From positions 48,515 through 112,514 of the forward strand of contig JAKAPL010000002.1 of NCBI GenBank assembly GCA_021807105.1: 64,000 bases of DNA. Direction: 5' to 3'. The stretch is from Myxococcales bacterium (lineage in GTDB: Bacteria; Myxococcota; Myxococcia; Myxococcales; JAKAPL01). The translations under genes and the position numbers were made by a program. Numbering within the stretch: position 1 is the stretch's first letter; the number at the start of each line of letters is the position of its first letter. This document shows positions 1 through 64,000 of this stretch, piece after piece. The notes under the pieces were generated by a model. That model had not been told where the DNA came from and made no database searches. It worked only from the letters and a program-made list of their open reading frames with translations.

Positions 1-1
1 C

Positions 2-469
2 GAGCTCTCCGGCGCGCGCCGCCATTACGAGCAGCGGGAGCGCTGCCTCTTCTGCGACATCCTGCGGCAGGAGGGGGCGGCCGGGGAGCGGCTGATCGTG
101 CAGAACGGCGGCTGCCTTTCGATCGCCCCCTTCGCGCCGCGGGTGCCGTTCGAGTGCTGGCTCCTCCCCGCGCGCCACCACTCCTCGTTCGAGGAGACGC
201 CCGACGGCGATCTCGCGGAGGTGGCCGACGCGCTCCGCGAGACCCTGCGGCGCGTCGACGCGGCGCTCGCCCGCCCGGCCCTGAACCTCGTGCTCCACAC
301 CGCGCCGCTCAACCCGCCGGCCGAGCGGAACCTGCCCTACTGGCACTGGCACCTGGAGGTCCTCCCCGTGACCGTGCGGCCGGGAGGCTTCGAGTGGGGC
401 TCCGGCTTCTTCATCAACCCGACGCCGCCGGAGGAGGCGGCAGAGTTCCTCCGGAAGGTACAGATCTGA
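2..469 (+). CDS. GalT-like (HIT superfamily) hexose-1-phosphate nucleotidyltransferase, 3' part; the 5' end lies outside the window
   Basis: The frame is open from the window edge (...RERCLFCDILRQE... precedes track ORF 98..469). It contains FAPRVPFECWLLP and the His-x-His motif YWHWHLEVLP typical of GalT-type transferases. Third codon positions are G/C-dominated. Confidence 0.7.
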   Translation, partial: ELSGARRHYEQRERCLFCDILRQEGAAGERLIVQNGGCLSIAPFAPRVPFECWLLPARHHSSFEETPDGDLAEVADALRETLRRVDAALARPALNLVLHTAPLNPPAERNLPYWHWHLEVLPVTVRPGGFEWGSGFFINPTPPEEAAEFLRKVQI

Positions 470-661
470 TCTGCGACTCTCGAGGATCTCGTGCCACGCA
501 GAGCTTCATCGATGCTTCTACGAAGACGCGGCGGGATGGCGGGTGCGAGGGGATCGGGGCTCCCCTTGCTTCCGGACCGCGGTCCGGCGGTCCGGACATC
601 GCAGCGCGGCCCCGGTGCTGCCGCGTCGGGTCGCGCCCCCCGAGGGTCGCGCTGAGGAGCC

Positions 662-2098
662 ATGGAAGTTCTCTACTTGTCCGCGGAGGCCGCGCCCTGG
701 TTCAAGACCGGGGGGCTGGGCGACGTCGCGAGCGCGCTGCCCGAAGCGCTCGCCCGCCTGGGCCACCAGGTGACGGTCGTCACTCCCCTGTACGGGGCCC
801 TGCTGCCCGGCGCGCCGCCGCCCGCCCCGACGGGGCTGCGGGCTGCGGTGGAGCTGGAAGGCGGGCCGGTCGTCCTCGGGATCTCGGCCGCCCAGCGGGG
901 GCGGGTCCGCTGGATCTTCCTCGACGAGCCGGGGCTCTACGGCCGGGCGGGGATTTACGGCGAGGGAGGCGCCGACTATCCCGATAACGCGGTCCGCTTC
1001 GGCGTGCTCTCGGCCGGTGGGCTCGCGGCCATGCGGGCCCTCGGGCGGAGGCCGGACGTCGTCCACGCGAACGACTGGCAGACCGCGCCGGCGATGATGC
1101 TCGCAAAGCTCGCCCCCGTGCCCCCACGGACCGTCTTCACCATCCACAACCTGGCCTTCAAGGGGCTCTTCCCCCCCGACATCCTGCGGCGCCTCGCCTG
1201 GCCGGCGTCGCTCTTCACCCCCGACGGCCTCGAGTTCTTCGGCGACGTCGCCTTCATCAAGGCGGGCCTCGCCTACGCGGACATCCTGACCACCGTGAGC
1301 CCGACGTATGCGCGGGAGATCACCACGCCGGAGATGGGCGGGGGCCTCGATGGTCTGCTGCGCAAGCGCGATGACGTGCTCCACGGCATCCTGAACGGCA
1401 TCGACGCGGAGGTCTGGGACCCGCGCACGGACCGCTTCCTCCCCGCCCGTTATGGGCGCGGCGGGAAGCTCTCCCGCCGCGGCGGCAAGGCCCGCTGCAA
1501 GGCCGCGCTCCAGGAGGAGCTGGGGCTGCGCGTCGCCGCCGATCGCCCGCTGTTCGCGTTCGTCGGGCGGCTCACCTGGCAGAAGGGGATCGACCTGCTG
1601 CTCGCCCTGCTCGATGGGCCGATCCGCGAGCGGGCGCAGATCGCGATCCTCGGGACGGGCGAGCCCGACCTCGAGAAGGCGCTGCGCGCGCGGGCGGCGG
1701 CGCAGACGAGCGGCCTCGCGGTCCGGATCGCCTTCGACGAGGGGCTCGCCCATCGGATGACCGCGGGCGCGGATTTCCTCCTCATGCCGTCGCGCTTCGA
1801 GCCGTGCGGCCTGAACCAGATGTACGCGCTCCGCTACGGCACGCCGCCGATCGTCCGCGCGACCGGCGGCCTCGCCGACACGGTCCGCGACGCGAGCCCG
1901 GATCTCTCCTCGGGCACGGGCTTCTCCTTCGGCCCCGAGGAGCCGGCCGCCCTCCGCGCCGCGGTCGAACGCGCGCTCGCCGCCTTCGCGAAGCCGGACG
2001 CGCTGCGGGCGATGCGCGAGCGCGCGATGGCCGAGGACAACTCCTGGGAGGTCGCCGCCGCGCGGTTCGACCGGCTCTACCGCGGCCTGGCTCCCTGA
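662..2098 (+). CDS. glgA: Glycogen synthase (GT5, ADP-glucose type)
   Basis: 478-aa ORF with the N-terminal signature EAAPWFKTGGLGDVASALP. Length and C-terminal MPSRFEPCGLNQMYALRYGT match bacterial GlgA. Confidence 0.95.
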   Translation: MEVLYLSAEAAPWFKTGGLGDVASALPEALARLGHQVTVVTPLYGALLPGAPPPAPTGLRAAVELEGGPVVLGISAAQRGRVRWIFLDEPGLYGRAGIYGEGGADYPDNAVRFGVLSAGGLAAMRALGRRPDVVHANDWQTAPAMMLAKLAPVPPRTVFTIHNLAFKGLFPPDILRRLAWPASLFTPDGLEFFGDVAFIKAGLAYADILTTVSPTYAREITTPEMGGGLDGLLRKRDDVLHGILNGIDAEVWDPRTDRFLPARYGRGGKLSRRGGKARCKAALQEELGLRVAADRPLFAFVGRLTWQKGIDLLLALLDGPIRERAQIAILGTGEPDLEKALRARAAAQTSGLAVRIAFDEGLAHRMTAGADFLLMPSRFEPCGLNQMYALRYGTPPIVRATGGLADTVRDASPDLSSGTGFSFGPEEPAALRAAVERALAAFAKPDALRAMRERAMAEDNSWEVAAARFDRLYRGLAP

Positions 2099-2223
2099 TC
2101 GACGTCTGCCCAGACGCCCCTCACCACGGCCGCGCCGGTCTACGGCCTCCGAGGATGCTCGTTCGGCGCGAAGACCTCACCGGCGAGCGGCGAAGGCGAG
2201 AGCGGGTGAGGGGGGCGGGGCGT

Positions 2224-3144
2224 TCACGAGATCGATCCGGCGGCGGCGCTCCGGGCCGTCACGATCCGCTCGTGACCGGCGGGGTCACGGATGGGGGCGG
2301 CCGGCGAGAGGCCCGCGGCCGCGAAGAGGGTCTGCACGGCAGGAGCCTGCCCCTCGCCGATCTCCAGCGCCATCAGGCCGCCGGGGGCGAGCCTGCCCGC
2401 GCCCTCCCGGACGATCCGCCGAACGACGGCAAGGCCGTCCGGACCGCCGTCGAGGGCGAGCCGGGGCTCGTGGTCGCGGACTTCGACCGCGAGGTGGGGG
2501 ATCGTCCCGGTCGGGACGTAGGGCGGGTTCGCCGCGATCACCTGCCAGACGGCCTCGGCCGGCAGCGGCGCGAAGAGGTCGCCGCACCGGAGCGTCCAGC
2601 GATCGCCCGCGCCGAGCGCCGCCGCGTCTTGCCGTGCCACCGCGCAGGCGTCGGGCGAGAGCTCGACGGCGTCGACGCGCGCGGCCGGCCGCTCGAGCGC
2701 GAGCGAGAGGCCCACGCAGCCGCTGCCCGCGCACAGGTCGAGGACCCGCGCGCCCGCGCCGTCGCCGGGGAGGGCGGAGAGGCAGGCGTCGACGAGCAGC
2801 TCGGTCTCGGGGCGCGGGATGAAGACCCGCCCATCGACCGCGAACCAGTGGCCGTGGAACTCGCGCCCCCCGACGAGCTGCTGGGTGGGGACGCCCTCGG
2901 CGCGCCGCCGGACGAGGTCGCGGAACGCGCCGAGCTCGGCCGCCTCGAGCGGCCGGTCGAAGTCGAGGTAGAGGCGCAGGCGCGTGACCCCGAGCGCGTG
3001 GGCGAGCAGGACCTCCGCGGTGAGCCGCGGGCTGTCGAGGCCCCGCGTCGCGAAGTGGTCGGCGGTCCAGCGCAGCAGCCGCTGGATGGACCACGTCGCG
3101 GGGGCCTCCGGTCGTGGGAGCGGCAACGGGGGCGGGTTGCCCAC
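2224..3144 (-). CDS. prmC: Release-factor glutamine N5-methyltransferase PrmC/HemK
   Basis: NPPY catalytic motif (VIAANPPYVP) and SAM-binding LDLCAGSGCVG. The GTG start abuts the prfA stop (3144/3145), the classical prfA-prmC arrangement. Confidence 0.9.
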   Translation of the reverse strand: MGNPPPLPLPRPEAPATWSIQRLLRWTADHFATRGLDSPRLTAEVLLAHALGVTRLRLYLDFDRPLEAAELGAFRDLVRRRAEGVPTQQLVGGREFHGHWFAVDGRVFIPRPETELLVDACLSALPGDGAGARVLDLCAGSGCVGLSLALERPAARVDAVELSPDACAVARQDAAALGAGDRWTLRCGDLFAPLPAEAVWQVIAANPPYVPTGTIPHLAVEVRDHEPRLALDGGPDGLAVVRRIVREGAGRLAPGGLMALEIGEGQAPAVQTLFAAAGLSPAAPIRDPAGHERIVTARSAAAGSIS

Positions 3145-4236
<1,092 letters not shown>

Positions 4237-4371
4237 TAGCGAGAACGGCTACCATACCTCGAAAACAGCCGGAGAGCCCGCGCGCGATCCGCGCCCCGTC
4301 CCTGGACGCGGCGTCGAGAAGCTCCGGCGCGGCCGTTGCCGCCACGCGCGGCCGCGTGGGATAAAGGGCGC

Positions 4372-5478
4372 ATGAGGTTCGCGCCCCTCGTCGTGATCGC
4401 GCTCTGCGGCTGTGGCGCGACGTTCGCCGCCTCGAAGCGGCCAGGGGCCGCCGACGCGGGGAGCGCCGTCTCCGGCGGCGCGGGCGGCTCCACCCCGGGC
4501 TCCTCGGGCCCCGAGACGGGGGCGCCCTCCGGGTACGGGGGCGGCGCCTCCGGGGGCGGGAGCGGCTCGGGCGCGTCATCGAGCTCGGGGGGGGTGGGCG
4601 GTGTGGCCTTCGACGGCGGCGGGCTGCCCGGCTACGGCGACGCCTGCGATCCCTCGGCCCGCCCCGCCTGCGCGCCCGCCCCGCCCGGCATGACCTGCAC
4701 GGACGCCCTCGCGAGCGGCAGCGACAGCCCGCAGTGCCTCGTCCCCTGCACCGCGAGCGACTCCTCGGCCTGCCCGTACCTGACGGCCTGCGGCGATCCG
4801 AACCTCCCCGGCTACTGCAGCCCGCTCGGCTCCGGCACCTGCACCCCCTGGTCGTCCTGCGCGCTCGGGCCGCAGGTGACCGGGCTCTGCGTCCCCTGGT
4901 CCGGCCGGGTCGTCTGCGCGGCGCGCGGGAGCCTCCCGGCCTTCGCCCCTTGCGACCCGCTCGCGGCGAACGTTGACGCCGCCGCGCTCTGCGGGACCGG
5001 CCTGTTGTGCGTCTCCCCCGCGCATGCGCCGCAGACCCTGGCCGCGAGCCTGCCCGCGGGGAGCGGCCTCTGCTACCCCCTATGCGGCGCAGGCGGCCCC
5101 CGCTGCCCCGAGGACGACCACTGCGACGAGCCGCCGGCGGCGCAGTTCGGCTTCTGCCTGCCCGGCGAGCCCTGCACCTTGGGGAGCGGGGACGCCTGCC
5201 GGCTCGGCTGGTCGTGCGTCCCGGATTCGACTTCCTCCCTGCGAGGGGGCTGCGAGGAGAGCGGCGCCGACGCGGGCGAGCCCGGCAGCCCCTGTGCCCC
5301 CTCGGCCCAGCCCGGGGGCACGCAGGCGTGCGCGCTGGGGACGGTCTGCGTGAACCTCGGCAGCGGTCCGACCTGCGAGCGGCTCTGCGGCCTCGACGGC
5401 GGCCTCGCCTGCCCACAGGGGACCTGCACGCCGCTGCCGTCCACGGGCGGCGAGCCGGCCATCGGCGCCTGCGAGTAG
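4372..5478 (+). CDS. Cys-rich secreted lipoprotein (signal/lipobox, Gly/Ser linker, Cys-rich domain)
   Basis: The start is set at the internal Met of track ORF 4336..5478 because MRFAPLVVIALCGCG is a lipoprotein signal with a lipobox Cys. A Gly/Ser-rich stretch follows, then a long Cys-rich region. Confidence 0.7.
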   Translation: MRFAPLVVIALCGCGATFAASKRPGAADAGSAVSGGAGGSTPGSSGPETGAPSGYGGGASGGGSGSGASSSSGGVGGVAFDGGGLPGYGDACDPSARPACAPAPPGMTCTDALASGSDSPQCLVPCTASDSSACPYLTACGDPNLPGYCSPLGSGTCTPWSSCALGPQVTGLCVPWSGRVVCAARGSLPAFAPCDPLAANVDAAALCGTGLLCVSPAHAPQTLAASLPAGSGLCYPLCGAGGPRCPEDDHCDEPPAAQFGFCLPGEPCTLGSGDACRLGWSCVPDSTSSLRGGCEESGADAGEPGSPCAPSAQPGGTQACALGTVCVNLGSGPTCERLCGLDGGLACPQGTCTPLPSTGGEPAIGACE

Positions 5479-5646
5479 CGATGCGAAGAACGGCAAGGCC
5501 AGCGGCGGGCTCGGCAGGCTCGTCGCCACCGGCGGCCCGGCCCTCGAGGTGACGCGAGCCGACCGCGTCGCCGGCGACGCGGGGAGAAACCCTTTCCGGC
5601 GGCGAAATGGATGTTATAGTCCCCGAGTTCCGAGAGGTCCGTCGCC

Positions 5647-7740
5647 ATGTCCACCGTTCCCGCCCAGCCGCCCAAGCTCGGAAAGTACCTCCTGCTCCGC
5701 AAGCTCGGGGGCGGCGGCATGGGGCGCGTCTACCTCGCGTCGGTCTCCGGCCCGGCGGCCTTCGAGAAGAAGGTCGTCGTCAAGACCATCCTCCCGACGC
5801 TCACCCAGAACAAGGACTACGTCCAGCTCTTCCTGAACGAGGCCCGGCTTGGCGCGCGCCTCTCCCACTCCGCGATCGCCGGCATCTTCGAGCTGGCGGA
5901 GGAGAACGGCCTCTACTACCTGGTGATGGAGTACGTGGACGGGTGGACGCTGCGGCAGGCCATCAAGGGGGCGCAGAAGATGAACCGCCTGCTCAACCCC
6001 GCCCGGGTCGCCGAGGTCGTCGCCCGCGCCTGCGAGGGGCTCTACTACGCCCACACCCTGACCGATCGGAACGGCCGGCCGCTCGGCATCGTCCACCGCG
6101 ACCTCTCGCCGCAGAACATCATGATCTCCCGCGAGGGGGACGTGAAGATCATCGACTTCGGCGTCGCCCGCTCCGACCTCTCGACCAACGAGACCGTCGC
6201 CGGCACCATCAAGGGCAAGATCTGCTACATGTCGCCCGAGCAGAGCCGCGGCGAGCGGGTCGACGCCCGGTCGGACATCTTCGCCCTCGGCATCGTGCTC
6301 TACGAGGCGCTCACCGGGAACAACCCGTTCGAGCGCGACACGCCCCTCTCGATCCTGCGGGCGATCGACAGCCACGACCCGCCCTCGCTGCGGCGCGTCG
6401 CCTCGGATCTCGGGCCGTTCGATCCCATCGTCCGTCGCTGCCTCCAGAAGGAGAAGGACAAGCGTTACCCGGACGCGCGCGAGCTGCGCATGGATCTGCT
6501 CGCCGTGCTCGAACGGCAGCGGGCGAAGGAACGCGACCACCTCGGGACGTGGGTCAGCGGGCTGCTCGATAAAAAGTCGAGCCGCGTGCTCGTCGAGGGC
6601 GCCGAGGGGGGCGAGGCGCCGCCGCCGGAGGGGGAACAGGGGGCGGAGAGTCCCGAGAAGACCGTCCTCGCGTCGTTCAACCCCTTCGAGGGCCCGAAGG
6701 ACCCGGGCCTCGCCCTGCCCGACGAGCCGGCGGAGCCCCCCGGGGAGGCCGCCGCCGAGCAGGCGACGCGGCTGAAGACGGCCGGCGAGATGGGCCTCCT
6801 CGAATCGCTGCCGCCGCCCCGCTCCCGCGCGGCCGAACCCCCGCCCGAGCCGGACTCCCCGCCCGAAGAGGGCGAAGCGATCTCGCACGTCAGCGGGCTC
6901 CGGCGGGGCCCCTCGAAGCTCCTGATCGCCGTCGCGGCCGTCACCGGCGCCGTCATCGCGGCGGCGGTCTTCGTGAAGCTCACGCAGAAGAAGGGTCCGG
7001 CCCCAGAACCCTCGCCGGCCAAGGAGCTGGCGGCGGCGGTGGCGGCCGCGGCGAAGCCAGCGGCCCCCCCGCCCGCGCCCACGGCCGCGCCCACGGCCGC
7101 GGCCGTCCCGGCCGCCCAGGCAGCGACCGGACCCGCGGCCGTCCCCGCCCCGAGCGGTCCGGCCGTGGCCGGCGCCGCCGCGCCCGCGCCCATCCCCAGC
7201 GCCCCGGTGGCCGAGGCCGCGAATCCAGCGGAGGCCGTCCCGCCCGAGCCCGCGAAGGCCGAGGAGCCTCCCCCCGAGCCCGCGAAGGCCGAGGAGCCTC
7301 CCCCCGAGCCCGCCGCGGCGGGGGCGCGCCCTCACGGCCACCGGCGATCGTCCGCGCACGAGCCCCGGGAGGAAGCCGCCCCCGCCCCACCCGTCGTCGT
7401 GGCCCAGGCCCCGGCGCCGGCGAGCTTCCGCATCCGGGCGATCGGCGCCACCCACGTCGCCGACGCATACGGCAACCCGGTCAACCCGAACCGCGCCTGG
7501 AGCGGGAGCGCCAACCTCCAGGTGGGCTCCCTGCTCGTCCAGCTCAAGGAGAGCGCGGGGAGTGGCCGGACGCTCTACGTCGCCAGCCAGCCGTGGACGA
7601 TCGCCTCGGTCAACGGCGTCTCGCGCGGCAAGACCCCACTCCCTTCGATCGCCCTTCCCGACCGGGGCGTGAGGCTGGAGCTGGTCCGGCCGGGCATGGA
7701 CGCCCCCGCCGTGCTCCAGATCTCGCCTTCCGCACCGTAG
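5647..7740 (+). CDS. Hanks-type Ser/Thr protein kinase with Pro/Ala/Glu-rich linker, TM segment and C-terminal PEGA-like domain
   Basis: Kinase motifs LGGGGMGRVY, VVVKTI, HRDLSPQNIM, DFGVAR and MSPEQ. TM segment LLIAVAAVTGAVIAAAVFV. C-terminal beta-rich YVASQPWTIASVNGVSRGKTPL. Confidence 0.9.
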   Translation: MSTVPAQPPKLGKYLLLRKLGGGGMGRVYLASVSGPAAFEKKVVVKTILPTLTQNKDYVQLFLNEARLGARLSHSAIAGIFELAEENGLYYLVMEYVDGWTLRQAIKGAQKMNRLLNPARVAEVVARACEGLYYAHTLTDRNGRPLGIVHRDLSPQNIMISREGDVKIIDFGVARSDLSTNETVAGTIKGKICYMSPEQSRGERVDARSDIFALGIVLYEALTGNNPFERDTPLSILRAIDSHDPPSLRRVASDLGPFDPIVRRCLQKEKDKRYPDARELRMDLLAVLERQRAKERDHLGTWVSGLLDKKSSRVLVEGAEGGEAPPPEGEQGAESPEKTVLASFNPFEGPKDPGLALPDEPAEPPGEAAAEQATRLKTAGEMGLLESLPPPRSRAAEPPPEPDSPPEEGEAISHVSGLRRGPSKLLIAVAAVTGAVIAAAVFVKLTQKKGPAPEPSPAKELAAAVAAAAKPAAPPPAPTAAPTAAAVPAAQAATGPAAVPAPSGPAVAGAAAPAPIPSAPVAEAANPAEAVPPEPAKAEEPPPEPAKAEEPPPEPAAAGARPHGHRRSSAHEPREEAAPAPPVVVAQAPAPASFRIRAIGATHVADAYGNPVNPNRAWSGSANLQVGSLLVQLKESAGSGRTLYVASQPWTIASVNGVSRGKTPLPSIALPDRGVRLELVRPGMDAPAVLQISPSAP
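7243..7314 (+). repeat. 30-bp tandem duplication (about 2.4 copies) inside the kinase linker
   Basis: CCCGAGCCCGCGAAGGCCGAGGAGCCTCCC is repeated head to tail and encodes PEPAKAEEPP PEPAKAEEPP PEPA. Confidence 0.6.
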
Positions 7741-7762
7741 CGTCTCCCAAGGAGAGAGAACG

Positions 7763-8605
7763 ATGACGATCCCCAAAGCCTCCGCGTTCCTGGCCCTGAT
7801 GCTCGCCCTGCCGGCCGTCGCCCAGGAGGAGGCGCCGCCGCCCGCGGAGGCCGCGGCCCCGGCCGCCCCACAGCCTGCGGCCGCGCTGCCCACCATCGTC
7901 CACGCCCCGGTCGCCCAGGCGCAGGTCGGCCAGCCGCTGACGCTGGCCGCCACGATCCGCAGCGGCAACGGCATCTTCCAGCCGTCCGTCTACTTCCGCC
8001 ACGCCGGCGAGGCCAACTGGACGAAGATCCCGCTCCTGCCGAGCGGCGGCGACGTCTTCACCGCGACCCTCCCCGGCGCGACCCTCTCCTCGAACATCGA
8101 GTACTACATCGAGTGCTACGACAACGACGGCAACGGCCCGGCCCGCGCGGGCAGCCCCGACGCGCCGTTCCAGGTGGCCGTCGCCCTCCCGCCGCCGCCC
8201 GTCACGGGCCGGCCCCAGGCCGCCCCCGGGGCCGCGACCGAGGTGAAGAAGCCCGCCGGCAACGGGAGGAAGATCGTCGGCGGCGTGCTCGCCGGGGTCG
8301 GCGTCATCGCGCTCGGCGCGGGCATCGCGAGCTGGGTGGAGTACTCGGAGTCGGTCGCCAACCAGAACGCCGCGAGCCCGTCGGCGCGCCCCCAGTACGC
8401 GAACGAGATCACGATGGAGACCATCGTCGGGGCCGCGGGCACGGCGGTCGGCGTGATCGGGCTCGCGGTCGGGGCCTACCTGTTCTTCTCCGCCCCCTCC
8501 CCGGCGAAGCCGGCCAGCTCTCCGCTCGGCGACGAGCCCCCCGGCGGCCTCTCCGTCGCGCCCATCCCCGGCGGCGCGGTGGCCGCCTGGTCGGGCCGCT
8601 TCTAG
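7763..8605 (+). CDS. Exported protein with N-terminal beta domain and a C-terminal two-TM module ending PIPGGAVAAWSGRF
   Basis: Signal peptide MTIPKASAFLALMLALPAVAQE. Two hydrophobic helices (IVGGVLAGVGVIALGAGIA; AAGTAVGVIGLAVGAYLFF). High GC3. It starts 22 bp after the kinase gene. Confidence 0.65.
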   Translation: MTIPKASAFLALMLALPAVAQEEAPPPAEAAAPAAPQPAAALPTIVHAPVAQAQVGQPLTLAATIRSGNGIFQPSVYFRHAGEANWTKIPLLPSGGDVFTATLPGATLSSNIEYYIECYDNDGNGPARAGSPDAPFQVAVALPPPPVTGRPQAAPGAATEVKKPAGNGRKIVGGVLAGVGVIALGAGIASWVEYSESVANQNAASPSARPQYANEITMETIVGAAGTAVGVIGLAVGAYLFFSAPSPAKPASSPLGDEPPGGLSVAPIPGGAVAAWSGRF

Positions 8606-8642
8606 CCCTGGTCGGGCCGCGTCCATGAGGGAAGAGGAACCC

Positions 8643-10136
8643 ATGAAACGAATCGACCGCGTCACCGGGGCGGCGCCGGCCGTCCCCGCGAAGAAGGGGC
8701 GGGAGTCCGCGCACTCCGCCGGCCAGGCGAGCCACGACAGCGTCAACCCGCCCGCGCTGGTCGAGTTCATGCTCAGCGGCTGGCGGCCCCGCCCGTCCCG
8801 CGCGGCGCGGCCCATCGCGGCCGCCCGGACGTTCGCGCAGCGGCGGGCGCGCCTCGCCGCCCTCTTCCCGGGCGAGATCCTCATCATCCCCACCGGCCAC
8901 GAGAAGATCCGGAACAACGACAACACCTACCGCTTCCGGCCCGGCAGCGACTTCTACTGGCTCACCGGCGACCAGGAGCCCGACTGCGTCCTCGCCCTCG
9001 TCCCGGACCCGAAGGGGCACGCGAGCTGGCTCTTCGTCGAGGAGAACCCCGGCCGCTCCTCGCCGGCCTTCTTCACCGACCGGTCCAAGGGTGAGCTCTG
9101 GGTCGGCCCCCGCCTCGGCGTGGCCGAGAGCGGCGCCCGCTATGGCGCCGACCGGGCGCTCGGCCTCTCGGAGCTGCCCGCGCGCTTCCACGAGCTGTTC
9201 GCCGCCGGCCGTCCCACCCGCGTCGTCCGCGGCCTCGACCCCGCCGTCGACGCGCTCGCCCCCGCCCCGCGCGAGGCCGACCGCGCGCTCGCCGCGGCCC
9301 TCTCCGAGCTGCGGCTCTACAAGGACGCGATCGAGATCCGCGCCCTGGCGCGCGCCGTCGCCGCGACTCGCCGGGCCTACGACGACGTGCTCCGCGAGCT
9401 GCCTCGGCTGGCGACCGAGCGCGAGGTCGAGGCGACCTTCGATCGCCGGGCGAGGATCGAGGGCAACGGCGTGGGCTACGGCACCATCGCGGCGAGCGGC
9501 GCCCACGCCACGATCCTCCACTGGACGAGGAACGACGGCCCGGTCGCGAAGGGGGACCTGCTGCTCATCGACGCGGGCGTCGAGGGCGAGGAGCTCTACA
9601 CCGCCGACCTGACGCGGACCTTCCCCGTCTCCGGCCGCTTCACCGCCCCGCAGCGCGACGTCTACGGCCTCGTCCTCGCCGCCCAGCGGGCCGCCTTCGC
9701 GCAGGTCGTGCCCGGCGCCGACTTCCTCGCCCCCCACCGCGCGGCGATGGCCGTCTTCGCCGGCGGGCTCCACCGGATGGGCATCCTGAAGGAGCCCCCG
9801 GAGGTCGCGCTCGCCGAGGACAAGCAGTTCCACAAGCGCTGGACGCTCCACAACGTGAGCCACATGCTGGGCCTCGACGTCCACGACTGCGCCCACGCGC
9901 GCGCCGAGAGCTACCGCCAGGGCAAGCTCGCCCCCGGCATGGTCCTCACCGTCGAGCCCGGCCTCTACTTCCAGGTGGACGACCTGCGCGTCCCGCCGAA
10001 GTACCGCGGCATCGGCGTGCGGATCGAGGACGACGTGCTCGTCACCGCCCGCGGCCACGAGATCCTGACCGCCGACTTCCCGCGGGAGATCGAAGACGTG
10101 GAGCGCTGGGTCCGCGAGAAGGCAGGGAGACGGTAA
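8643..10136 (+). CDS. pepP: Xaa-Pro aminopeptidase (M24B)
   Basis: M24 metal-ligand motifs LLLIDAGVE, HNVSHMLGLDVHD, GMVLTVEPGLY and GVRIEDDVLVT. The ATG at 8643 is preferred over 8625 because it follows GGAAGAGGAAC (SD). Confidence 0.85.
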   Translation: MKRIDRVTGAAPAVPAKKGRESAHSAGQASHDSVNPPALVEFMLSGWRPRPSRAARPIAAARTFAQRRARLAALFPGEILIIPTGHEKIRNNDNTYRFRPGSDFYWLTGDQEPDCVLALVPDPKGHASWLFVEENPGRSSPAFFTDRSKGELWVGPRLGVAESGARYGADRALGLSELPARFHELFAAGRPTRVVRGLDPAVDALAPAPREADRALAAALSELRLYKDAIEIRALARAVAATRRAYDDVLRELPRLATEREVEATFDRRARIEGNGVGYGTIAASGAHATILHWTRNDGPVAKGDLLLIDAGVEGEELYTADLTRTFPVSGRFTAPQRDVYGLVLAAQRAAFAQVVPGADFLAPHRAAMAVFAGGLHRMGILKEPPEVALAEDKQFHKRWTLHNVSHMLGLDVHDCAHARAESYRQGKLAPGMVLTVEPGLYFQVDDLRVPPKYRGIGVRIEDDVLVTARGHEILTADFPREIEDVERWVREKAGRR

Positions 10137-10157
10137 GCACCCTCACGAGGAGACGCC

Positions 10158-10661
10158 ATGGGCACGAGAGGCCGAGAGATCATCGGGATGAACGTCGAGG
10201 AGCTGCTCGCGCGGCTGAACCGGGCCTACGCGAGCGAGTGGCTCGCCTATTACCAGTACTGGCTCGGGGCGAAGGTCATCAAGGGGCCAATGAAGGACGC
10301 GGTCGCCGCCGAGCTGAACCTCCACGCGACCGAGGAGCTGAACCACGCGGGCCTCCTCGCCGGCCGCATCCTCCAGCTCGGCGGCGTGCCGGTCACGAGC
10401 CCGGAGGGTTGGGGGAAGGCGAGCCCGTGCCCGTACGACGCGCCCGAGGATCCCTACGTGGCCGTCCTGCTCGACCAGAACCTCGCCGGCGAGCGGTGCG
10501 CGATCACGGCGTACAAGGCCCTCATGGACGCGACCGAGGGCAAGGACATGGTGACCTACAACCTCGCGCTGACCATCCTGGAGCAGGAGGTCGAGCACGA
10601 GGAGGACCTCCAGAACCTGCGCGAGGATCTGGATCTGATGGTGGAGCGGGGCAGGAGGTAG
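10158..10661 (+). CDS. Ferritin-like / DPS-like di-iron protein
   Basis: Four-helix-bundle ferritin-like pattern with paired E...ExxH sites (HATEELNHAG; LEQEVEHEEDL); 167 aa. Confidence 0.8.
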   Translation: MGTRGREIIGMNVEELLARLNRAYASEWLAYYQYWLGAKVIKGPMKDAVAAELNLHATEELNHAGLLAGRILQLGGVPVTSPEGWGKASPCPYDAPEDPYVAVLLDQNLAGERCAITAYKALMDATEGKDMVTYNLALTILEQEVEHEEDLQNLREDLDLMVERGRR

Positions 10662-10873
10662 GGGGCGCGCCCGGCCGGGTGCGGCGGGATCGTCCCCGAG
10701 CGAGGCGGCCGGGACCCCGGCGCCCGAAGAGGGTCAAGGTCTCGGGTGCGGGTGCGGGAGAGGGGCCGGAGGGGGTATCGGGAGCGGGTGGGGGCGCCGG
10801 ACCGCCGGACGGCCGCCCGAGGCGCCCCGTGGGAGCCTACCCCTTCCCGTGCGCGGCGCATCCCCGAGCGGAT

Positions 10874-11146
10874 CGTCTCGATCCGGCGTGGGATCGCTTC
10901 GATCCGCCGCCGCATGGCTTCGATCCACCGCCGCATGGCTTCGATCCACCGCCGCATGGCTTCGATCCGGCGCCGCATGGCTTCGATCCACCGCCGCATG
11001 GCTTCGATCAACCGCCGCATCACTTCGATCAACCGCCGCATGGCTTCGATCCGGCGCCGCATGGCTTCGATCCACCGCCGCATGGCTTCGATCCACCGCC
11101 GCATGGCTTCGATCAACCTCGGGATCGCTTCGATCCGCCGACGGGA
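10874..11146. repeat. Tandem array of 13 x 21-bp units (core GGCTTCGATCCACCGCCGCAT)
   Basis: Units start at 10874, 10895, 10916 ... 11126 with an exact 21-bp period. The central 9-10 units are near-identical and the two units at each edge are degenerate. Each unit carries GATC. No stop codon occurs in any frame. Confidence 0.9.
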
Positions 11147-11390
11147 CGGCCGGATTCGCCCGTGGTCCCCGCGGGTTGCGCGTTTCTTCCCCCTTCTCTG
11201 TCACACAATCCCGTCTCCGCCCCATCTACCTCCATGAAGGGGCCGAAAGGTCCGGTGACGAAAGTGTGGTGAAAGGCCATGGAGACGACCGAGCTCGACA
11301 AGGCGAAGGTGGAGGAGGTCTTCCGTGCGGGACGAGACGCTCGTGAGGGGTTGCTTGACCCTCGCGGCGGTCGCGGGATAGGAGAACAGC

Positions 11391-12131
11391 GTGTCCCGGC
11401 TCCTGCACGCGGCGTACTGGCCGCTCGCCGCCGCGCTCGCCGCCGCCCCGGCGGCCGCGCGGGCGGCGGTCTACGTCAACGGCGTCGACGTGAGCGGCGC
11501 GGCGCTCTCCCAGAAGTTCGAGCACTGCACCGTGACGTTCGACGGCAAGGGGAACGTGCTCATCGACGCGCCGGGCTACTCCATCCAGTCCGTCACCGAG
11601 ACGGCGGTCCCGGCCCAGGTGGCGCGGGCCGCCGTCCCCGCCGTCCCGACCCCCGCCCCCGCGCCGGCGCCCCCGCCGGTCGCGCCTCCCCCTCCGCTTC
11701 CCGTGCCGGTCGTGGTCTCCACGGCGCCGCCCCCTCCGGCGCCCCTGCCGGCCGCCGCCTCCTCCCCCGCCGTCCTGACCCGGAAGTATTTCGTGGACGC
11801 GAAGCAGTCGCTGCCCGGGATGGCCCAGTACGACATCGATCTCTTCATCGACGGGAAGTGGGTCCGCAAGTTCCGCTCCGACGACGGCGAGATCGTCACC
11901 GAGGTCACCTCGTACCTCCACCCCGGCCCGAACCAGGTCCTCTTCGTGGCCAAGAAGGACATCGTGGGCGCGCGCAAGAGCTTCTCCCCCGCCGCGAGCT
12001 ACACGATCCTCCTCGGGGCGGGCGAGGCGAGCGGCGACATGGTCGTCATCGACGCCCCCTTGCTCACGTTCAAGCGCTCCGCGGACGAGATGGACGACGC
12101 GAGCCAGTCGTTCACGGTCGACGGGCGCTGA
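11391..12131 (+). CDS. Exported hypothetical protein with Pro-rich linker
   Basis: GTG start 5 nt after AGGAGA. Signal-like N-terminus ...AAALAAAPAAARAAVY. Pro/Ala linker, then a globular C-terminal half. High GC3. Confidence 0.6.
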   Translation: MSRLLHAAYWPLAAALAAAPAAARAAVYVNGVDVSGAALSQKFEHCTVTFDGKGNVLIDAPGYSIQSVTETAVPAQVARAAVPAVPTPAPAPAPPPVAPPPPLPVPVVVSTAPPPPAPLPAAASSPAVLTRKYFVDAKQSLPGMAQYDIDLFIDGKWVRKFRSDDGEIVTEVTSYLHPGPNQVLFVAKKDIVGARKSFSPAASYTILLGAGEASGDMVVIDAPLLTFKRSADEMDDASQSFTVDGR

Positions 12132-12137
12132 CCGGCG

Positions 12138-12599
12138 ATGTTCGCGATCGACCCGGCCCGGACCAGCCTCGCGGCGCGCCGCGAGCGGATCGTCGCGGTC
12201 TTCGAGTCCGTCAACGCGCCGGTGGTCGCGGTCCCGGGCGAGGCGCCCCAGCCCGCGCAGGCGTGCGTCTGCGGGGTCCGCAACCCGAACGCGACGTTCT
12301 CCCTCGGCATCCACCTGCTCCTCACGGTCGACCGGCGGCCGATCGTCTACGCGCACGATCGTCCCGAGTTCCCGCTCGCGGAGTACCCCGCGGTCGAGGC
12401 CGAGGCGCGGGAGTTCGTGGAGAGCATGGGCTTCATGATGGAGAACCTGGCCTTCCGCGATCAGAGGGCGGCGGCGCAGGAGGAGATCCTCGCCCGCCTG
12501 CCGGCCTTCGCCGCGGGGGGGGGAGGCGCCGAGGCCGGCCCGGCGGAGGGCGGCGAGGATCGCCGCCGGGGGCTCCTCCACCTCCTGGCGGCCTTCTAG
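12138..12599 (+). CDS. Hypothetical protein
   Basis: 153-aa ORF 6 bp after the previous gene. Its TAG abuts the ATG of the next gene (12597-12602). Codon bias is consistent with coding. No motif recognised. Confidence 0.5.
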   Translation: MFAIDPARTSLAARRERIVAVFESVNAPVVAVPGEAPQPAQACVCGVRNPNATFSLGIHLLLTVDRRPIVYAHDRPEFPLAEYPAVEAEAREFVESMGFMMENLAFRDQRAAAQEEILARLPAFAAGGGGAEAGPAEGGEDRRRGLLHLLAAF

Positions 12600-13373
12600 A
12601 TGGACCGGCGGCCGAGGAGGACGGGGCGGGGCGGCGGGTGGCTCTGGATCGCCGCGTCCCTCTCCGCCTGCGCGCCCACGGCCAAGCAGCTCGAGAACGC
12701 GCAGATCCACTACGACCTGGGCGTCAACGCGATGGAGCTGTCCCACGACGCCCAGTCGGCGGTCAAGGAGTTCCAGACCGCCTTGAAGGAGAACCCGAAC
12801 GACGCCGAGGCCGAAGACGGCCTCGGACTCGCCCTCCACCTGATGCTCCACCGGCCCGAGGAGGCCGTCCCCCACTACCTGCACGCCCTGGAGATCGATC
12901 CGAAGTTCTCCGAGGCGGCCAACAACCTGGGCAACGCCTACACGGACCTCGGCCGTTACGCCGACGCGGCCCGGATGTACCGGCGCGCGCTCTCCGACGA
13001 GATGTACCGGACGCCGTACATCGCGGAGGGCAACCTCGGCTGGGTCCTCTACAAGAGCGGCGAGGTCGAGGAGGGGATCCGCCACCTCAAGACGGCGATC
13101 GCCGAGAACCGGAGCTACTGCCAGGGCTACCGGTCGCTCGGCATGATCGACGCGCAGGAGGGCAAGCTCGGGGAGGCGGAAGAGGAGTTCACCGCGTTCC
13201 GGGACCACTGCCCGCAGGTCCCGGAGGCGCGCTACCGGCTCGGGCTCGTCCTGCTCAAGGAGGGGCGGCAGGATCGGGCGCGGGAGGAGTTCTCCGCCTG
13301 CGCCGCGGCGAAGGCCGCCCGCGACACGGACCTCGGCGCGGAGTGCGCCCGCCTCGTGAAGATGATGGAGTAG
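12600..13373 (+). CDS. TPR-repeat lipoprotein, PilF/PilW-like
   Basis: Lipobox WIAASLSAC. Multiple TPR-like repeats (AxxxLGxAYxxxGxYxxA patterns). Its position directly upstream of a RodZ-like HTH gene mirrors the pilF/pilW-rodZ synteny known in proteobacteria. Confidence 0.7.
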   Translation: MDRRPRRTGRGGGWLWIAASLSACAPTAKQLENAQIHYDLGVNAMELSHDAQSAVKEFQTALKENPNDAEAEDGLGLALHLMLHRPEEAVPHYLHALEIDPKFSEAANNLGNAYTDLGRYADAARMYRRALSDEMYRTPYIAEGNLGWVLYKSGEVEEGIRHLKTAIAENRSYCQGYRSLGMIDAQEGKLGEAEEEFTAFRDHCPQVPEARYRLGLVLLKEGRQDRAREEFSACAAAKAARDTDLGAECARLVKMME

Positions 13374-13439
13374 GGACTGGCCTCGTTCGGGCGATACCTC
13401 GCGCAGGAGCGGGAGCTGCGGGCCCTCTCGCGGGAGGAT

Positions 13440-13721
13440 GTGGCGGCGAAGACACGCCTCTCGCTCGAATCGATCGGCGCGCTCGAGGAGGACCGGTTCG
13501 ACGACCTCCCGGGCGAGGCGTTCATCCGCGGCTACGTCCGCAGCTACGCGGGCTGCATCGGCCTCTCGCCCGACGAGGCGGTGCTCCGTTACCGGGAGTG
13601 GCGCCTCTCGAACCCCGGTCCCGAACAGGCGGAGAGACCCCGGCGCAGAAAGCTCCCCCTGCTCCTCGCCGCCGCCGCCCTCGCGTCCGCCGGCGCCGTC
13701 CTCTGGCTCTGGCGAAGGTGA
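13440..13721 (+). CDS. RodZ-like HTH protein with C-terminal membrane anchor (minimal GTG-start model; the domain appears to extend up to 13377)
   Basis: ...SLESIGALEEDRFDDLPGEAFIRGYVRSYAGCIGL is the RodZ/HTH_25 signature. TM segment LPLLLAAAALASAGAVLWLW. The in-frame upstream codons encode FGRYLAQERELRALSREDV, which is helix 1-2 of the HTH. Confidence 0.6.
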   Translation: MAAKTRLSLESIGALEEDRFDDLPGEAFIRGYVRSYAGCIGLSPDEAVLRYREWRLSNPGPEQAERPRRRKLPLLLAAAALASAGAVLWLWRR

Positions 13722-13724
13722 GCC

Positions 13725-14459
13725 GTGGCGCTGCTCACGACGCCGGCGATCCTCCTGCGCCGGTTCGACCACGGCGAGTCGGCGCAGGTCGCCTGGCTCC
13801 TGACGCCGCGGCAGGGGCGGGTCGCCGCCTTCGCCGCCGGCGCCCGCCGGAGCCGCCGCCGCTTCCCGGGGGGGATCGAGCCGGCCACGCTGGTGACGGC
13901 GGTGATCGAGCCGCCCCGCCGGGGGGAGCTGTGGCGGCTCTCCGAGCTCTCGCCCCGCGCGCTGCTCCCCTCGCTGCGCGGCTCCCTCGAGGCGATCGCC
14001 TGCGCGGGGGCGGCCTGCGAGCTCTCCGCCGAGCTCTCGCGGGAGAACGATCCCGCCCCGGGCCTCTTCGTCCTGCTGGAGGGCTACCTGCGCCTGCTCG
14101 ACGGAGGCCGCCGGGGGGCCGCGGACCTCGCCGGGTTCTTCCTCGACGCGCTCGGCGCCGCGGGCCTCGGGCCGTCTCTCTCGCGCTGCGCCCGCTGCGG
14201 GGGAGCGCGCGAGGGAGAGGACGATCCCCTCTTCTTCGACGGGTCCGAGGGCGGCTGCCTCTGCCGCCGCTGCCCGCCCCGCGCGCCCGGCGCCGTCCCG
14301 GTCCGGGCCGAGTGGGTCGACGCCCTCGTCCGCGCCGGCCGGGGGGAGGCGCCGGAGCTGCCGCCGGGGGCGCAGCGCCTCCTCTGGCAGATCCTCGACC
14401 ACCGACTCGGCAAGCGCCTCCGGAGCCACGCGCTCCTCGCACAGCTGCGCCTCGCGTGA
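13725..14459 (+). CDS. recO: DNA repair protein RecO
   Basis: N-terminal OB-fold pattern (TPAILLRRFDHGESAQVAWLLTPRQGRV) and zinc-finger Cys pairs (CARCGG ... CLCRRC); 244 aa. Confidence 0.85.
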   Translation: MALLTTPAILLRRFDHGESAQVAWLLTPRQGRVAAFAAGARRSRRRFPGGIEPATLVTAVIEPPRRGELWRLSELSPRALLPSLRGSLEAIACAGAACELSAELSRENDPAPGLFVLLEGYLRLLDGGRRGAADLAGFFLDALGAAGLGPSLSRCARCGGAREGEDDPLFFDGSEGGCLCRRCPPRAPGAVPVRAEWVDALVRAGRGEAPELPPGAQRLLWQILDHRLGKRLRSHALLAQLRLA

Positions 14460-14486
14460 GGAGCGCGTGAAGAACCCCTCCCGGCG

Positions 14487-15641
14487 CTACCTGCCGGCGG
14501 CAGCGCTCCGGTCGAGGGCCCGCGCGGCGTCGTCGAGCCGCCTCGCGTCGCGGGCGAGCGCGTCCCGCTCTGCGCGGAGCGCCTCGATCGCGCCGTCGTC
14601 GCCGGCCGCCTCGTCGGAGAGCGGGGGCTCTTCCGGCCGCTCGCCGTAGACGGCGGTCCGGCTGCCGGGCTCCAGGGAGAGCGCGCTCGTCCCTGCCGCG
14701 GGAGGGTTGAGCGCTCCGAGGGAGGCAGGGACGGAGGGGGGGGCGCCGCCCCCTTGCACGCCCGGGGTCCCGCCGCTGGTGGTCGCGCCCGCGCCGCCTC
14801 CCGCGCCGTTCGTCATCCCGCCCCCCCCGCTCGACGACCCGGCCCCGGCGCTCATCGTGGCGCTGCCGCTGCCCGGCGTCCGATCGCCGCCGGCGAGCGG
14901 CGCGGCTCCGGGCTGCGCGGGGGGCGAGGCGAGGGAGAGGTTCTCGCGCGACACGGACAGGCGACGATCCTCGTCGTCGAAGAGATCCTGCTCGGTCACC
15001 AGCTCCGAGACGCGGCGCGCCAGGGTCCGCTCGCGCGTCGCGACCTCGATCCGCCGGTCGAGATCGGCGATGCGCCGGCGAAGCCGGTCCTCCCGGTCCC
15101 GCAGGAAGTCGGCCTTTTGCCGCAACGCGGCCGCGTCGTCGGTCCGCGCGGCCGCGAGCGCCCCGGCCGGGACGGCGGCCTCGGGCGCGAGCGGGCGCGG
15201 GCGTGGGGCGCACAGCCTCCGGACCTCCGCCCAGCGGCGGGCGAGTCGCTCGCGGTCGGCGGAGACGCCCGGGGCGGAGAGCGCGGCGAGCTCCTGCGCG
15301 CAGCCGCGGGCCAGGGCCTCGGAGGCGCGGCGGGCGCCCTCCTCGGCGGCGGCCAGGCGACGCTCGATCTCCTGGAGGCGGGAGGCGAGCCCGGTCGCCT
15401 TTCGGAGCATCGTCGTCAGCTCGGGGCCCGGCTCGGCGCCGGGGGCGAGCAGCCTCTTCCGCTCGGCGATCGTCGCGGCGAGGCGGTCCAGCTCCGCCTG
15501 CGCGCCGTCGCGCTCCCCGGCCAGCGCGACGACCCGGGACCGGGCGTCCTTCGAGGCGGCCGCGAGCTCCGCCGGCGACTCTGCCCGGGCCGGGAGCGCG
15601 CGGCAGAGGACGAAGGCGAGGAGGACGGGAAAGACACGCAC
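14487..15641 (-). CDS. Exported coiled-coil protein with Gly-rich segment
   Basis: The start is moved to the GTG at 15641 so the product begins with signal peptide VRVFPVLLAFVLCRALPARAESP. Long Arg/Glu/Ala/Leu heptad-like stretches follow. The upstream part of track ORF 14487..15953 overlaps the divergent promoter region. Confidence 0.6.
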   Translation of the reverse strand: MRVFPVLLAFVLCRALPARAESPAELAAASKDARSRVVALAGERDGAQAELDRLAATIAERKRLLAPGAEPGPELTTMLRKATGLASRLQEIERRLAAAEEGARRASEALARGCAQELAALSAPGVSADRERLARRWAEVRRLCAPRPRPLAPEAAVPAGALAAARTDDAAALRQKADFLRDREDRLRRRIADLDRRIEVATRERTLARRVSELVTEQDLFDDEDRRLSVSRENLSLASPPAQPGAAPLAGGDRTPGSGSATMSAGAGSSSGGGGMTNGAGGGAGATTSGGTPGVQGGGAPPSVPASLGALNPPAAGTSALSLEPGSRTAVYGERPEEPPLSDEAAGDDGAIEALRAERDALARDARRLDDAARALDRSAAAGR

Positions 15642-15846
15642 GGCGCTAAGAGCAGGCAACTCGCGGGCCAGGACGATGGAGAGATAACCCTCGGGAAAGA
15701 CGAGGTCCAGATCCGACGGAGGCCGGAGGAGCGACGGAAATCTGAGGCGCTGGGGCAAAAACCGGAGGGCACGTCCGGAGGTCTCGTCAACTCCCCGGAA
15801 ACGATCTATGCTGCCGGCGTCCACTCCAACGGAGGGTAGGAAACCG

Positions 15847-16491
15847 ATGCGTCGTTTCTCCAGGATCGCCCTGACCGCCGCCGTCGTCGCGGGCTGCTCG
15901 AAGTCGCCGGCGCCCTCTCCGAACGCGGCGAGCGCCGCCGTCGTCGGCGCCATGATCAGCCATCAGGCCGCCCAGCACGGCGAGCAGATCGGGGCGGGCG
16001 CCGCGGCCAACGCCTACCTTCAGATGGCCAAGATGGCCCAACAGCCGCCCAAGCGTGGGATCATCAACTTCAAGAAGCTGACGCCGCTCCTGCCGGACGC
16101 CCCGGCGGGCTGGACGGCCGCGCCAGCCGAGGGACGGACGATGGCCGTCGGAGCCTTCCAGGTCAGCGAGGCCTCCCGCCGCTACCAGAAGGGGACGGAA
16201 TCGATCACCCTCAAGGTCACGGACCTCGCCGGCAACCCGATGATGGCGACCCTCCCCATGGCCTTCGCCATGCAGGAGGAGACCTCGAACGGGTACCGCA
16301 AGCCCTTCACGCTGGCCGGCGATCAGGGAAGCGAGCACTGGCAAGTCGCCGGCAAGCAGGCCGAGATCCAGCTCTTGACCAAGAACCAGCTCCTGGTGAG
16401 CGCGAACGGCAGCGGCCTCGACGGAACGGGAGCCGCGAAGGATCTGCTCGCCAAGGTGGACATCGCCAAGGTGGAGGCGCTGGCGCCCTAG
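15847..16491 (+). CDS. Lipoprotein, unknown function
   Basis: Internal Met gives MRRFSRIALTAAVVAGCSKS (lipobox). SD-like GGAGGGTAGGAAACC lies upstream. Confidence 0.65.
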   Translation: MRRFSRIALTAAVVAGCSKSPAPSPNAASAAVVGAMISHQAAQHGEQIGAGAAANAYLQMAKMAQQPPKRGIINFKKLTPLLPDAPAGWTAAPAEGRTMAVGAFQVSEASRRYQKGTESITLKVTDLAGNPMMATLPMAFAMQEETSNGYRKPFTLAGDQGSEHWQVAGKQAEIQLLTKNQLLVSANGSGLDGTGAAKDLLAKVDIAKVEALAP

Positions 16492-16551
16492 GGGCGGGTG
16501 TGGGTGATGAAGAAGCTAGGAAGAGAAGCCGGCGCAGCCTCCTGGCTCCCT

Positions 16552-16570
16552 GGCCTCCCGGGAGGAGGCC
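16552..16570 (+). terminator. GC hairpin downstream of the lipoprotein gene (possible terminator, no U-tract)
   Basis: GGCCTCC-CGGGA-GGAGGCC forms a 7-bp stem with a 5-nt loop, 60 bp after the stop at 16491. Confidence 0.3.
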
Positions 16571-16626
16571 CACCGTAGGTCCGTTGGTGAGCGTCCGTTT
16601 CACGTTAGTCTCCCCGTGACGTCCAG

Positions 16627-17307
16627 TTGAGCGAGCCGGTCTTCGAGCTGCTCTCGGCCGGGAAGCGCTTTGGCCCCGTGCCGGCGCTCGCGGGGGTGAG
16701 CCTCACGGGCGGGCCGGGCGAGCGGGTCGCCCTCCGGGGCCCGAACGGGTCGGGGAAGAGCACGCTCCTGAAGCTCCTCGCCGGCCTGCTCGTGGCCGAC
16801 ACGGGCGTGGTCCGCGTCCTGGGTGCGCCCCCCGCGACGGCCCCCCGGGTCCGGGCGCGGATCGGCTTCTGCACGGGAGACGAGCGGAGTCTGCTGCCGA
16901 GACTCTCCGCCGCCGAGAACCTCCGCTTCTTCGGTGCGCTCTACGGCCTCGCCGGCGCGGACCTTCGCGCGCGGATCGACGCGGTGGCCGGCGAGGTCGG
17001 CCTCGCGGCGGAGCTGGCGCGGCCCGCCTGGTCCCTCTCCTCCGGGGGCCGGGCGAAGCTCCTCCTCGCCCGGGCCCTCCTCCACTCGCCGCGCCTCATC
17101 CTCGTGGACGAGAGCACGCACGCCCTCGACGCCGCGGCGACCTCGACGCTGCGCGCGCGGCTCTGCGAACGCGCCGCGGCGGGCGCCTGCCTGGTGTTCG
17201 TCACGCACCGCGAGGAAGAGGCGCGCGCGATCGCCACGCGGACGGTGGAGCTCGCCCGCGGCCGGGTCGTCCCCGGCGCGGCGGCGGTGAGGGGAGGGGT
17301 CGCGTGA
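16627..17307 (+). CDS. ABC transporter ATP-binding protein
   Basis: Walker [10 protein letters not shown], signature LSSGGRAKL, Walker [12 protein letters not shown] start. Confidence 0.85.
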
Positions 17308-18152
17308 CGCCGGACGGCCGGGTCCTGGGGCCTTCGCCGGCCGTGCTCGTCGCGGCGTGGATGCGGCGTCTCACCCTCGAAGCGTTCTCCTACCGCGGCC
17401 ACCTCGCGCTCGAGGCCGTCGGCGGGCTGGTCACGCTCGCCGGTCTCTCCTACCTCTCGCGGATGGTCGGCGGCGCGGGGGCGGCGGCGGTCGGTCCGAG
17501 CGGCTACTTCGCCTTTGCCTGCGTCGGGCTCGCCGCCTACCTGCCGGCGCGGGCCGCGCAGGCGGAGTTGGCGCGCCTGACGCGGGAGATGCAGCTCGTC
17601 GGGCAGCTCGAACCGCTCGCCGCCACGCCCGCCCGCCTGCCCGCCCAGCTCCTCGCGGCGGCCGTCCACCCGAGCCTCGCCGCGCTCGGTCGGACGGGCC
17701 TCACCCTGCTCTCCGGCGCCGCGCTCTTCGGCCTGCCCCTGCGGCTCGCCGGCGTGCCGCTGCTGCTGCTGGGGCTCGTGCTCGCCGCCGCGGCGTCGGC
17801 CGGGCTCGGGCTCGCGAGCGCCGCGGTCGTCCTCCACGTCCGCCGCAGCGATCCCGTCGCCTACCTCCTGGATTCCGCGGCCTGGCTCGGGTCGGGGCTG
17901 GTCTTCCCCGCGGCGCTGCTGCCCGGATGGGCGAGGGGGCTGGCGCAGTGGCTTCCCGCCACCCACGCGCTGCGGCTCGCGCGGGCGGCCTTGCTGCCGG
18001 GCCCGGCGTCGCCGCCCGTGGGGGCCCAGCAGCCGGGGGCGGAGCTCCTGGCGCTCACCGGGCTCGCGGCGGCGGCGCTCGCCGTGGGAGTCTCGGCGCT
18101 CGCGCTCGCCGTGCGGGCGGCCCGGCGATCCGGCGCGCTGGGAATACCCTGA
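17304..18152 (+). CDS. ABC-2-type transporter permease
   Basis: Overlaps the ATPase gene by 4 bp. About six hydrophobic segments over 282 aa. Confidence 0.7.
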
Positions 18153-18169
18153 ACGGCCTGAGCGTCTTC

Positions 18170-18199
18170 TTGCGACGCCGGGCCGCGCTTCTCTATACT
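18170..18199 (+). promoter_or_regulatory. Sigma-70-like promoter candidate for the prkA cluster
   Basis: TTGCGA - 18 bp - TATACT in a locally AT-enriched patch about 50 bp upstream of the prkA ATG. Confidence 0.35.
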
Positions 18200-18251
18200 G
18201 AAATTGGCCCGCGGTCGGAACCTCACGAAGAAGAGCGACAAGGAACAGTCC

Positions 18252-20327
<2,076 letters not shown>

Positions 20328-20346
20328 AGGGCGGGCCGGGATCCCG

Positions 20347-21453
<1,107 letters not shown>

Positions 21454-21459
21454 GGGCGC

Positions 21460-22950
21460 GTGGCCAAGGACCTCCCCGACACCTTACGGAAGCTGCGCGA
21501 CGAGATCGAAGGCTACGCCCGCGGCTTCGGGCTGGACTTCTTCGAGGTGATCTTCGAGGTCCTGCGCTACGACGAGCTGAATATGGTCGCCTCGTACGGC
21601 GGCTTCCCCAACCGCTATCCCCACTGGCGGTTTGGCATGGACTACGAACAGCTCGCGAAGGGGTACGAATACGGTCTCTCGAAGATCTACGAGCTCGTGA
21701 TCAACAACGATCCGACCTACGCCTACCTGCTCGAGGCGAACGCCGACGTCGACCAGAAGCTGGTCATGGCCCACGTCTTCGGCCACGGCGACTTCTTCAA
21801 GAACAATTACATGTTCGCCCACACCAACCGGAAGATGATGGACGAGATGGCCAACCACGCCACCCGGATCCGCCGCGCCATCGACCGGTACGGGGTGGAG
21901 AAGGTCGAGGACCTCGTCGACCGCTGCCTGTCGCTCGAGAACCTCATCGACTACCACGCGCCGTTCATCCAGCGCCGGCCGCGCCCTGCGCCGGGCGGGG
22001 AGGCCGAAGAGGAGCAGCAGGTCCAGGGCTTCGCCACCGACCGCGAGTACATGCGCGGCTACCTGAACCCGGCCGAGGTCCTCGCCGCCGAGCGCAAGCG
22101 GCTCGACGAGGAGCGGGGCCGGCTCAAGCGCTTCCCCGAGCAGCCGGAGCGCGACGTGCTGCTCTTCCTCCTCGCCCACGCGCCGCTCGAGCCGTGGGAG
22201 CACGAGGTGCTCTCGATCCTCCGCGAGGAGGCGTACTACTTCGCCCCCCAGGGGCAGACGAAGATCATGAACGAGGGCTGGGCCTCGTACTGGCACTCGA
22301 CGATCATGACGCAGAAGGCGCTGCGCGATTCGGAGGTGATCGACTACGCCGACCACCACTCGGGGACCCTGGGGACGCGGCCCGGCGCGCTGAACCCGTA
22401 CAAGCTCGGGATCGAGCTCTACCGCGACATCGAGGATCGCTGGAACAAGGGGCGCTTCGGCAAGGAGTACGACGAGTGCGACGACCTCGAGGTCCGGCGC
22501 GCCTGGGACAAGAAGCTGGGCCAGGGGCGGCAGAAGCTGTTCGAGGTCCGGCGCCACTTCAACGACGTGACCTTCATCGACGAGTTCCTCACCGCCGAGT
22601 TCGCCATCGAGCAGAAGCTCTTCGTCTACGGCTGGAGCGAGAAGCGCAACCAGTGGGAGATCCTCGACCGCGAGTTCCGCAAGGTGAAGGACAAGCTCCT
22701 CCACCAGCTCACGAACTTCGGCCAGCCGATCATCGAGGTCGTGGACGGCAACTTCGAGAATCGAGGCGAGCTGCTCCTCTCCCACCGCCACGACGGCATC
22801 GACCTGAAGCTCGATTACGCCCGCGAGACGCTGGGCGCGCTCGGCTCGCTCTGGCGCCGGCCGGTGAACCTCATGACGAAGGTCGGCGACAAGGGCGTGA
22901 TGCTCTCCTTCAACGGCAAGGAGCACCAGGAGCGGCGGGTCGAGCCGTAG
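21460..22950 (+). CDS. spoVR: SpoVR/YcgB-family protein
   Basis: Conserved blocks PHWRFGMDYE, MAHVFGHGDFFKNN and MNEGWASYWH. It is the third member of the canonical prkA-yeaH-spoVR triad. Confidence 0.9.
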   Translation: MAKDLPDTLRKLRDEIEGYARGFGLDFFEVIFEVLRYDELNMVASYGGFPNRYPHWRFGMDYEQLAKGYEYGLSKIYELVINNDPTYAYLLEANADVDQKLVMAHVFGHGDFFKNNYMFAHTNRKMMDEMANHATRIRRAIDRYGVEKVEDLVDRCLSLENLIDYHAPFIQRRPRPAPGGEAEEEQQVQGFATDREYMRGYLNPAEVLAAERKRLDEERGRLKRFPEQPERDVLLFLLAHAPLEPWEHEVLSILREEAYYFAPQGQTKIMNEGWASYWHSTIMTQKALRDSEVIDYADHHSGTLGTRPGALNPYKLGIELYRDIEDRWNKGRFGKEYDECDDLEVRRAWDKKLGQGRQKLFEVRRHFNDVTFIDEFLTAEFAIEQKLFVYGWSEKRNQWEILDREFRKVKDKLLHQLTNFGQPIIEVVDGNFENRGELLLSHRHDGIDLKLDYARETLGALGSLWRRPVNLMTKVGDKGVMLSFNGKEHQERRVEP

Positions 22951-22986
22951 CGCGCCGCGGTCCCGCCGCGGGCCAGGAGGCTCTCG

Positions 22987-24885
22987 ATGTCGTTTCGGAC
23001 GAAGCTGACGCTGGCCTTCCTCCTCGTGAGCCTCGTCGGCGTGGGGCTGACGGGCGCGGCCCTCGTCTACGGCAGCTACCAGGCGCAGATGGAGCAGATC
23101 GCCGAGAAGGAGCTGCTCCTCGTCCAGAACCGCGCGCACGAGATCCAGGACGACCTGACGCTGGTCTCGGCCGAGCTCGCGCGCCTCTCGACGCTCGCCG
23201 AGGTCGACCTCGCGGACAACGACATGGAGCCGGAGAAGCGCGTCCTGCGTTACGCCCGCAAGGACAGCAGCCTCTTCGCGATGCGCATCCTCCTGCTCGG
23301 CGACGACGGCACCTGCCTCTGGCTCGAGCCGGCCGACCCGGGGACGCTGGGCCGCTCGTTCTCCGCCGCGCCCTGGTTCGCCCGGCTGCGGCGCACCCTG
23401 CGGCCGGTCATCGCCGCCACGGGCGCGGCGGCCGGCGGCGATCTCGTCCGCGTCGCGGTCCCCATCCTCCGCAACGACCGCTTCTCGGGCGCCCTGGTGG
23501 GGCTGCTCCCCCGGCAGGCCCGCTTCGAGCGCGCGCTCCACCTGGACCTCGCGGCGAGCGGTGCCGCCGCGGTCCTCGACCCGTCCGGCCGCCTCCTCTT
23601 CCCGCTCGGCGACCGGCGCGGCGTCGCGGCGATCCGGCAGGCCGCGGCCGCGCGCGAGGGGCTCTCGGCCGCGGGCCGCGCCTGGGTGCGCGAGGACGGC
23701 CGCTCCTGGCTCTACGCCTTCGCGCCCATCCCCGCCGCCGGCTGGACGATGGTCCTGCGGGAGGCGCGCGACGAGCTGGACGACGACCTCGCCCGCGAGC
23801 TGCGCCTCTTCTCGCTCCTGCTCGTCATGGGCGTCACGCTCGCGGTCCTCGCCGGCTGGTGGCTCGCCCGCGTCGTCACCCGGCCGCTCCTCTCGCTCAA
23901 CGGGCGCGCCCAGCGGATCGCCGAGGGCGACTTCGGGACGATGCCCGAGCCGTCGCGGCGGCAGGACGGCGACGAGATCGAGGCCCTGGAGCGTGCGTTC
24001 TGGCGGATGGACCAGGCGATCTCCCTGCGCGACCGGGAGATCCGCGGCCTGGCCTCCACGCTGGAGGCCAAGGTCGAGGCGCGCACCGCCGAGCTCCGGC
24101 GCGCGCAGGGCGAGCTGCTCGCCGCGAACCGCTTCGCGGCCATGGGCAAGACCGCGGCGGCCATCGCCCACGAGCTGAAGAACGCGCTCAACGGCCTGGG
24201 CGTCGCGGTCGACCTGCTCGCCTCGGGCCACGCCCCGCCCGATCGCGCCGAGGCCATCCGGGTCCAGGTGCGCGAGGAGATCGCCCGCCTGCGCGACATC
24301 AGCGACAACCTGAACCTCTTCGCGGGCGAGCCGCGCCTCTCCCTCGGCCCGACGGACCTCCACGGGCTGATCGACCGGACGCTCGCGCTCCTCGCGCCGG
24401 CGCTTTCCGCGGGCGAGGTCACGGTCGAGCTGGACCTCTCGCCCGGCCCGGGGGGGCGCCGCGCGCCGCTCTTCGTCCCCGGCGACGCGGCGAAGCTCCA
24501 GTCGACGCTCATCAACCTCTGCAAGAACGCGATCGAGGCGATGGCCCCGGCCGCCTTCGGCGAGGGGATCGACGCGGCGCCGGTCCCGCGGCGCCGGCGC
24601 CTCACGCTGCGCACGCGCGTCGCGGGCGGCGAGGCGGCGCTCGAGGTGGAGGACAGCGGCGCGGGCGTCGATCCCGCCTCTGCGGCCCGGCTGTTCGAGC
24701 CGTTCTTCACGACCAAGCGGACCGGGACGGGCCTCGGGCTCGCCATCGCCCGCAAGGTCGTCGAGGCGCACGGCGGCCGGCTCGTGGCCCGCCCGCTCCC
24801 GCAGGGGACGATCTTCCAGATGGTGCTGCCGCGCGAGCCTCGGGCCGAGGCGGGCGCGCGGCCCACCCTCTCCGCGCTCGGATGA
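22987..24885 (+). CDS. Membrane sensor histidine kinase (periplasmic Cache-like domain, HAMP, HisKA, HATPase)
   Basis: Two TM segments flank a domain of about 250 aa. HAMP-like RPLLSLNGRAQRIAEGDF. H-box AAAIAHELKNALNGL. N, G1 and G2 boxes (LCKNAIEAM; EDSGAGV; GTGLGLAIA). Confidence 0.88.
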   Translation: MSFRTKLTLAFLLVSLVGVGLTGAALVYGSYQAQMEQIAEKELLLVQNRAHEIQDDLTLVSAELARLSTLAEVDLADNDMEPEKRVLRYARKDSSLFAMRILLLGDDGTCLWLEPADPGTLGRSFSAAPWFARLRRTLRPVIAATGAAAGGDLVRVAVPILRNDRFSGALVGLLPRQARFERALHLDLAASGAAAVLDPSGRLLFPLGDRRGVAAIRQAAAAREGLSAAGRAWVREDGRSWLYAFAPIPAAGWTMVLREARDELDDDLARELRLFSLLLVMGVTLAVLAGWWLARVVTRPLLSLNGRAQRIAEGDFGTMPEPSRRQDGDEIEALERAFWRMDQAISLRDREIRGLASTLEAKVEARTAELRRAQGELLAANRFAAMGKTAAAIAHELKNALNGLGVAVDLLASGHAPPDRAEAIRVQVREEIARLRDISDNLNLFAGEPRLSLGPTDLHGLIDRTLALLAPALSAGEVTVELDLSPGPGGRRAPLFVPGDAAKLQSTLINLCKNAIEAMAPAAFGEGIDAAPVPRRRRLTLRTRVAGGEAALEVEDSGAGVDPASAARLFEPFFTTKRTGTGLGLAIARKVVEAHGGRLVARPLPQGTIFQMVLPREPRAEAGARPTLSALG

Positions 24886-24934
24886 TCCGCCGCGCGACAG
24901 AGACCGCCCGCCGCGGCGGCCGTGAGGTGACGGG

Positions 24935-26353
24935 ATGAGGGCCAAGGTGCTCGTCGTGGACGACGAGAAGACGTTCCGGGTCGTGGCGGAGGCCGCGCTC
25001 GCCGCGGAGGGCTACGAGGTCGCGACCGCCGGGAGCGGCCGCGAGGCGCTCGACCGCTTTCGCGCCGATCCGCCGGACCTGGTCGTCCTCGATCGCAACC
25101 TCCCCGACACGGACGGCCTCGCGCTCCTGTCGCGCTTCCGCCCGCCCGGCGAGGCCGGCGCCCCGCTCGTCATCGTCGCGACCGCCTACGGCGACATCGA
25201 CCACGCGGTCCAGGCGCTCAAGCTCGGCGCCCACGACTACCTGACCAAGCCGCTCCAGCTCCCCGAGCTGGTCCACAAGGTCGCGGTCGCCCTCCAGGCG
25301 CGCCGGCTGGAGCACCGCCTCGACGCGATCGAGCGGGGCGAGCGGGGGCGGCAGGAGGCCGAGCCGCGGCTCGGGGAGAGCCCGGCCATGAAGCGGGTCG
25401 CCGAGCTGATCGCCGCGGTCGCCGGCAGCCCCGCCACCACGGTCCTGATCGAGGGCGAGAGCGGCACCGGCAAGCAGGTCGTGGCGAACCTCATCCACCG
25501 GCGGACGGAGCGGCGGGCGCAGGAGCCGTTCGTCGAGCTGAACGCGGCCTCGCTCCCCGACGCGTTCGTGGAGAGCGAGCTGTTCGGCCACGAGCGCGGC
25601 GCCTTCACCGACGCGAAGAGCCGCAAGGCGGGCCTTCTGGAGGTCGCCGACGGGGGCTCGCTCTTCCTGGACGAGGTCGGCGAGCTCTCCCCGGGCGTGC
25701 AGGCGAAGCTCCTCAAGGTGCTGGAGACCTCCACCTTCCGGCGGCTGGGCGGCACCGCCGACGTCCGCGTCGATGTCCGCTTCATCGCCGCGACCAACCG
25801 CGATCTCGACCGCGCGGTCGCGGAGGGCGCCTTCCGCGCCGACCTCTTCCACCGGCTCGCCGTCTTCCGCATCCGCCTCGCCCCGCTGCGCGAGCGGCCC
25901 GGCGACCTGCTGCCCCTCGCGCGCGCCTTCGTGAAGGAGCTCTCCGAGCGGATGGGCAAGGCGGTGGCGGGGCTCTCGCCCGAGGCCGAGGCGCTGCTCA
26001 CCGGCTACCCGTTCCCGGGGAACGTCCGCGAGCTGCGCAACGTGATCGAGCGGGCGGTGATCCTCGCGCCCGGCGAGGAGATCGGCCCGCGGTCGATCCT
26101 GCTGGGCGCCTCGCCCGGGGGGACGAGGGCCGCCTCCGGGGAGCGCACCCTCCCGCTCCTGCGCGAGGCCCTCGACCGGCTCGGCCGGCCGCCCACGCTC
26201 GACGAGCTGGAGCGGGACTACTTCGCCGAGGTCTGGCGGTACGCCTCGGGCAACAAGGCGGCCGTGGCGAGGCTCACGGGGCTCTCGTACCCCACCGTGG
26301 CCCGCAAGATCGCGGACTACGGGCTGGAGAGCGGCGTGAAGAAGCCCGGGTAA
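24935..26353 (+). CDS. Sigma-54-dependent response regulator (NtrC-family enhancer-binding protein)
   Basis: Receiver domain (VLVVDDE ... DLVVLDRNLPDTDG). AAA+ Walker A GESGTGKQ. Sigma-54 contact loop ERGAFTDA (GAFTGA variant). C-terminal Fis-type HTH GNKAAVARLTGLSYPTVARKI. Confidence 0.92.
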   Translation: MRAKVLVVDDEKTFRVVAEAALAAEGYEVATAGSGREALDRFRADPPDLVVLDRNLPDTDGLALLSRFRPPGEAGAPLVIVATAYGDIDHAVQALKLGAHDYLTKPLQLPELVHKVAVALQARRLEHRLDAIERGERGRQEAEPRLGESPAMKRVAELIAAVAGSPATTVLIEGESGTGKQVVANLIHRRTERRAQEPFVELNAASLPDAFVESELFGHERGAFTDAKSRKAGLLEVADGGSLFLDEVGELSPGVQAKLLKVLETSTFRRLGGTADVRVDVRFIAATNRDLDRAVAEGAFRADLFHRLAVFRIRLAPLRERPGDLLPLARAFVKELSERMGKAVAGLSPEAEALLTGYPFPGNVRELRNVIERAVILAPGEEIGPRSILLGASPGGTRAASGERTLPLLREALDRLGRPPTLDELERDYFAEVWRYASGNKAAVARLTGLSYPTVARKIADYGLESGVKKPG

Positions 26354-26812
26354 GGGCTCGCCGGCGGGCCGAAAGGCCATCGCCGCGCGATCGGCGGGCT
26401 CGCCGAGGGCGTGTCCGAGCACTTTCTCATGCTCGGCGACCGTTGCCCCACGTTCGGCGACCGACTCCCCGGCCTCGGCGACCACCTCCCCGCCCTCGGC
26501 GGGCTCGCCGAGGGCGTGCCCGAGCACTTTCTCGCGATCGGCGGGCTCGCCGAGGGCGTGCCCGAGCACTTTCTCGCGATCGGCGGGCTCGCCGAGGGCG
26601 TGCCCGAGCAAGTTCTCGCGATCGGCGAGGCCGCCGAGGGCGTGCGCGAGCACTTTCTCGCGATCGGCGGGCTCGCCGAGGGTGTGCCCGAGCACTTTCT
26701 CGCGATCGGCGAGGCCGCCGAGGGCGTGCCCGAGCACTTTCTCGCGATTGGCGACCGACTCCCCGGCCTCGGCGACCGACTCCCCGGCCTCGGCGAGCTC
26801 GCCGAGGGACCC
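26351..26812. repeat. Modular tandem array, 22 x 21-bp modules (42-bp a+b units interleaved with 21-bp c units)
   Basis: Modules: a = GGCGRGSYCGCCGAGGGCGTG, b = CCCGAGCACTTTCTCGCGATC, c = GGCGACCGACTCCCCGGCCTC. The order is a degenerate ab, ab, ccc, six ab, cc, then a half a. The period is exact at 26393, 26435, 26456, 26477, 26498, 26540 ... 26792. Confidence 0.9.
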
Positions 26813-29800
26813 TTACGCCGCGGGCTCGGCCCCCGCGGCCTCGCCCGCGCCCCCCGCGCGCCGATCGAGCCATTCGTGGGCGACGCGCAGGAGCGGCGGC
26901 TGGAGCGCGCGGGTGAGCACGGCGAGCTGGAGCGAGCCGCCGATGACCACGATGGCGAGCGGGCGGACCGTGTCGGCGCCGATGCCGTGCGAGAGGGCCG
27001 CCGGCAGGAGGCCGAGGGTCGCGACGAGCGTCGTCATCAGGACCGCGCGCAGTCGGCGGCGGCCGGCGTGGCGCGCCGCCTCCTCGGCGGACATCCCCTC
27101 GCCATGGAGCTCTTGGAAGTAGCTCACCATGAGCAGCGCGTCCTGGGTCGCGACCCCGAACACGGAGATGAAGCCCATCGCCGCGGAGGCCGAGAAGTCG
27201 GTGCCGGTCACGAGGAGCGCGAGGATGCCGCCCGTGATGGCGACCGGGATGTTCACGAGGATGATCGCGAGATCCACGGCATTGCCCGCGGCGCGGTAGA
27301 CGAGCAGCAGGATGAGCAGGAGGGCGAGCGGGACCGCGATCGCGAGCCGGGAGAAGGCCGCGTCCATCTCGTTGAACTCCCCCTCCCAGACGAGGTGGGT
27401 GTCGTAGGGCAGCTTCACCTGCCGGGCCACCCGCCGCCGCGCGTCCTCGATGGTCCCGCCGAGGTCGCGCCCGCGGACGCTGAACTTGACCGGCGTGTTC
27501 CGGTAGCCGTCGTTCCGGTAGATGACCGTCGGCCCCTCCACCCGCGCGATCCTCGCCAACTCGCCGAGCGGGACCGCGCCGCCGTCCGGCGCGGGGACGA
27601 GGATGTGGCGGATCGCCTCGACGTCCCTGCGCCAGGGCTCGGCCCAGCGGACCCGGAGGTCGTAGTGCTGCTCGCCTTCATAGACCTGCGAGACGACGGC
27701 GCCGCCCACGGCCGCCTGGACGACCGCGTTCACGTCGCCGGTGTTCAGGCCGTAGCGCGCGGCCGCGCGCCGGTCGATGGTGATGGTCAGATCGGGCTGG
27801 CCGATCGACGGGAAGACGCCCAGGTCCTGGACGCCGGGGACCTGGGACAGGACGGCGACGATCCGCCCCGCGATCGCGTCGTCCACGGCGAGGTCCGGCC
27901 CCACGACCTTGACCGAGTTCTCGCCCTTGATCCCGGAGACCGCCTCGTCGACGTTGTCCGCGATGTACTGGGAGAAGTTCACGAGGACGCCGGGGAACTC
28001 GCGCGAGAGCGCGCGCGTCAGCTCGTCGATGAGCGCGGCCTTGGTGACCCCGCGCGGCCAGTCCTCCTCGGGGGCGAGCGGCGCGTAGAGCTCCAGGTTG
28101 TTGAACTGCGCGAGGTCGGTGCCGTCGTCGGGCCGGCCGAGCTGCGAGACGACGCGCTCGACCTCGGGGTGGGCGCGCGCGGACAGGTCGCACTCCCGGG
28201 ACGAAGGAGGCGGCCGGCTTTGCCGGCCGGCGGGCGGAGGCCGAGGCGACGAGGCCGCAGCAGCTGGATCGACGGGGCAGCCCAGGAGGATGTTGCGGAT
28301 CTTCGGGACGTAACGGTCGGCCTGCGCGAGCGAGATCGACGTGGGGAAGGTGCAGCGGACCCAGAGGTTCCCCTCCTCCAGGTGGGGCATGAACTCCTTG
28401 CCGAGCCGCGGGAAGAGCCCGAGCAGGACGGCGACCGGGAGCGCGATGAGGAGGAGGGCGAGCTTGGGCCGCCGGAGCGCGGGGTCGAAGAGCCGATCGT
28501 AGAGGCGATGGATCGGGCGCATCAGCGCGCCCTCGTCCTCCCGCGCCGCGGGCGCGATGAAGCGGCCGGCGAGGACCGGGGTCAGGGTGAGGGCGAGGAG
28601 GATGGCGCCGCCGATGGCGAAGGCGTAGGTGCGGGCCATCGGGGCGAAGATCACCCCCTCCGCGCCGCTCATCATGAAGAGCGGGAGGAAGGCCACGGCG
28701 ATGATCGCCGTCGAGACGGCCATCGGACCGCCGACCTCGGAGGCGGCGGTGAGGATCCGCTCCTTCATCGAACCCTGGCCGCGATGGCCGAGGTGCTGGA
28801 AGACGTTCTCGATCATGATGACGGTCGAGTCGACGACGATGCCGAAGTCGATCGCCCCGAGCGAGATGAGGTTCGCGGGCGTGCCGGTGAGCTTCATCCC
28901 CAGGAAGGCGAAGAGGAGCGCGAGGGGGATGTTCACCGCGGTGATGAGGGCCGCCCGGCCGCTGCCCAGGAAGAGGAAGAGCAGGATGGTGACGAGGAGC
29001 ATCCCTTCGAGCGCGTTGTGGACGACCGTGTGGGTCGTCAGCCGCGTCAGCACGCCGCGGTCGTAGTACGGCACGATCTCCATGCCCGGCGGCAGGAGGT
29101 GGTTCTCCCGGATCTCGTCGAGCTTCCGGTAGATGCCCGCGAGCGTCGGCAGCGTCTCGCCGCCGTACTTCATGAGCACGATGCCCTCGACGATGTCCGG
29201 GGCGTTGTCCATGCCCACGATGCCGAGCCGGGGGGCGTGGCCGGCGGTGACGGTCGCCACGTCCGCGACCCGGACCGGCGTGCCGCCGCGCGCGGAGAGG
29301 ACCACGTCCTCGATGTCGTGCAGGTCGTGGATGAGGCCGATGCCGCGCACGTCGAAGGACTGCTCGCCGGCGGTCAGCCGGTCGCCGCCGACGTTGACGT
29401 TGGCGTTCCCGAGGGCGGCCTCGACCTGCCCGAGGGTGAGGCCGTAGCCGGCGAGCTTCATCGGATCGACGTCGACGTGGTACTGCTTGGTGAGGCCGCC
29501 GTAGGAGGTCACGTCGATGACCCCGGGCACCTGGCGCCAGGCCTTCTCCAAGATCCAGTCCTCGGCGGACTTCAGCTCGGTGAGCGTGTAGCCCTTGCCG
29601 GTGAGCCGGTAGCGGAAGACCTCGCCGATCGCGTTCCACGGCGAGATCGACGCGGTGACGCCGGGCGGCAGGGTGACCTGCGTCGCGAGCCGGTTGACGA
29701 CCTCCTGGCGCGCGGCCTCGTAGGTGACGCCCCAGCGGAAGTAGCACTTGACGTCGGAGAGGCCGAAGATGGACTGGCTGCGCACGTGGTCGAGGCCGGC

Positions 29801-30028
29801 CATGCCCGAGAGGCCCACCTCGGTCGGGACGGTGACGTAACGCTCGACCTCCTCGGCGGACCAGCCGATCGGCTGGCTGATCACCTCGACGAGCGGCGGC
29901 ACCGGCAGCGGGTAGGCCTCCACGTCCAGCGTCTCGAAGGCCCAGAGGCCGGCGCCGGCGGCGAGGAGGGCGAGCAGCAGGACGAGGGGCGGCGAGCGGA
30001 GCGCCCAGGCGACGACGCGGCGGATCAT
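26813..30028 (-). CDS. Heavy-metal-efflux-type RND inner membrane transporter (CzcA/CusA family)
   Basis: 1071 aa with a 12-TM RND architecture. The TM4 signature GAIDFGIVVDSTVIMIENV is typical of the HME-RND family. Confidence 0.92.
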   Translation of the reverse strand: MIRRVVAWALRSPPLVLLLALLAAGAGLWAFETLDVEAYPLPVPPLVEVISQPIGWSAEEVERYVTVPTEVGLSGMAGLDHVRSQSIFGLSDVKCYFRWGVTYEAARQEVVNRLATQVTLPPGVTASISPWNAIGEVFRYRLTGKGYTLTELKSAEDWILEKAWRQVPGVIDVTSYGGLTKQYHVDVDPMKLAGYGLTLGQVEAALGNANVNVGGDRLTAGEQSFDVRGIGLIHDLHDIEDVVLSARGGTPVRVADVATVTAGHAPRLGIVGMDNAPDIVEGIVLMKYGGETLPTLAGIYRKLDEIRENHLLPPGMEIVPYYDRGVLTRLTTHTVVHNALEGMLLVTILLFLFLGSGRAALITAVNIPLALLFAFLGMKLTGTPANLISLGAIDFGIVVDSTVIMIENVFQHLGHRGQGSMKERILTAASEVGGPMAVSTAIIAVAFLPLFMMSGAEGVIFAPMARTYAFAIGGAILLALTLTPVLAGRFIAPAAREDEGALMRPIHRLYDRLFDPALRRPKLALLLIALPVAVLLGLFPRLGKEFMPHLEEGNLWVRCTFPTSISLAQADRYVPKIRNILLGCPVDPAAAASSPRPPPAGRQSRPPPSSRECDLSARAHPEVERVVSQLGRPDDGTDLAQFNNLELYAPLAPEEDWPRGVTKAALIDELTRALSREFPGVLVNFSQYIADNVDEAVSGIKGENSVKVVGPDLAVDDAIAGRIVAVLSQVPGVQDLGVFPSIGQPDLTITIDRRAAARYGLNTGDVNAVVQAAVGGAVVSQVYEGEQHYDLRVRWAEPWRRDVEAIRHILVPAPDGGAVPLGELARIARVEGPTVIYRNDGYRNTPVKFSVRGRDLGGTIEDARRRVARQVKLPYDTHLVWEGEFNEMDAAFSRLAIAVPLALLLILLLVYRAAGNAVDLAIILVNIPVAITGGILALLVTGTDFSASAAMGFISVFGVATQDALLMVSYFQELHGEGMSAEEAARHAGRRRLRAVLMTTLVATLGLLPAALSHGIGADTVRPLAIVVIGGSLQLAVLTRALQPPLLRVAHEWLDRRAGGAGEAAGAEPAA

Positions 30029-31132
30029 CTACTCGGCCACCACGTCCGAGAGGAGGATCGCGCCCTTCACGACGATCTGGTCGCCCGGTTCGAGCCCGTG
30101 GAGGACGGGGAGGAGGTCGCCCGCCGCGCCCTCGTCGGCGATCACGGGCATCCGGACGTAGCGGTCGCGGCCCGGATCGACGCCGATGACCATCTGCTTG
30201 TCGCCGAAGTGGAGGAGGGCCTCGCGGGGGATGGCGAGGGCCCGGTGGCCCTCGGTCGAGAGGGTGACCGTCGCGTACATCTGCGCCTTGAGCAGGTGAT
30301 CGGGGTTTGCGAGGGTGCAGCGGACGGCGGCGGTCCGCTGCACCGGGTCGAGCTCGCCGGCGATCCAGTCGATCTTGCCGGGGAAGACCCGGCCCGGGTA
30401 GGCGACCGTGGTCACCTCGACCGGCGCGCCGACCTTCACCCGGGAGAGGTCCTGCTCGTACACGTCGGCGAGCACCCAGAGCTTCTCCTCGCGGCCGATC
30501 GTGTAGAGCTCCTGGGTCGCCCCGCCCGAGAACTGCCCCTGCACGTCGAGGCCGGGGTTGATCTGCCGGGCGAGGACCTCGCCGTCGATGGGCGAGACGA
30601 GCGGGAAGACTTGCGAGACGTGGCTCGCGCGGGCCTGCTTCATGAGCAGGCGGAGCTTCTGTTCGGCCCGCTCCTCCTCGGCGAGCGCCTGGGCGTAGGC
30701 GGCCCGGGCGGCCTCGAGGTCGCGCAGGGGGCCGGCCTGCGCGGCGTAGAGCTCCTTCTCTCGGGCGAGCTCCTTCGCCGTCTGGATCACCGCGGGCCGC
30801 GCCTTGTCCACGTCCGAGACGGCGTTGCCCATGTCCGGGGAGGCGAGGATGGCGAGCGTCTGCCCCCGCCGGACGTGGTCGCCGAGCTGGGCCAGGATCC
30901 GCGTGACCCGGCCGGTGACCGGCGAGAAGACGTGGGCGACCTCGTTCTCGTCGAAGGCGACGCGGGCGCTCGCGGCGAGCCGCCGGCCGACGGTCTCCTC
31001 GCGCACCTGCCGGACGGTGATCTGCGCGTTGACCTCGGAGGGCTTCGGCGCGGGGGGGAGCGCGTCGTCGCCCGCCTGGGGCTTCTGGCAGGCGGCGGCG
31101 GCGAGGAGGAGGAGGAGGAGGGGGACGCGCAT
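30029..31132 (-). CDS. RND efflux periplasmic adaptor (membrane fusion protein)
   Basis: Lipoprotein-like N-terminus LLLLLAAAACQ. Barrel-sandwich/hairpin pattern (VTGRVTRILAQLGDHVRRGQTLA ... coiled-coil ... VTTVAYPGRVFPGKIDWI). Its stop abuts the RND start. Confidence 0.85.
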   Translation of the reverse strand: MRVPLLLLLLAAAACQKPQAGDDALPPAPKPSEVNAQITVRQVREETVGRRLAASARVAFDENEVAHVFSPVTGRVTRILAQLGDHVRRGQTLAILASPDMGNAVSDVDKARPAVIQTAKELAREKELYAAQAGPLRDLEAARAAYAQALAEEERAEQKLRLLMKQARASHVSQVFPLVSPIDGEVLARQINPGLDVQGQFSGGATQELYTIGREEKLWVLADVYEQDLSRVKVGAPVEVTTVAYPGRVFPGKIDWIAGELDPVQRTAAVRCTLANPDHLLKAQMYATVTLSTEGHRALAIPREALLHFGDKQMVIGVDPGRDRYVRMPVIADEGAAGDLLPVLHGLEPGDQIVVKGAILLSDVVAE

Positions 31133-31141
31133 CGTGGAGTC

Positions 31142-31456
31142 CTAGCGGCGGACGAAGGGGACGCGGGCGAGGCGGCGCGCGAGGCGGCGGTGGAGGCGCG
31201 GGGCCTGGCGCCGGACGGGGAGGTGGGGCCGCGCGGCGCAAAGCGGGGAGAGGACCGGGGCGTCCCCGCGGGCCGGCGGGGGGCGGGATGCGGGTCGGAC
31301 CGGCGAGAAGGCCGTGCGCGGCCCGGCGCGGACCTCGTGCGGCGTCGCCGCGTGCGCCCGGGGCGCGAGGGCGAGCAGGGCGGCCGTAAAGAGGCCGCGC
31401 AGGAGGCTCCGAGGGGCGCGGATCGCCGGCAGGGCGGGGATGCTCTCTTTTCTCAT
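31142..31456 (-). CDS. Small exported protein inside the RND operon (possible CzcI/CusF-position accessory protein)
   Basis: ATG 12 nt after the OMP stop, preceded by GAGG. Signal-like RSLLRGLFTAALLALAPRAHA. GC3 is very high throughout. No recognisable domain. Confidence 0.4.
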   Translation of the reverse strand: MRKESIPALPAIRAPRSLLRGLFTAALLALAPRAHAATPHEVRAGPRTAFSPVRPASRPPPARGDAPVLSPLCAARPHLPVRRQAPRLHRRLARRLARVPFVRR

Positions 31457-31468
31457 GGCCTCGCGTCC

Positions 31469-32878
31469 TCAGTGGAACGTTCGATTCGTCGCCTGCTCGA
31501 GCTGGTAGACCGCGCTCCAGTAGTTCGCGAGGTCCTGGTGGTATTCGAGCTCCGCGGCGACGTAGGCGCGCTCGGCGAAGAGGAAGTCCACGAGCGAGGA
31601 GGCGCCCTTCTGGTACTGGATCTGGGCGAGATCGCGGGAGAGCTTGTACTCGGCGAGGAGCTCGCCCGGGATCATCCGCTCGACCTGCTCCTTCGCCGCC
31701 GAGTAGGCGGCGTAGCCGGTCGTCACGTCGGAGAGGACCTGGGCCTCCGCCTTGCCGAGCGACCGGCGCGCGGCCTCGACGTTGGCCCGCGCGCGCCCGA
31801 TCTCGCCCTGCTGCTGGTAGAGGACGGGGAGGTTGCCCGAGAGGCCGGCGGAGAACCCCGGCGCCGACGAGCAGGTCGCGCCGCTGCAAATCTCGCTGTA
31901 GCCCGCGTTGAGCGCGATGTCGGGCAGGAGCGCGCGCTTCGCCTGCCGGAGCGCCACCTCGGTCTGTTCGAGGTTCTTGCGGGCGATCTGGACGTCCGGC
32001 CGCAGCGCCAGCGCGTCGTCCACGAGTGCGTCGAAGCGGGTCGAATCGAGCGAGGGGAGCGGGCGGTAGTCGATGTCGCTCGTCAGGGTCACCTGGACCC
32101 TCCCCCCGCGCGCGCCGAGGAGGAAGGCGAGCGTGGCGATCGCCTGCTCGCGGCCGGCGCGGGCGGCGGCGAGCGACTGGAGCGCCTCGAGCTGGCCCGT
32201 CACGACCTGCGAGAGGTCCAGCCGGCCGATGGCGCCCTGCGCGAAGCGGACGCGGTTCAAGGCGAGCTGCCGGTCGAAGGTCGTGAAGGTCTCCTGGGCC
32301 GCGTCCACGTCGAGCCCGGCCATCACCGCGGCGACGTACGCCTCGCGAAGCTGCGCGAGCTCGACCCGCTTCACGTCGGCGACGGAGAAGCGCGCGGCCG
32401 CGAGCGCCTTCGCGGCGGCCTCGATCCGCAGGGAGCGTTTGCCCGAGAGCTGGTCCTCGATGGCTGCGTTGTCGTCGAGGCCGAGGCCGAAGCCCCAGGT
32501 GCTCGTCGTCGCGGAGTTGGGGGCGAGGTTGTAGAGGACGTCGTGGTTTAAGGACGGGACGTAATAGAGGGTCGGCTGGAAGCTCGGGTTCGGGTGGGCC
32601 CCCGCGGCCGTCAGGTCGCCCTCCGCCCCGCGGGCGTTCGCCTCGGCGATCAGGACGTCGAGGCCGCGGGCGAGGAAGAGCTCCTCCGCCTGGGCGAGGG
32701 AGAGGCGCGCGGGCAGGGCGCCGTCGCCGGGCGGCTCGGGCGCCGGGGCCGCGGCCAGAGAGGCCGCCGAGAGCAGCGCGAGGCTCGACCCGAGGAGAGG
32801 CACGCCTGGCTCTGCTGCAACGACGATGCCACCCTCGTCCCTGCCGCGCGGACAGGCGATCACGGAGCCTTTCCCCAT
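31469..32878 (-). CDS. TolC-family outer membrane efflux protein (start uncertain: ATG 32878 or GTG 32803)
   Basis: Two-repeat OEP pattern with coiled-coil segments (LSLAQAEELFLARGLDVLIAEANARGAEGD ... ANVEAARRSLGKAEAQV). It is the first gene of the OMP-small-MFP-RND block. Confidence 0.8.
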   Translation of the reverse strand: MGKGSVIACPRGRDEGGIVVAAEPGVPLLGSSLALLSAASLAAAPAPEPPGDGALPARLSLAQAEELFLARGLDVLIAEANARGAEGDLTAAGAHPNPSFQPTLYYVPSLNHDVLYNLAPNSATTSTWGFGLGLDDNAAIEDQLSGKRSLRIEAAAKALAAARFSVADVKRVELAQLREAYVAAVMAGLDVDAAQETFTTFDRQLALNRVRFAQGAIGRLDLSQVVTGQLEALQSLAAARAGREQAIATLAFLLGARGGRVQVTLTSDIDYRPLPSLDSTRFDALVDDALALRPDVQIARKNLEQTEVALRQAKRALLPDIALNAGYSEICSGATCSSAPGFSAGLSGNLPVLYQQQGEIGRARANVEAARRSLGKAEAQVLSDVTTGYAAYSAAKEQVERMIPGELLAEYKLSRDLAQIQYQKGASSLVDFLFAERAYVAAELEYHQDLANYWSAVYQLEQATNRTFH

Positions 32879-32965
32879 TCCCGATCCCGTCGCAGGTCAC
32901 AAGGATCTTGCGAGATCGAACGTTCTCTTCGAGTCTAGAGTGTGTGAACGAATCCCCTCCCGTCG

Positions 32966-34953
32966 TCAGGCCGCGCCGCTGGGCTGCGCGAGCCGGACCC
33001 CGAGCATCGAGTGGCGCTCGATCCGGCGCGAGAGCGCCCGCGCGAGGACCTCCCGGCGGCCGACGACGGTCACCGACCGGCGGGCGCGGGTCAAGGCCGT
33101 GTAGACGATGGGACGGGAGAGGAGCGGGTGGTCCGGGTCGTCGGGCAGGACGAGCGCGACGTGATCGTACTCCGAACCCTGCGCCTTGTGGACGGTCAGG
33201 GCGAAGGCGGGCGCGAACGAGGGCAGCAGGGCGAAGCAGGCGAAGCCGCCCGCGCGGGGGAAGAGCGCGCGCAGGGGCTGCGCGCCGGGCTCGTGGACGG
33301 GGAGGGCAAGGCCCTGGTCGCCGTTGAAGAGGCGGGCGGCGTAGTCGTTGCGCTGGACGAGGATCGGCTCGCCGGCGGCGAAGCGGTCGCCCCCGTCCGG
33401 GCCGGGGAGGCGGCGGCGCCAGAGGCGGGCGGCGGCGGCGTTCACCGCCTCGGCGCCGGTCGGCAGCGCGGCGGAGCGGGTCACGCAGAGGAGGCGGCTC
33501 CCGGAGAGGTGGGCGAAGAGCCGCTCCCGATATGTGGCGGCGGCGGGGCCGGCGAGGTCGCCGGCCGTGGCGAGCAGCCGGTCGATCCCGGGGAGCGCGC
33601 GCAGGCGCCGCTCGACCCAGGCCTCGAGGAACGCTTCGAGGTCGCCCGGACCGCGCGGCTCGAAGAGCTCCGCGCCGTCGAAGGCGAGCCGCGCGGCCGA
33701 CTCGCGCGAGACGAGGGCCGACGGCGCCGCGGCGGCGTCCCGGTCGATGGCCTCTGCGAGCTCGAGGAGCCCCGGCGCCCCGCCGGCCCGGAAGCAGCGG
33801 CTGAGCCGGACCGTGGAAGCCTCGCGAGGATCCGCGGGCGGGGGCGCCTCGGGCAGCGGGCCGGCGACGAGCCGGTCCCAGGGCTTCTGCGCGACGCCGC
33901 CGCCGGGCGGGACGAGGTCGCGCAGGACGGCGCCCGCGTCGACCGAGGGGAGCTGGCCGGGGTCCCCGAGCAGGAGGAGCTGGCCGCCGGGCGGCAGCGC
34001 GCGCAGCAGGCGGTCCATCAGGACGGCGTCGATCATCGAAGCCTCGTCGACGATCACGAACGATTCGGAGAGCGGGTTCTGCTCGTGGTGGAGGAAGCGG
34101 CCCCGCCCCGGCGAGCAGCCGAGGAGCCGGTGGAGGGTGCGTGGCTCGGGCAGCGCACCGGCGAGCCGGCCGCCCGCCTCCGCGTCCGGCGCCTCGGGGA
34201 GGCCGAGGCGGATGGCCTCCGCGAGGCGGTTCGCCGCCTTGCCCGTGGGGGCGGCGAGCGCGACGCGCGCGAGGGGGAGGCCGAGGCGGACGAGCAGGCG
34301 CAGGAGCGCGACCACGATGGAGGTCTTGCCGGTCCCCGGGCCGCCGGTGACCACGCAGAGCGGGAGCTTTACGGCGCACAGGACCGCGCGCTGCTGCTCG
34401 GCGGTGAGCGGCGCCGCGCCCGCGCGCAGCGTCGCGAACGCCTCGGCGAGGCCGGGGAGGCTCGCCGGGGGCGCCGCCCGCAGCTTCTGGAAGCCCGCGA
34501 GCAGGCGGGCCTCGGTCGCGTGGAGCTTCTGGAGGTAGAGCCGCGGGCCGTCGAGGATGAGCGGCCGGAGGTCGCCGGGCCGCCCCGCGAGGCCGCCGAA
34601 GGCCGCCGGTCCGGACGCGACGAGCCCGGCCGCGCGCCGCCGATCCTCCTCCTCCGCGCCGAGCCGCGCGAGCGCCTCGTCGATGGCCTCCCCGGGCAGG
34701 AAGAGGCTCCCCTCGCGCCGCTCGGCGAGGAGCGCCGCGAGCAGGAAGACCAGGGCGCGGCGATCGGGCCCGGCGAGGCCGCGGGCGCAGCGGCAGAGCT
34801 CGAAGGCGCGCCAGAGGATCTCCTCGTCCAGCTCCGCCGCGGCGGCCGCGCGCAAGAGGCTCGCGGGGAGCGGCGGCCGGTCGTCGTCCTCGGGGAGCGC
34901 CCGCGGGTCGAGCCGCGCGGCGGCCGTGCCGCGCGGGTCGAGTGCGATGGGTC

Positions 34954-34957
<4 letters not shown>
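32966..34957 (-). CDS. recD: Exodeoxyribonuclease V alpha subunit RecD
   Basis: SF1 helicase motifs VVTGGPGTGKTS, VIVDEASMID, LLLLGDPGQLPSV and AFALTVHKAQGSEYD. The GTG start (34955-34957) overlaps the recB TGA (GTGA). Confidence 0.88.
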
Positions 34958-38441
<3,484 letters not shown>

Positions 38442-38445
<4 letters not shown>

Positions 38446-41400
38446 GCGGCCTCCGCCCGCTCGGCCCGCCGGGCCGCGAAGTAGAGATCGAAGCGGCGCT
38501 CGATCCGCGCGCGGGCCTCCGCGTCGTCGAGGAGCCGGTACGCCTCGGGGTCGCGGATCGGGCCGTAGAGCGACGCGCAGAGCCCCCGCTTGAGCTGCTC
38601 CTGCACGATGGCGGCGAAGGGGCCCCCGCCCCCGTCCGCGGTGAACGCGAAGACCGCCGTGGCGGGCAGCAGGTAGTCGTGGACCTCGGCGAAGAGCTCG
38701 TTCGCGAGCCGCGCGAGGTAGGCGCGGGCCTCGGCGCGGGGGATGGCCGCGAAGCGGGCGACCCCGAGGCCGGCTCCTCGTGCGCCCCCCTCTCCAGGAA
38801 GGATCAGCACGACGCTCCGGTCGGCCGAATCGCCCGACGCGCAGAGGGCCACGTGATCGAGGAAGCCCCCGAGCGTCTCCTGGGCTCGCCGGGCGGCCTC
38901 GTCCGCCTTCGATGGCCGGGCCGCGCGGGCGCGCACCGAGATCAGGTGGCGCCGCCCGCCGAACAGGAGCGCGACCCGCCCGCAGAGCGGCAGCTCGCCC
39001 AGCCCCGCCACCGGGAGCGGGATCGGATCGAGGACCGCATCGACCTCCTCGGCCTCGCCCGCCGGCCCGAAGCGGAGCGTCTCCGGCCGGGTCCCGGCGA
39101 GGCCGTTCTCGTCCAGGTAGCGCGCGAGCGCCGCGCGAGAGCCCTCCACGACGTCGAGGTGGCGGCGGGCCTCGAGCCGTCCGAAGAAGCCCGCCTCCGG
39201 CAGCCTGCCGGCGGCGACGCGCGGCGAGGAGAGCCGCGCCAGCAGCGCCTCCGCGCCGGCGCCGTCCGGGCCGCGGGCGAGCCGCTCGAACAGCTCGCGC
39301 TGGAGGGAGATCGCCTCGAGCCGAGCGGCCTCGAACGGCTCGGCCTCGAGGGCGGCGCGGTCCTCGCGGTCCTCCTCCAGCCCCAGGAGCGTCCGGGCGC
39401 CCTCCTGCAGCGGGCACTCCAGGAAGCGGCGGAGGTTCGAGAGGGAGAGGCGCGCGGGCGCCCCGGCCGCGGCGGCGGCCGCGCGCGGCGGCGGCCCGAT
39501 GCCCAGCCGACTCGAAAGGCGGCTCCAGTCCTCTTCGGGCAGCGCCTCGCGCAGGGCCTCGGGGCCCGCCGGCACGCCGTGCGCGTCGGCCTCGCGGCGC
39601 AAGGCGGCGAGCCCCGCCTCGACCCGCGCCTCGGGGGGGCTCCACGGCGCCCCCGCCCCGCCGCCGCGAGGCTCGCTCTTGCGCCAGAGCGGGACCGCGC
39701 GCACGAGCGGCGGCGGCCCGTCGCCCCACGGCCGGTATCCCCGCCGGACGATCCCGAGCAGCTCCACGACGGCGGCCGACGGCGCGAGGCCGTCGCCGGT
39801 GATCTCGTCCCGCCCGACATACGAGAGGTAGAGCCGGTCGCGGGCGGAGAGGAGCGTCGAAAGGAACAGGTACTGGTCCCGCTCGCGGGGCGGCGCCTCG
39901 CCCGGCCGCGGCCGGGCGAGGCGGAGGTCGAGCGGCGCGTGGGCCGGCGGGGCCGGGAACCGCTTCTCGTCGAGCCCGGCGATGAAGATCACCCGGAACG
40001 GGACGGAGCGCAGGGCCGCGAGGGTCGAGACGACGACCCCCCCGCGGCCGCTGCGCCTCGACGCGACGCCGGAGAGCCGGGAGCGGGCGATCTCGTGGGC
40101 GAGCGGAAAGCCGAAGCGGCGCCCGCCGAGGTCGGGGTCGAGCTGTGCGATCGAGCGGACCGCCGAGAGGCAGCGCTCGCGCTCCGCCTCGGCCTCCGCC
40201 TCGCCCGCCACGAGGTAGGCGCCGAGGTAGAGCGACAGGAACTCCCCCCAGCGGGCGGCGTCGTACTCCGCCCGGCGCGCGTGGGTCGCGTCGGACAGGA
40301 GCGAGCGGACGAGCAGCCCGAAGGAGGCCGACGAATCGCGGCCGCCCTCCTCGTCCGGGAAGTACTCCTCGCCGCCGATGACCACGGGCTCCGGGCGCGC
40401 CCCGGCGAGCATCGCGTCGCCGAGCGCGAGCCGGCGCAGCCCCTGGTCCCAGTTGAAGAGATCGGCCTCGTCCGCCCCGCCCCGCGCGGCCTCGCGGAAG
40501 ATCCCCAGCGCGTCCGCCCGCGCCGCCCACTCCTCCGGATCGACCCCGGGGAAGCGGCCGAGGACGGCGGGGTGCGTGACGGCCTCGAGCAGCTCGGCGC
40601 GGGTGAAGCGGCCGCCCGGCAGCCCGAGGAGCAGCGCCGCCGCCTGCGCCATCGGGCCCGGCGCGGGCGCATCGAGCGCGTGCGGGATCGAGAAGCCGGG
40701 CTCGTCGAAGGCCGCGGCGAGGTGGCGAAAGTAGTCCTCCGGCTCCGGCCCCGCGACGAGCACGGCGATGTCCGAGAAGGAGATCGGCTCGTCCCGGACG
40801 AGCGCGCCGATCTCCGAGGCGATCGCCTCGGCCTCGCGCCGCGGGTTCGGGCAGGAGAGCAGCCGCAGGCTCCGGTCGGCCGCGAAGTCGAACGCCGGGT
40901 CCGGGGCCGTCCGCTCCGGCTCGCGCCGCAGGATGTCCCGCTGGATCTGCCGCAGGAGCGTCGTCGCGCCCGCGGCGGGGTCCTCGAAGGCCTCGGTGAA
41001 GTCGTGGCCGGTCAGCTCCGAGAGGCGGCGGACGTCCTCCCGGCCCGGGCGGCCCCAGAGGACGAGCGGCGGCGTGTCGCCCGGCTCGCCCGCGTCCTCC
41101 CAGAACTCGCCGCAGGGGTTTAAGCTGTAGACATGGACGGTGGTCCGCTCCGCGATCCGCGCGAGCAGCCGGTGGACGAGGTCGCCGGCGTGCGTGAGGC
41201 CGAAGAGGTGGACCTCCGGGCCGGCGTAGAGCGGCGCGCGGAGCAGCTCGTGCAGCCCGATCGCGCCGGCGCCGGCCGCGAGGGGGCCGCCCGCGCCGAA
41301 GGCGAGCCGGAAGAGCTCGCGCTGCCAGACCTCGTCGGCGGCGGCCTCCGTCCCGGCGAGCGCCGCCTCGCCCCGCGCCCAGGCGGCGAGCATGTCCGGC

Positions 41401-41834
41401 CGCGTGTAGGCGTACTCCTCGAAGAGACGCGACAGCTCGCGGGCGAGCTGGAAGCGGCGCCGGTCGCGCCCCTCGGGCGACGGCCCCGACAGGTACGTCC
41501 GGACCGGCCGGAGGCGGGGGCCGGCGAGGGCCGCCTCGTCGAGCAGCGCGCCGAGCAGCGCGCCGAAGATCGCCTCCGCGCCGGCGAGGCGGCGGCCGCC
41601 CGGCCGCCCGCCCGCGACCCGTTCGATGAACTGCCCCAGGGAGAGCAGGTCGAGGTTCGCCGCGATCCCGTCCCGGCAGGCGAGCGCGCGCTTCACGAAG
41701 AGGCCGACCTGCCGGCTGGGGATCACGACGACCGGCGCGTCGAGCGGCCCGTGGCTCTGCCGGAACGCGTCGAGCGCCTCGGCCAGCCGCTCCACCAGCG
41801 CCTCGGCCCGGTTCGAGTAGGTGAGCCGAATCAT
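38442..41834 (-). CDS. recC: Exodeoxyribonuclease V gamma subunit RecC
   Basis: MIRLTYSNRAEALVERLAEAL aligns with the canonical RecC N-terminus (MLRVYHSNRLDVL...). Length is about 1130 aa. SD GGGAGGG lies upstream. The order is recC-recB-recD. Confidence 0.88.
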
Positions 41835-41930
41835 CGCCCTCCCGCGATAGCGCCGCGCCTTCGCCGCTGTCAAACGGCCGGAGGGACGGGGGCGTCTCTT
41901 CGTCCCCCGCCCTTGGCGGGCGCCTGGGAG

Positions 41931-41986
41931 CGCCGGCGTCCCGCCGGCGGCAGGCTTCGGGTGCGGGAACGCCGGCGTCCGCCGGC
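41931..41986 (-). terminator. Two tandem GC hairpins downstream of the small basic protein gene
   Basis: CGCCGGCG-TCC-CGCCGGCG (41931-41949) and GCCGGCG-TC-CGCCGGC (41971-41986). No U-tract, so these could be a REP-like stem pair or a weak terminator. Confidence 0.3.
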
Positions 41987-42035
41987 ACCGCGCTGGGATT
42001 GCCGTGAACCCGTCCCCGCGGAAGACCCCCGCCTC

Positions 42036-42503
42036 CTAGCCGTTCTTGCCGCCCTGGCCGGTCGTGCCCGTCTTGAGCGAGGTGACGTTCACCTCGGCAA
42101 TCGCCGCGCGCTTGGCCTTCTTCTTCTCCTGCGCCTTCTTCGCGGCCTGCGACTTCTCGGCCACGGTCGCGATCTTCCGCTTCGGCCACTCGTAGCCGAA
42201 GTCGGCGAGCCGCGGGTCGCCCTTCTCCATCGTCGCCCGGAAGTACGCCTTGCTCTGGGTGTCGAAGGCCTCCGCGGCCGCGACCGCCTGGTGGGTCTGG
42301 GCGGTGAGCTTGGCCTCCTGCGCCCGCCAGCCGTTGAGCTTGTCGATCTGCTGGAGGGCGGCGGCGTAGATCGCGTCGGCGGCCGCCTGGGTCACGTTCT
42401 TGCCGCCCAGGGGGATCTGGCTCTTCGCGGGGACGTCCTTCTTCCAGCCGGCCCGCGCCTTGGTGAACTTCGCGAACTGCTTCGAGTAGTTCATCTTCGC
42501 CAT
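42036..42503 (-). CDS. Small Lys/Ala-rich basic protein, unknown function
   Basis: The internal ATG of track ORF 42036..42779 is preceded by GAGGAGAT (SD). 155 aa: MAKMNYSKQFAKFTKARAGWKK...AEKSQAAKKAQEKKKAKRAA.... Nearly every codon ends in G/C, so it is genuinely coding. Confidence 0.75.
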   Translation of the reverse strand: MAKMNYSKQFAKFTKARAGWKKDVPAKSQIPLGGKNVTQAAADAIYAAALQQIDKLNGWRAQEAKLTAQTHQAVAAAEAFDTQSKAYFRATMEKGDPRLADFGYEWPKRKIATVAEKSQAAKKAQEKKKAKRAAIAEVNVTSLKTGTTGQGGKNG

Positions 42504-42559
42504 GATCTCCTCGCCCTCGAAAGAGCCCGGACGCACCATCCAGGCTAAGCCTATGGACC

Positions 42560-42574
42560 ATCGTACACTACGAT
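42560..42574. promoter_or_regulatory. 15-bp dyad ATCGTA-CAC-TACGAT in the leader of the small basic protein gene
   Basis: Perfect 6-bp arms with a 3-bp spacer, in an AT-enriched patch between the sigma-54-like element and the start codon. Confidence 0.3.
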
Positions 42575-42583
42575 CGAACGGAT

Positions 42584-42599
42584 GGCAAGGGGGTTTCCA
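42584..42599 (-). promoter_or_regulatory. Sigma-54-type promoter candidate (TGGAAA-N5-TTGCC)
   Basis: The minus strand reads TGGAAACCCCCTTGCC. GG and GC are at the canonical -24/-12 spacing, about 80 nt upstream of the ATG at 42503. Confidence 0.3.
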
Positions 42600-42601
42600 G
42601 C

Positions 42602-42735
42602 GGGCGCGAGGTCGCCGGCCGCGAGGGCGACCCGTTTCCTGGCCTCGGCGAGGTCGCGCAAAGCGTGCCCGAGCCTCTCCTCGCGTTCGGCGAGGTCGCG
42701 TCAAGGTCCTGCCCGAGCGTCTCTTCGTCCCCCGC
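42602..42735. repeat. Short array (about 6 modules) of the same 21-bp module family as 26351..26812
   Basis: GGCGAGGTCGCGCAAAGCGTG + CCCGAGCCTCTCCTCGCGTTC (42647-42688) and a second a+b pair, preceded by a c-like module GGCGACCCGTTTCCTGGCCTC. About three quarters of positions are identical to the 26.4-kb units. Confidence 0.75.
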
Positions 42736-42787
42736 GCGCGAGCCCACATGATAGACTGGTCGGAATGGCCTCCCGCCATCCCTCCTG

Positions 42788-45700
42788 ATGCTCCGGATCG
42801 ACGAACGCGAGCTCCGCACGCTCTTCGACGACCGGACCTACCGGCGGGGGCGGTCCTATGCCCGCGCCGGCGCGGTGGCGCAGACCCGCGAGGACGGCGA
42901 CCGCGTGCGCGCCCGCGTGCAGGGCAGCCGGCCGCGCCCCTACGAGGTCTGGGTGCGGCGCGACGGCGAGCGGATCGTCTCGCAGTGCTCCTGCCCCGGC
43001 TGGTCGGGCGCCCGCCGCCATTGCCACCACGTGGCCGCGCTCCTCTTCACCCTGCGCGCCCCGCCCGCGGGCGCGGCGGAGGAGGGGGGAGGCTCGCTCC
43101 GGCCGCCGCTCTCCTCCTGGCTCGCCGCGCAGGAGGCCGCGCGGCCCGCGGCGCCGGCCGCCTACGTCTTCTCGGTCGAAGACGATCACGCGATCGTCCG
43201 CCAGCTCGCGCGGGCGCCGGTCGCGGCGCCGGACGCGAGGCTCGCCGAGCTGCTCGCCGGCTTCCCGCGCGCAGAGGAGGGCGGCGCCCGCGTCCCCCTC
43301 GCGCGCGCGGGCGAGCTGCTCGCCCGCCTGTCCGGCCGGCCGGTCTTCGCCGACGACCGGTGCGAGATCCCGCTCCGCTTCGCCGGCGAGCCGGTCGGCG
43401 TGCGCGTCGACATGCTGGCCCCGGAGGCGGGCGGGGAGCCGGCCGCGGCGGCCGCCCCCTTCCTCTTTCGCGCCGTCCTCGCGCCGCGCGGCGGCGGGCG
43501 GGCGCTCTCGTTCGCCGAGGTCCGCGTCGCCGGGGGCGCCGAACGCTTCGTCCTCGCCGAGGACGTCGTCCATCCCCTCGACCCGCGCCTGCCCGACGCG
43601 ATGCTCGCCCGGCTGCGTGACGCGCCCGAGGTCTCCTGCCGCGCCGAGGAGCTGCCGCGCGCCTTCGCCGAGTGGCTGCCGCGGCTGCGCGAGGCCGCCG
43701 GGGCCGTGGTTCCGGAGGCCGCCGCGGTCTTCCCCGTGCAGGGCGGCCCGCCGCGGATCCTCGCCGCCTGCGCCGGCGACCTCGAGCGCGCCGAGGTCCG
43801 CCTCTTCGCCCGCTACGGCGAGGTCGAGGTCGCGATCGACCCGGAGGGCGCCGCGCCCGCCGCCGAGGTCCGCCTCGACCCGGAGCGCCGCCCGTTCGTG
43901 CTCGCCCGCGACCTCGCCGCGGAGGAGGCGGCCGCCGCGCTCCTCCCGGCGGCGGGGCTGCGCCGGGAGGAGGGGGCGTTTTTCGCCGAGGGCGAGGCCG
44001 CGCTCGCCTTCTGGAGCCGCGGCCGGCAGGCGTTTCCGGAGGGCTGGGACCTCCGCCTGCCCCCCGCGCTCGTCTCGCTCCGGGTGCGGCAGGCGCGGAT
44101 CCAGCCGCGGATCGAGGTCGGCCTCGGGGCCCGGGGGTGGTTCTCGATCGACGCCTTCCTCGGCGCCGAGGGGGTCGCGGTCGATCCGGACGAGCTGCGC
44201 GCCTGCCTCGCCGCCCTCTCGCCCTACGCGACGCTCGCGGACGGCTCGGTCGCGCCCATCGACGCCGCGGCCTGCCGCGACGTGCTCGACGCGCTCTCGG
44301 GCGTGACGAGCCTTGAAGGCGCGCCGCGCGGGGAGGCGCCGCCGTGGCTCGCGGGCCCGGTGCGCGAGCTCGCCGCCGCCGGCCGCGGGGGGGCGCACGT
44401 CAGCCGCGAGGCCGCAGAGCTGCTCTGCCGCCTCTCGGGCGAGGCGGTCCCGGAGGCGCCCGTGCCGGCCGGGCTCACGGGCGCGCTGCGGCCCTACCAG
44501 GTCCACGGCTTCCGCTGGCTCGCGATGCTCGAGGACCTCGGGCTCCCCGCGCTGCTCGCCGACGAGATGGGGCTCGGCAAGACCATCCAGACGCTCGCGC
44601 TCCTGCTCCGGGACCAGGAGCGCGGGGCCGGACCGGCGCTCGTCGTCTGTCCGACCTCCGTGCTGCCCAACTGGCTGCGCGAGGCCGGGCGGTTCGCGCC
44701 GTCGCTGCGGGCCGTCGCCTTCGCGGGCGGCCGGCGCAAGCTCCCGGAGGAGGGCGCGGCGGACCTCGTCGTGACCAGCTACGCCATCCTGCGGCGCGAC
44801 GCCTCCCTGCTCGGATCCCGCGCCTTCTCGTCGGTCGTCCTCGACGAGGCCCAGCACGTGAAGAACCCCGAGGCCAAGGGCGCGCAGGCCGCGCGCGGGC
44901 TGACCGGCCGCTTCCGGCTGGTCCTCACCGGCACGCCCGTGGAGAACCGGCCGCTCGACCTCTGGTCGCTCTTCTCGTTCCTGCTCCCGGGCTTCTTGGG
45001 CGGGCAGGACGAGTTCATGCGGCGCTACGAGGAGGGCGCGGGCTCCACGATCGAGGAGGCGCAGCGCCGGCTCGCCGTCCGGGTGGGGCCCTTCCTCCTG
45101 CGGCGCGTGAAGAAGGACGTGCTCGAAGAGCTCCCCGAGAAGCGGCGGACGGACATGGTCTGCGAGCTGTCCGAGCCGCAGCGCCGGCTCTACCGCCAGG
45201 TGCTGATGCAGGTGCGCGCCGAGGTCTTCGGCGCGATCGCCCTGCGGGGGATGGCGCGGGCGCGGGTCAACATCCTCACCGGCCTCCTGCGGCTGCGGCA
45301 GGTGGCCTGCGACCCGCGGCTCCTCTTTGCGGGGGAGTTCTCCGAGGAGGACTCCGGCAAGCTCCAGCTCTTCCGGGAGCTCATCGAGGAGGCGCTCGAC
45401 GGCGGCCACCGGGTCGTCGTCTTCAGCCAGTTCGTCCAGATGCTCGCCTTGCAGAAGAAGCTGCTCGACGGGCTCGGCGTGCGCTACGAGTATCTCGACG
45501 GGCGCACGCGCGACCGGCAGGCGATCCTCGACCGCTTCAACGCGCCCGAGGGCGAGGGGCGCGCGGACGTCTTCCTGATCTCGCTGCGCGCGGGCGGCAC
45601 CGGCGTGAACCTCGCGAGCGCGGACACGGTGCTGCTCTACGATCCGTGGTGGAACCCCGCCGTGGAGGACCAGGCGGTCGATCGCGTCCACCGGATCGGC

Positions 45701-45868
45701 CAGCGGCGCGGCGTGGCGGTCTACCGGCTCGTGGCCCGGGACACGGTGGAGGAGAAGATGCTCGCGCTCGCGGAGAAGAAGCGCGGCGTCTCGGAGCGGC
45801 TGCTCGCGGGGCGCGGGGGCGGGGCGTTCTCGGCCGAGGAGCTCGTGGGGCTGCTCGGGGAGGGGTAG
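42788..45868 (+). CDS. SNF2-family helicase with N-terminal SWIM zinc finger
   Basis: SWIM [20 protein letters not shown]. SNF2 motifs [29 protein letters not shown]. Helicase-C [14 protein letters not shown] and [21 protein letters not shown]. Confidence 0.9.
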   Translation: [1026 protein letters not shown]

Positions 45869-45892
45869 CGCGGCGCCTCGCGCGGCGCCGCG
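45869..45892. terminator. GC hairpin between convergent genes (possible bidirectional terminator)
   Basis: CGCGGCGCC-TCGCGC-GGCGCCGCG: a 9-bp stem and 6-nt loop that nearly fills the 28-bp spacer between the two stop codons. Confidence 0.45.
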
Positions 45893-45896
45893 ACGC

Positions 45897-47639
45897 CTAC
45901 GGCGCGGTCACGCTCAAGGCGTAGGCGTCGTCCGGGTCGCCGCCGAGGCCGGGCAGCCGGACCACGGGGGCGGGGCGGACGCGGATCAGGTAGACGCCGG
46001 GGTCGAGCTTCGCCCGGATCTCCTCGCCGGCGCCCGCCTTGCCGTGGTCGCTCGTGTTGATGAGCGGGCCGGCGGACCGCGCGTCGCCCCCCGCGAGCGG
46101 GCCGGAGAGGCGCAGGGCGAGCGGGACCCGGGGGACGCCCGAGAGCCGGATGGCGACGCCCGTGGCCACCGGCTGCGCGGAGAGGTCGAGGCGGAAGAAG
46201 TCCACGTCCTGGGCCGGGAAGGCGTAGCCGCCGAGCGTCTGGCCGAGCTGGATGGGCGTCGCGGTCGCGGGCGTGTCGTTCGGCTCGCGCTCGAAGCGGC
46301 CTTCGTCGGGGCGCAGCGCGACGGCGAGCTCGTAGGGGTCGGCCGCGTTCTCCTGGTCGCGGACCCAGCGGGCGCCGACCTGGTGGGCGGCCGCCTGGAC
46401 GCGCAGGAAGTGGTCGCCCGCGGGGAGCGCGAACGCGGGGATCACGGCCGCCTCAAAGGGCCCGGGGCGCACGCGCAGCAGCAGCCGCTCGCGCGCGCCT
46501 CCTGGCGGCGGGGCGTCGACGAGCGAGAGCTCCGTCTCCACGTGGGGGACCGGCGAGAGGGTCGCGTGGAGGAGCGCGGGCGCCGGCAGGTGGACGAGGT
46601 AGTCGTCGACGTCGCCCGCGGGCGAGAGGTAGCCGCGCCGGACCGCCGAGATCGGCGTGGCGGCGGCGAGCGCGTCGTTCGGCTCGATCTCGAAGTCGGG
46701 CGGGGCCGGCTCGACGCGGGCGGCGATGGTATAGGGCGCGTCGGGGGCGGCGCGCCGGGGGCCGCGGCCGGCCTTCACGACGAGGTAGACCGCGCGGACG
46801 CCGGGGAAGAGCGCGAGGTCGCGGATCGCGATGGGCTCGCCGGGGCGCGCGGACGCGTCGCCGAGCGGCTGCTCGGCCTGATCGAAGAGGTGGACTTCGA
46901 GGCGGAGCCCCGGGACCGCGGAGATCGAGAGGCGGAGCAGGTTCGATGGCCCCGAGGGCGCGCCCGCGCGGGCCGGACCCGCGTCCGGGGCGGGGCCGGC
47001 GTCGCCGATGGCCGCGCCGCCCGCGGGGATGGCCGCGTCGCCCGCGGCGGCGCCCGCGAGATCGACGCGGTACCAGTCGAGATCGCCGGGCGTGCCGAGG
47101 GTCGCGTGGAGCGGGTGATCGGCGGAGAGCGGCGTCGCGTCGGCGGGGCGATCGTTGGGCTCCACCTCGCCGTCGGGATCGGGCGCGGACAGGCGCAGGG
47201 CGAGCGTGTACGGGCCGGGCGCGCCGGCGGGCGAAGAGACGCGCAGGTAGACCGTGTCCTTGACCCGGAAGGACGGCAGCACGAGATCCGGGCCCGCGGG
47301 GAGCCCGAGGAGCTTGTCGCGGTCGCGGTCGTAGACCTCGAGCGCGAGGCGGGCGCCCGCGGGCGATTCGAGCTCGGCGCGCAGGTCCCGCGGCGAGGGC
47401 GGCTGTACGCGGTACCAGTCCTCGTCGGGGCGGCTGGCGGGCTGGACGGGGTGGAGGTCGCCGTCGATCCGGGCCGTGTCGGCCACGAGCTGCGCGTGGT
47501 CGGGGTCGTCGTTCGGCTCGCGCTCCGCGAGGGCGGGTGGGCCGCCGCCGGGGGCGGCGGGGGGAGGCGCGGGGGGGGCGGGCGCGGCCCTCTTCGCGCA
47601 GGCGGCGAGGAGGACGAGGGCGAGGAGGCGGCGTCTCAC
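45897..47639 (-). CDS. Secreted protein with four tandem PPC (pre-peptidase C-terminal)-like domains
   Basis: Lipoprotein-like signal LLALVLLAACAK. Four spaced copies of the E-x-EPND-x-x-x-x-A motif (EREPNDDPDHA, EVEPNDRPADA, EIEPNDALAAA, EREPNDTPATA), each followed by D(L/V)D(W/F/D)Y(R/L)(V/L). Confidence 0.8.
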   Translation of the reverse strand: MRRRLLALVLLAACAKRAAPAPPAPPPAAPGGGPPALAEREPNDDPDHAQLVADTARIDGDLHPVQPASRPDEDWYRVQPPSPRDLRAELESPAGARLALEVYDRDRDKLLGLPAGPDLVLPSFRVKDTVYLRVSSPAGAPGPYTLALRLSAPDPDGEVEPNDRPADATPLSADHPLHATLGTPGDLDWYRVDLAGAAAGDAAIPAGGAAIGDAGPAPDAGPARAGAPSGPSNLLRLSISAVPGLRLEVHLFDQAEQPLGDASARPGEPIAIRDLALFPGVRAVYLVVKAGRGPRRAAPDAPYTIAARVEPAPPDFEIEPNDALAAATPISAVRRGYLSPAGDVDDYLVHLPAPALLHATLSPVPHVETELSLVDAPPPGGARERLLLRVRPGPFEAAVIPAFALPAGDHFLRVQAAAHQVGARWVRDQENAADPYELAVALRPDEGRFEREPNDTPATATPIQLGQTLGGYAFPAQDVDFFRLDLSAQPVATGVAIRLSGVPRVPLALRLSGPLAGGDARSAGPLINTSDHGKAGAGEEIRAKLDPGVYLIRVRPAPVVRLPGLGGDPDDAYALSVTAP

Positions 47640-47643
47640 GCGC

Positions 47644-49752
47644 TTACCAGCGGCGGGAGAGCGCGAAGAGGAGCAGAAAGGCGAGGAGCGAGGCCGGCTC
47701 GCCGCCGCCGCCGCAGCCGCAGCCGCCCGAGGCGCCGGAGGAGCCGGAGGAGGAGCCCGCGCCGGCCGGGGGCGCGCCGCCGTCCGCCGGGGAGGCCGCC
47801 GCGCCGCCGCCGTCGGGGGAGGCCGCGCGGGGCAGGGGCGTGCAGTCGGGGGCGAAGGCGGCCTCTTCGGCCGGGTCGCAGGCGCGGCCGACGCCGTTGT
47901 GGTCGCAGTCGGTCTGGAGCGGGTTCGCCACGTGGGGGCAGTTGTCCTCGTCGTCCGCGATCCCGTCGCCGTCGCCGTCCGGGGGCGGCGCGTCCGTCAC
48001 CTCGAACCGATCGAGGAGGAGCTCGATTCCGCCGTCCGGAGCGCCGGCCGCCGGCCGGAGCGCGAAGCCGTGGAGGGTGCCCGTGAAGTCCTCGGCCGCC
48101 TGCGCCGGGGCGCCGTGCGCGGCGTCGAGCCGGAGGATCCGGTGGGCGTAGGCGCGGCCGTCGACGGGGTTTGGCGAGACGAACGTGTCGGCGGGGGCGA
48201 ACGTGTCGCCCGCGGTGAAGTCGATCGCCGTCGCGCCCGATGGCCCGGCGGGCCAGCGGCCGCCCACGAGGATCGCGACCTCGCCCGCGGCCGCGACCTG
48301 CACGTTCAGGTTCACGAGGCCGCTGCCGTCGCCGCGGAGGGGCAGCACGACGCCGCCGTCGGGGTCGATCCGGGGGGCGGCGGAGAGCGAGCGCGGGGTC
48401 CAGCCCTCCGACGAGATGTGGAAGGTCCAGAGCGGGTAGTCGTCACGGCCCGACAGCGTCGAGAGCATGCGCATCCGCCGGTCCGTGGCCGCGTAGAAGT
48501 AGCCGTTCCACCAGCGGCGGATCGCTTCGAGCGTCTGGAGCGCCGCTTGGACGCGCGGGGCGGTCGCGTCCTCGCCCGGGCTCATGAGGAACACCCATGC
48601 CTCTCGGGTCACGAGCGGGGCGTCGCCGAAGGCGGGCGTGCGCGGCCCCTCGACGGCCTCCACGTCGGCGACGGAGACGATGGTCCCGCGGCCCGTGATT
48701 GGTTCCGGCTCCTGTCCGGCGGTGAGCGGCCCGTAGGGGGGATCGGCGTTCGGCCCCTCGCCCGGGACGAGCGTGGGGAAGCTCTCGCCCGCGGGGGGCT
48801 CGGGGTTCTCCACGTAGAAGAACGGCGGGACGTCCTTATCGCGGCGCAGGCCCATCAGGTACTGGTCGAGCGGGCTGTAGGCGGCGACGCCGCCGTCGGG
48901 GATGGAGAAGCTCGACGGGTCGTTCGCGTCCTCGATCCAGTGGTTGCCCTCCAGCGGCGAGCCCATGTCGCCATCGCCGCCGCCGCTGTCGAAGAACCAG
49001 CTCCAGTGCTGGAGCGCGCGGCCGAGGAGCGCGTCGCTGTCCGCGCCGTTCTCGTCGCGGAAGTGGACGAACGCGCCCCACTGGTGGGCGGTCTCCTGGC
49101 CGAGGACGCCGGCCACCGAGTAGGCCGCGGTGCCGAAGTCGCGCACCCCGTCGCCGCAGTCGATGCCGATCGCCGAGTCGACGTTGCAGTCCCAGAGGAC
49201 GCCCATGTCGATGACGCCGCGGAGGTTGCCGCCGGCGCGGACGCCGTAATACGCGCGGTTGTCGAAGGTGGGCAGGCCGCTCGGGGTCGTGTGCGCGACG
49301 CCGATGCCCTGGATGTCGTTGTAGATCGGCTCGTAGTAGGCGAGGTAGCTGCAGACGTCCTGGAGGAAGTCGCTCCAGAAGACGAGCGTGTCGTAGTCGT
49401 CGGGCTGCGCGGCGAGGAAGTTCTCGACCGCGTCGATGGCCGAGCCGAGCGGGGCGAGGCTGTAGACGGGGGAGCCGACCCGCTGGGCGCACTGCTGGTC
49501 CTCGAAGATGGTGCAGCCCGCCGGCGAGGGACCCAACTGCGGATCGTCGGCGGCGCAGGCGACCGCGGGGAGCGGCTGAATCTCGCCGAACGCGCCGGGG
49601 AGCGGTCCGAGGCCGCGCGGGGCGGCCTGCGGCGCGCGCGGGGCCTTCGGGAAGCGGCGGAGCGCCTCGCGGATGTCGCCGTCACGGAAGCGGAGGCCGG
49701 GCGGCAGCGCGGGCGCGGCCGCGAGGAGCAGGGCGAGGAGGGGGAGGACCAT
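47644..49752 (-). CDS. Secreted protein with thrombospondin-type-3 Ca-binding repeat and MYXO-CTERM sorting tail
   Basis: Signal MVLPLLALLLAAAPA. DGDGDGIADDEDNCPHVANPLQTDCDHNGVGRACD is a TSP3-like repeat. The extreme C-terminus SGGCGCGGGGEPASLLAFLLLFALSRRW has a Cys in a Gly-rich stretch, a TM segment and a basic end. Confidence 0.8.
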   Translation of the reverse strand: MVLPLLALLLAAAPALPPGLRFRDGDIREALRRFPKAPRAPQAAPRGLGPLPGAFGEIQPLPAVACAADDPQLGPSPAGCTIFEDQQCAQRVGSPVYSLAPLGSAIDAVENFLAAQPDDYDTLVFWSDFLQDVCSYLAYYEPIYNDIQGIGVAHTTPSGLPTFDNRAYYGVRAGGNLRGVIDMGVLWDCNVDSAIGIDCGDGVRDFGTAAYSVAGVLGQETAHQWGAFVHFRDENGADSDALLGRALQHWSWFFDSGGGDGDMGSPLEGNHWIEDANDPSSFSIPDGGVAAYSPLDQYLMGLRRDKDVPPFFYVENPEPPAGESFPTLVPGEGPNADPPYGPLTAGQEPEPITGRGTIVSVADVEAVEGPRTPAFGDAPLVTREAWVFLMSPGEDATAPRVQAALQTLEAIRRWWNGYFYAATDRRMRMLSTLSGRDDYPLWTFHISSEGWTPRSLSAAPRIDPDGGVVLPLRGDGSGLVNLNVQVAAAGEVAILVGGRWPAGPSGATAIDFTAGDTFAPADTFVSPNPVDGRAYAHRILRLDAAHGAPAQAAEDFTGTLHGFALRPAAGAPDGGIELLLDRFEVTDAPPPDGDGDGIADDEDNCPHVANPLQTDCDHNGVGRACDPAEEAAFAPDCTPLPRAASPDGGGAAASPADGGAPPAGAGSSSGSSGASGGCGCGGGGEPASLLAFLLLFALSRRW
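47647..47724 (-). other. MYXO-CTERM-type C-terminal sorting signal (sub-feature)
   Basis: GCGCGGGGEPASLLAFLLLFALSRRW-stop. Confidence 0.7.
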
Positions 49753-49836
49753 GCGCGGGCGGCATCATAGCCGAGTCGCCGGCCGGGCGGGCAAGAGGCC
49801 GGTCGGGGAGAGGCGCGAGGCCGGCAGGCCCGCGGT

Positions 49837-49875
49837 GAAAAGAAGAGCCCCGGGACCCATCGGGCCCCGGGGCTC
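49837..49875 (-). terminator. Intrinsic terminator of the small poly-Lys peptide gene
   Basis: The minus-strand RNA is GAGCCCCGGGGCCC-GAU-GGGUCCCGGGGCUC, a stem of about 14 bp with a 3-nt loop, followed by UUCUUUU. It lies 21 nt after the TAG. Confidence 0.7.
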
Positions 49876-49896
49876 GTGACGCGAGGCGACGAGGGC

Positions 49897-50061
49897 CTAC
49901 TGGACCTCGTCCTTCTTCTTGTGCTTCTTCGCCTTCTTGGCCTTCTTCGCCTTCTTGGCCTTCTTGTGCTTCGCCGGGGCCGCCCCGGTGTCCTGGGCGA
50001 CGGCGACCTTGGCGAAGGAGACGCCGAGCAGCACGAGCAACGGCAGCATCAACTTGCGCAT
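49897..50061 (-). CDS. 54-aa secreted poly-lysine peptide (not in the ORF track because it is under 60 aa)
   Basis: ATG preceded by GAAAGGAGAGGGTC. Product MRKLMLPLLVLLGVSFAKVAVAQDTGAAPAKHKKAKKAKKAKKAKKHKKKDEVQ has a signal peptide with an AVA-Q cleavage motif. It is flanked by a promoter candidate and a strong terminator. Confidence 0.65.
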   Translation of the reverse strand: MRKLMLPLLVLLGVSFAKVAVAQDTGAAPAKHKKAKKAKKAKKAKKHKKKDEVQ

Positions 50062-50096
50062 GACCCTCTCCTTTCAAGAGGTGGGTTCGGGCGGTG

Positions 50097-50124
50097 AGGG
50101 TAGCGAGCGTCCGCCCAGAGTCAA
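50097..50124 (-). promoter_or_regulatory. Sigma-70-like promoter candidate for the small peptide gene
   Basis: The minus strand reads TTGACT - 16 bp - TACCCT, about 35 nt upstream of the ATG. Confidence 0.4.
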
Positions 50125-50200
50125 GAGATTTCTGGCCGGCGGGGATTCCTTCGCGGGCTCCGAGTTCCCCTCCCCGCGGGCGCCGTGCTATGGCGGCGCC

Positions 50201-52240
50201 ATGAGCGGCAACCCGCAACGTTCTGCGCCGGGCCTCCTCGCCGCCTTCCGCGAGGAGAAGGGGCGGCGCGGCGAGCGCCGGGTCACCGGCGTGCTCCAGA
50301 AGAAGGCGCAGGGCTTCGGGTTCCTCCGGCCGCTGTGGGGCGGCGACGACCTCTTCCTGCCGCCGTCGGAGCTGCGGGACCTCCACGACGGCGACCTGGT
50401 CCGCGCGGAGGCGGTGCGCGGGCAGCGAGGCCGGAGCGCCGGCCGCGCCGTCGAGTTGATCGAGCGGCGGCGGCGTCACGCCGCCGGCATCTACCGCGTC
50501 CGCGGGCGGGCGGCGGTCGTCGAGCCCATCGGAGACGGCCTGCCGCCCTCCTTCCCCGTCCGCCGCCACCCATCCGCGCGCGACGGACAGGCGGTCCGGT
50601 TCACGATCCCGGACCGGCACGAGGCGGGCGAGGTCGAGGCGGTCCTGGGCGACGCCGGAACGCCGGCGCTCGCGCCGCTGGAGGTCGCGTACGGGGCGGG
50701 CTTCTCCGAGGCGTTCCCGCGCGAGGCGCTCGCCGAGGCGGCGGCGCTCCCCGGAGAGCCCGGGCCGGGCGACCTCGAAGGCCGCGCCGACTTGAGCGGC
50801 CTCCCGCTCGTGACGATCGACGGGGAGGACGCCCGCGACTTCGACGACGCGGTCCACGTCGAGGCCGCGCCGGGCGGCGACCGCCTCGTGGTGGCCATCG
50901 CCGACGTCGCCCACTACGTCCGGCCGGGGAGCGCGCTCGACGCCGAGGCGCTGCGGCGCGGGACGAGCGTCTACCTGCCCGACCGCGCGTTGCCGATGCT
51001 CCCCGAACGGCTCGCCAACGGCCTCTGCTCGCTCGTGCCCGGCGGGACGCGCCTCTGTCGCGTCGCCGATCTGGTGATCGACGGCGCCGGCCGGACCATC
51101 TCGGCCAAGGTCTACCCCGCGGTCATGCGCAGCGCCGCCCGCTGCACCTACGCGCAGGTCGCGGCGAGCCTCGCGGGGGAGGCCGTCGGCCTGCCCGCGC
51201 CCGTCGTCGAGCGCTTCCCGCAGATGGCCCGGCTCGCGGGGCGGCTGACCGCGATGCGGCGCGAGCGAGGCGCCATCGACTTCAACCTGCCCGAGGGGAG
51301 GGTCGTCCTCGACGCGCAGGGGCGGCCGGTGGACGTGGCGCGCCGCCCGCGCACCGTGGCGCACCGGCTCGTGGAGGAGTTCATGCTGGCCGCCAACGAG
51401 GCGGTCGCCCGCCACTTCGAGGCGGCCGGGCTGCCGACCGTCTGGCGCATCCACGACGCGCCGGACGAGGAGAAGCTCGCGGACTTCGCCGCGCTCGCCC
51501 GCGCCCACGGGTTCGATGGGATCGGGGTGCCGGAGCGGGAGGCCGCGGGGCCCGGCCCCGCCCGGACGAGGCGGAGGGGCCCCGCGCCCTCGATCGGGCG
51601 CCGCCGTCCCTCCTCGGAGGCCGCCGGCGCCGTCCGCGCCGTCCGCCCGCAGGCGCTCGACGCCTTCCTGCGCCGGATCGCCGGCCACCCGGAGGAGCGG
51701 GCGCTCAACAGCCTGCTCCTGCGCGCGATGATGCAGGCGCTCTACAGCGCCGAGAACATCGGCCACTATGGCCTGGGCGCGAGGACCTATCTCCACTTCA
51801 CCTCGCCCATCCGGCGCTACCCGGACCTCGTCGTGCACCGGCTCCTCGCCGGCCGTCAGCCCGCCGATCCGGCCGACCTCGCGGCGATCGCGGCCCGCTG
51901 CTCCGAGCGCGAGCGGGCGGCGATGGCCGTCGAACGGGAGGTCGACGCGTACTACGGCGCCCTGTTGATGCAGGGCCACGTGGGGGCGACGTTCGACGGG
52001 GTCGTCGACGGCGTGGTCGAGGCCGGGCTCTTCGTCGAGCTGGAGCGGTTCCTCGTGTCGGGCCTGGTCCACGCCGCGGACCTCGGCGCCGGCGCGCTGT
52101 TCGAGCCCGAGCGGCAGCAGTGGCGCCTGCCCCGCTCCGGCCGCATCTTCCACATCGGCGGGAGCCTCCGCGTCACCGTCGCGTCCGTCAACGTCGCCCG
52201 ACGGCAGATCGACTTCGAGATCGCGCGAGGCCACCCCTGA
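50201..52240 (+). CDS. rnr: Ribonuclease R (RNB family, C-terminal S1 domain)
   Basis: Start at the internal ATG of track ORF 49919..52240. Cold-shock-like GVLQKKAQGFGFLRP. RNB motifs VTIDGEDARDFDDAV and HYGLGARTYLHFTSPIRRYPDLVVHR. S1-like C-terminus. Confidence 0.9.
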   Translation: MSGNPQRSAPGLLAAFREEKGRRGERRVTGVLQKKAQGFGFLRPLWGGDDLFLPPSELRDLHDGDLVRAEAVRGQRGRSAGRAVELIERRRRHAAGIYRVRGRAAVVEPIGDGLPPSFPVRRHPSARDGQAVRFTIPDRHEAGEVEAVLGDAGTPALAPLEVAYGAGFSEAFPREALAEAAALPGEPGPGDLEGRADLSGLPLVTIDGEDARDFDDAVHVEAAPGGDRLVVAIADVAHYVRPGSALDAEALRRGTSVYLPDRALPMLPERLANGLCSLVPGGTRLCRVADLVIDGAGRTISAKVYPAVMRSAARCTYAQVAASLAGEAVGLPAPVVERFPQMARLAGRLTAMRRERGAIDFNLPEGRVVLDAQGRPVDVARRPRTVAHRLVEEFMLAANEAVARHFEAAGLPTVWRIHDAPDEEKLADFAALARAHGFDGIGVPEREAAGPGPARTRRRGPAPSIGRRRPSSEAAGAVRAVRPQALDAFLRRIAGHPEERALNSLLLRAMMQALYSAENIGHYGLGARTYLHFTSPIRRYPDLVVHRLLAGRQPADPADLAAIAARCSERERAAMAVEREVDAYYGALLMQGHVGATFDGVVDGVVEAGLFVELERFLVSGLVHAADLGAGALFEPERQQWRLPRSGRIFHIGGSLRVTVASVNVARRQIDFEIARGHP

Positions 52241-52302
52241 ACCGCCGCGCCGCCGACCGCCTGCGCGCCGCGCTCCGGCGGCTCTCGGCCGAGGCCGCCC
52301 GC

Positions 52303-53247
52303 GTGGGGCTGCCCTTTGCGCCCCCGTCGCCGCTCCAGAGGCTCGACGGGCTCGCCGAGCCGTGGTCGCGCGCGCGGATCTGGGTCAAGCGCGACGACCT
52401 CCTCGGCGCCGGCGGCACGAAGGTCCGCAAGCTCGCCGCCGCGCTCCCGGCGGCCAAGGCCGCGCGGCGCCGGACCGTCCTCACCTTCGGCCACGAGGAC
52501 AGCAACCACGCGCTGGTGACGGCGGCGGCCGCCCGGGAGGCCGGCCTCTCGGCAGAGCTATGGATCGAGCCGGCCCCAGGCGCGCCCGGCGAGCGGAGGG
52601 CGGCGCTCGACGTCTCCGCCGATCGCGTCGACCGCCGGGGAGGGAGCCTCGGGCTCGTCACCGGCGCGGCCCTTCGCGCGCTCGCCCTCGCGCTGCGCGG
52701 CCGGCGGCCGTGGATCCTCCCGCCCGGCGGGACGACGCCCGCCACCTGCGCGGCCGTGGCCTGCGCGGTCGTCGAGGTGGCCGATCAGGTCGCCGCGCTG
52801 GGGGAGCCCATCCCGCCGCGCTGGGCCGTGGCCGTCGGCTCGGGCGGAACGTTCGCGGGGCTGCTCGCCGGCGCGAGGGCCCTCGACCTGCCGTGCCGGA
52901 TCACCGGCTTCTCGGCGAGCGCGCCGGGCCTCGTCCGCGCCCCCCTCGTCGCGGCCCTCGCGAACGCGGCGCTCGACCAGCTCGGCCTCGCGGGCCACCT
53001 GTCGGCCGACGAGGTCGACCTCGCCGGCGCCCAGCTCGGCGGCGGCCACGGCGTCGCCACGGAGGCCTCCCGCCGCGCCGAGATCGAGTGGGCGAGCGGC
53101 GGCGGCGTCACCCTCGATCCAATCTTCGGTGCGAAGGCGGCGGCCGGGATGCGCGAGGCGATCGAGCAGGGCCCGCCCGGCGCGGGCTGGCTCTTCTGGC
53201 AGACGGGGATGCAGGTCGAGATGGCCAACGTGGCGTCCCCCGCCTAA
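52303..53247 (+). CDS. PLP-dependent ACC deaminase / D-cysteine desulfhydrase family protein (start uncertain)
   Basis: Taken from the frame of track ORF 50185..53247. WVKRDDLLGAGGTKVRKL corresponds to the family motif K-R-[DE]-D...GGNKxRKL, and there is a later GSGGT loop. GTG 52303 is the first canonical start, but similarity seems to begin at 52237. Confidence 0.75.
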   Translation: MGLPFAPPSPLQRLDGLAEPWSRARIWVKRDDLLGAGGTKVRKLAAALPAAKAARRRTVLTFGHEDSNHALVTAAAAREAGLSAELWIEPAPGAPGERRAALDVSADRVDRRGGSLGLVTGAALRALALALRGRRPWILPPGGTTPATCAAVACAVVEVADQVAALGEPIPPRWAVAVGSGGTFAGLLAGARALDLPCRITGFSASAPGLVRAPLVAALANAALDQLGLAGHLSADEVDLAGAQLGGGHGVATEASRRAEIEWASGGGVTLDPIFGAKAAAGMREAIEQGPPGAGWLFWQTGMQVEMANVASPA

Positions 53248-53248
53248 C

Positions 53249-55459
53249 ATGCCGGCCGCCATGCCGGGATCGAGCCCATCGACGGCCGGAGCATCGCCCG
53301 GGGAGTCGCTCGAGGGGGCGATCGATCGCATCGTCTTCCAGAACCCGGAGAACGGCTGGACCGTCGCCCGCTTCCAGCTCGACGGCTCCTCCCGGGTCGT
53401 GACGCTCGTCGGCGAGCTGCCCGGGGTCTTGGCTGGGACGATGCTCCGGGTCTCCGGTCGCTTCGCCGAAGATCCCCGGTACGGGACGCAGTTCCAGGTG
53501 GCCACGTTCACCCCGCTCGATCCCGGGACGCTCGACGGCATCGAGCGCTACCTCGGCTCTGGCCTCGTCAAGGGCATCGGCGCGAGGCTCGCGAGGCGGA
53601 TCGTCGAGACCTTCGGCGCCGGGACGCTCGCGGTCCTCGACGAGGAGCCCGGAAGGATCGCGCGCGTGCCGGGGGTGGGGAAGCGCCGGGCCAAGCGGCT
53701 CGCGCAGGCGTGGTCGGAGCAGCGACGCACGCGCCAGGCGATGATCTTCCTCCAGGGCCACGGCCTCTCGCCGGCCTTCGCGACGAGGGTCCTCCAGCAG
53801 TACGGGGTCGCGGCGCCCGCGCTCGTTCGCGAGAACCCGTATCGGCTCGCGCTCGACGTCCCGGGGATCGGCTTCCGGACCGCCGACCGGATCGCCCGCG
53901 GGCTCGGCGTCGGCGCCGACGCCCCGGAGCGCGCCGCGGCCGGGGCGCTCCAGGCGCTCTCCGAGTTGTCGGCCCAGGGCCACGTGGCCTACCCGCGAGA
54001 CCGGTTCGCGCGGGAGGCCGGCGCGCGGTTCGAGATCGAGCCTGCCGCCATGGAGGATGCCGTCGGCCGCCTCGCCGCGCGCGGGGACCTCGTCCTCGAG
54101 CACGACCCGGAGCTCGGTCCCTGCGTCTACCCGCCGAAGCTGTTCGAGGCCGAGTGCGCGGCCGCCCGCCGCGTTCGGGAGCTGCTCGCGCGGCCGGTGG
54201 CGCCGCTCCTCGCGGATCCCGGGATCGCCTTCGCGGCCGTCGAGGAGGCGGGCCTCGTCCGGCTCGCACCGCTCCAGAAGGAGGCGCTCGCCGCGGCGCT
54301 CGGCGAGAAGCTCCTCATCGTCACCGGCGGTCCGGGCGTCGGCAAGACGACGATCGTCCGCGGGCTCCTCGCGGTCCTGGAAGGGCACGGGCGCGAGGCG
54401 CTGCTCGCCGCGCCGACGGGCCGCGCGGCGAAGCGGCTCGCCGGGGCGACCGGCCGCCCCGCGCAGACGATCCATCGGCTGCTCGAGTACAGCCCCAAGG
54501 GCGATGCGTTCCAGCGCAACGCGAAGGAGCCGCTCGCCGCCGATTACGTCGTCATCGACGAGACCTCGATGGTCGATGTCGTCCTCTTCGGCCATCTGCT
54601 CGAGGCCGTCCCCGACGAGGCGCAGCTCCTCCTGGTCGGCGACGCCGACCAGCTCCCCTCGGTCGGACCGGGGGCCGTGCTGCGCGACCTCCTCGCCTCC
54701 GGGGTCGTCCCCGCCGTCCGTCTCACCGAGGTCTTCCGGCAGGCGGCCGAGAGCCTGATCGTCCAGAACGCCCACCGGATCAACGAGGGGCAGATGCCGC
54801 GCCTGGACGACCCCGACGCGGCGGCCGACTTCTTCTTCGTCGAGCGCGAGGAGCCGGCGGCCGCGGCGCAGGCGGTCTGCGAATTGGTCCGCGAGCGCAT
54901 CCCGCGGCGGTTCGGGTTCGATCCCGCCACGGACGTGCAGGTGCTCGCGCCGATGCACCGCGGGGATGTGGGCACGGTCGCGCTCAACGCCGCGCTCCAG
55001 CAGGCGCTCAACCCGGACGGCGCGCGGCTGGAGGGGATCACCGAGCGCTTCCGCTGTGGCGACAAGGTCATGCAATTGCGCAACGATTACCAGCGCGAGG
55101 TCTTCAACGGTGACATCGGCCGCGTCCTGTCCGCCGATCCGGAGGAGAGAACGCTCGCGGTGGACTTCGACGGCCGGGTCGTCACCTACGCCGCGGGCGA
55201 CGTGGAGGATCTTCAACTCGCGTACGCCTGTTCCGTCCACAAGGCGCAGGGCAGCGAGTATCCCGCGGTCGTGCTGCCGCTCTGCACCCAGCACTTCCCG
55301 ATGCTCCAGCGCAACCTCCTGTACACGGCGGTCACCCGCGGCCGGAAGCTCGTCGTCGTCGTCGGCAGCCGGAGGGCGCTCGCCCTCGCGGTCCAGAACG
55401 GCCAGACGCGCGAGCGGTTCACGGGCCTCGCGCGCAGGCTGCGGACCGACCTGGATTGA
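53249..55459 (+). CDS. recD2: RecD2-type SF1B ATP-dependent DNA helicase
   Basis: N-terminal OB-like IVFQNPENGWTVARF, HhH LVKGIGARLARRIVETFG, helicase motifs VTGGPGVGKTT, VVIDETSMVD, LLVGDADQLPSVGPG and ACSVHKAQGSEY. The ATG lies 1 nt after the previous stop. Confidence 0.88.
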   Translation: MPAAMPGSSPSTAGASPGESLEGAIDRIVFQNPENGWTVARFQLDGSSRVVTLVGELPGVLAGTMLRVSGRFAEDPRYGTQFQVATFTPLDPGTLDGIERYLGSGLVKGIGARLARRIVETFGAGTLAVLDEEPGRIARVPGVGKRRAKRLAQAWSEQRRTRQAMIFLQGHGLSPAFATRVLQQYGVAAPALVRENPYRLALDVPGIGFRTADRIARGLGVGADAPERAAAGALQALSELSAQGHVAYPRDRFAREAGARFEIEPAAMEDAVGRLAARGDLVLEHDPELGPCVYPPKLFEAECAAARRVRELLARPVAPLLADPGIAFAAVEEAGLVRLAPLQKEALAAALGEKLLIVTGGPGVGKTTIVRGLLAVLEGHGREALLAAPTGRAAKRLAGATGRPAQTIHRLLEYSPKGDAFQRNAKEPLAADYVVIDETSMVDVVLFGHLLEAVPDEAQLLLVGDADQLPSVGPGAVLRDLLASGVVPAVRLTEVFRQAAESLIVQNAHRINEGQMPRLDDPDAAADFFFVEREEPAAAAQAVCELVRERIPRRFGFDPATDVQVLAPMHRGDVGTVALNAALQQALNPDGARLEGITERFRCGDKVMQLRNDYQREVFNGDIGRVLSADPEERTLAVDFDGRVVTYAAGDVEDLQLAYACSVHKAQGSEYPAVVLPLCTQHFPMLQRNLLYTAVTRGRKLVVVVGSRRALALAVQNGQTRERFTGLARRLRTDLD

Positions 55460-55462
55460 TCG

Positions 55463-56113
55463 GTGCTCCGCGCGGTCGTCTTCGATCTCGACGGCACGAT
55501 CGTCGACAGCCGCCGGGACATCGCGGCGAGCGCCAACGCCGCCCTGCGGGCGGTGGGGCTGCCCGAGCGGTCCGAGGACGAGATCGCGGGCTTCGTCGGC
55601 GAGGGCTCACGCCGGCTGATCGAACGCGCCGTCGCGCCGCGGGCCGACCTCGCGGACCTCGCCCACACCGCCTGGATGCGTCATTACGGCGGCCACCTGC
55701 TCGACACGACGCGCGCCTACCCCGGCGTGCGCGAACTGCTCGATAGGCTTTCGTGCCCGCTCGCCGTCCACACGAACAAGCCCGGGGACTTCGCCCGCGC
55801 GATCCTCGCCGGACTCGGCCTCGCCGTGCGCTTCGCCCGGGTCGTCGGCAGCGGCGACGGTCCCGCGAAGAAGCCCGACCCGGAGGGGGCGCGGCTGCTC
55901 CTCCGCGCGCTGGGGGTCGCCGCGGGGGACGCCGTCTACGTCGGCGACAGCCGGATCGACGTCGCCACCGCGCGGGCCGCCGGCATCCCCTTCCTCGGCG
56001 CGGGCTGGGGTCTGGGCGGAGCGCGGGAGCTCACCCTCGCTGGCGCGGAGACGATCGCGCGGACCGTCGCCGACCTCGAAGGGCTGCTCGTCGCCCACCG
56101 TGACGCCCCGTGA
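55463..56113 (+). CDS. gph: HAD-family phosphatase, phosphoglycolate phosphatase-like
   Basis: HAD motif I VVFDLDGTIVDS, motif II HTNKP, motif III/IV KKPDP ... YVGDSRIDV. Confidence 0.75.
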   Translation: MLRAVVFDLDGTIVDSRRDIAASANAALRAVGLPERSEDEIAGFVGEGSRRLIERAVAPRADLADLAHTAWMRHYGGHLLDTTRAYPGVRELLDRLSCPLAVHTNKPGDFARAILAGLGLAVRFARVVGSGDGPAKKPDPEGARLLLRALGVAAGDAVYVGDSRIDVATARAAGIPFLGAGWGLGGARELTLAGAETIARTVADLEGLLVAHRDAP

Positions 56114-56179
56114 CGCAGGTTCATCGAGGTCGCGAACGAGCCATGGCGCCGAAGGTGACCCTCGCGCTCCCGCGCTCCC

Positions 56180-57184
56180 TCACGCGGCCTTCCGCCGGAG
56201 CCCGCTCGCGAGGTCGAACCGCCGCTGTCGGGCCTCCTCGGCGCGCCGGGCCTCTCGGGCGGCGAAGGCGCGCGTGAAGCGCCGGATGGGGTCGGGAACG
56301 AACGCGAGCGGCCCGACCGGATGCTCGGTCGCCCGCGCGATCGCGGCCTTGAGGAAGCCGTGCAGCCCGCGGGCGAGCCATTCGACGCGGTCATGGCCGA
56401 CGCCCCCGCACCGCTGTCGAAGCCGCTGGATCTCGGCCGCCGCGAGGAGTTCGGCCGCGTCGGGCCGGTCGAGCGCGATGGCGAGCGTGCGCGGGGTGAG
56501 GAGAACCAGCTCCTCGGGCCTCGGGATCGCCGCGACCTTGCGTTCGTGGAGGCTCCGTCCGGTGACGGCCGAGACCTGCACGCGCGCCGTCTCGTGGAGG
56601 CCAGCCACCCGCAGGCGCAGGTCGGTCTTCTCGAACAGGTCCTCGGCGAGCGCCGCCCGCGTGGCCACATGCCGCTCCTCGTTCAGGATGTCGAGCGCGA
56701 GCCATTCGAACCTTCGCCCGTAGCCGTGGTCGCAGACGTGGAGGCGGCCGCGCCGCTGCTCGGCCTTCCGGACCCCCTCGACGGCCTCGCGCACGGCGTT
56801 CGCGGCGGCGTGCAGGAGCAGCGTCGCCGCCTGAGCACGATCGCCGTCCGCGAAGCGCAACCCGACGCCCCAAAGGCGCGCCGAGAGGATCTGGTCACGG
56901 CGCAGCCGCACCACTCCGCCGGGCCACCGTACCCTCGCGCCCACGAGGCGCACCCCGTCGAGCGCGCCGCAGCGGGGGGCTGCGCTCTCCCCCACCGCGT
57001 CGAACCAGACCGCGGGCGGCGAGAGGTAACCCCGGGCCTCGTCGACGAGAGGCCCGAGCAAATGGGCTCGAAAAGGCGTGCCGTCCGCTTCGCCGGCCAG
57101 GGCGGTTTCCGAGAGCCGCGAGAGCTGCTCCGCCGCCTCTTCTTCGCTCGCGGCCACGAGCGGCTTGGTCTCGAACCCGCACAT
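56180..57184 (-). CDS. Hypothetical protein (334 aa), no motif recognised
   Basis: Long ORF with strong G/C third-position bias, not overlapped by any better-supported gene. A sigma-54-type element lies immediately upstream. Confidence 0.6.
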   Translation of the reverse strand: MCGFETKPLVAASEEEAAEQLSRLSETALAGEADGTPFRAHLLGPLVDEARGYLSPPAVWFDAVGESAAPRCGALDGVRLVGARVRWPGGVVRLRRDQILSARLWGVGLRFADGDRAQAATLLLHAAANAVREAVEGVRKAEQRRGRLHVCDHGYGRRFEWLALDILNEERHVATRAALAEDLFEKTDLRLRVAGLHETARVQVSAVTGRSLHERKVAAIPRPEELVLLTPRTLAIALDRPDAAELLAAAEIQRLRQRCGGVGHDRVEWLARGLHGFLKAAIARATEHPVGPLAFVPDPIRRFTRAFAAREARRAEEARQRRFDLASGLRRKAA

Positions 57185-57197
57185 CCCCGCTGGAGAG

Positions 57198-57213
57198 AGC
57201 AGAAACGGTGCCG
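57198..57213 (-). promoter_or_regulatory. Sigma-54-type promoter candidate (CGGCACC-N4-CTGCT)
   Basis: The minus strand reads CGGCACCGTTTCTGCT. GGCAC and TGCT are at the canonical -24/-12 spacing, but the GC lies only about 15 nt upstream of the annotated ATG. Confidence 0.35.
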
Positions 57214-57306
57214 CTCAATCCCGCCTGTTGCTTCAATGGGTTGGGTAGTCCTTCGGCGAAGAGCCACGTCCAGCGGTCGAATGCACGTCTTGAATCCGGA
57301 CGGCGA

Positions 57307-58113
57307 TCAGCCGGGGTTCGTCCTACTGCGTGCTCGGCGGATCTCGCCTTCGATCTGGCGAAAGGAGGCGCGCCACAGCTCGGCCTCCCGGTGGGACAGG
57401 CCGGCCCGCGCCCAGCAGGAGAGAAGCTCGTCCAGGATCAGGTCCGGCCGCTGGGGGTTCAGGAAGCCGGCCGCTGAGAGGGCCTGTCGGGCCTCCTCGC
57501 GGGCGGCCGCCAGGTCGGCATGGGTGGCGGGCGGCGGGCCATCCTTCGGGGCGCCGGGGCCAACCGTCGCCAGGGCGTAAGAGAGCACGGCGACCGATTG
57601 CGCGAGGTTCATCGAGGGCTGGAGGGCGGCCGTCGGGATCCGGCAGACATCCTGGCACAGCGACAGCTCGGCGTCGGAGAGGCCCCGCTTCTCGTCCCCG
57701 AATACGATCGCGATCGGTCCGGCCGCGGCGGCCACCCGGTTTGCGAGCGCCGCGGGAGAAAGCGAGGGGCGGCGGGCGAGCCGGCGCGAGCTCGTGCCCG
57801 CCGAGAAGGCCGCGGGGGCAAGTGCCTCGGGGAGCGTCCGGTGGACGTAGAGCCGTTCGAGCACGCCATCGGCGCCGACCGCGAGCTTGCGCGCCCGATC
57901 GAGGGCGTAGGAGAGCGGGTCCACGAGAACGAGTTGGCCGATCCCGAAGTTTGCGGCGACCCGGGCGGCCGCCCCGACGTTGTCGAGGTTGCGCGGCCGA
58001 TGGAGAACGAGGACGACCTCGGAGAGCGACGCCACGGACCGGACAAACCACAGCCCGCGGCACCGATCAACCAGGACGTCGGGCTCCCCTGCGCGGACCT
58101 CGCTATCCTTCAC
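57307..58113 (-). CDS. SpoU/TrmH-family RNA 2'-O-methyltransferase with C-terminal extension
   Basis: SPOUT motifs LVLHRPRNLDNVGAAARVAANFG, AIVFGDEKRGLSD and CRIPTAALQPSMNLAQSVAVLSY. GTG start. Confidence 0.8.
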   Translation of the reverse strand: MKDSEVRAGEPDVLVDRCRGLWFVRSVASLSEVVLVLHRPRNLDNVGAAARVAANFGIGQLVLVDPLSYALDRARKLAVGADGVLERLYVHRTLPEALAPAAFSAGTSSRRLARRPSLSPAALANRVAAAAGPIAIVFGDEKRGLSDAELSLCQDVCRIPTAALQPSMNLAQSVAVLSYALATVGPGAPKDGPPPATHADLAAAREEARQALSAAGFLNPQRPDLILDELLSCWARAGLSHREAELWRASFRQIEGEIRRARSRTNPG

Positions 58114-58141
58114 ATGACGGATCAGGGCTCACGGGCGCGGT

Positions 58142-58990
58142 TTGACAGTACCGGACCCTCCGGCTAACCTTGGAATGACTATTGGGAGACTCCGCTTGAC
58201 AGCCGGTTTGCTCGTCGTGCTGCTCACCGTGACGCCGGCGAACGAGAGGAAGGCGATCGATCTCTCTCGTCGCTCCATGCTGGAGTACAACGCCGGCGAT
58301 CTCGAAAACGCGCTCGCCCACGCCACCGCGGCCTACGAGCTGGACCCGCGGCCCGCGCTCCTCTTCAACCTCGGCCAGTGCCACCGGGCGCTCGAGCACT
58401 GGTCGAAGGCGCTCTTCCTCTACCGGAACTACCTGCGCGAGAGTCCCAGGGCTCGCAATCGCGCGCTCGTCTTGAAGCTCATCGCGGAGCTCGAGGTGAA
58501 GATCGGGGCGCAGTCGGCAGCCGCTCCTGCTGCTCCCGCGGTGGCCGGTCTCCCCGCGCCCGCGCCTTCCCCCATCCTCGTGATCGCGCCGCGACGAACC
58601 CCGGACGCCCCCCTCCGCCCGGCCGCGACCGCCGCCCGGCCCGCGAAGGTCGAGGGCCGCTCGCGCCTCCCCGCCTACCTCGCCGGCGCGCTCGGCCTCG
58701 CCGTCGGCCTCGCGGGCGGGGGCGCGATCCTGACCGCGCGGGGGATGGCGGCGAACGCCGGTCGCGGCGGGACGCCGCCGGAGGGGAGCACCGCGGAGAC
58801 GAGCCTCGCGGGCCAGGTCGCGTCGGCGAACCTCTGGAACACCGTAGGAGAGGTGTGGGTCGGGATGGGGCTCGCGGGCCTCGTCGCGGCCGGGATCCTC
58901 TTCGCCCTCCCGAGCGGCGGCGCGCAGGCGCACGTCGCCTTCTCGCCTCTGCCCGGGGGCGGGGCGCTGGCCCTCTCGGGGAGCTTCTAG
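58142..58990 (+). CDS. Membrane protein with TPR-like N-terminal domain and a C-terminal two-TM module ending SPLPGGGALALSGSF
   Basis: Signal/anchor LTAGLLVVLLTV. TPR-like YNAGDLENALAHATAAYELDPRPALLFNLGQCHRALEHWSKALFLYRNYL. Two hydrophobic helices near the C-terminus. The start could be the Met at 58175. Confidence 0.65.
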   Translation: MTVPDPPANLGMTIGRLRLTAGLLVVLLTVTPANERKAIDLSRRSMLEYNAGDLENALAHATAAYELDPRPALLFNLGQCHRALEHWSKALFLYRNYLRESPRARNRALVLKLIAELEVKIGAQSAAAPAAPAVAGLPAPAPSPILVIAPRRTPDAPLRPAATAARPAKVEGRSRLPAYLAGALGLAVGLAGGGAILTARGMAANAGRGGTPPEGSTAETSLAGQVASANLWNTVGEVWVGMGLAGLVAAGILFALPSGGAQAHVAFSPLPGGGALALSGSF

Positions 58991-58992
58991 CC

Positions 58993-60735
58993 ATGCGCGT
59001 ATCGTCAGGGCCGTCCGTTCTCGCCGCGCTCGCCCTGACGGCCTGCGGGCTGCCGTTCCCCCCGGGTGTCACCTGCCGGGGAGACGCCGATTGCCCGGCT
59101 GGCGACCGTTGCGATCCGTCTCAGCACCTCTGCGTCACGGTGGACGGGGGCGGGGTCGCGACCGGCAGCAGCGGCGCTGCGACGTCGGCGAGCGGCGCGG
59201 TCCAGAGCAGCTCGGGCGGCGAGGGCGGCTCGACCTCGGGTGAGGCCTCCAGCACGAGCGGCTCGACCGGCGGGTCGACGACGGGCGGGGGGAGCAGCGG
59301 CGGGACCGTGACGAGCAGCTCGTCTTCGGGCGGCTCGACGGGCGGGGAGACGGGAAGCTCGACCGGCTCGAGCACGAGCGGCTCGAGCGGCGGCAGCAGC
59401 ATCTCTGGGGGGGGCAGCTCATCGAGCGGCGGTTCATCGTCAGGGGGAGCCTCCTCCGGCGGATCGAGCGGCGGCCTCGATGGGTGCACGCCCGACTGCA
59501 CGGGCAGGTGCGACGGCGCCCCTGACGGCTGCGGCGGGGTCTGCGCGGGAATGACCTGCGCCGGTTGCTGCGATTCGAGCCACTTCTGCCAGCCCGGCGA
59601 CGATGGGGGGGCCTGCGGCGCGGGAGGCGAGTCCTGCGCGCCCTGCGCGGGGGGTGCCATCTGTTACGAGAACGGTTGCTGCAAGCCGGAGCCGCCGACG
59701 ACGTGCTCTACCACGACGGAGACCGGCCCTTGCGGCATCACGTACGCGCCGAGCTGCGACGGGGGCTCGGCGTACTGTTGCGGCGGCCCGACGGGGACGT
59801 GCTGCCCGGGCGGTTCCGCCCAGTGCGCCGGCGCCAACTGCTGCCCGGCGGGCACGAGGCCCTCCTCTGGTAGCTGCTGCCCCTGGGCGGAGAACTGCAA
59901 GGGCCAGTGCGTGGGCGCGGACGACCAGTGCGGCGGTACGTGCCCCACGAACGACTGCGCGGGCTGCTGCGATTCGTCGACCCACGTCTGCGAGCCGGGC
60001 GACGCGGGCACGGCTTGCGGCAGCGACGGAGGTGCCTGCGAGATCTGCTCGTCGCCCGCCTTCTGTGAGAACGCCACGACCGGCAGGGGCGCCTACCTCT
60101 GCTGCACGCCGAGCTGCGCGGGCCAGTGCGCGGGCGCGGACGACCAGTGCGGCGGTACGTGCCCCACGAACGACTGCGCGGGCTGCTGCGCGGGCACCAC
60201 TTGCGAGCCGGGGACCTCGTCGAGCGCCTGCGGTCAAGGAGGTGCGACCTGCGCGAACTGCGGCAGCTTCCCCTGCAACTCGAACCATTTCTGCGACTCC
60301 TGCCAGCCGGGCAGCAGTTACCAGGTGAATTGCGCCTGCGGCACGATGACGGTGACCTGCAACGGCAGCGGACAATGGAGCGATGGGCCCTGCATCGAGG
60401 GCTGCCAATCGGGGTACTGTTGCACGGGGACATACTGCGCTGCAGGAAACGAGACGTCTTCCTGCGGGAGCGTCGGCACCTGCGCGAACTGCATGGAGTT
60501 CGACTCCACCGACGTCTGTTACAAGTATCAGTGCTGCAAGCCGCAGTGCAGCAACGCCTGCGCGGGGCAGGACAACCAGTGCGGCGGCACCTGTCCCGCG
60601 ACCACCTGCGCGGGCTGCTGCGCGGGCACCACTTGCGAGTCGGGGACCTCGTCGAGCGCCTGCGGTCAAGGAGGTGCGGCCTGCAAGGACTGCTCTCTAG
60701 GCCTAGGCTGCGTCAATCAGGCCTGCGTTGGATAG
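58993..60735 (+). CDS. Modular Cys-rich secreted lipoprotein (Gly/Ser linker plus at least 4 repeats of a module of about 55-70 aa with a Cys framework)
   Basis: Internal ATG of track ORF 58378..60735 gives MRVSSGPSVLAALALTAC (lipobox). A Gly/Ser/Thr linker of about 100 aa follows. The repeated framework is C..C.G.D.QCGG.CP...CAGCC....C.PG....ACG..G..C..C. Confidence 0.8.
   Translation: MRVSSGPSVLAALALTACGLPFPPGVTCRGDADCPAGDRCDPSQHLCVTVDGGGVATGSSGAATSASGAVQSSSGGEGGSTSGEASSTSGSTGGSTTGGGSSGGTVTSSSSSGGSTGGETGSSTGSSTSGSSGGSSISGGGSSSSGGSSSGGASSGGSSGGLDGCTPDCTGRCDGAPDGCGGVCAGMTCAGCCDSSHFCQPGDDGGACGAGGESCAPCAGGAICYENGCCKPEPPTTCSTTTETGPCGITYAPSCDGGSAYCCGGPTGTCCPGGSAQCAGANCCPAGTRPSSGSCCPWAENCKGQCVGADDQCGGTCPTNDCAGCCDSSTHVCEPGDAGTACGSDGGACEICSSPAFCENATTGRGAYLCCTPSCAGQCAGADDQCGGTCPTNDCAGCCAGTTCEPGTSSSACGQGGATCANCGSFPCNSNHFCDSCQPGSSYQVNCACGTMTVTCNGSGQWSDGPCIEGCQSGYCCTGTYCAAGNETSSCGSVGTCANCMEFDSTDVCYKYQCCKPQCSNACAGQDNQCGGTCPATTCAGCCAGTTCESGTSSSACGQGGAACKDCSLGLGCVNQACVG
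59902..59971 (+). repeat. Intragenic repeat R1, copy 1 (70 bp)
   Basis: GGCCAGTGCGTGGGCGCGGACGACCAGTGCGGCGGTACGTGCCCCACGAACGACTGCGCGGGCTGCTGCG differs at one position from 60121..60190. Confidence 0.85.
60121..60190 (+). repeat. Intragenic repeat R1, copy 2 (70 bp)
   Basis: 69/70 identical to 59902..59971. The offset is 219 bp (73 codons), in frame. Confidence 0.85.
60175..60246 (+). repeat. Intragenic repeat R2, copy 1 (72 bp)
   Basis: TGCGCGGGCTGCTGCGCGGGCACCACTTGCGAGCCGGGGACCTCGTCGAGCGCCTGCGGTCAAGGAGGTGCG has one mismatch to 60607..60678. Confidence 0.85.
60607..60678 (+). repeat. Intragenic repeat R2, copy 2 (72 bp)
   Basis: 71/72 identical to 60175..60246. The offset is 432 bp (144 codons), in frame. 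Confidence 0.85.
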
Positions 60736-60943
60736 CCCTGCCCTTGGTTCGCGGGGAGGACCACGGGGGAGGACGTTCGGATGCGCGTACGCGGCGGGGA
60801 CGGTCGCGCTCCAATGGGGGATCGAGGCTCGGGGATGCGAGCGCCGCGGCGACGAAGCGCGCTGGAGGCAACCCCAGGTCGTTCGTCAGGGGTGAGTCCT
60901 ATCCGCCGGCGCGAGAGCGACGCCGCAGCAGCCGCACCGGGGT

Positions 60944-62365
60944 TCAGATGTCGAAGTAGAGCGCGAACTCCGCGGGGCTCGGGCGCAGGCGGACGGGGTT
61001 CACTTCCTTGTCCATCTTGTAGTCGATCCAGGTCTCGATCACGTCGGGGGTGAAGACGTCGCCCTTGAGCAGGAACTCGTGGTCGCGCCGCAGGCAATCG
61101 AGCGCCTCGTCGAGCGAGCCCGGCATCTTCGGGATGTCCTTCAACTCCTCTGGCGAGAGGCCGTAGATGTCCTTGTCGAGCGGATCTCCCGGGTCGATCT
61201 TCTTCTCGATGCCGTCGAGGCCGGCCATCAGCATCGCCGAGAAGGCGAGGTACGGGTTGCAGGAGGGGTCGGGCGAGCGGAACTCGATGCGCTTGGCCTT
61301 CGGCGACGGGCTGTACATCGGGATCCGGATCGACGCCGACCGGTTGCGCGACGAGTAGGCGAGGTTCACCGGCGCCTCGAAGCCGGGCACGAGCCGCTTG
61401 TAGCTGTTGGTCGTCGGGTTGCAGAGCGCGGCGAGCGCGCGGGCGTGGCGCAGGATCCCGCCGATGTAGTGCATGGCGGTCTCGCTCATGCCCGCGTACC
61501 CCTCGCCGGCGAAGGCGGGCTTGCCTCCCTTCCAGATCGACTGGTGGGTGTGCATGCCGGACCCGTTGTCGCCGTACAGCGGCTTCGGCATGAACGTCGC
61601 CGTCTTGCCGTGCCGGCGCGCGACGTTCTTGACGACGTACTTGAACCACATGAGCTTGTCCGCGCAGGCGGTGAGCGTGTCGAAGCGCATGTCGATCTCC
61701 GCCTGGCCGGCGGTCGCGACCTCGTGGTGCTGCTTCTCGACGTGGATGCCGACCTGCTCCATCAGGAGGACCATCTCGGTGCGGATGTCCTGCTGGCTGT
61801 CGGTCGGACTGACCGGGAAATAGCCCTCCTTGTAACGCGGCTTGTAGCCCAGGTTGCCGCCCTGCTCCGCCCGTCCGGTGTTCCAGTGTCCCTCGACCGA
61901 GTCGACGGCGTAGAACGCCTGGTTGGGACCGAGATCGTAGCGGACCTCGTCGAAGATGAAGAACTCGGCCTCCGGACCGAAGAACGCCTGGTCGCCGATG
62001 CCCGTCTGCTTGAGCCACTTCTCCGCCTTCTGGGCGATGTTGCGCGGGTCGCGGCTGTACGCCTCCTTGGTGATCGGATCGACCACGTTGCAGATGATCG
62101 ACAGCGTCGGCGCCTCCATGAACGGGTCGACGACCGCGGTCGCCGGGTCGGGCAGGACCAGCATGTCGGAGGCGTGGATCGGCTGCCAGCCCCGGATCGA
62201 CGAGCCGTCGAAGCCGTAGCCCTCCTCGAAGTTCTCCTCCGTCAACTCGACGAGCGGGAGCGCGAAGTGCTGCCAGATCCCGACGAAATCCATGAACTTC
62301 AGATCCACCATCTGGACCTTACGCTCCTGCGCCAGCGCCACGACTTCCTTGGGCTTCAACGCCAT
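60944..62365 (-). CDS. glnA: Glutamine synthetase, type I
   Basis: Internal ATG of track ORF 60944..63718, preceded by GGAGGAGAGATC. 473 aa with GSI blocks [41 protein letters not shown] and [16 protein letters not shown]. Confidence 0.95.
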
Positions 62366-62418
62366 GATCTCTCCTCCGTCCACCAGGGGCGAAACTTTGT
62401 GCACCCCCACCGCGCCTG

Positions 62419-62829
<411 letters not shown>

Positions 62830-63738
62830 CTACCGGCAGGTCCCGTCCTCCCCGCAGCGCTCCCCCGCCGGGCAGTCGGCGTCGGCCTGGCAGGAGGTCG
62901 CGCAGAAGCCGGCGATGCACCCCTGGCCGCGGGGGCAGGGCTCGCAGGTGCAGCAGCTCTGCGGCGCGCCCGCCTGGCAGTGGCGGCTCGCGCACACCTC
63001 CCCCGCGCCGCAGTCCGAGTCGGTGCCGCAAGGGGGCGCGCAGGAGACGCCGTCGCAGACGAGGCCCGGACCACAGTCGGCGTCCGTCGCGCAGTCCGGC
63101 AGGCACGCCCAGATCGAGCCGAGCGCGGAGCAGTCGTAGCCGGGGCGGCGGCAGGCGGCCTGGCCGCAGTCGGCGAGGCAGACCGCGACGGCCATGTTCT
63201 CGTTCCCTCCGGCGACCGAGTAGCAGGTCGAGCCGGTCGGACAAGGCGAATCGGGGCCGCAGCCGGTCGCCGTGCAGTAGCCGCCCGTCCAGATCGTGGG
63301 GCTCCCGCCGCCGGACAGGTCGAACCCGGGGCCGCAGCTTCCGTTCGGGCCGCAGTCCTCGTCGGTCGTGCACGGGAAGCCGACGAGCACGAGGCCCAGA
63401 TCTCTCGTGCAGCCCGCGTCGGGGGCCCCCGCGTCCACCGCCACGACGACCGAGCCGGCGCCGGCGTCCGCGGCCGAGGAGCCCGCCTCCCCGGCGCCTC
63501 GCGCCGATCCCATACAAGAGCCAGACAGACAGCTCTGCCCCGAGACGCAATCCCAGTCCCCCGTGCACGCGGCCGATCCGCTGCCAGGGCTTTCCCCCGA
63601 AGAGCTGGAGTAGCCGCCGCTCGAAGATCCGGAGTAGCCGCCGCCGTGGTCGCCGTCCTCGCCGACGAAGATGCACAGGCAAGCCGACTGACAAGCCGCC
63701 GCCGCGATCACGAGACACATCGGTAGTGCGTTGCGCAT
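62830..63738 (-). CDS. Cys-rich secreted lipoprotein with C-x-[TA]-D-x-D-C-x-x-G-x-x-C repeats
   Basis: The ATG at 63738 is preceded by GTGGAGGAAACC. The signal [16 protein letters not shown] is followed by a Gly/Ser/Tyr linker. Repeats include [52 protein letters not shown] and [13 protein letters not shown]. Confidence 0.75.
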
Positions 63739-63819
63739 GGTTTCCTCCACGGCTTCATTCCGAAGCCTTGCCGCGCGGCACCTCCGGCGCGGCGCCCACT
63801 CGTTCCCCCCCCGATAGCA

Positions 63820-63835
63820 TGCAGGCGCCGTGCCC
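63820..63835 (-). promoter_or_regulatory. Sigma-54 promoter candidate (GGGCACG-N4-CTGCA)
   Basis: The minus strand reads GGGCACGGCGCCTGCA, matching 10 of the 12 specified positions of TGGCACG-N4-TTGCA at exact spacing. It lies about 80 nt upstream of the ATG at 63738. Confidence 0.5.
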
Positions 63836-63865
63836 GCCGTAAGCCGCTGATTCTCCAGTGGGTTG

Positions 63866-63889
63866 CGCATTCGGGCGCGCCCGAATGCG
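63866..63889. promoter_or_regulatory. 24-bp perfect palindrome, candidate activator (UAS) site
   Basis: CGCATTCGGGCG|CGCCCGAATGCG. It ends 31 bp upstream of the -24 GG of the sigma-54 candidate. Confidence 0.4.
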
Positions 63890-64000
63890 GCCGGCCGCCG
63901 GATCGTAATGTCGCGGTCGTCAGCCGATGGCGGCCCTCTTCTGGACGGACGGATTCCTGGCTTCGCTGCGACGAACGAGCTCGCCCAAGGGGAAGTCTCA

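Follow-up and report, generated by a model that had tools for sequence, protein, structure and literature searches.

Between the converging ends of two operons in the 64,000-nucleotide stretch of DNA that we analyzed (hereafter the window) lies a tandem array of 21-bp modules that runs from one stop codon to the other (Table 1). The gene to its left, encoding an NtrC-type response regulator, is the last of a prkA–DUF444–spoVR–kinase–regulator operon that is conserved in relatives, and ends with a TAA at 26351–26353. The gene to its right, encoding an RND efflux permease, is the last of an OEP–small gene–MFP–RND operon (according to the gene calls in the conspecific assembly L014), and its stop codon reads TTA on the plus strand at 26813–26815. 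The two genes are convergent, which places the array downstream of each. Neither Pfam matches nor gene calls revealed a partition or replication gene in the neighborhood of the array. The RND gene also contains a 63-bp in-frame duplication.

Table 1. Modules of the array, the genes that flank it, and a related locus, with positions in the window.
Feature	Position	Strand	Description
Left flank	24935..26353	+	NtrC-type response regulator / sigma-54 activator gene; Pfam Response_reg, Sigma54_activat, AAA_lid_14, HTH_8
Modules 1-2	26354..26395		Degenerate ab unit, same sequence in all four alleles
Modules 3-4	26396..26437		Variant ab unit (GTGTCC, CTCATGCTC)
Modules 5-7	26438..26500		Three c-type modules (m5, c, c'); plus strand C-rich
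Modules 8-19	26501..26752		Six 42-bp ab units, the main variable block; palindrome TCGGCG-N4-CGCCGA in each a module
Modules 20-21	26753..26794		Two c modules, identical to each other
Module 22	26795..26815		Terminal a-like module, ending in the RND stop codon
Right flank	26813..30028	-	CzcA/CusA-type RND efflux permease gene; Pfam ACR_tran; homologues named CzcA/CusA by their sources
Related copy	42645..42727	+	Two tandem ab-like units, 44-bp period; identity to ab at 31 of 42 positions (our count); nhmmer E = 1.3e-4

Cutting positions 26354–26815 into 21-mers yielded 22 modules that stay exactly in phase and are arranged as a b a b c c c (ab)x6 c c a. Tandem Repeats Finder (TRF) reported a 42-bp period (6.1 copies, 93% matches, score 449) as well as the 21-bp c blocks, and each module consensus occurred 5–9 times in the window at ≤3 mismatches, a count that none of the dinucleotide shuffles reached (0.00–0.11 expected per consensus). 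Because the b and c modules are homologous in register, matching at 15 of 21 positions (which no composition shuffle achieved), the basic period is 21 bp. Two elements thus make up the array: one 21-bp motif family, in its b and c forms, and the 21-bp a module, which carries a palindrome. The units are compound, imperfect repeats with a GC content of 74%. Apart from self-palindromic matches, every match to a module consensus in the array lies on the plus strand, in direct orientation. These results bear out the phased, stop-to-stop array of 22 x 21 bp described in an earlier reading made from the sequence alone, in its phase as well as its existence, but not the length of 462 bp that it gave for the spacer, which includes one stop codon; the true spacer is 459 bp (26354–26812). 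The same reading was right that the array is not CRISPR-like, as each half of the unit recurs throughout and there are no unique spacers, and that it is not accounted for by any gene model. Its statement that every frame is free of stops is correct for five of the six; one minus frame has a TGA at 26427–26429. The chimeric ORFs that it saw running through the region were found at 24707..26737 on the minus strand and 26411..32551 on the plus strand.

The a module contains a 6+4+6 palindrome, whereas b and c contain none. Of this 16-bp palindrome, TCGGCG-N4-CGCCGA, the array has eight copies and the rest of the 64 kb has one, versus 0.21 occurrences expected. Among the 10 distinct ab variants present in three alleles, its arms were invariant while its 4-nt center took three forms (GGCT, AGGC and AGGT), with two more (AGCT and AGCG) in the terminal modules. 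By our own calculation, the probability that all 14 variable columns would miss the 12 arm positions is ~0.008.

Hairpin-forming sequences lie at both ends of the array. In modules 1–2, a stem-loop, CGGCGGGCC-GAAA-GGCCATCGCCG (at ~26362–26385), begins 9 nt past the regulator stop codon, and at the other end, where the end of module 21 meets module 22, the window allele has a perfect palindrome, CCTCGGCGAG/CTCGCCGAGG (26788–26807), whose hairpin starts 5 nt past the stop codon in the RND transcript. On either strand, the array as a whole folded better than shuffled sequence, with z-scores of -4.6 and -5.0, which largely reflects the repeats pairing among themselves; single ab units showed no advantage over shuffles (z = 0 to -1). 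The GAAA-loop stem appeared in both the minimum-free-energy (MFE) and the centroid structures of the 491-nt fold, and in the centroid only when folded as a 61-nt segment (z = -1.4). For the terminal palindrome on the RND side, z was -2.2, and 5 of 200 shuffles folded as well. Searching Rfam 15 at permissive E-values returned only three sub-threshold chance matches (21–25 bits, versus cut-offs of 55–268). An intrinsic terminator, defined as a hairpin followed by a T-run, was found on neither strand between 25900 and 27300, where hairpins without U tracts do exist. A scan detected no canonical promoter at the array, and no sigma-54 -24/-12 promoter (TGGCAC-N5-TTGCW, ≤2 mismatches) between ~15.7 and 32.8 kb.

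Conspecific genomes carry the array in other lengths. In addition to the 22 modules of the window, we found 19 in L014, 18 in L015 (identical to L020) and 7 in L022, all in phase; these counts are taken from short-read assemblies, may be lower bounds, and in the case of the 7-module allele could reflect a collapse during assembly. The alleles always differed by whole 21-bp modules, within flanks that were ~99.2–99.8% identical (98.4–99.8% if aligned segments that take in part of the array are counted, these accounting for the lower values). These stepwise differences in strain-to-strain length support the hypervariable minisatellite that had been among the possibilities raised from the sequence alone. 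The main variable block has six ab units in the window, four in conspecific alleles and none in the 7-module allele, and the c' module is duplicated in one conspecific allele. The ends, by comparison, are largely retained: every allele has the hairpin by the regulator stop codon and a palindrome in the module by the RND stop codon, and the terminal c and a modules are kept in all of them with a single base changed, such that GAGCTC in the terminal module of the window is GAGCGC in the other alleles, which shortens the perfect palindrome and leaves its TCGGCG/CGCCGA arms intact. Modules shared between alleles differed at 4 positions in 147 bp (2.7%, counted by eye), compared with 5 in 248 bp for another spacer. 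This divergence, being about the same as that of other intergenic DNA, suggests that the interior evolves about neutrally.

Beyond these conspecific contigs, no such array was found in other genomes. The sequence-only reading had proposed searching related genomes for the modules; arrays of them were present in the conspecifics but not in the collections that we scanned or in more distant relatives. In collections that do not include this species, an exact-pattern scan of 185,579 species genomes gave five isolated, single chance matches and no array, the JGI metagenomes gave one match, inside a gene, and no array, and plasmid and phage collections gave only marginal GC-rich matches. The regulators and transporters of relatives are ~71–78% identical to those flanking the array, and have other neighbors and short, ordinary spacers: behind regulator orthologues at 71–76% identity, the next gene is dnaE2 or encodes an M23 peptidase and follows after 87–120 bp that contain no tandem array, and behind the RND orthologue (77%), a co-directional activator gene follows after 28 bp. 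Hence the array is restricted to a single species-level lineage, that of an uncultured Myxococcota bacterium, and sits at a junction of two gene clusters that have other neighbors in the nearest relative. Within the window, a profile search at E-values up to 10 identified one other related locus, the two-unit copy at 42645–42727, which sits within a divergent promoter region, is equally long in four conspecific genomes, and has a broken a-module palindrome. A second, unrelated 21-bp array, also polymorphic, is located 15 kb from the first (10871–11143), and Logan contigs terminate exactly at it.

We conclude that the array is probably a non-coding, species-specific, hypervariable compound minisatellite (VNTR), with ends that possibly serve as 3′-end hairpins. 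It consists of head-to-tail direct repeats with a unit in the ~10–100-bp range, is polymorphic in whole units, and lies outside coding sequence, as expected for such loci, which have been surveyed generally for bacteria (PMC6749651). The units would have derived from local sequence and multiplied, through slipped-strand mispairing or unequal recombination between identical 21-mers, until the minisatellite filled the whole spacer between the convergent 3′ ends. Only the two ends would then have a likely job, with the GAAA-loop hairpin by the regulator stop codon and the palindrome by the RND stop codon stopping or stabilizing the two converging transcripts. The hairpins at the ends may act in this way, although the lack of a canonical intrinsic terminator and the unremarkable folding of single ab units speak against such a role; internal a-module hairpins might contribute, in both directions, from an otherwise expendable interior. 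Slippage alone leaves several features unaccounted for, namely the lack of variation in the palindrome arms, a fill that runs exactly from stop to stop, a codon-like GC pattern, and the presence 15 kb away of an unrelated polymorphic array of equal period.

Among known systems, the array would be an ordinary yet unusually tidy bacterial minisatellite. The mycobacterial MIRU loci of Supply et al. reportedly number ~40, dispersed and mostly located between co-directional genes of operons, where their small ORFs overlap the stop and start codons on either side and are said to couple translation; their unit length is also said to be a multiple of three, in frame with the flanking stop codons. Like MIRUs, our array has intergenic head-to-tail repeats of tens of base pairs that vary between strains in whole units; its unit is likewise divisible by three, and the array is in frame with the stop codon at each end. 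It differs from them in lying between convergent genes, in its 21/42-bp compound unit of a, b and c modules, and in having one further related locus in 64 kb. The repeats of Borgs are fast-evolving, genome-specific and derived from local sequence, have partial or degenerate flanking units, may begin at the end of a gene, are usually unique to a locus with several per genome, and terminate contigs in assemblies (PMC9879509). The array resembles them in its rapid evolution, its specificity to a genome, its degenerate end unit and its start at the end of a gene. However, Borg repeats are perfect, A-rich and carried by an archaeal extrachromosomal element, with 14–38% of intergenic units divisible by three (PMC9879509), whereas the units here are GC-rich, imperfect and compound, on a bacterial chromosome-like contig.

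An unlikely alternative is that the array is a cluster of a REP/BIME-like dispersed family, mobilized or maintained in many copies at other 3′ ends. REP clusters such as the BIMEs of E. coli typically lie between convergent genes and are built of palindromic units that alternate in orientation, in families of hundreds of copies. The GC-rich, imperfectly palindromic a module, the mosaic of module types, the position after the stop codons of convergent genes with a likely role as a 3′-end hairpin, and the existence of a second, diverged copy at 42645–42727 all recall such elements, although the b and c modules hold no palindrome and single units fold no better than shuffled sequence. Moreover, every module is direct, that copy is without the palindrome, and it is the only other locus that the profile search found in the 64 kb; no RAYT-like gene was noticed in passing. 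The absence of the modules from every other genome scanned also speaks against a dispersed family, although REP families are likewise species-specific. The earlier suggestion of a REP/BIME-like element is therefore not supported within the window.

Another proposal, that the array is a phased platform for a DNA-binding protein, appears less probable still. Its proponents would have a dimeric helix-turn-helix (HTH) protein, possibly the adjacent sigma-54 activator, bind the predicted 16-bp site, which recurs every 42 bp (four helical turns) and so on one face of the DNA, in the manner of an enhancer or of a centromere-like platform of the sopC type. The concentration of the palindrome in the array, its invariant arms around a variable center, the exact phase, and the adjoining gene with its HTH_8 domain are all consistent with this proposal. 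Also in its favor, activators of M. xanthus use tandem half-sites and sigma-54 sites have been reported in unusual places (PMC9765219). But unlike an enhancer, the array lies downstream of both genes, with no match to TGGCAC-N5-TTGC at ≤2 mismatches in or near it; the modules, in our own comparison, are without the Nla28 half-site CT(C/G)CG(C/G)AG within 2 mismatches (consensus from PMC9765219); and the RND operon has, for its own sigma-54 promoter, a likely upstream element that looks different. The sopC centromere of the F plasmid consists of 12 x 43 bp with an inverted repeat in each unit, and our array is similar to such centromeres and to plasmid iteron arrays in its ~42–43-bp tandem units, its short inverted repeat in each, and its helical-phase spacing. 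Unlike them, it has a chromosomal context with no partition or replication genes nearby, shows no meaningful sequence similarity to anything in the plasmid collection, and does not conserve its copy number. The number of palindromic sites ranges from 2 to 8 among conspecific genomes, point divergence is like that of intergenic DNA, the palindrome is broken in the copy at 42645, and the 7-module allele does without the interior. Given the downstream position, the lack of a -24/-12 promoter match, the dispensable interior and the intergenic-like divergence, the idea of a phased array for the adjacent enhancer-binding protein found no support, and the sole hint in its favor is the invariance of the arms. 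A broader form of the proposal, to which we would give an equally slim chance, is that the lineage keeps arrays with a period of 21 bp (two helical turns) as phased landing pads for a DNA-binding protein, with copy-number change tuning occupancy; in the first array that protein would recognize the palindrome with invariant arms and might be the neighboring activator. This form would unite the second 21-bp array, the 63-bp duplication in the RND gene, and the frame-keeping stop-to-stop fill in a single mechanism.

We regard it as very improbable that the repeats are coding, whether as a small repeat protein, a read-through C-terminal extension, or a decayed repeat-protein gene. The module length does correspond to seven codons, in frame with both flanking stop codons and with five of the six frames open; GC content at second positions of frame 0 dips to a gene-like 0.48; the GGC-to-GGT and ATC-to-ATT variants are synonymous in the plus frame; and the minus frame translates to (GEPADREKVLGHAL)n, which is similar to other proteins with 14-residue repeats. 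Against this, GC content by codon position is 0.88/0.48/0.89, symmetric between positions 1 and 3, versus a GC3 of 0.97–0.99 in the neighboring genes, and the ORFs in frame 0 meet no stop codon until they have run 0.7–2 kb antisense through those genes. The 14 variable columns fall 6/5/3 on codon positions 1/2/3 (our count), with no excess at the third position, and most variants are non-synonymous in both frames. Nothing in Pfam scored above its cut-off, the plus frame had no homologue in a word-indexed search, a HMMER scan with the minus frame returned nothing but unrelated proteins whose repeats are 7 or 14 residues long, and the gene callers left the spacer empty in L014, L015, L020 and L021. 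The best short minus-frame match, P0142, proved to be a gene call over an unrelated DNA array of 42 bp x 5 in another organism, with 22 of 42 positions identical (our count). As for a decayed gene, we considered a remnant of the two genes found behind the RND gene in the nearest relative, one for a receiver-less activator and one of 85 residues, and detected no similarity to either by blastp, blastn or tblastn.

That the array, or its differences in copy number, was created by mis-assembly of short reads deserves as little credence: repeats do break or collapse such assemblies, as where Logan contigs end at the second array, and the source of the 7-module allele is a k141 contig of 2.6 kb, but the same structure was recovered independently in at least four assemblies with allele-specific point variants, the arrays of two assemblies are byte-identical, and the longest perfect 42-bp periodicity in the window (~115 bp by our measurement) is shorter than k = 141.

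As a minisatellite, the array is a ready-made marker for typing strains of an uncultured Myxococcota population. It is also a warning to annotators and assemblers, since it spawns chimeric ORFs of 676 and 2046 residues, and an array similar to it appears to have been deposited elsewhere as a 'protein'. More broadly, it indicates a bacterial chromosome with several fast-evolving, locus-specific intergenic arrays, a situation better known from Borgs and a few satellite-rich prokaryotes, and it raises the question of why two unrelated arrays of one genome have a common 21-bp phase. If the palindrome were a protein site after all, the alleles would constitute a natural copy-number series for studies of cooperative binding. 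With respect to GATC sites, the array is unremarkable, containing 6 of the 515 in the window.

Between the convergent sigma-54 regulator and RND genes, the 21-bp modules of the focal array (types a, b and c) behave as a variable-number tandem repeat. Cutting 26354–26815 into 21-mers gave 22 modules in perfect phase, in a window with a G+C content of 74%. Tandem Repeats Finder reported a period of 42 bp (6.1 copies, 93% matches, score 449) as well as the 21-bp c blocks, and each module consensus occurred 5–9 times in the window, compared to 0.00–0.11 times expected from shuffles. The b and c modules were identical at 15 of 21 positions, which no shuffle reached, and are homologous in register; a shares only the arm motif TCGGCG/CGCCGA with the reverse complement of b/c. 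The base period is therefore 21 bp, with the 42-bp ab unit as a higher-order repeat. The sequence-only reading had described this arrangement correctly apart from two details: the spacer proper is 459 bp rather than 462 bp, and the absence of stop codons claimed for every frame holds for five of six, the sixth containing a minus-strand TGA (26427–26429).

Through members of protein clusters we reached conspecific contigs from four assemblies: L014/L021 (GCA_027418035.1), L015 (ERZ27233564), L020 (GCA_027417975.1) and L022 (ERZ27236914). Their flanking DNA was ~99.2–99.8% identical to the window or to each other, and all had the same convergent gene pair with a stop-to-stop array between, differing in length. 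The alleles comprised 22, 19, 18 or 7 modules, although, with short-read assemblies as their source, the true copy numbers may be higher, and assembly collapse could account for the 7-module allele. Lengths always differed by whole numbers of modules, as expected of the hypervariable minisatellite that had been one of three readings first proposed, and each allele also had its own set of point variants. Variable-number behavior is thus well supported. In the outer modules shared by the window and L015, 4 of 147 positions differed (2.7%, counted by eye), compared to 5 of 248 in another spacer; genes differed by ~0.3–0.8%. The array thus changes at about the pace of unconstrained intergenic DNA, and its units turn over rapidly besides.

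Coordinates and composition of the focal array, its flanking genes and related features
Feature	Position	Strand	Description
NtrC-type response regulator / sigma-54 activator gene	24935–26353	+	472 residues; stop TAA 26351–26353
AcrB/CzcA-type RND gene	26813–30028	-	1071 residues; stop at 26813–26815
Focal array, window allele			22 modules, abab ccc (ab)6 cc a
Focal array, L014/L021 allele			19 modules, abab cccc (ab)4 cc a
Focal array, L015 allele (L020 identical)			18 modules, abab ccc (ab)4 cc a
Focal array, L022 allele			7 modules, abab cc a
Sigma-54-type promoter of CzcA-type efflux (RND) operon	32816–32831	-	TGGCATCGTCGTTGCA; directly upstream of outer-membrane-factor gene
Second 21-bp tandem array	10871–11143 (L023 ~3460–3753)		unit CATGGCTTCGATCCACCGCCG; unrelated to focal array
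Two tandem ab-like units	42645–42727		44-bp period; ~74% identity to focal ab unit

Could the modules instead encode a repetitive protein? Each is seven codons long, both flanking stops are in register with frame 0, and second-position GC in that frame falls to a gene-like 0.48. However, GC at positions 1 and 3 was symmetric (0.88 and 0.89), whereas real genes in the window have a GC3 of 0.97–0.99 and a GC1 of 0.72–0.77, and the frame-0 ORFs ran on without a stop until far antisense inside the neighboring genes. Moreover, comparison of 10 distinct ab variants gave 14 variable columns, which fell 6/5/3 on codon positions 1/2/3 (counted by eye), Pfam returned nothing above cut-off for the translation, no homologue of the plus-frame peptide was found, and the spacer held no gene calls in L014, L015, L020 or L021. 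The minus-frame peptide did match 39 proteins, but these were an unrelated mixture with 7- and 14-residue repeats. We therefore rejected the coding interpretation; the simplest account of the codon-like composition is descent from gene-like sequence nearby. Compared by eye, module a (GGGCTCGCCGAGGGCGTG, GLAEGV) agrees with the codons that end the regulator gene (GGGCTGGAGAGCGGCGTG, GLESGV) at 12 of 18 positions, a likeness not significant alone. One of the minus-frame matches, P0142, is probably not a real protein: its 133-residue gene call coincides with an unrelated 42-bp × 5 tandem array in an unrelated genome (L027 3170–3385), adjoining ECF sigma and FecR genes, which was probably a DNA array deposited as protein.

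The proposal that the array binds the adjacent activator found no support: there was no -24/-12 match in or near the array, which lies downstream of both flanking genes, and the modules did not fit the half-site of Nla28, the one well-defined myxobacterial activator half-site. The palindrome of module a, TCGGCG-N4-CGCCGA, had eight occurrences within the array and one in the rest of the window, compared to 0.21 expected; its arms were invariant across alleles, and its 4-nt center took five forms (GGCT, AGGC and AGGT in ab units; AGCT and AGCG in terminal modules). That some dimeric protein binds the palindrome seems improbable to us. The sigma-54-type promoter of the RND operon lies 6 kb from the array. 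A relative had a perfect consensus, TGGCACCGGGGTTGCT, at the corresponding place (L028 2110–2125), and an upstream element that looks unlike the array modules (TTCGATC...CGCAAG.TCCTTG) was conserved with the promoter, so the metal-efflux operon looks sigma-54-dependent.

Neither an Rfam match nor a canonical promoter or terminator was found at the array, and single ab units folded no better than shuffles. The whole array had fold z-scores of -4.6 and -5.0, largely because the repeats pair with one another. Both array ends were present in every allele, including that of seven modules. On the regulator side, a hairpin with a GAAA loop starts 9 nt past the stop, and modules 1–2 were identical in all alleles. 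On the RND transcript, a palindrome starts 5 nt past the stop; it is a perfect 10+10 in the window allele alone (fold z = -2.2), while in the others GAGCGC replaces GAGCTC and the 6-bp arms are kept. We infer that the ends may serve as 3′-end hairpins of the two converging transcripts, with the interior being expendable expansion.

Outside the species, the array was not found in the relatives and collections covered. The five-gene cluster prkA, DUF444 (yeaH-like), spoVR, dCache histidine kinase and sigma-54 response regulator (18204–26353) was collinear in Myxococcota relatives with identities as low as 71% (L006, L007–L012, L014), and synteny was lost directly after the regulator gene. Behind regulator orthologues of 71–76% identity, which retained this upstream operon, the spacers were ordinary and array-free: in L006, 87 bp separate the regulator gene from a convergent dnaE2, and in L007–L012 the next gene, 120 bp on, encodes an M23 peptidase. 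The 77% RND orthologue (L028, from the same MAG as L006) was followed after 28 bp by co-directional genes for a receiver-less sigma-54 activator and an 85-residue protein, neither with detectable similarity to the array. With other neighbors beside both clusters in the nearest available relative, the array sits exactly at their junction. When 185,579 species genomes and JGI metagenomes were scanned for exact patterns, the only matches were single and isolated, with one lying inside a gene; nothing beyond marginal GC-rich matches came from the plasmid and phage collections. The L028 activator (317 residues) and the Cys-rich 85-residue gene (8188–9399, 3′ of the RND gene) are absent from the corresponding window position (26354–26812) and have no orthologue anywhere in the 64 kb, where the response regulator itself matches best (45% identity). 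Before prkA, we read by eye a sigma-70-like TTGCGA-N18-TATACT (~18170–18199).

Among known kinds, the array comes closest to two and operates like both: intergenic minisatellites or VNTRs of bacteria, such as MIRU loci (surveyed in PMC6749651), and the tandem repeats of Borg elements, which evolve fast and derive from local sequence (PMC9879509). We rejected identity with MIRU, a dispersed kind, because the flanking genes converge and only one other related locus was seen in the 64 kb. The suggested REP/BIME-like element also fails as a BIME, since the units are in direct orientation only. CRISPR array (already dismissed by the sequence-only reading, and we agree), sigma-54 enhancer and centromere identities were rejected as well. 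The biological surprise is modest; the observation itself is clean.

The second 21-bp array has the same period as the focal one and no sequence similarity to it. It lies in a 729-bp spacer between a ferritin-like gene (10158–10661) and a gene for a 246-residue protein (11391–12131); the window has 13 modules and conspecific L023 has 14, with variants shuffled at three positions. Several short-read contigs break at this array, which is exactly where Logan contigs and one MAG contig stop. Simple slippage does not account for two polymorphic arrays of 21-bp period within 16 kb. The two ab-like units occupy a divergent promoter region between genes for a small basic protein and an SNF2-family helicase; their length was the same in four conspecific genomes, with three of five spacer differences inside the units.

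The RND gene of conspecific genomes contains an in-frame tandem duplication, perfect over 63 bp (21 codons; L014 11767–11887; window ~28200–28262), of a Pro/Ser/Arg-rich stretch, AAASSPRPPPAGRQSRPPPPD, giving 1092 rather than 1071 residues. A 157-bp insertion in L014 (~6710–6867), absent from the window (~32965), lies between the efflux operon and a recD-like gene; the flanking AGAGTGTGTGAACGAATC recurs in inverted form as its far end, and the insertion looks MITE-like or hairpin-forming. Finally, a 9-bp repeat, CTTCTTGGC × 5.8 (49915–49966; Ala-Lys-Lys on the minus strand), lies between 47644–49752 (-) and 49919–52240 (+), in the spacer or at the start of a gene.
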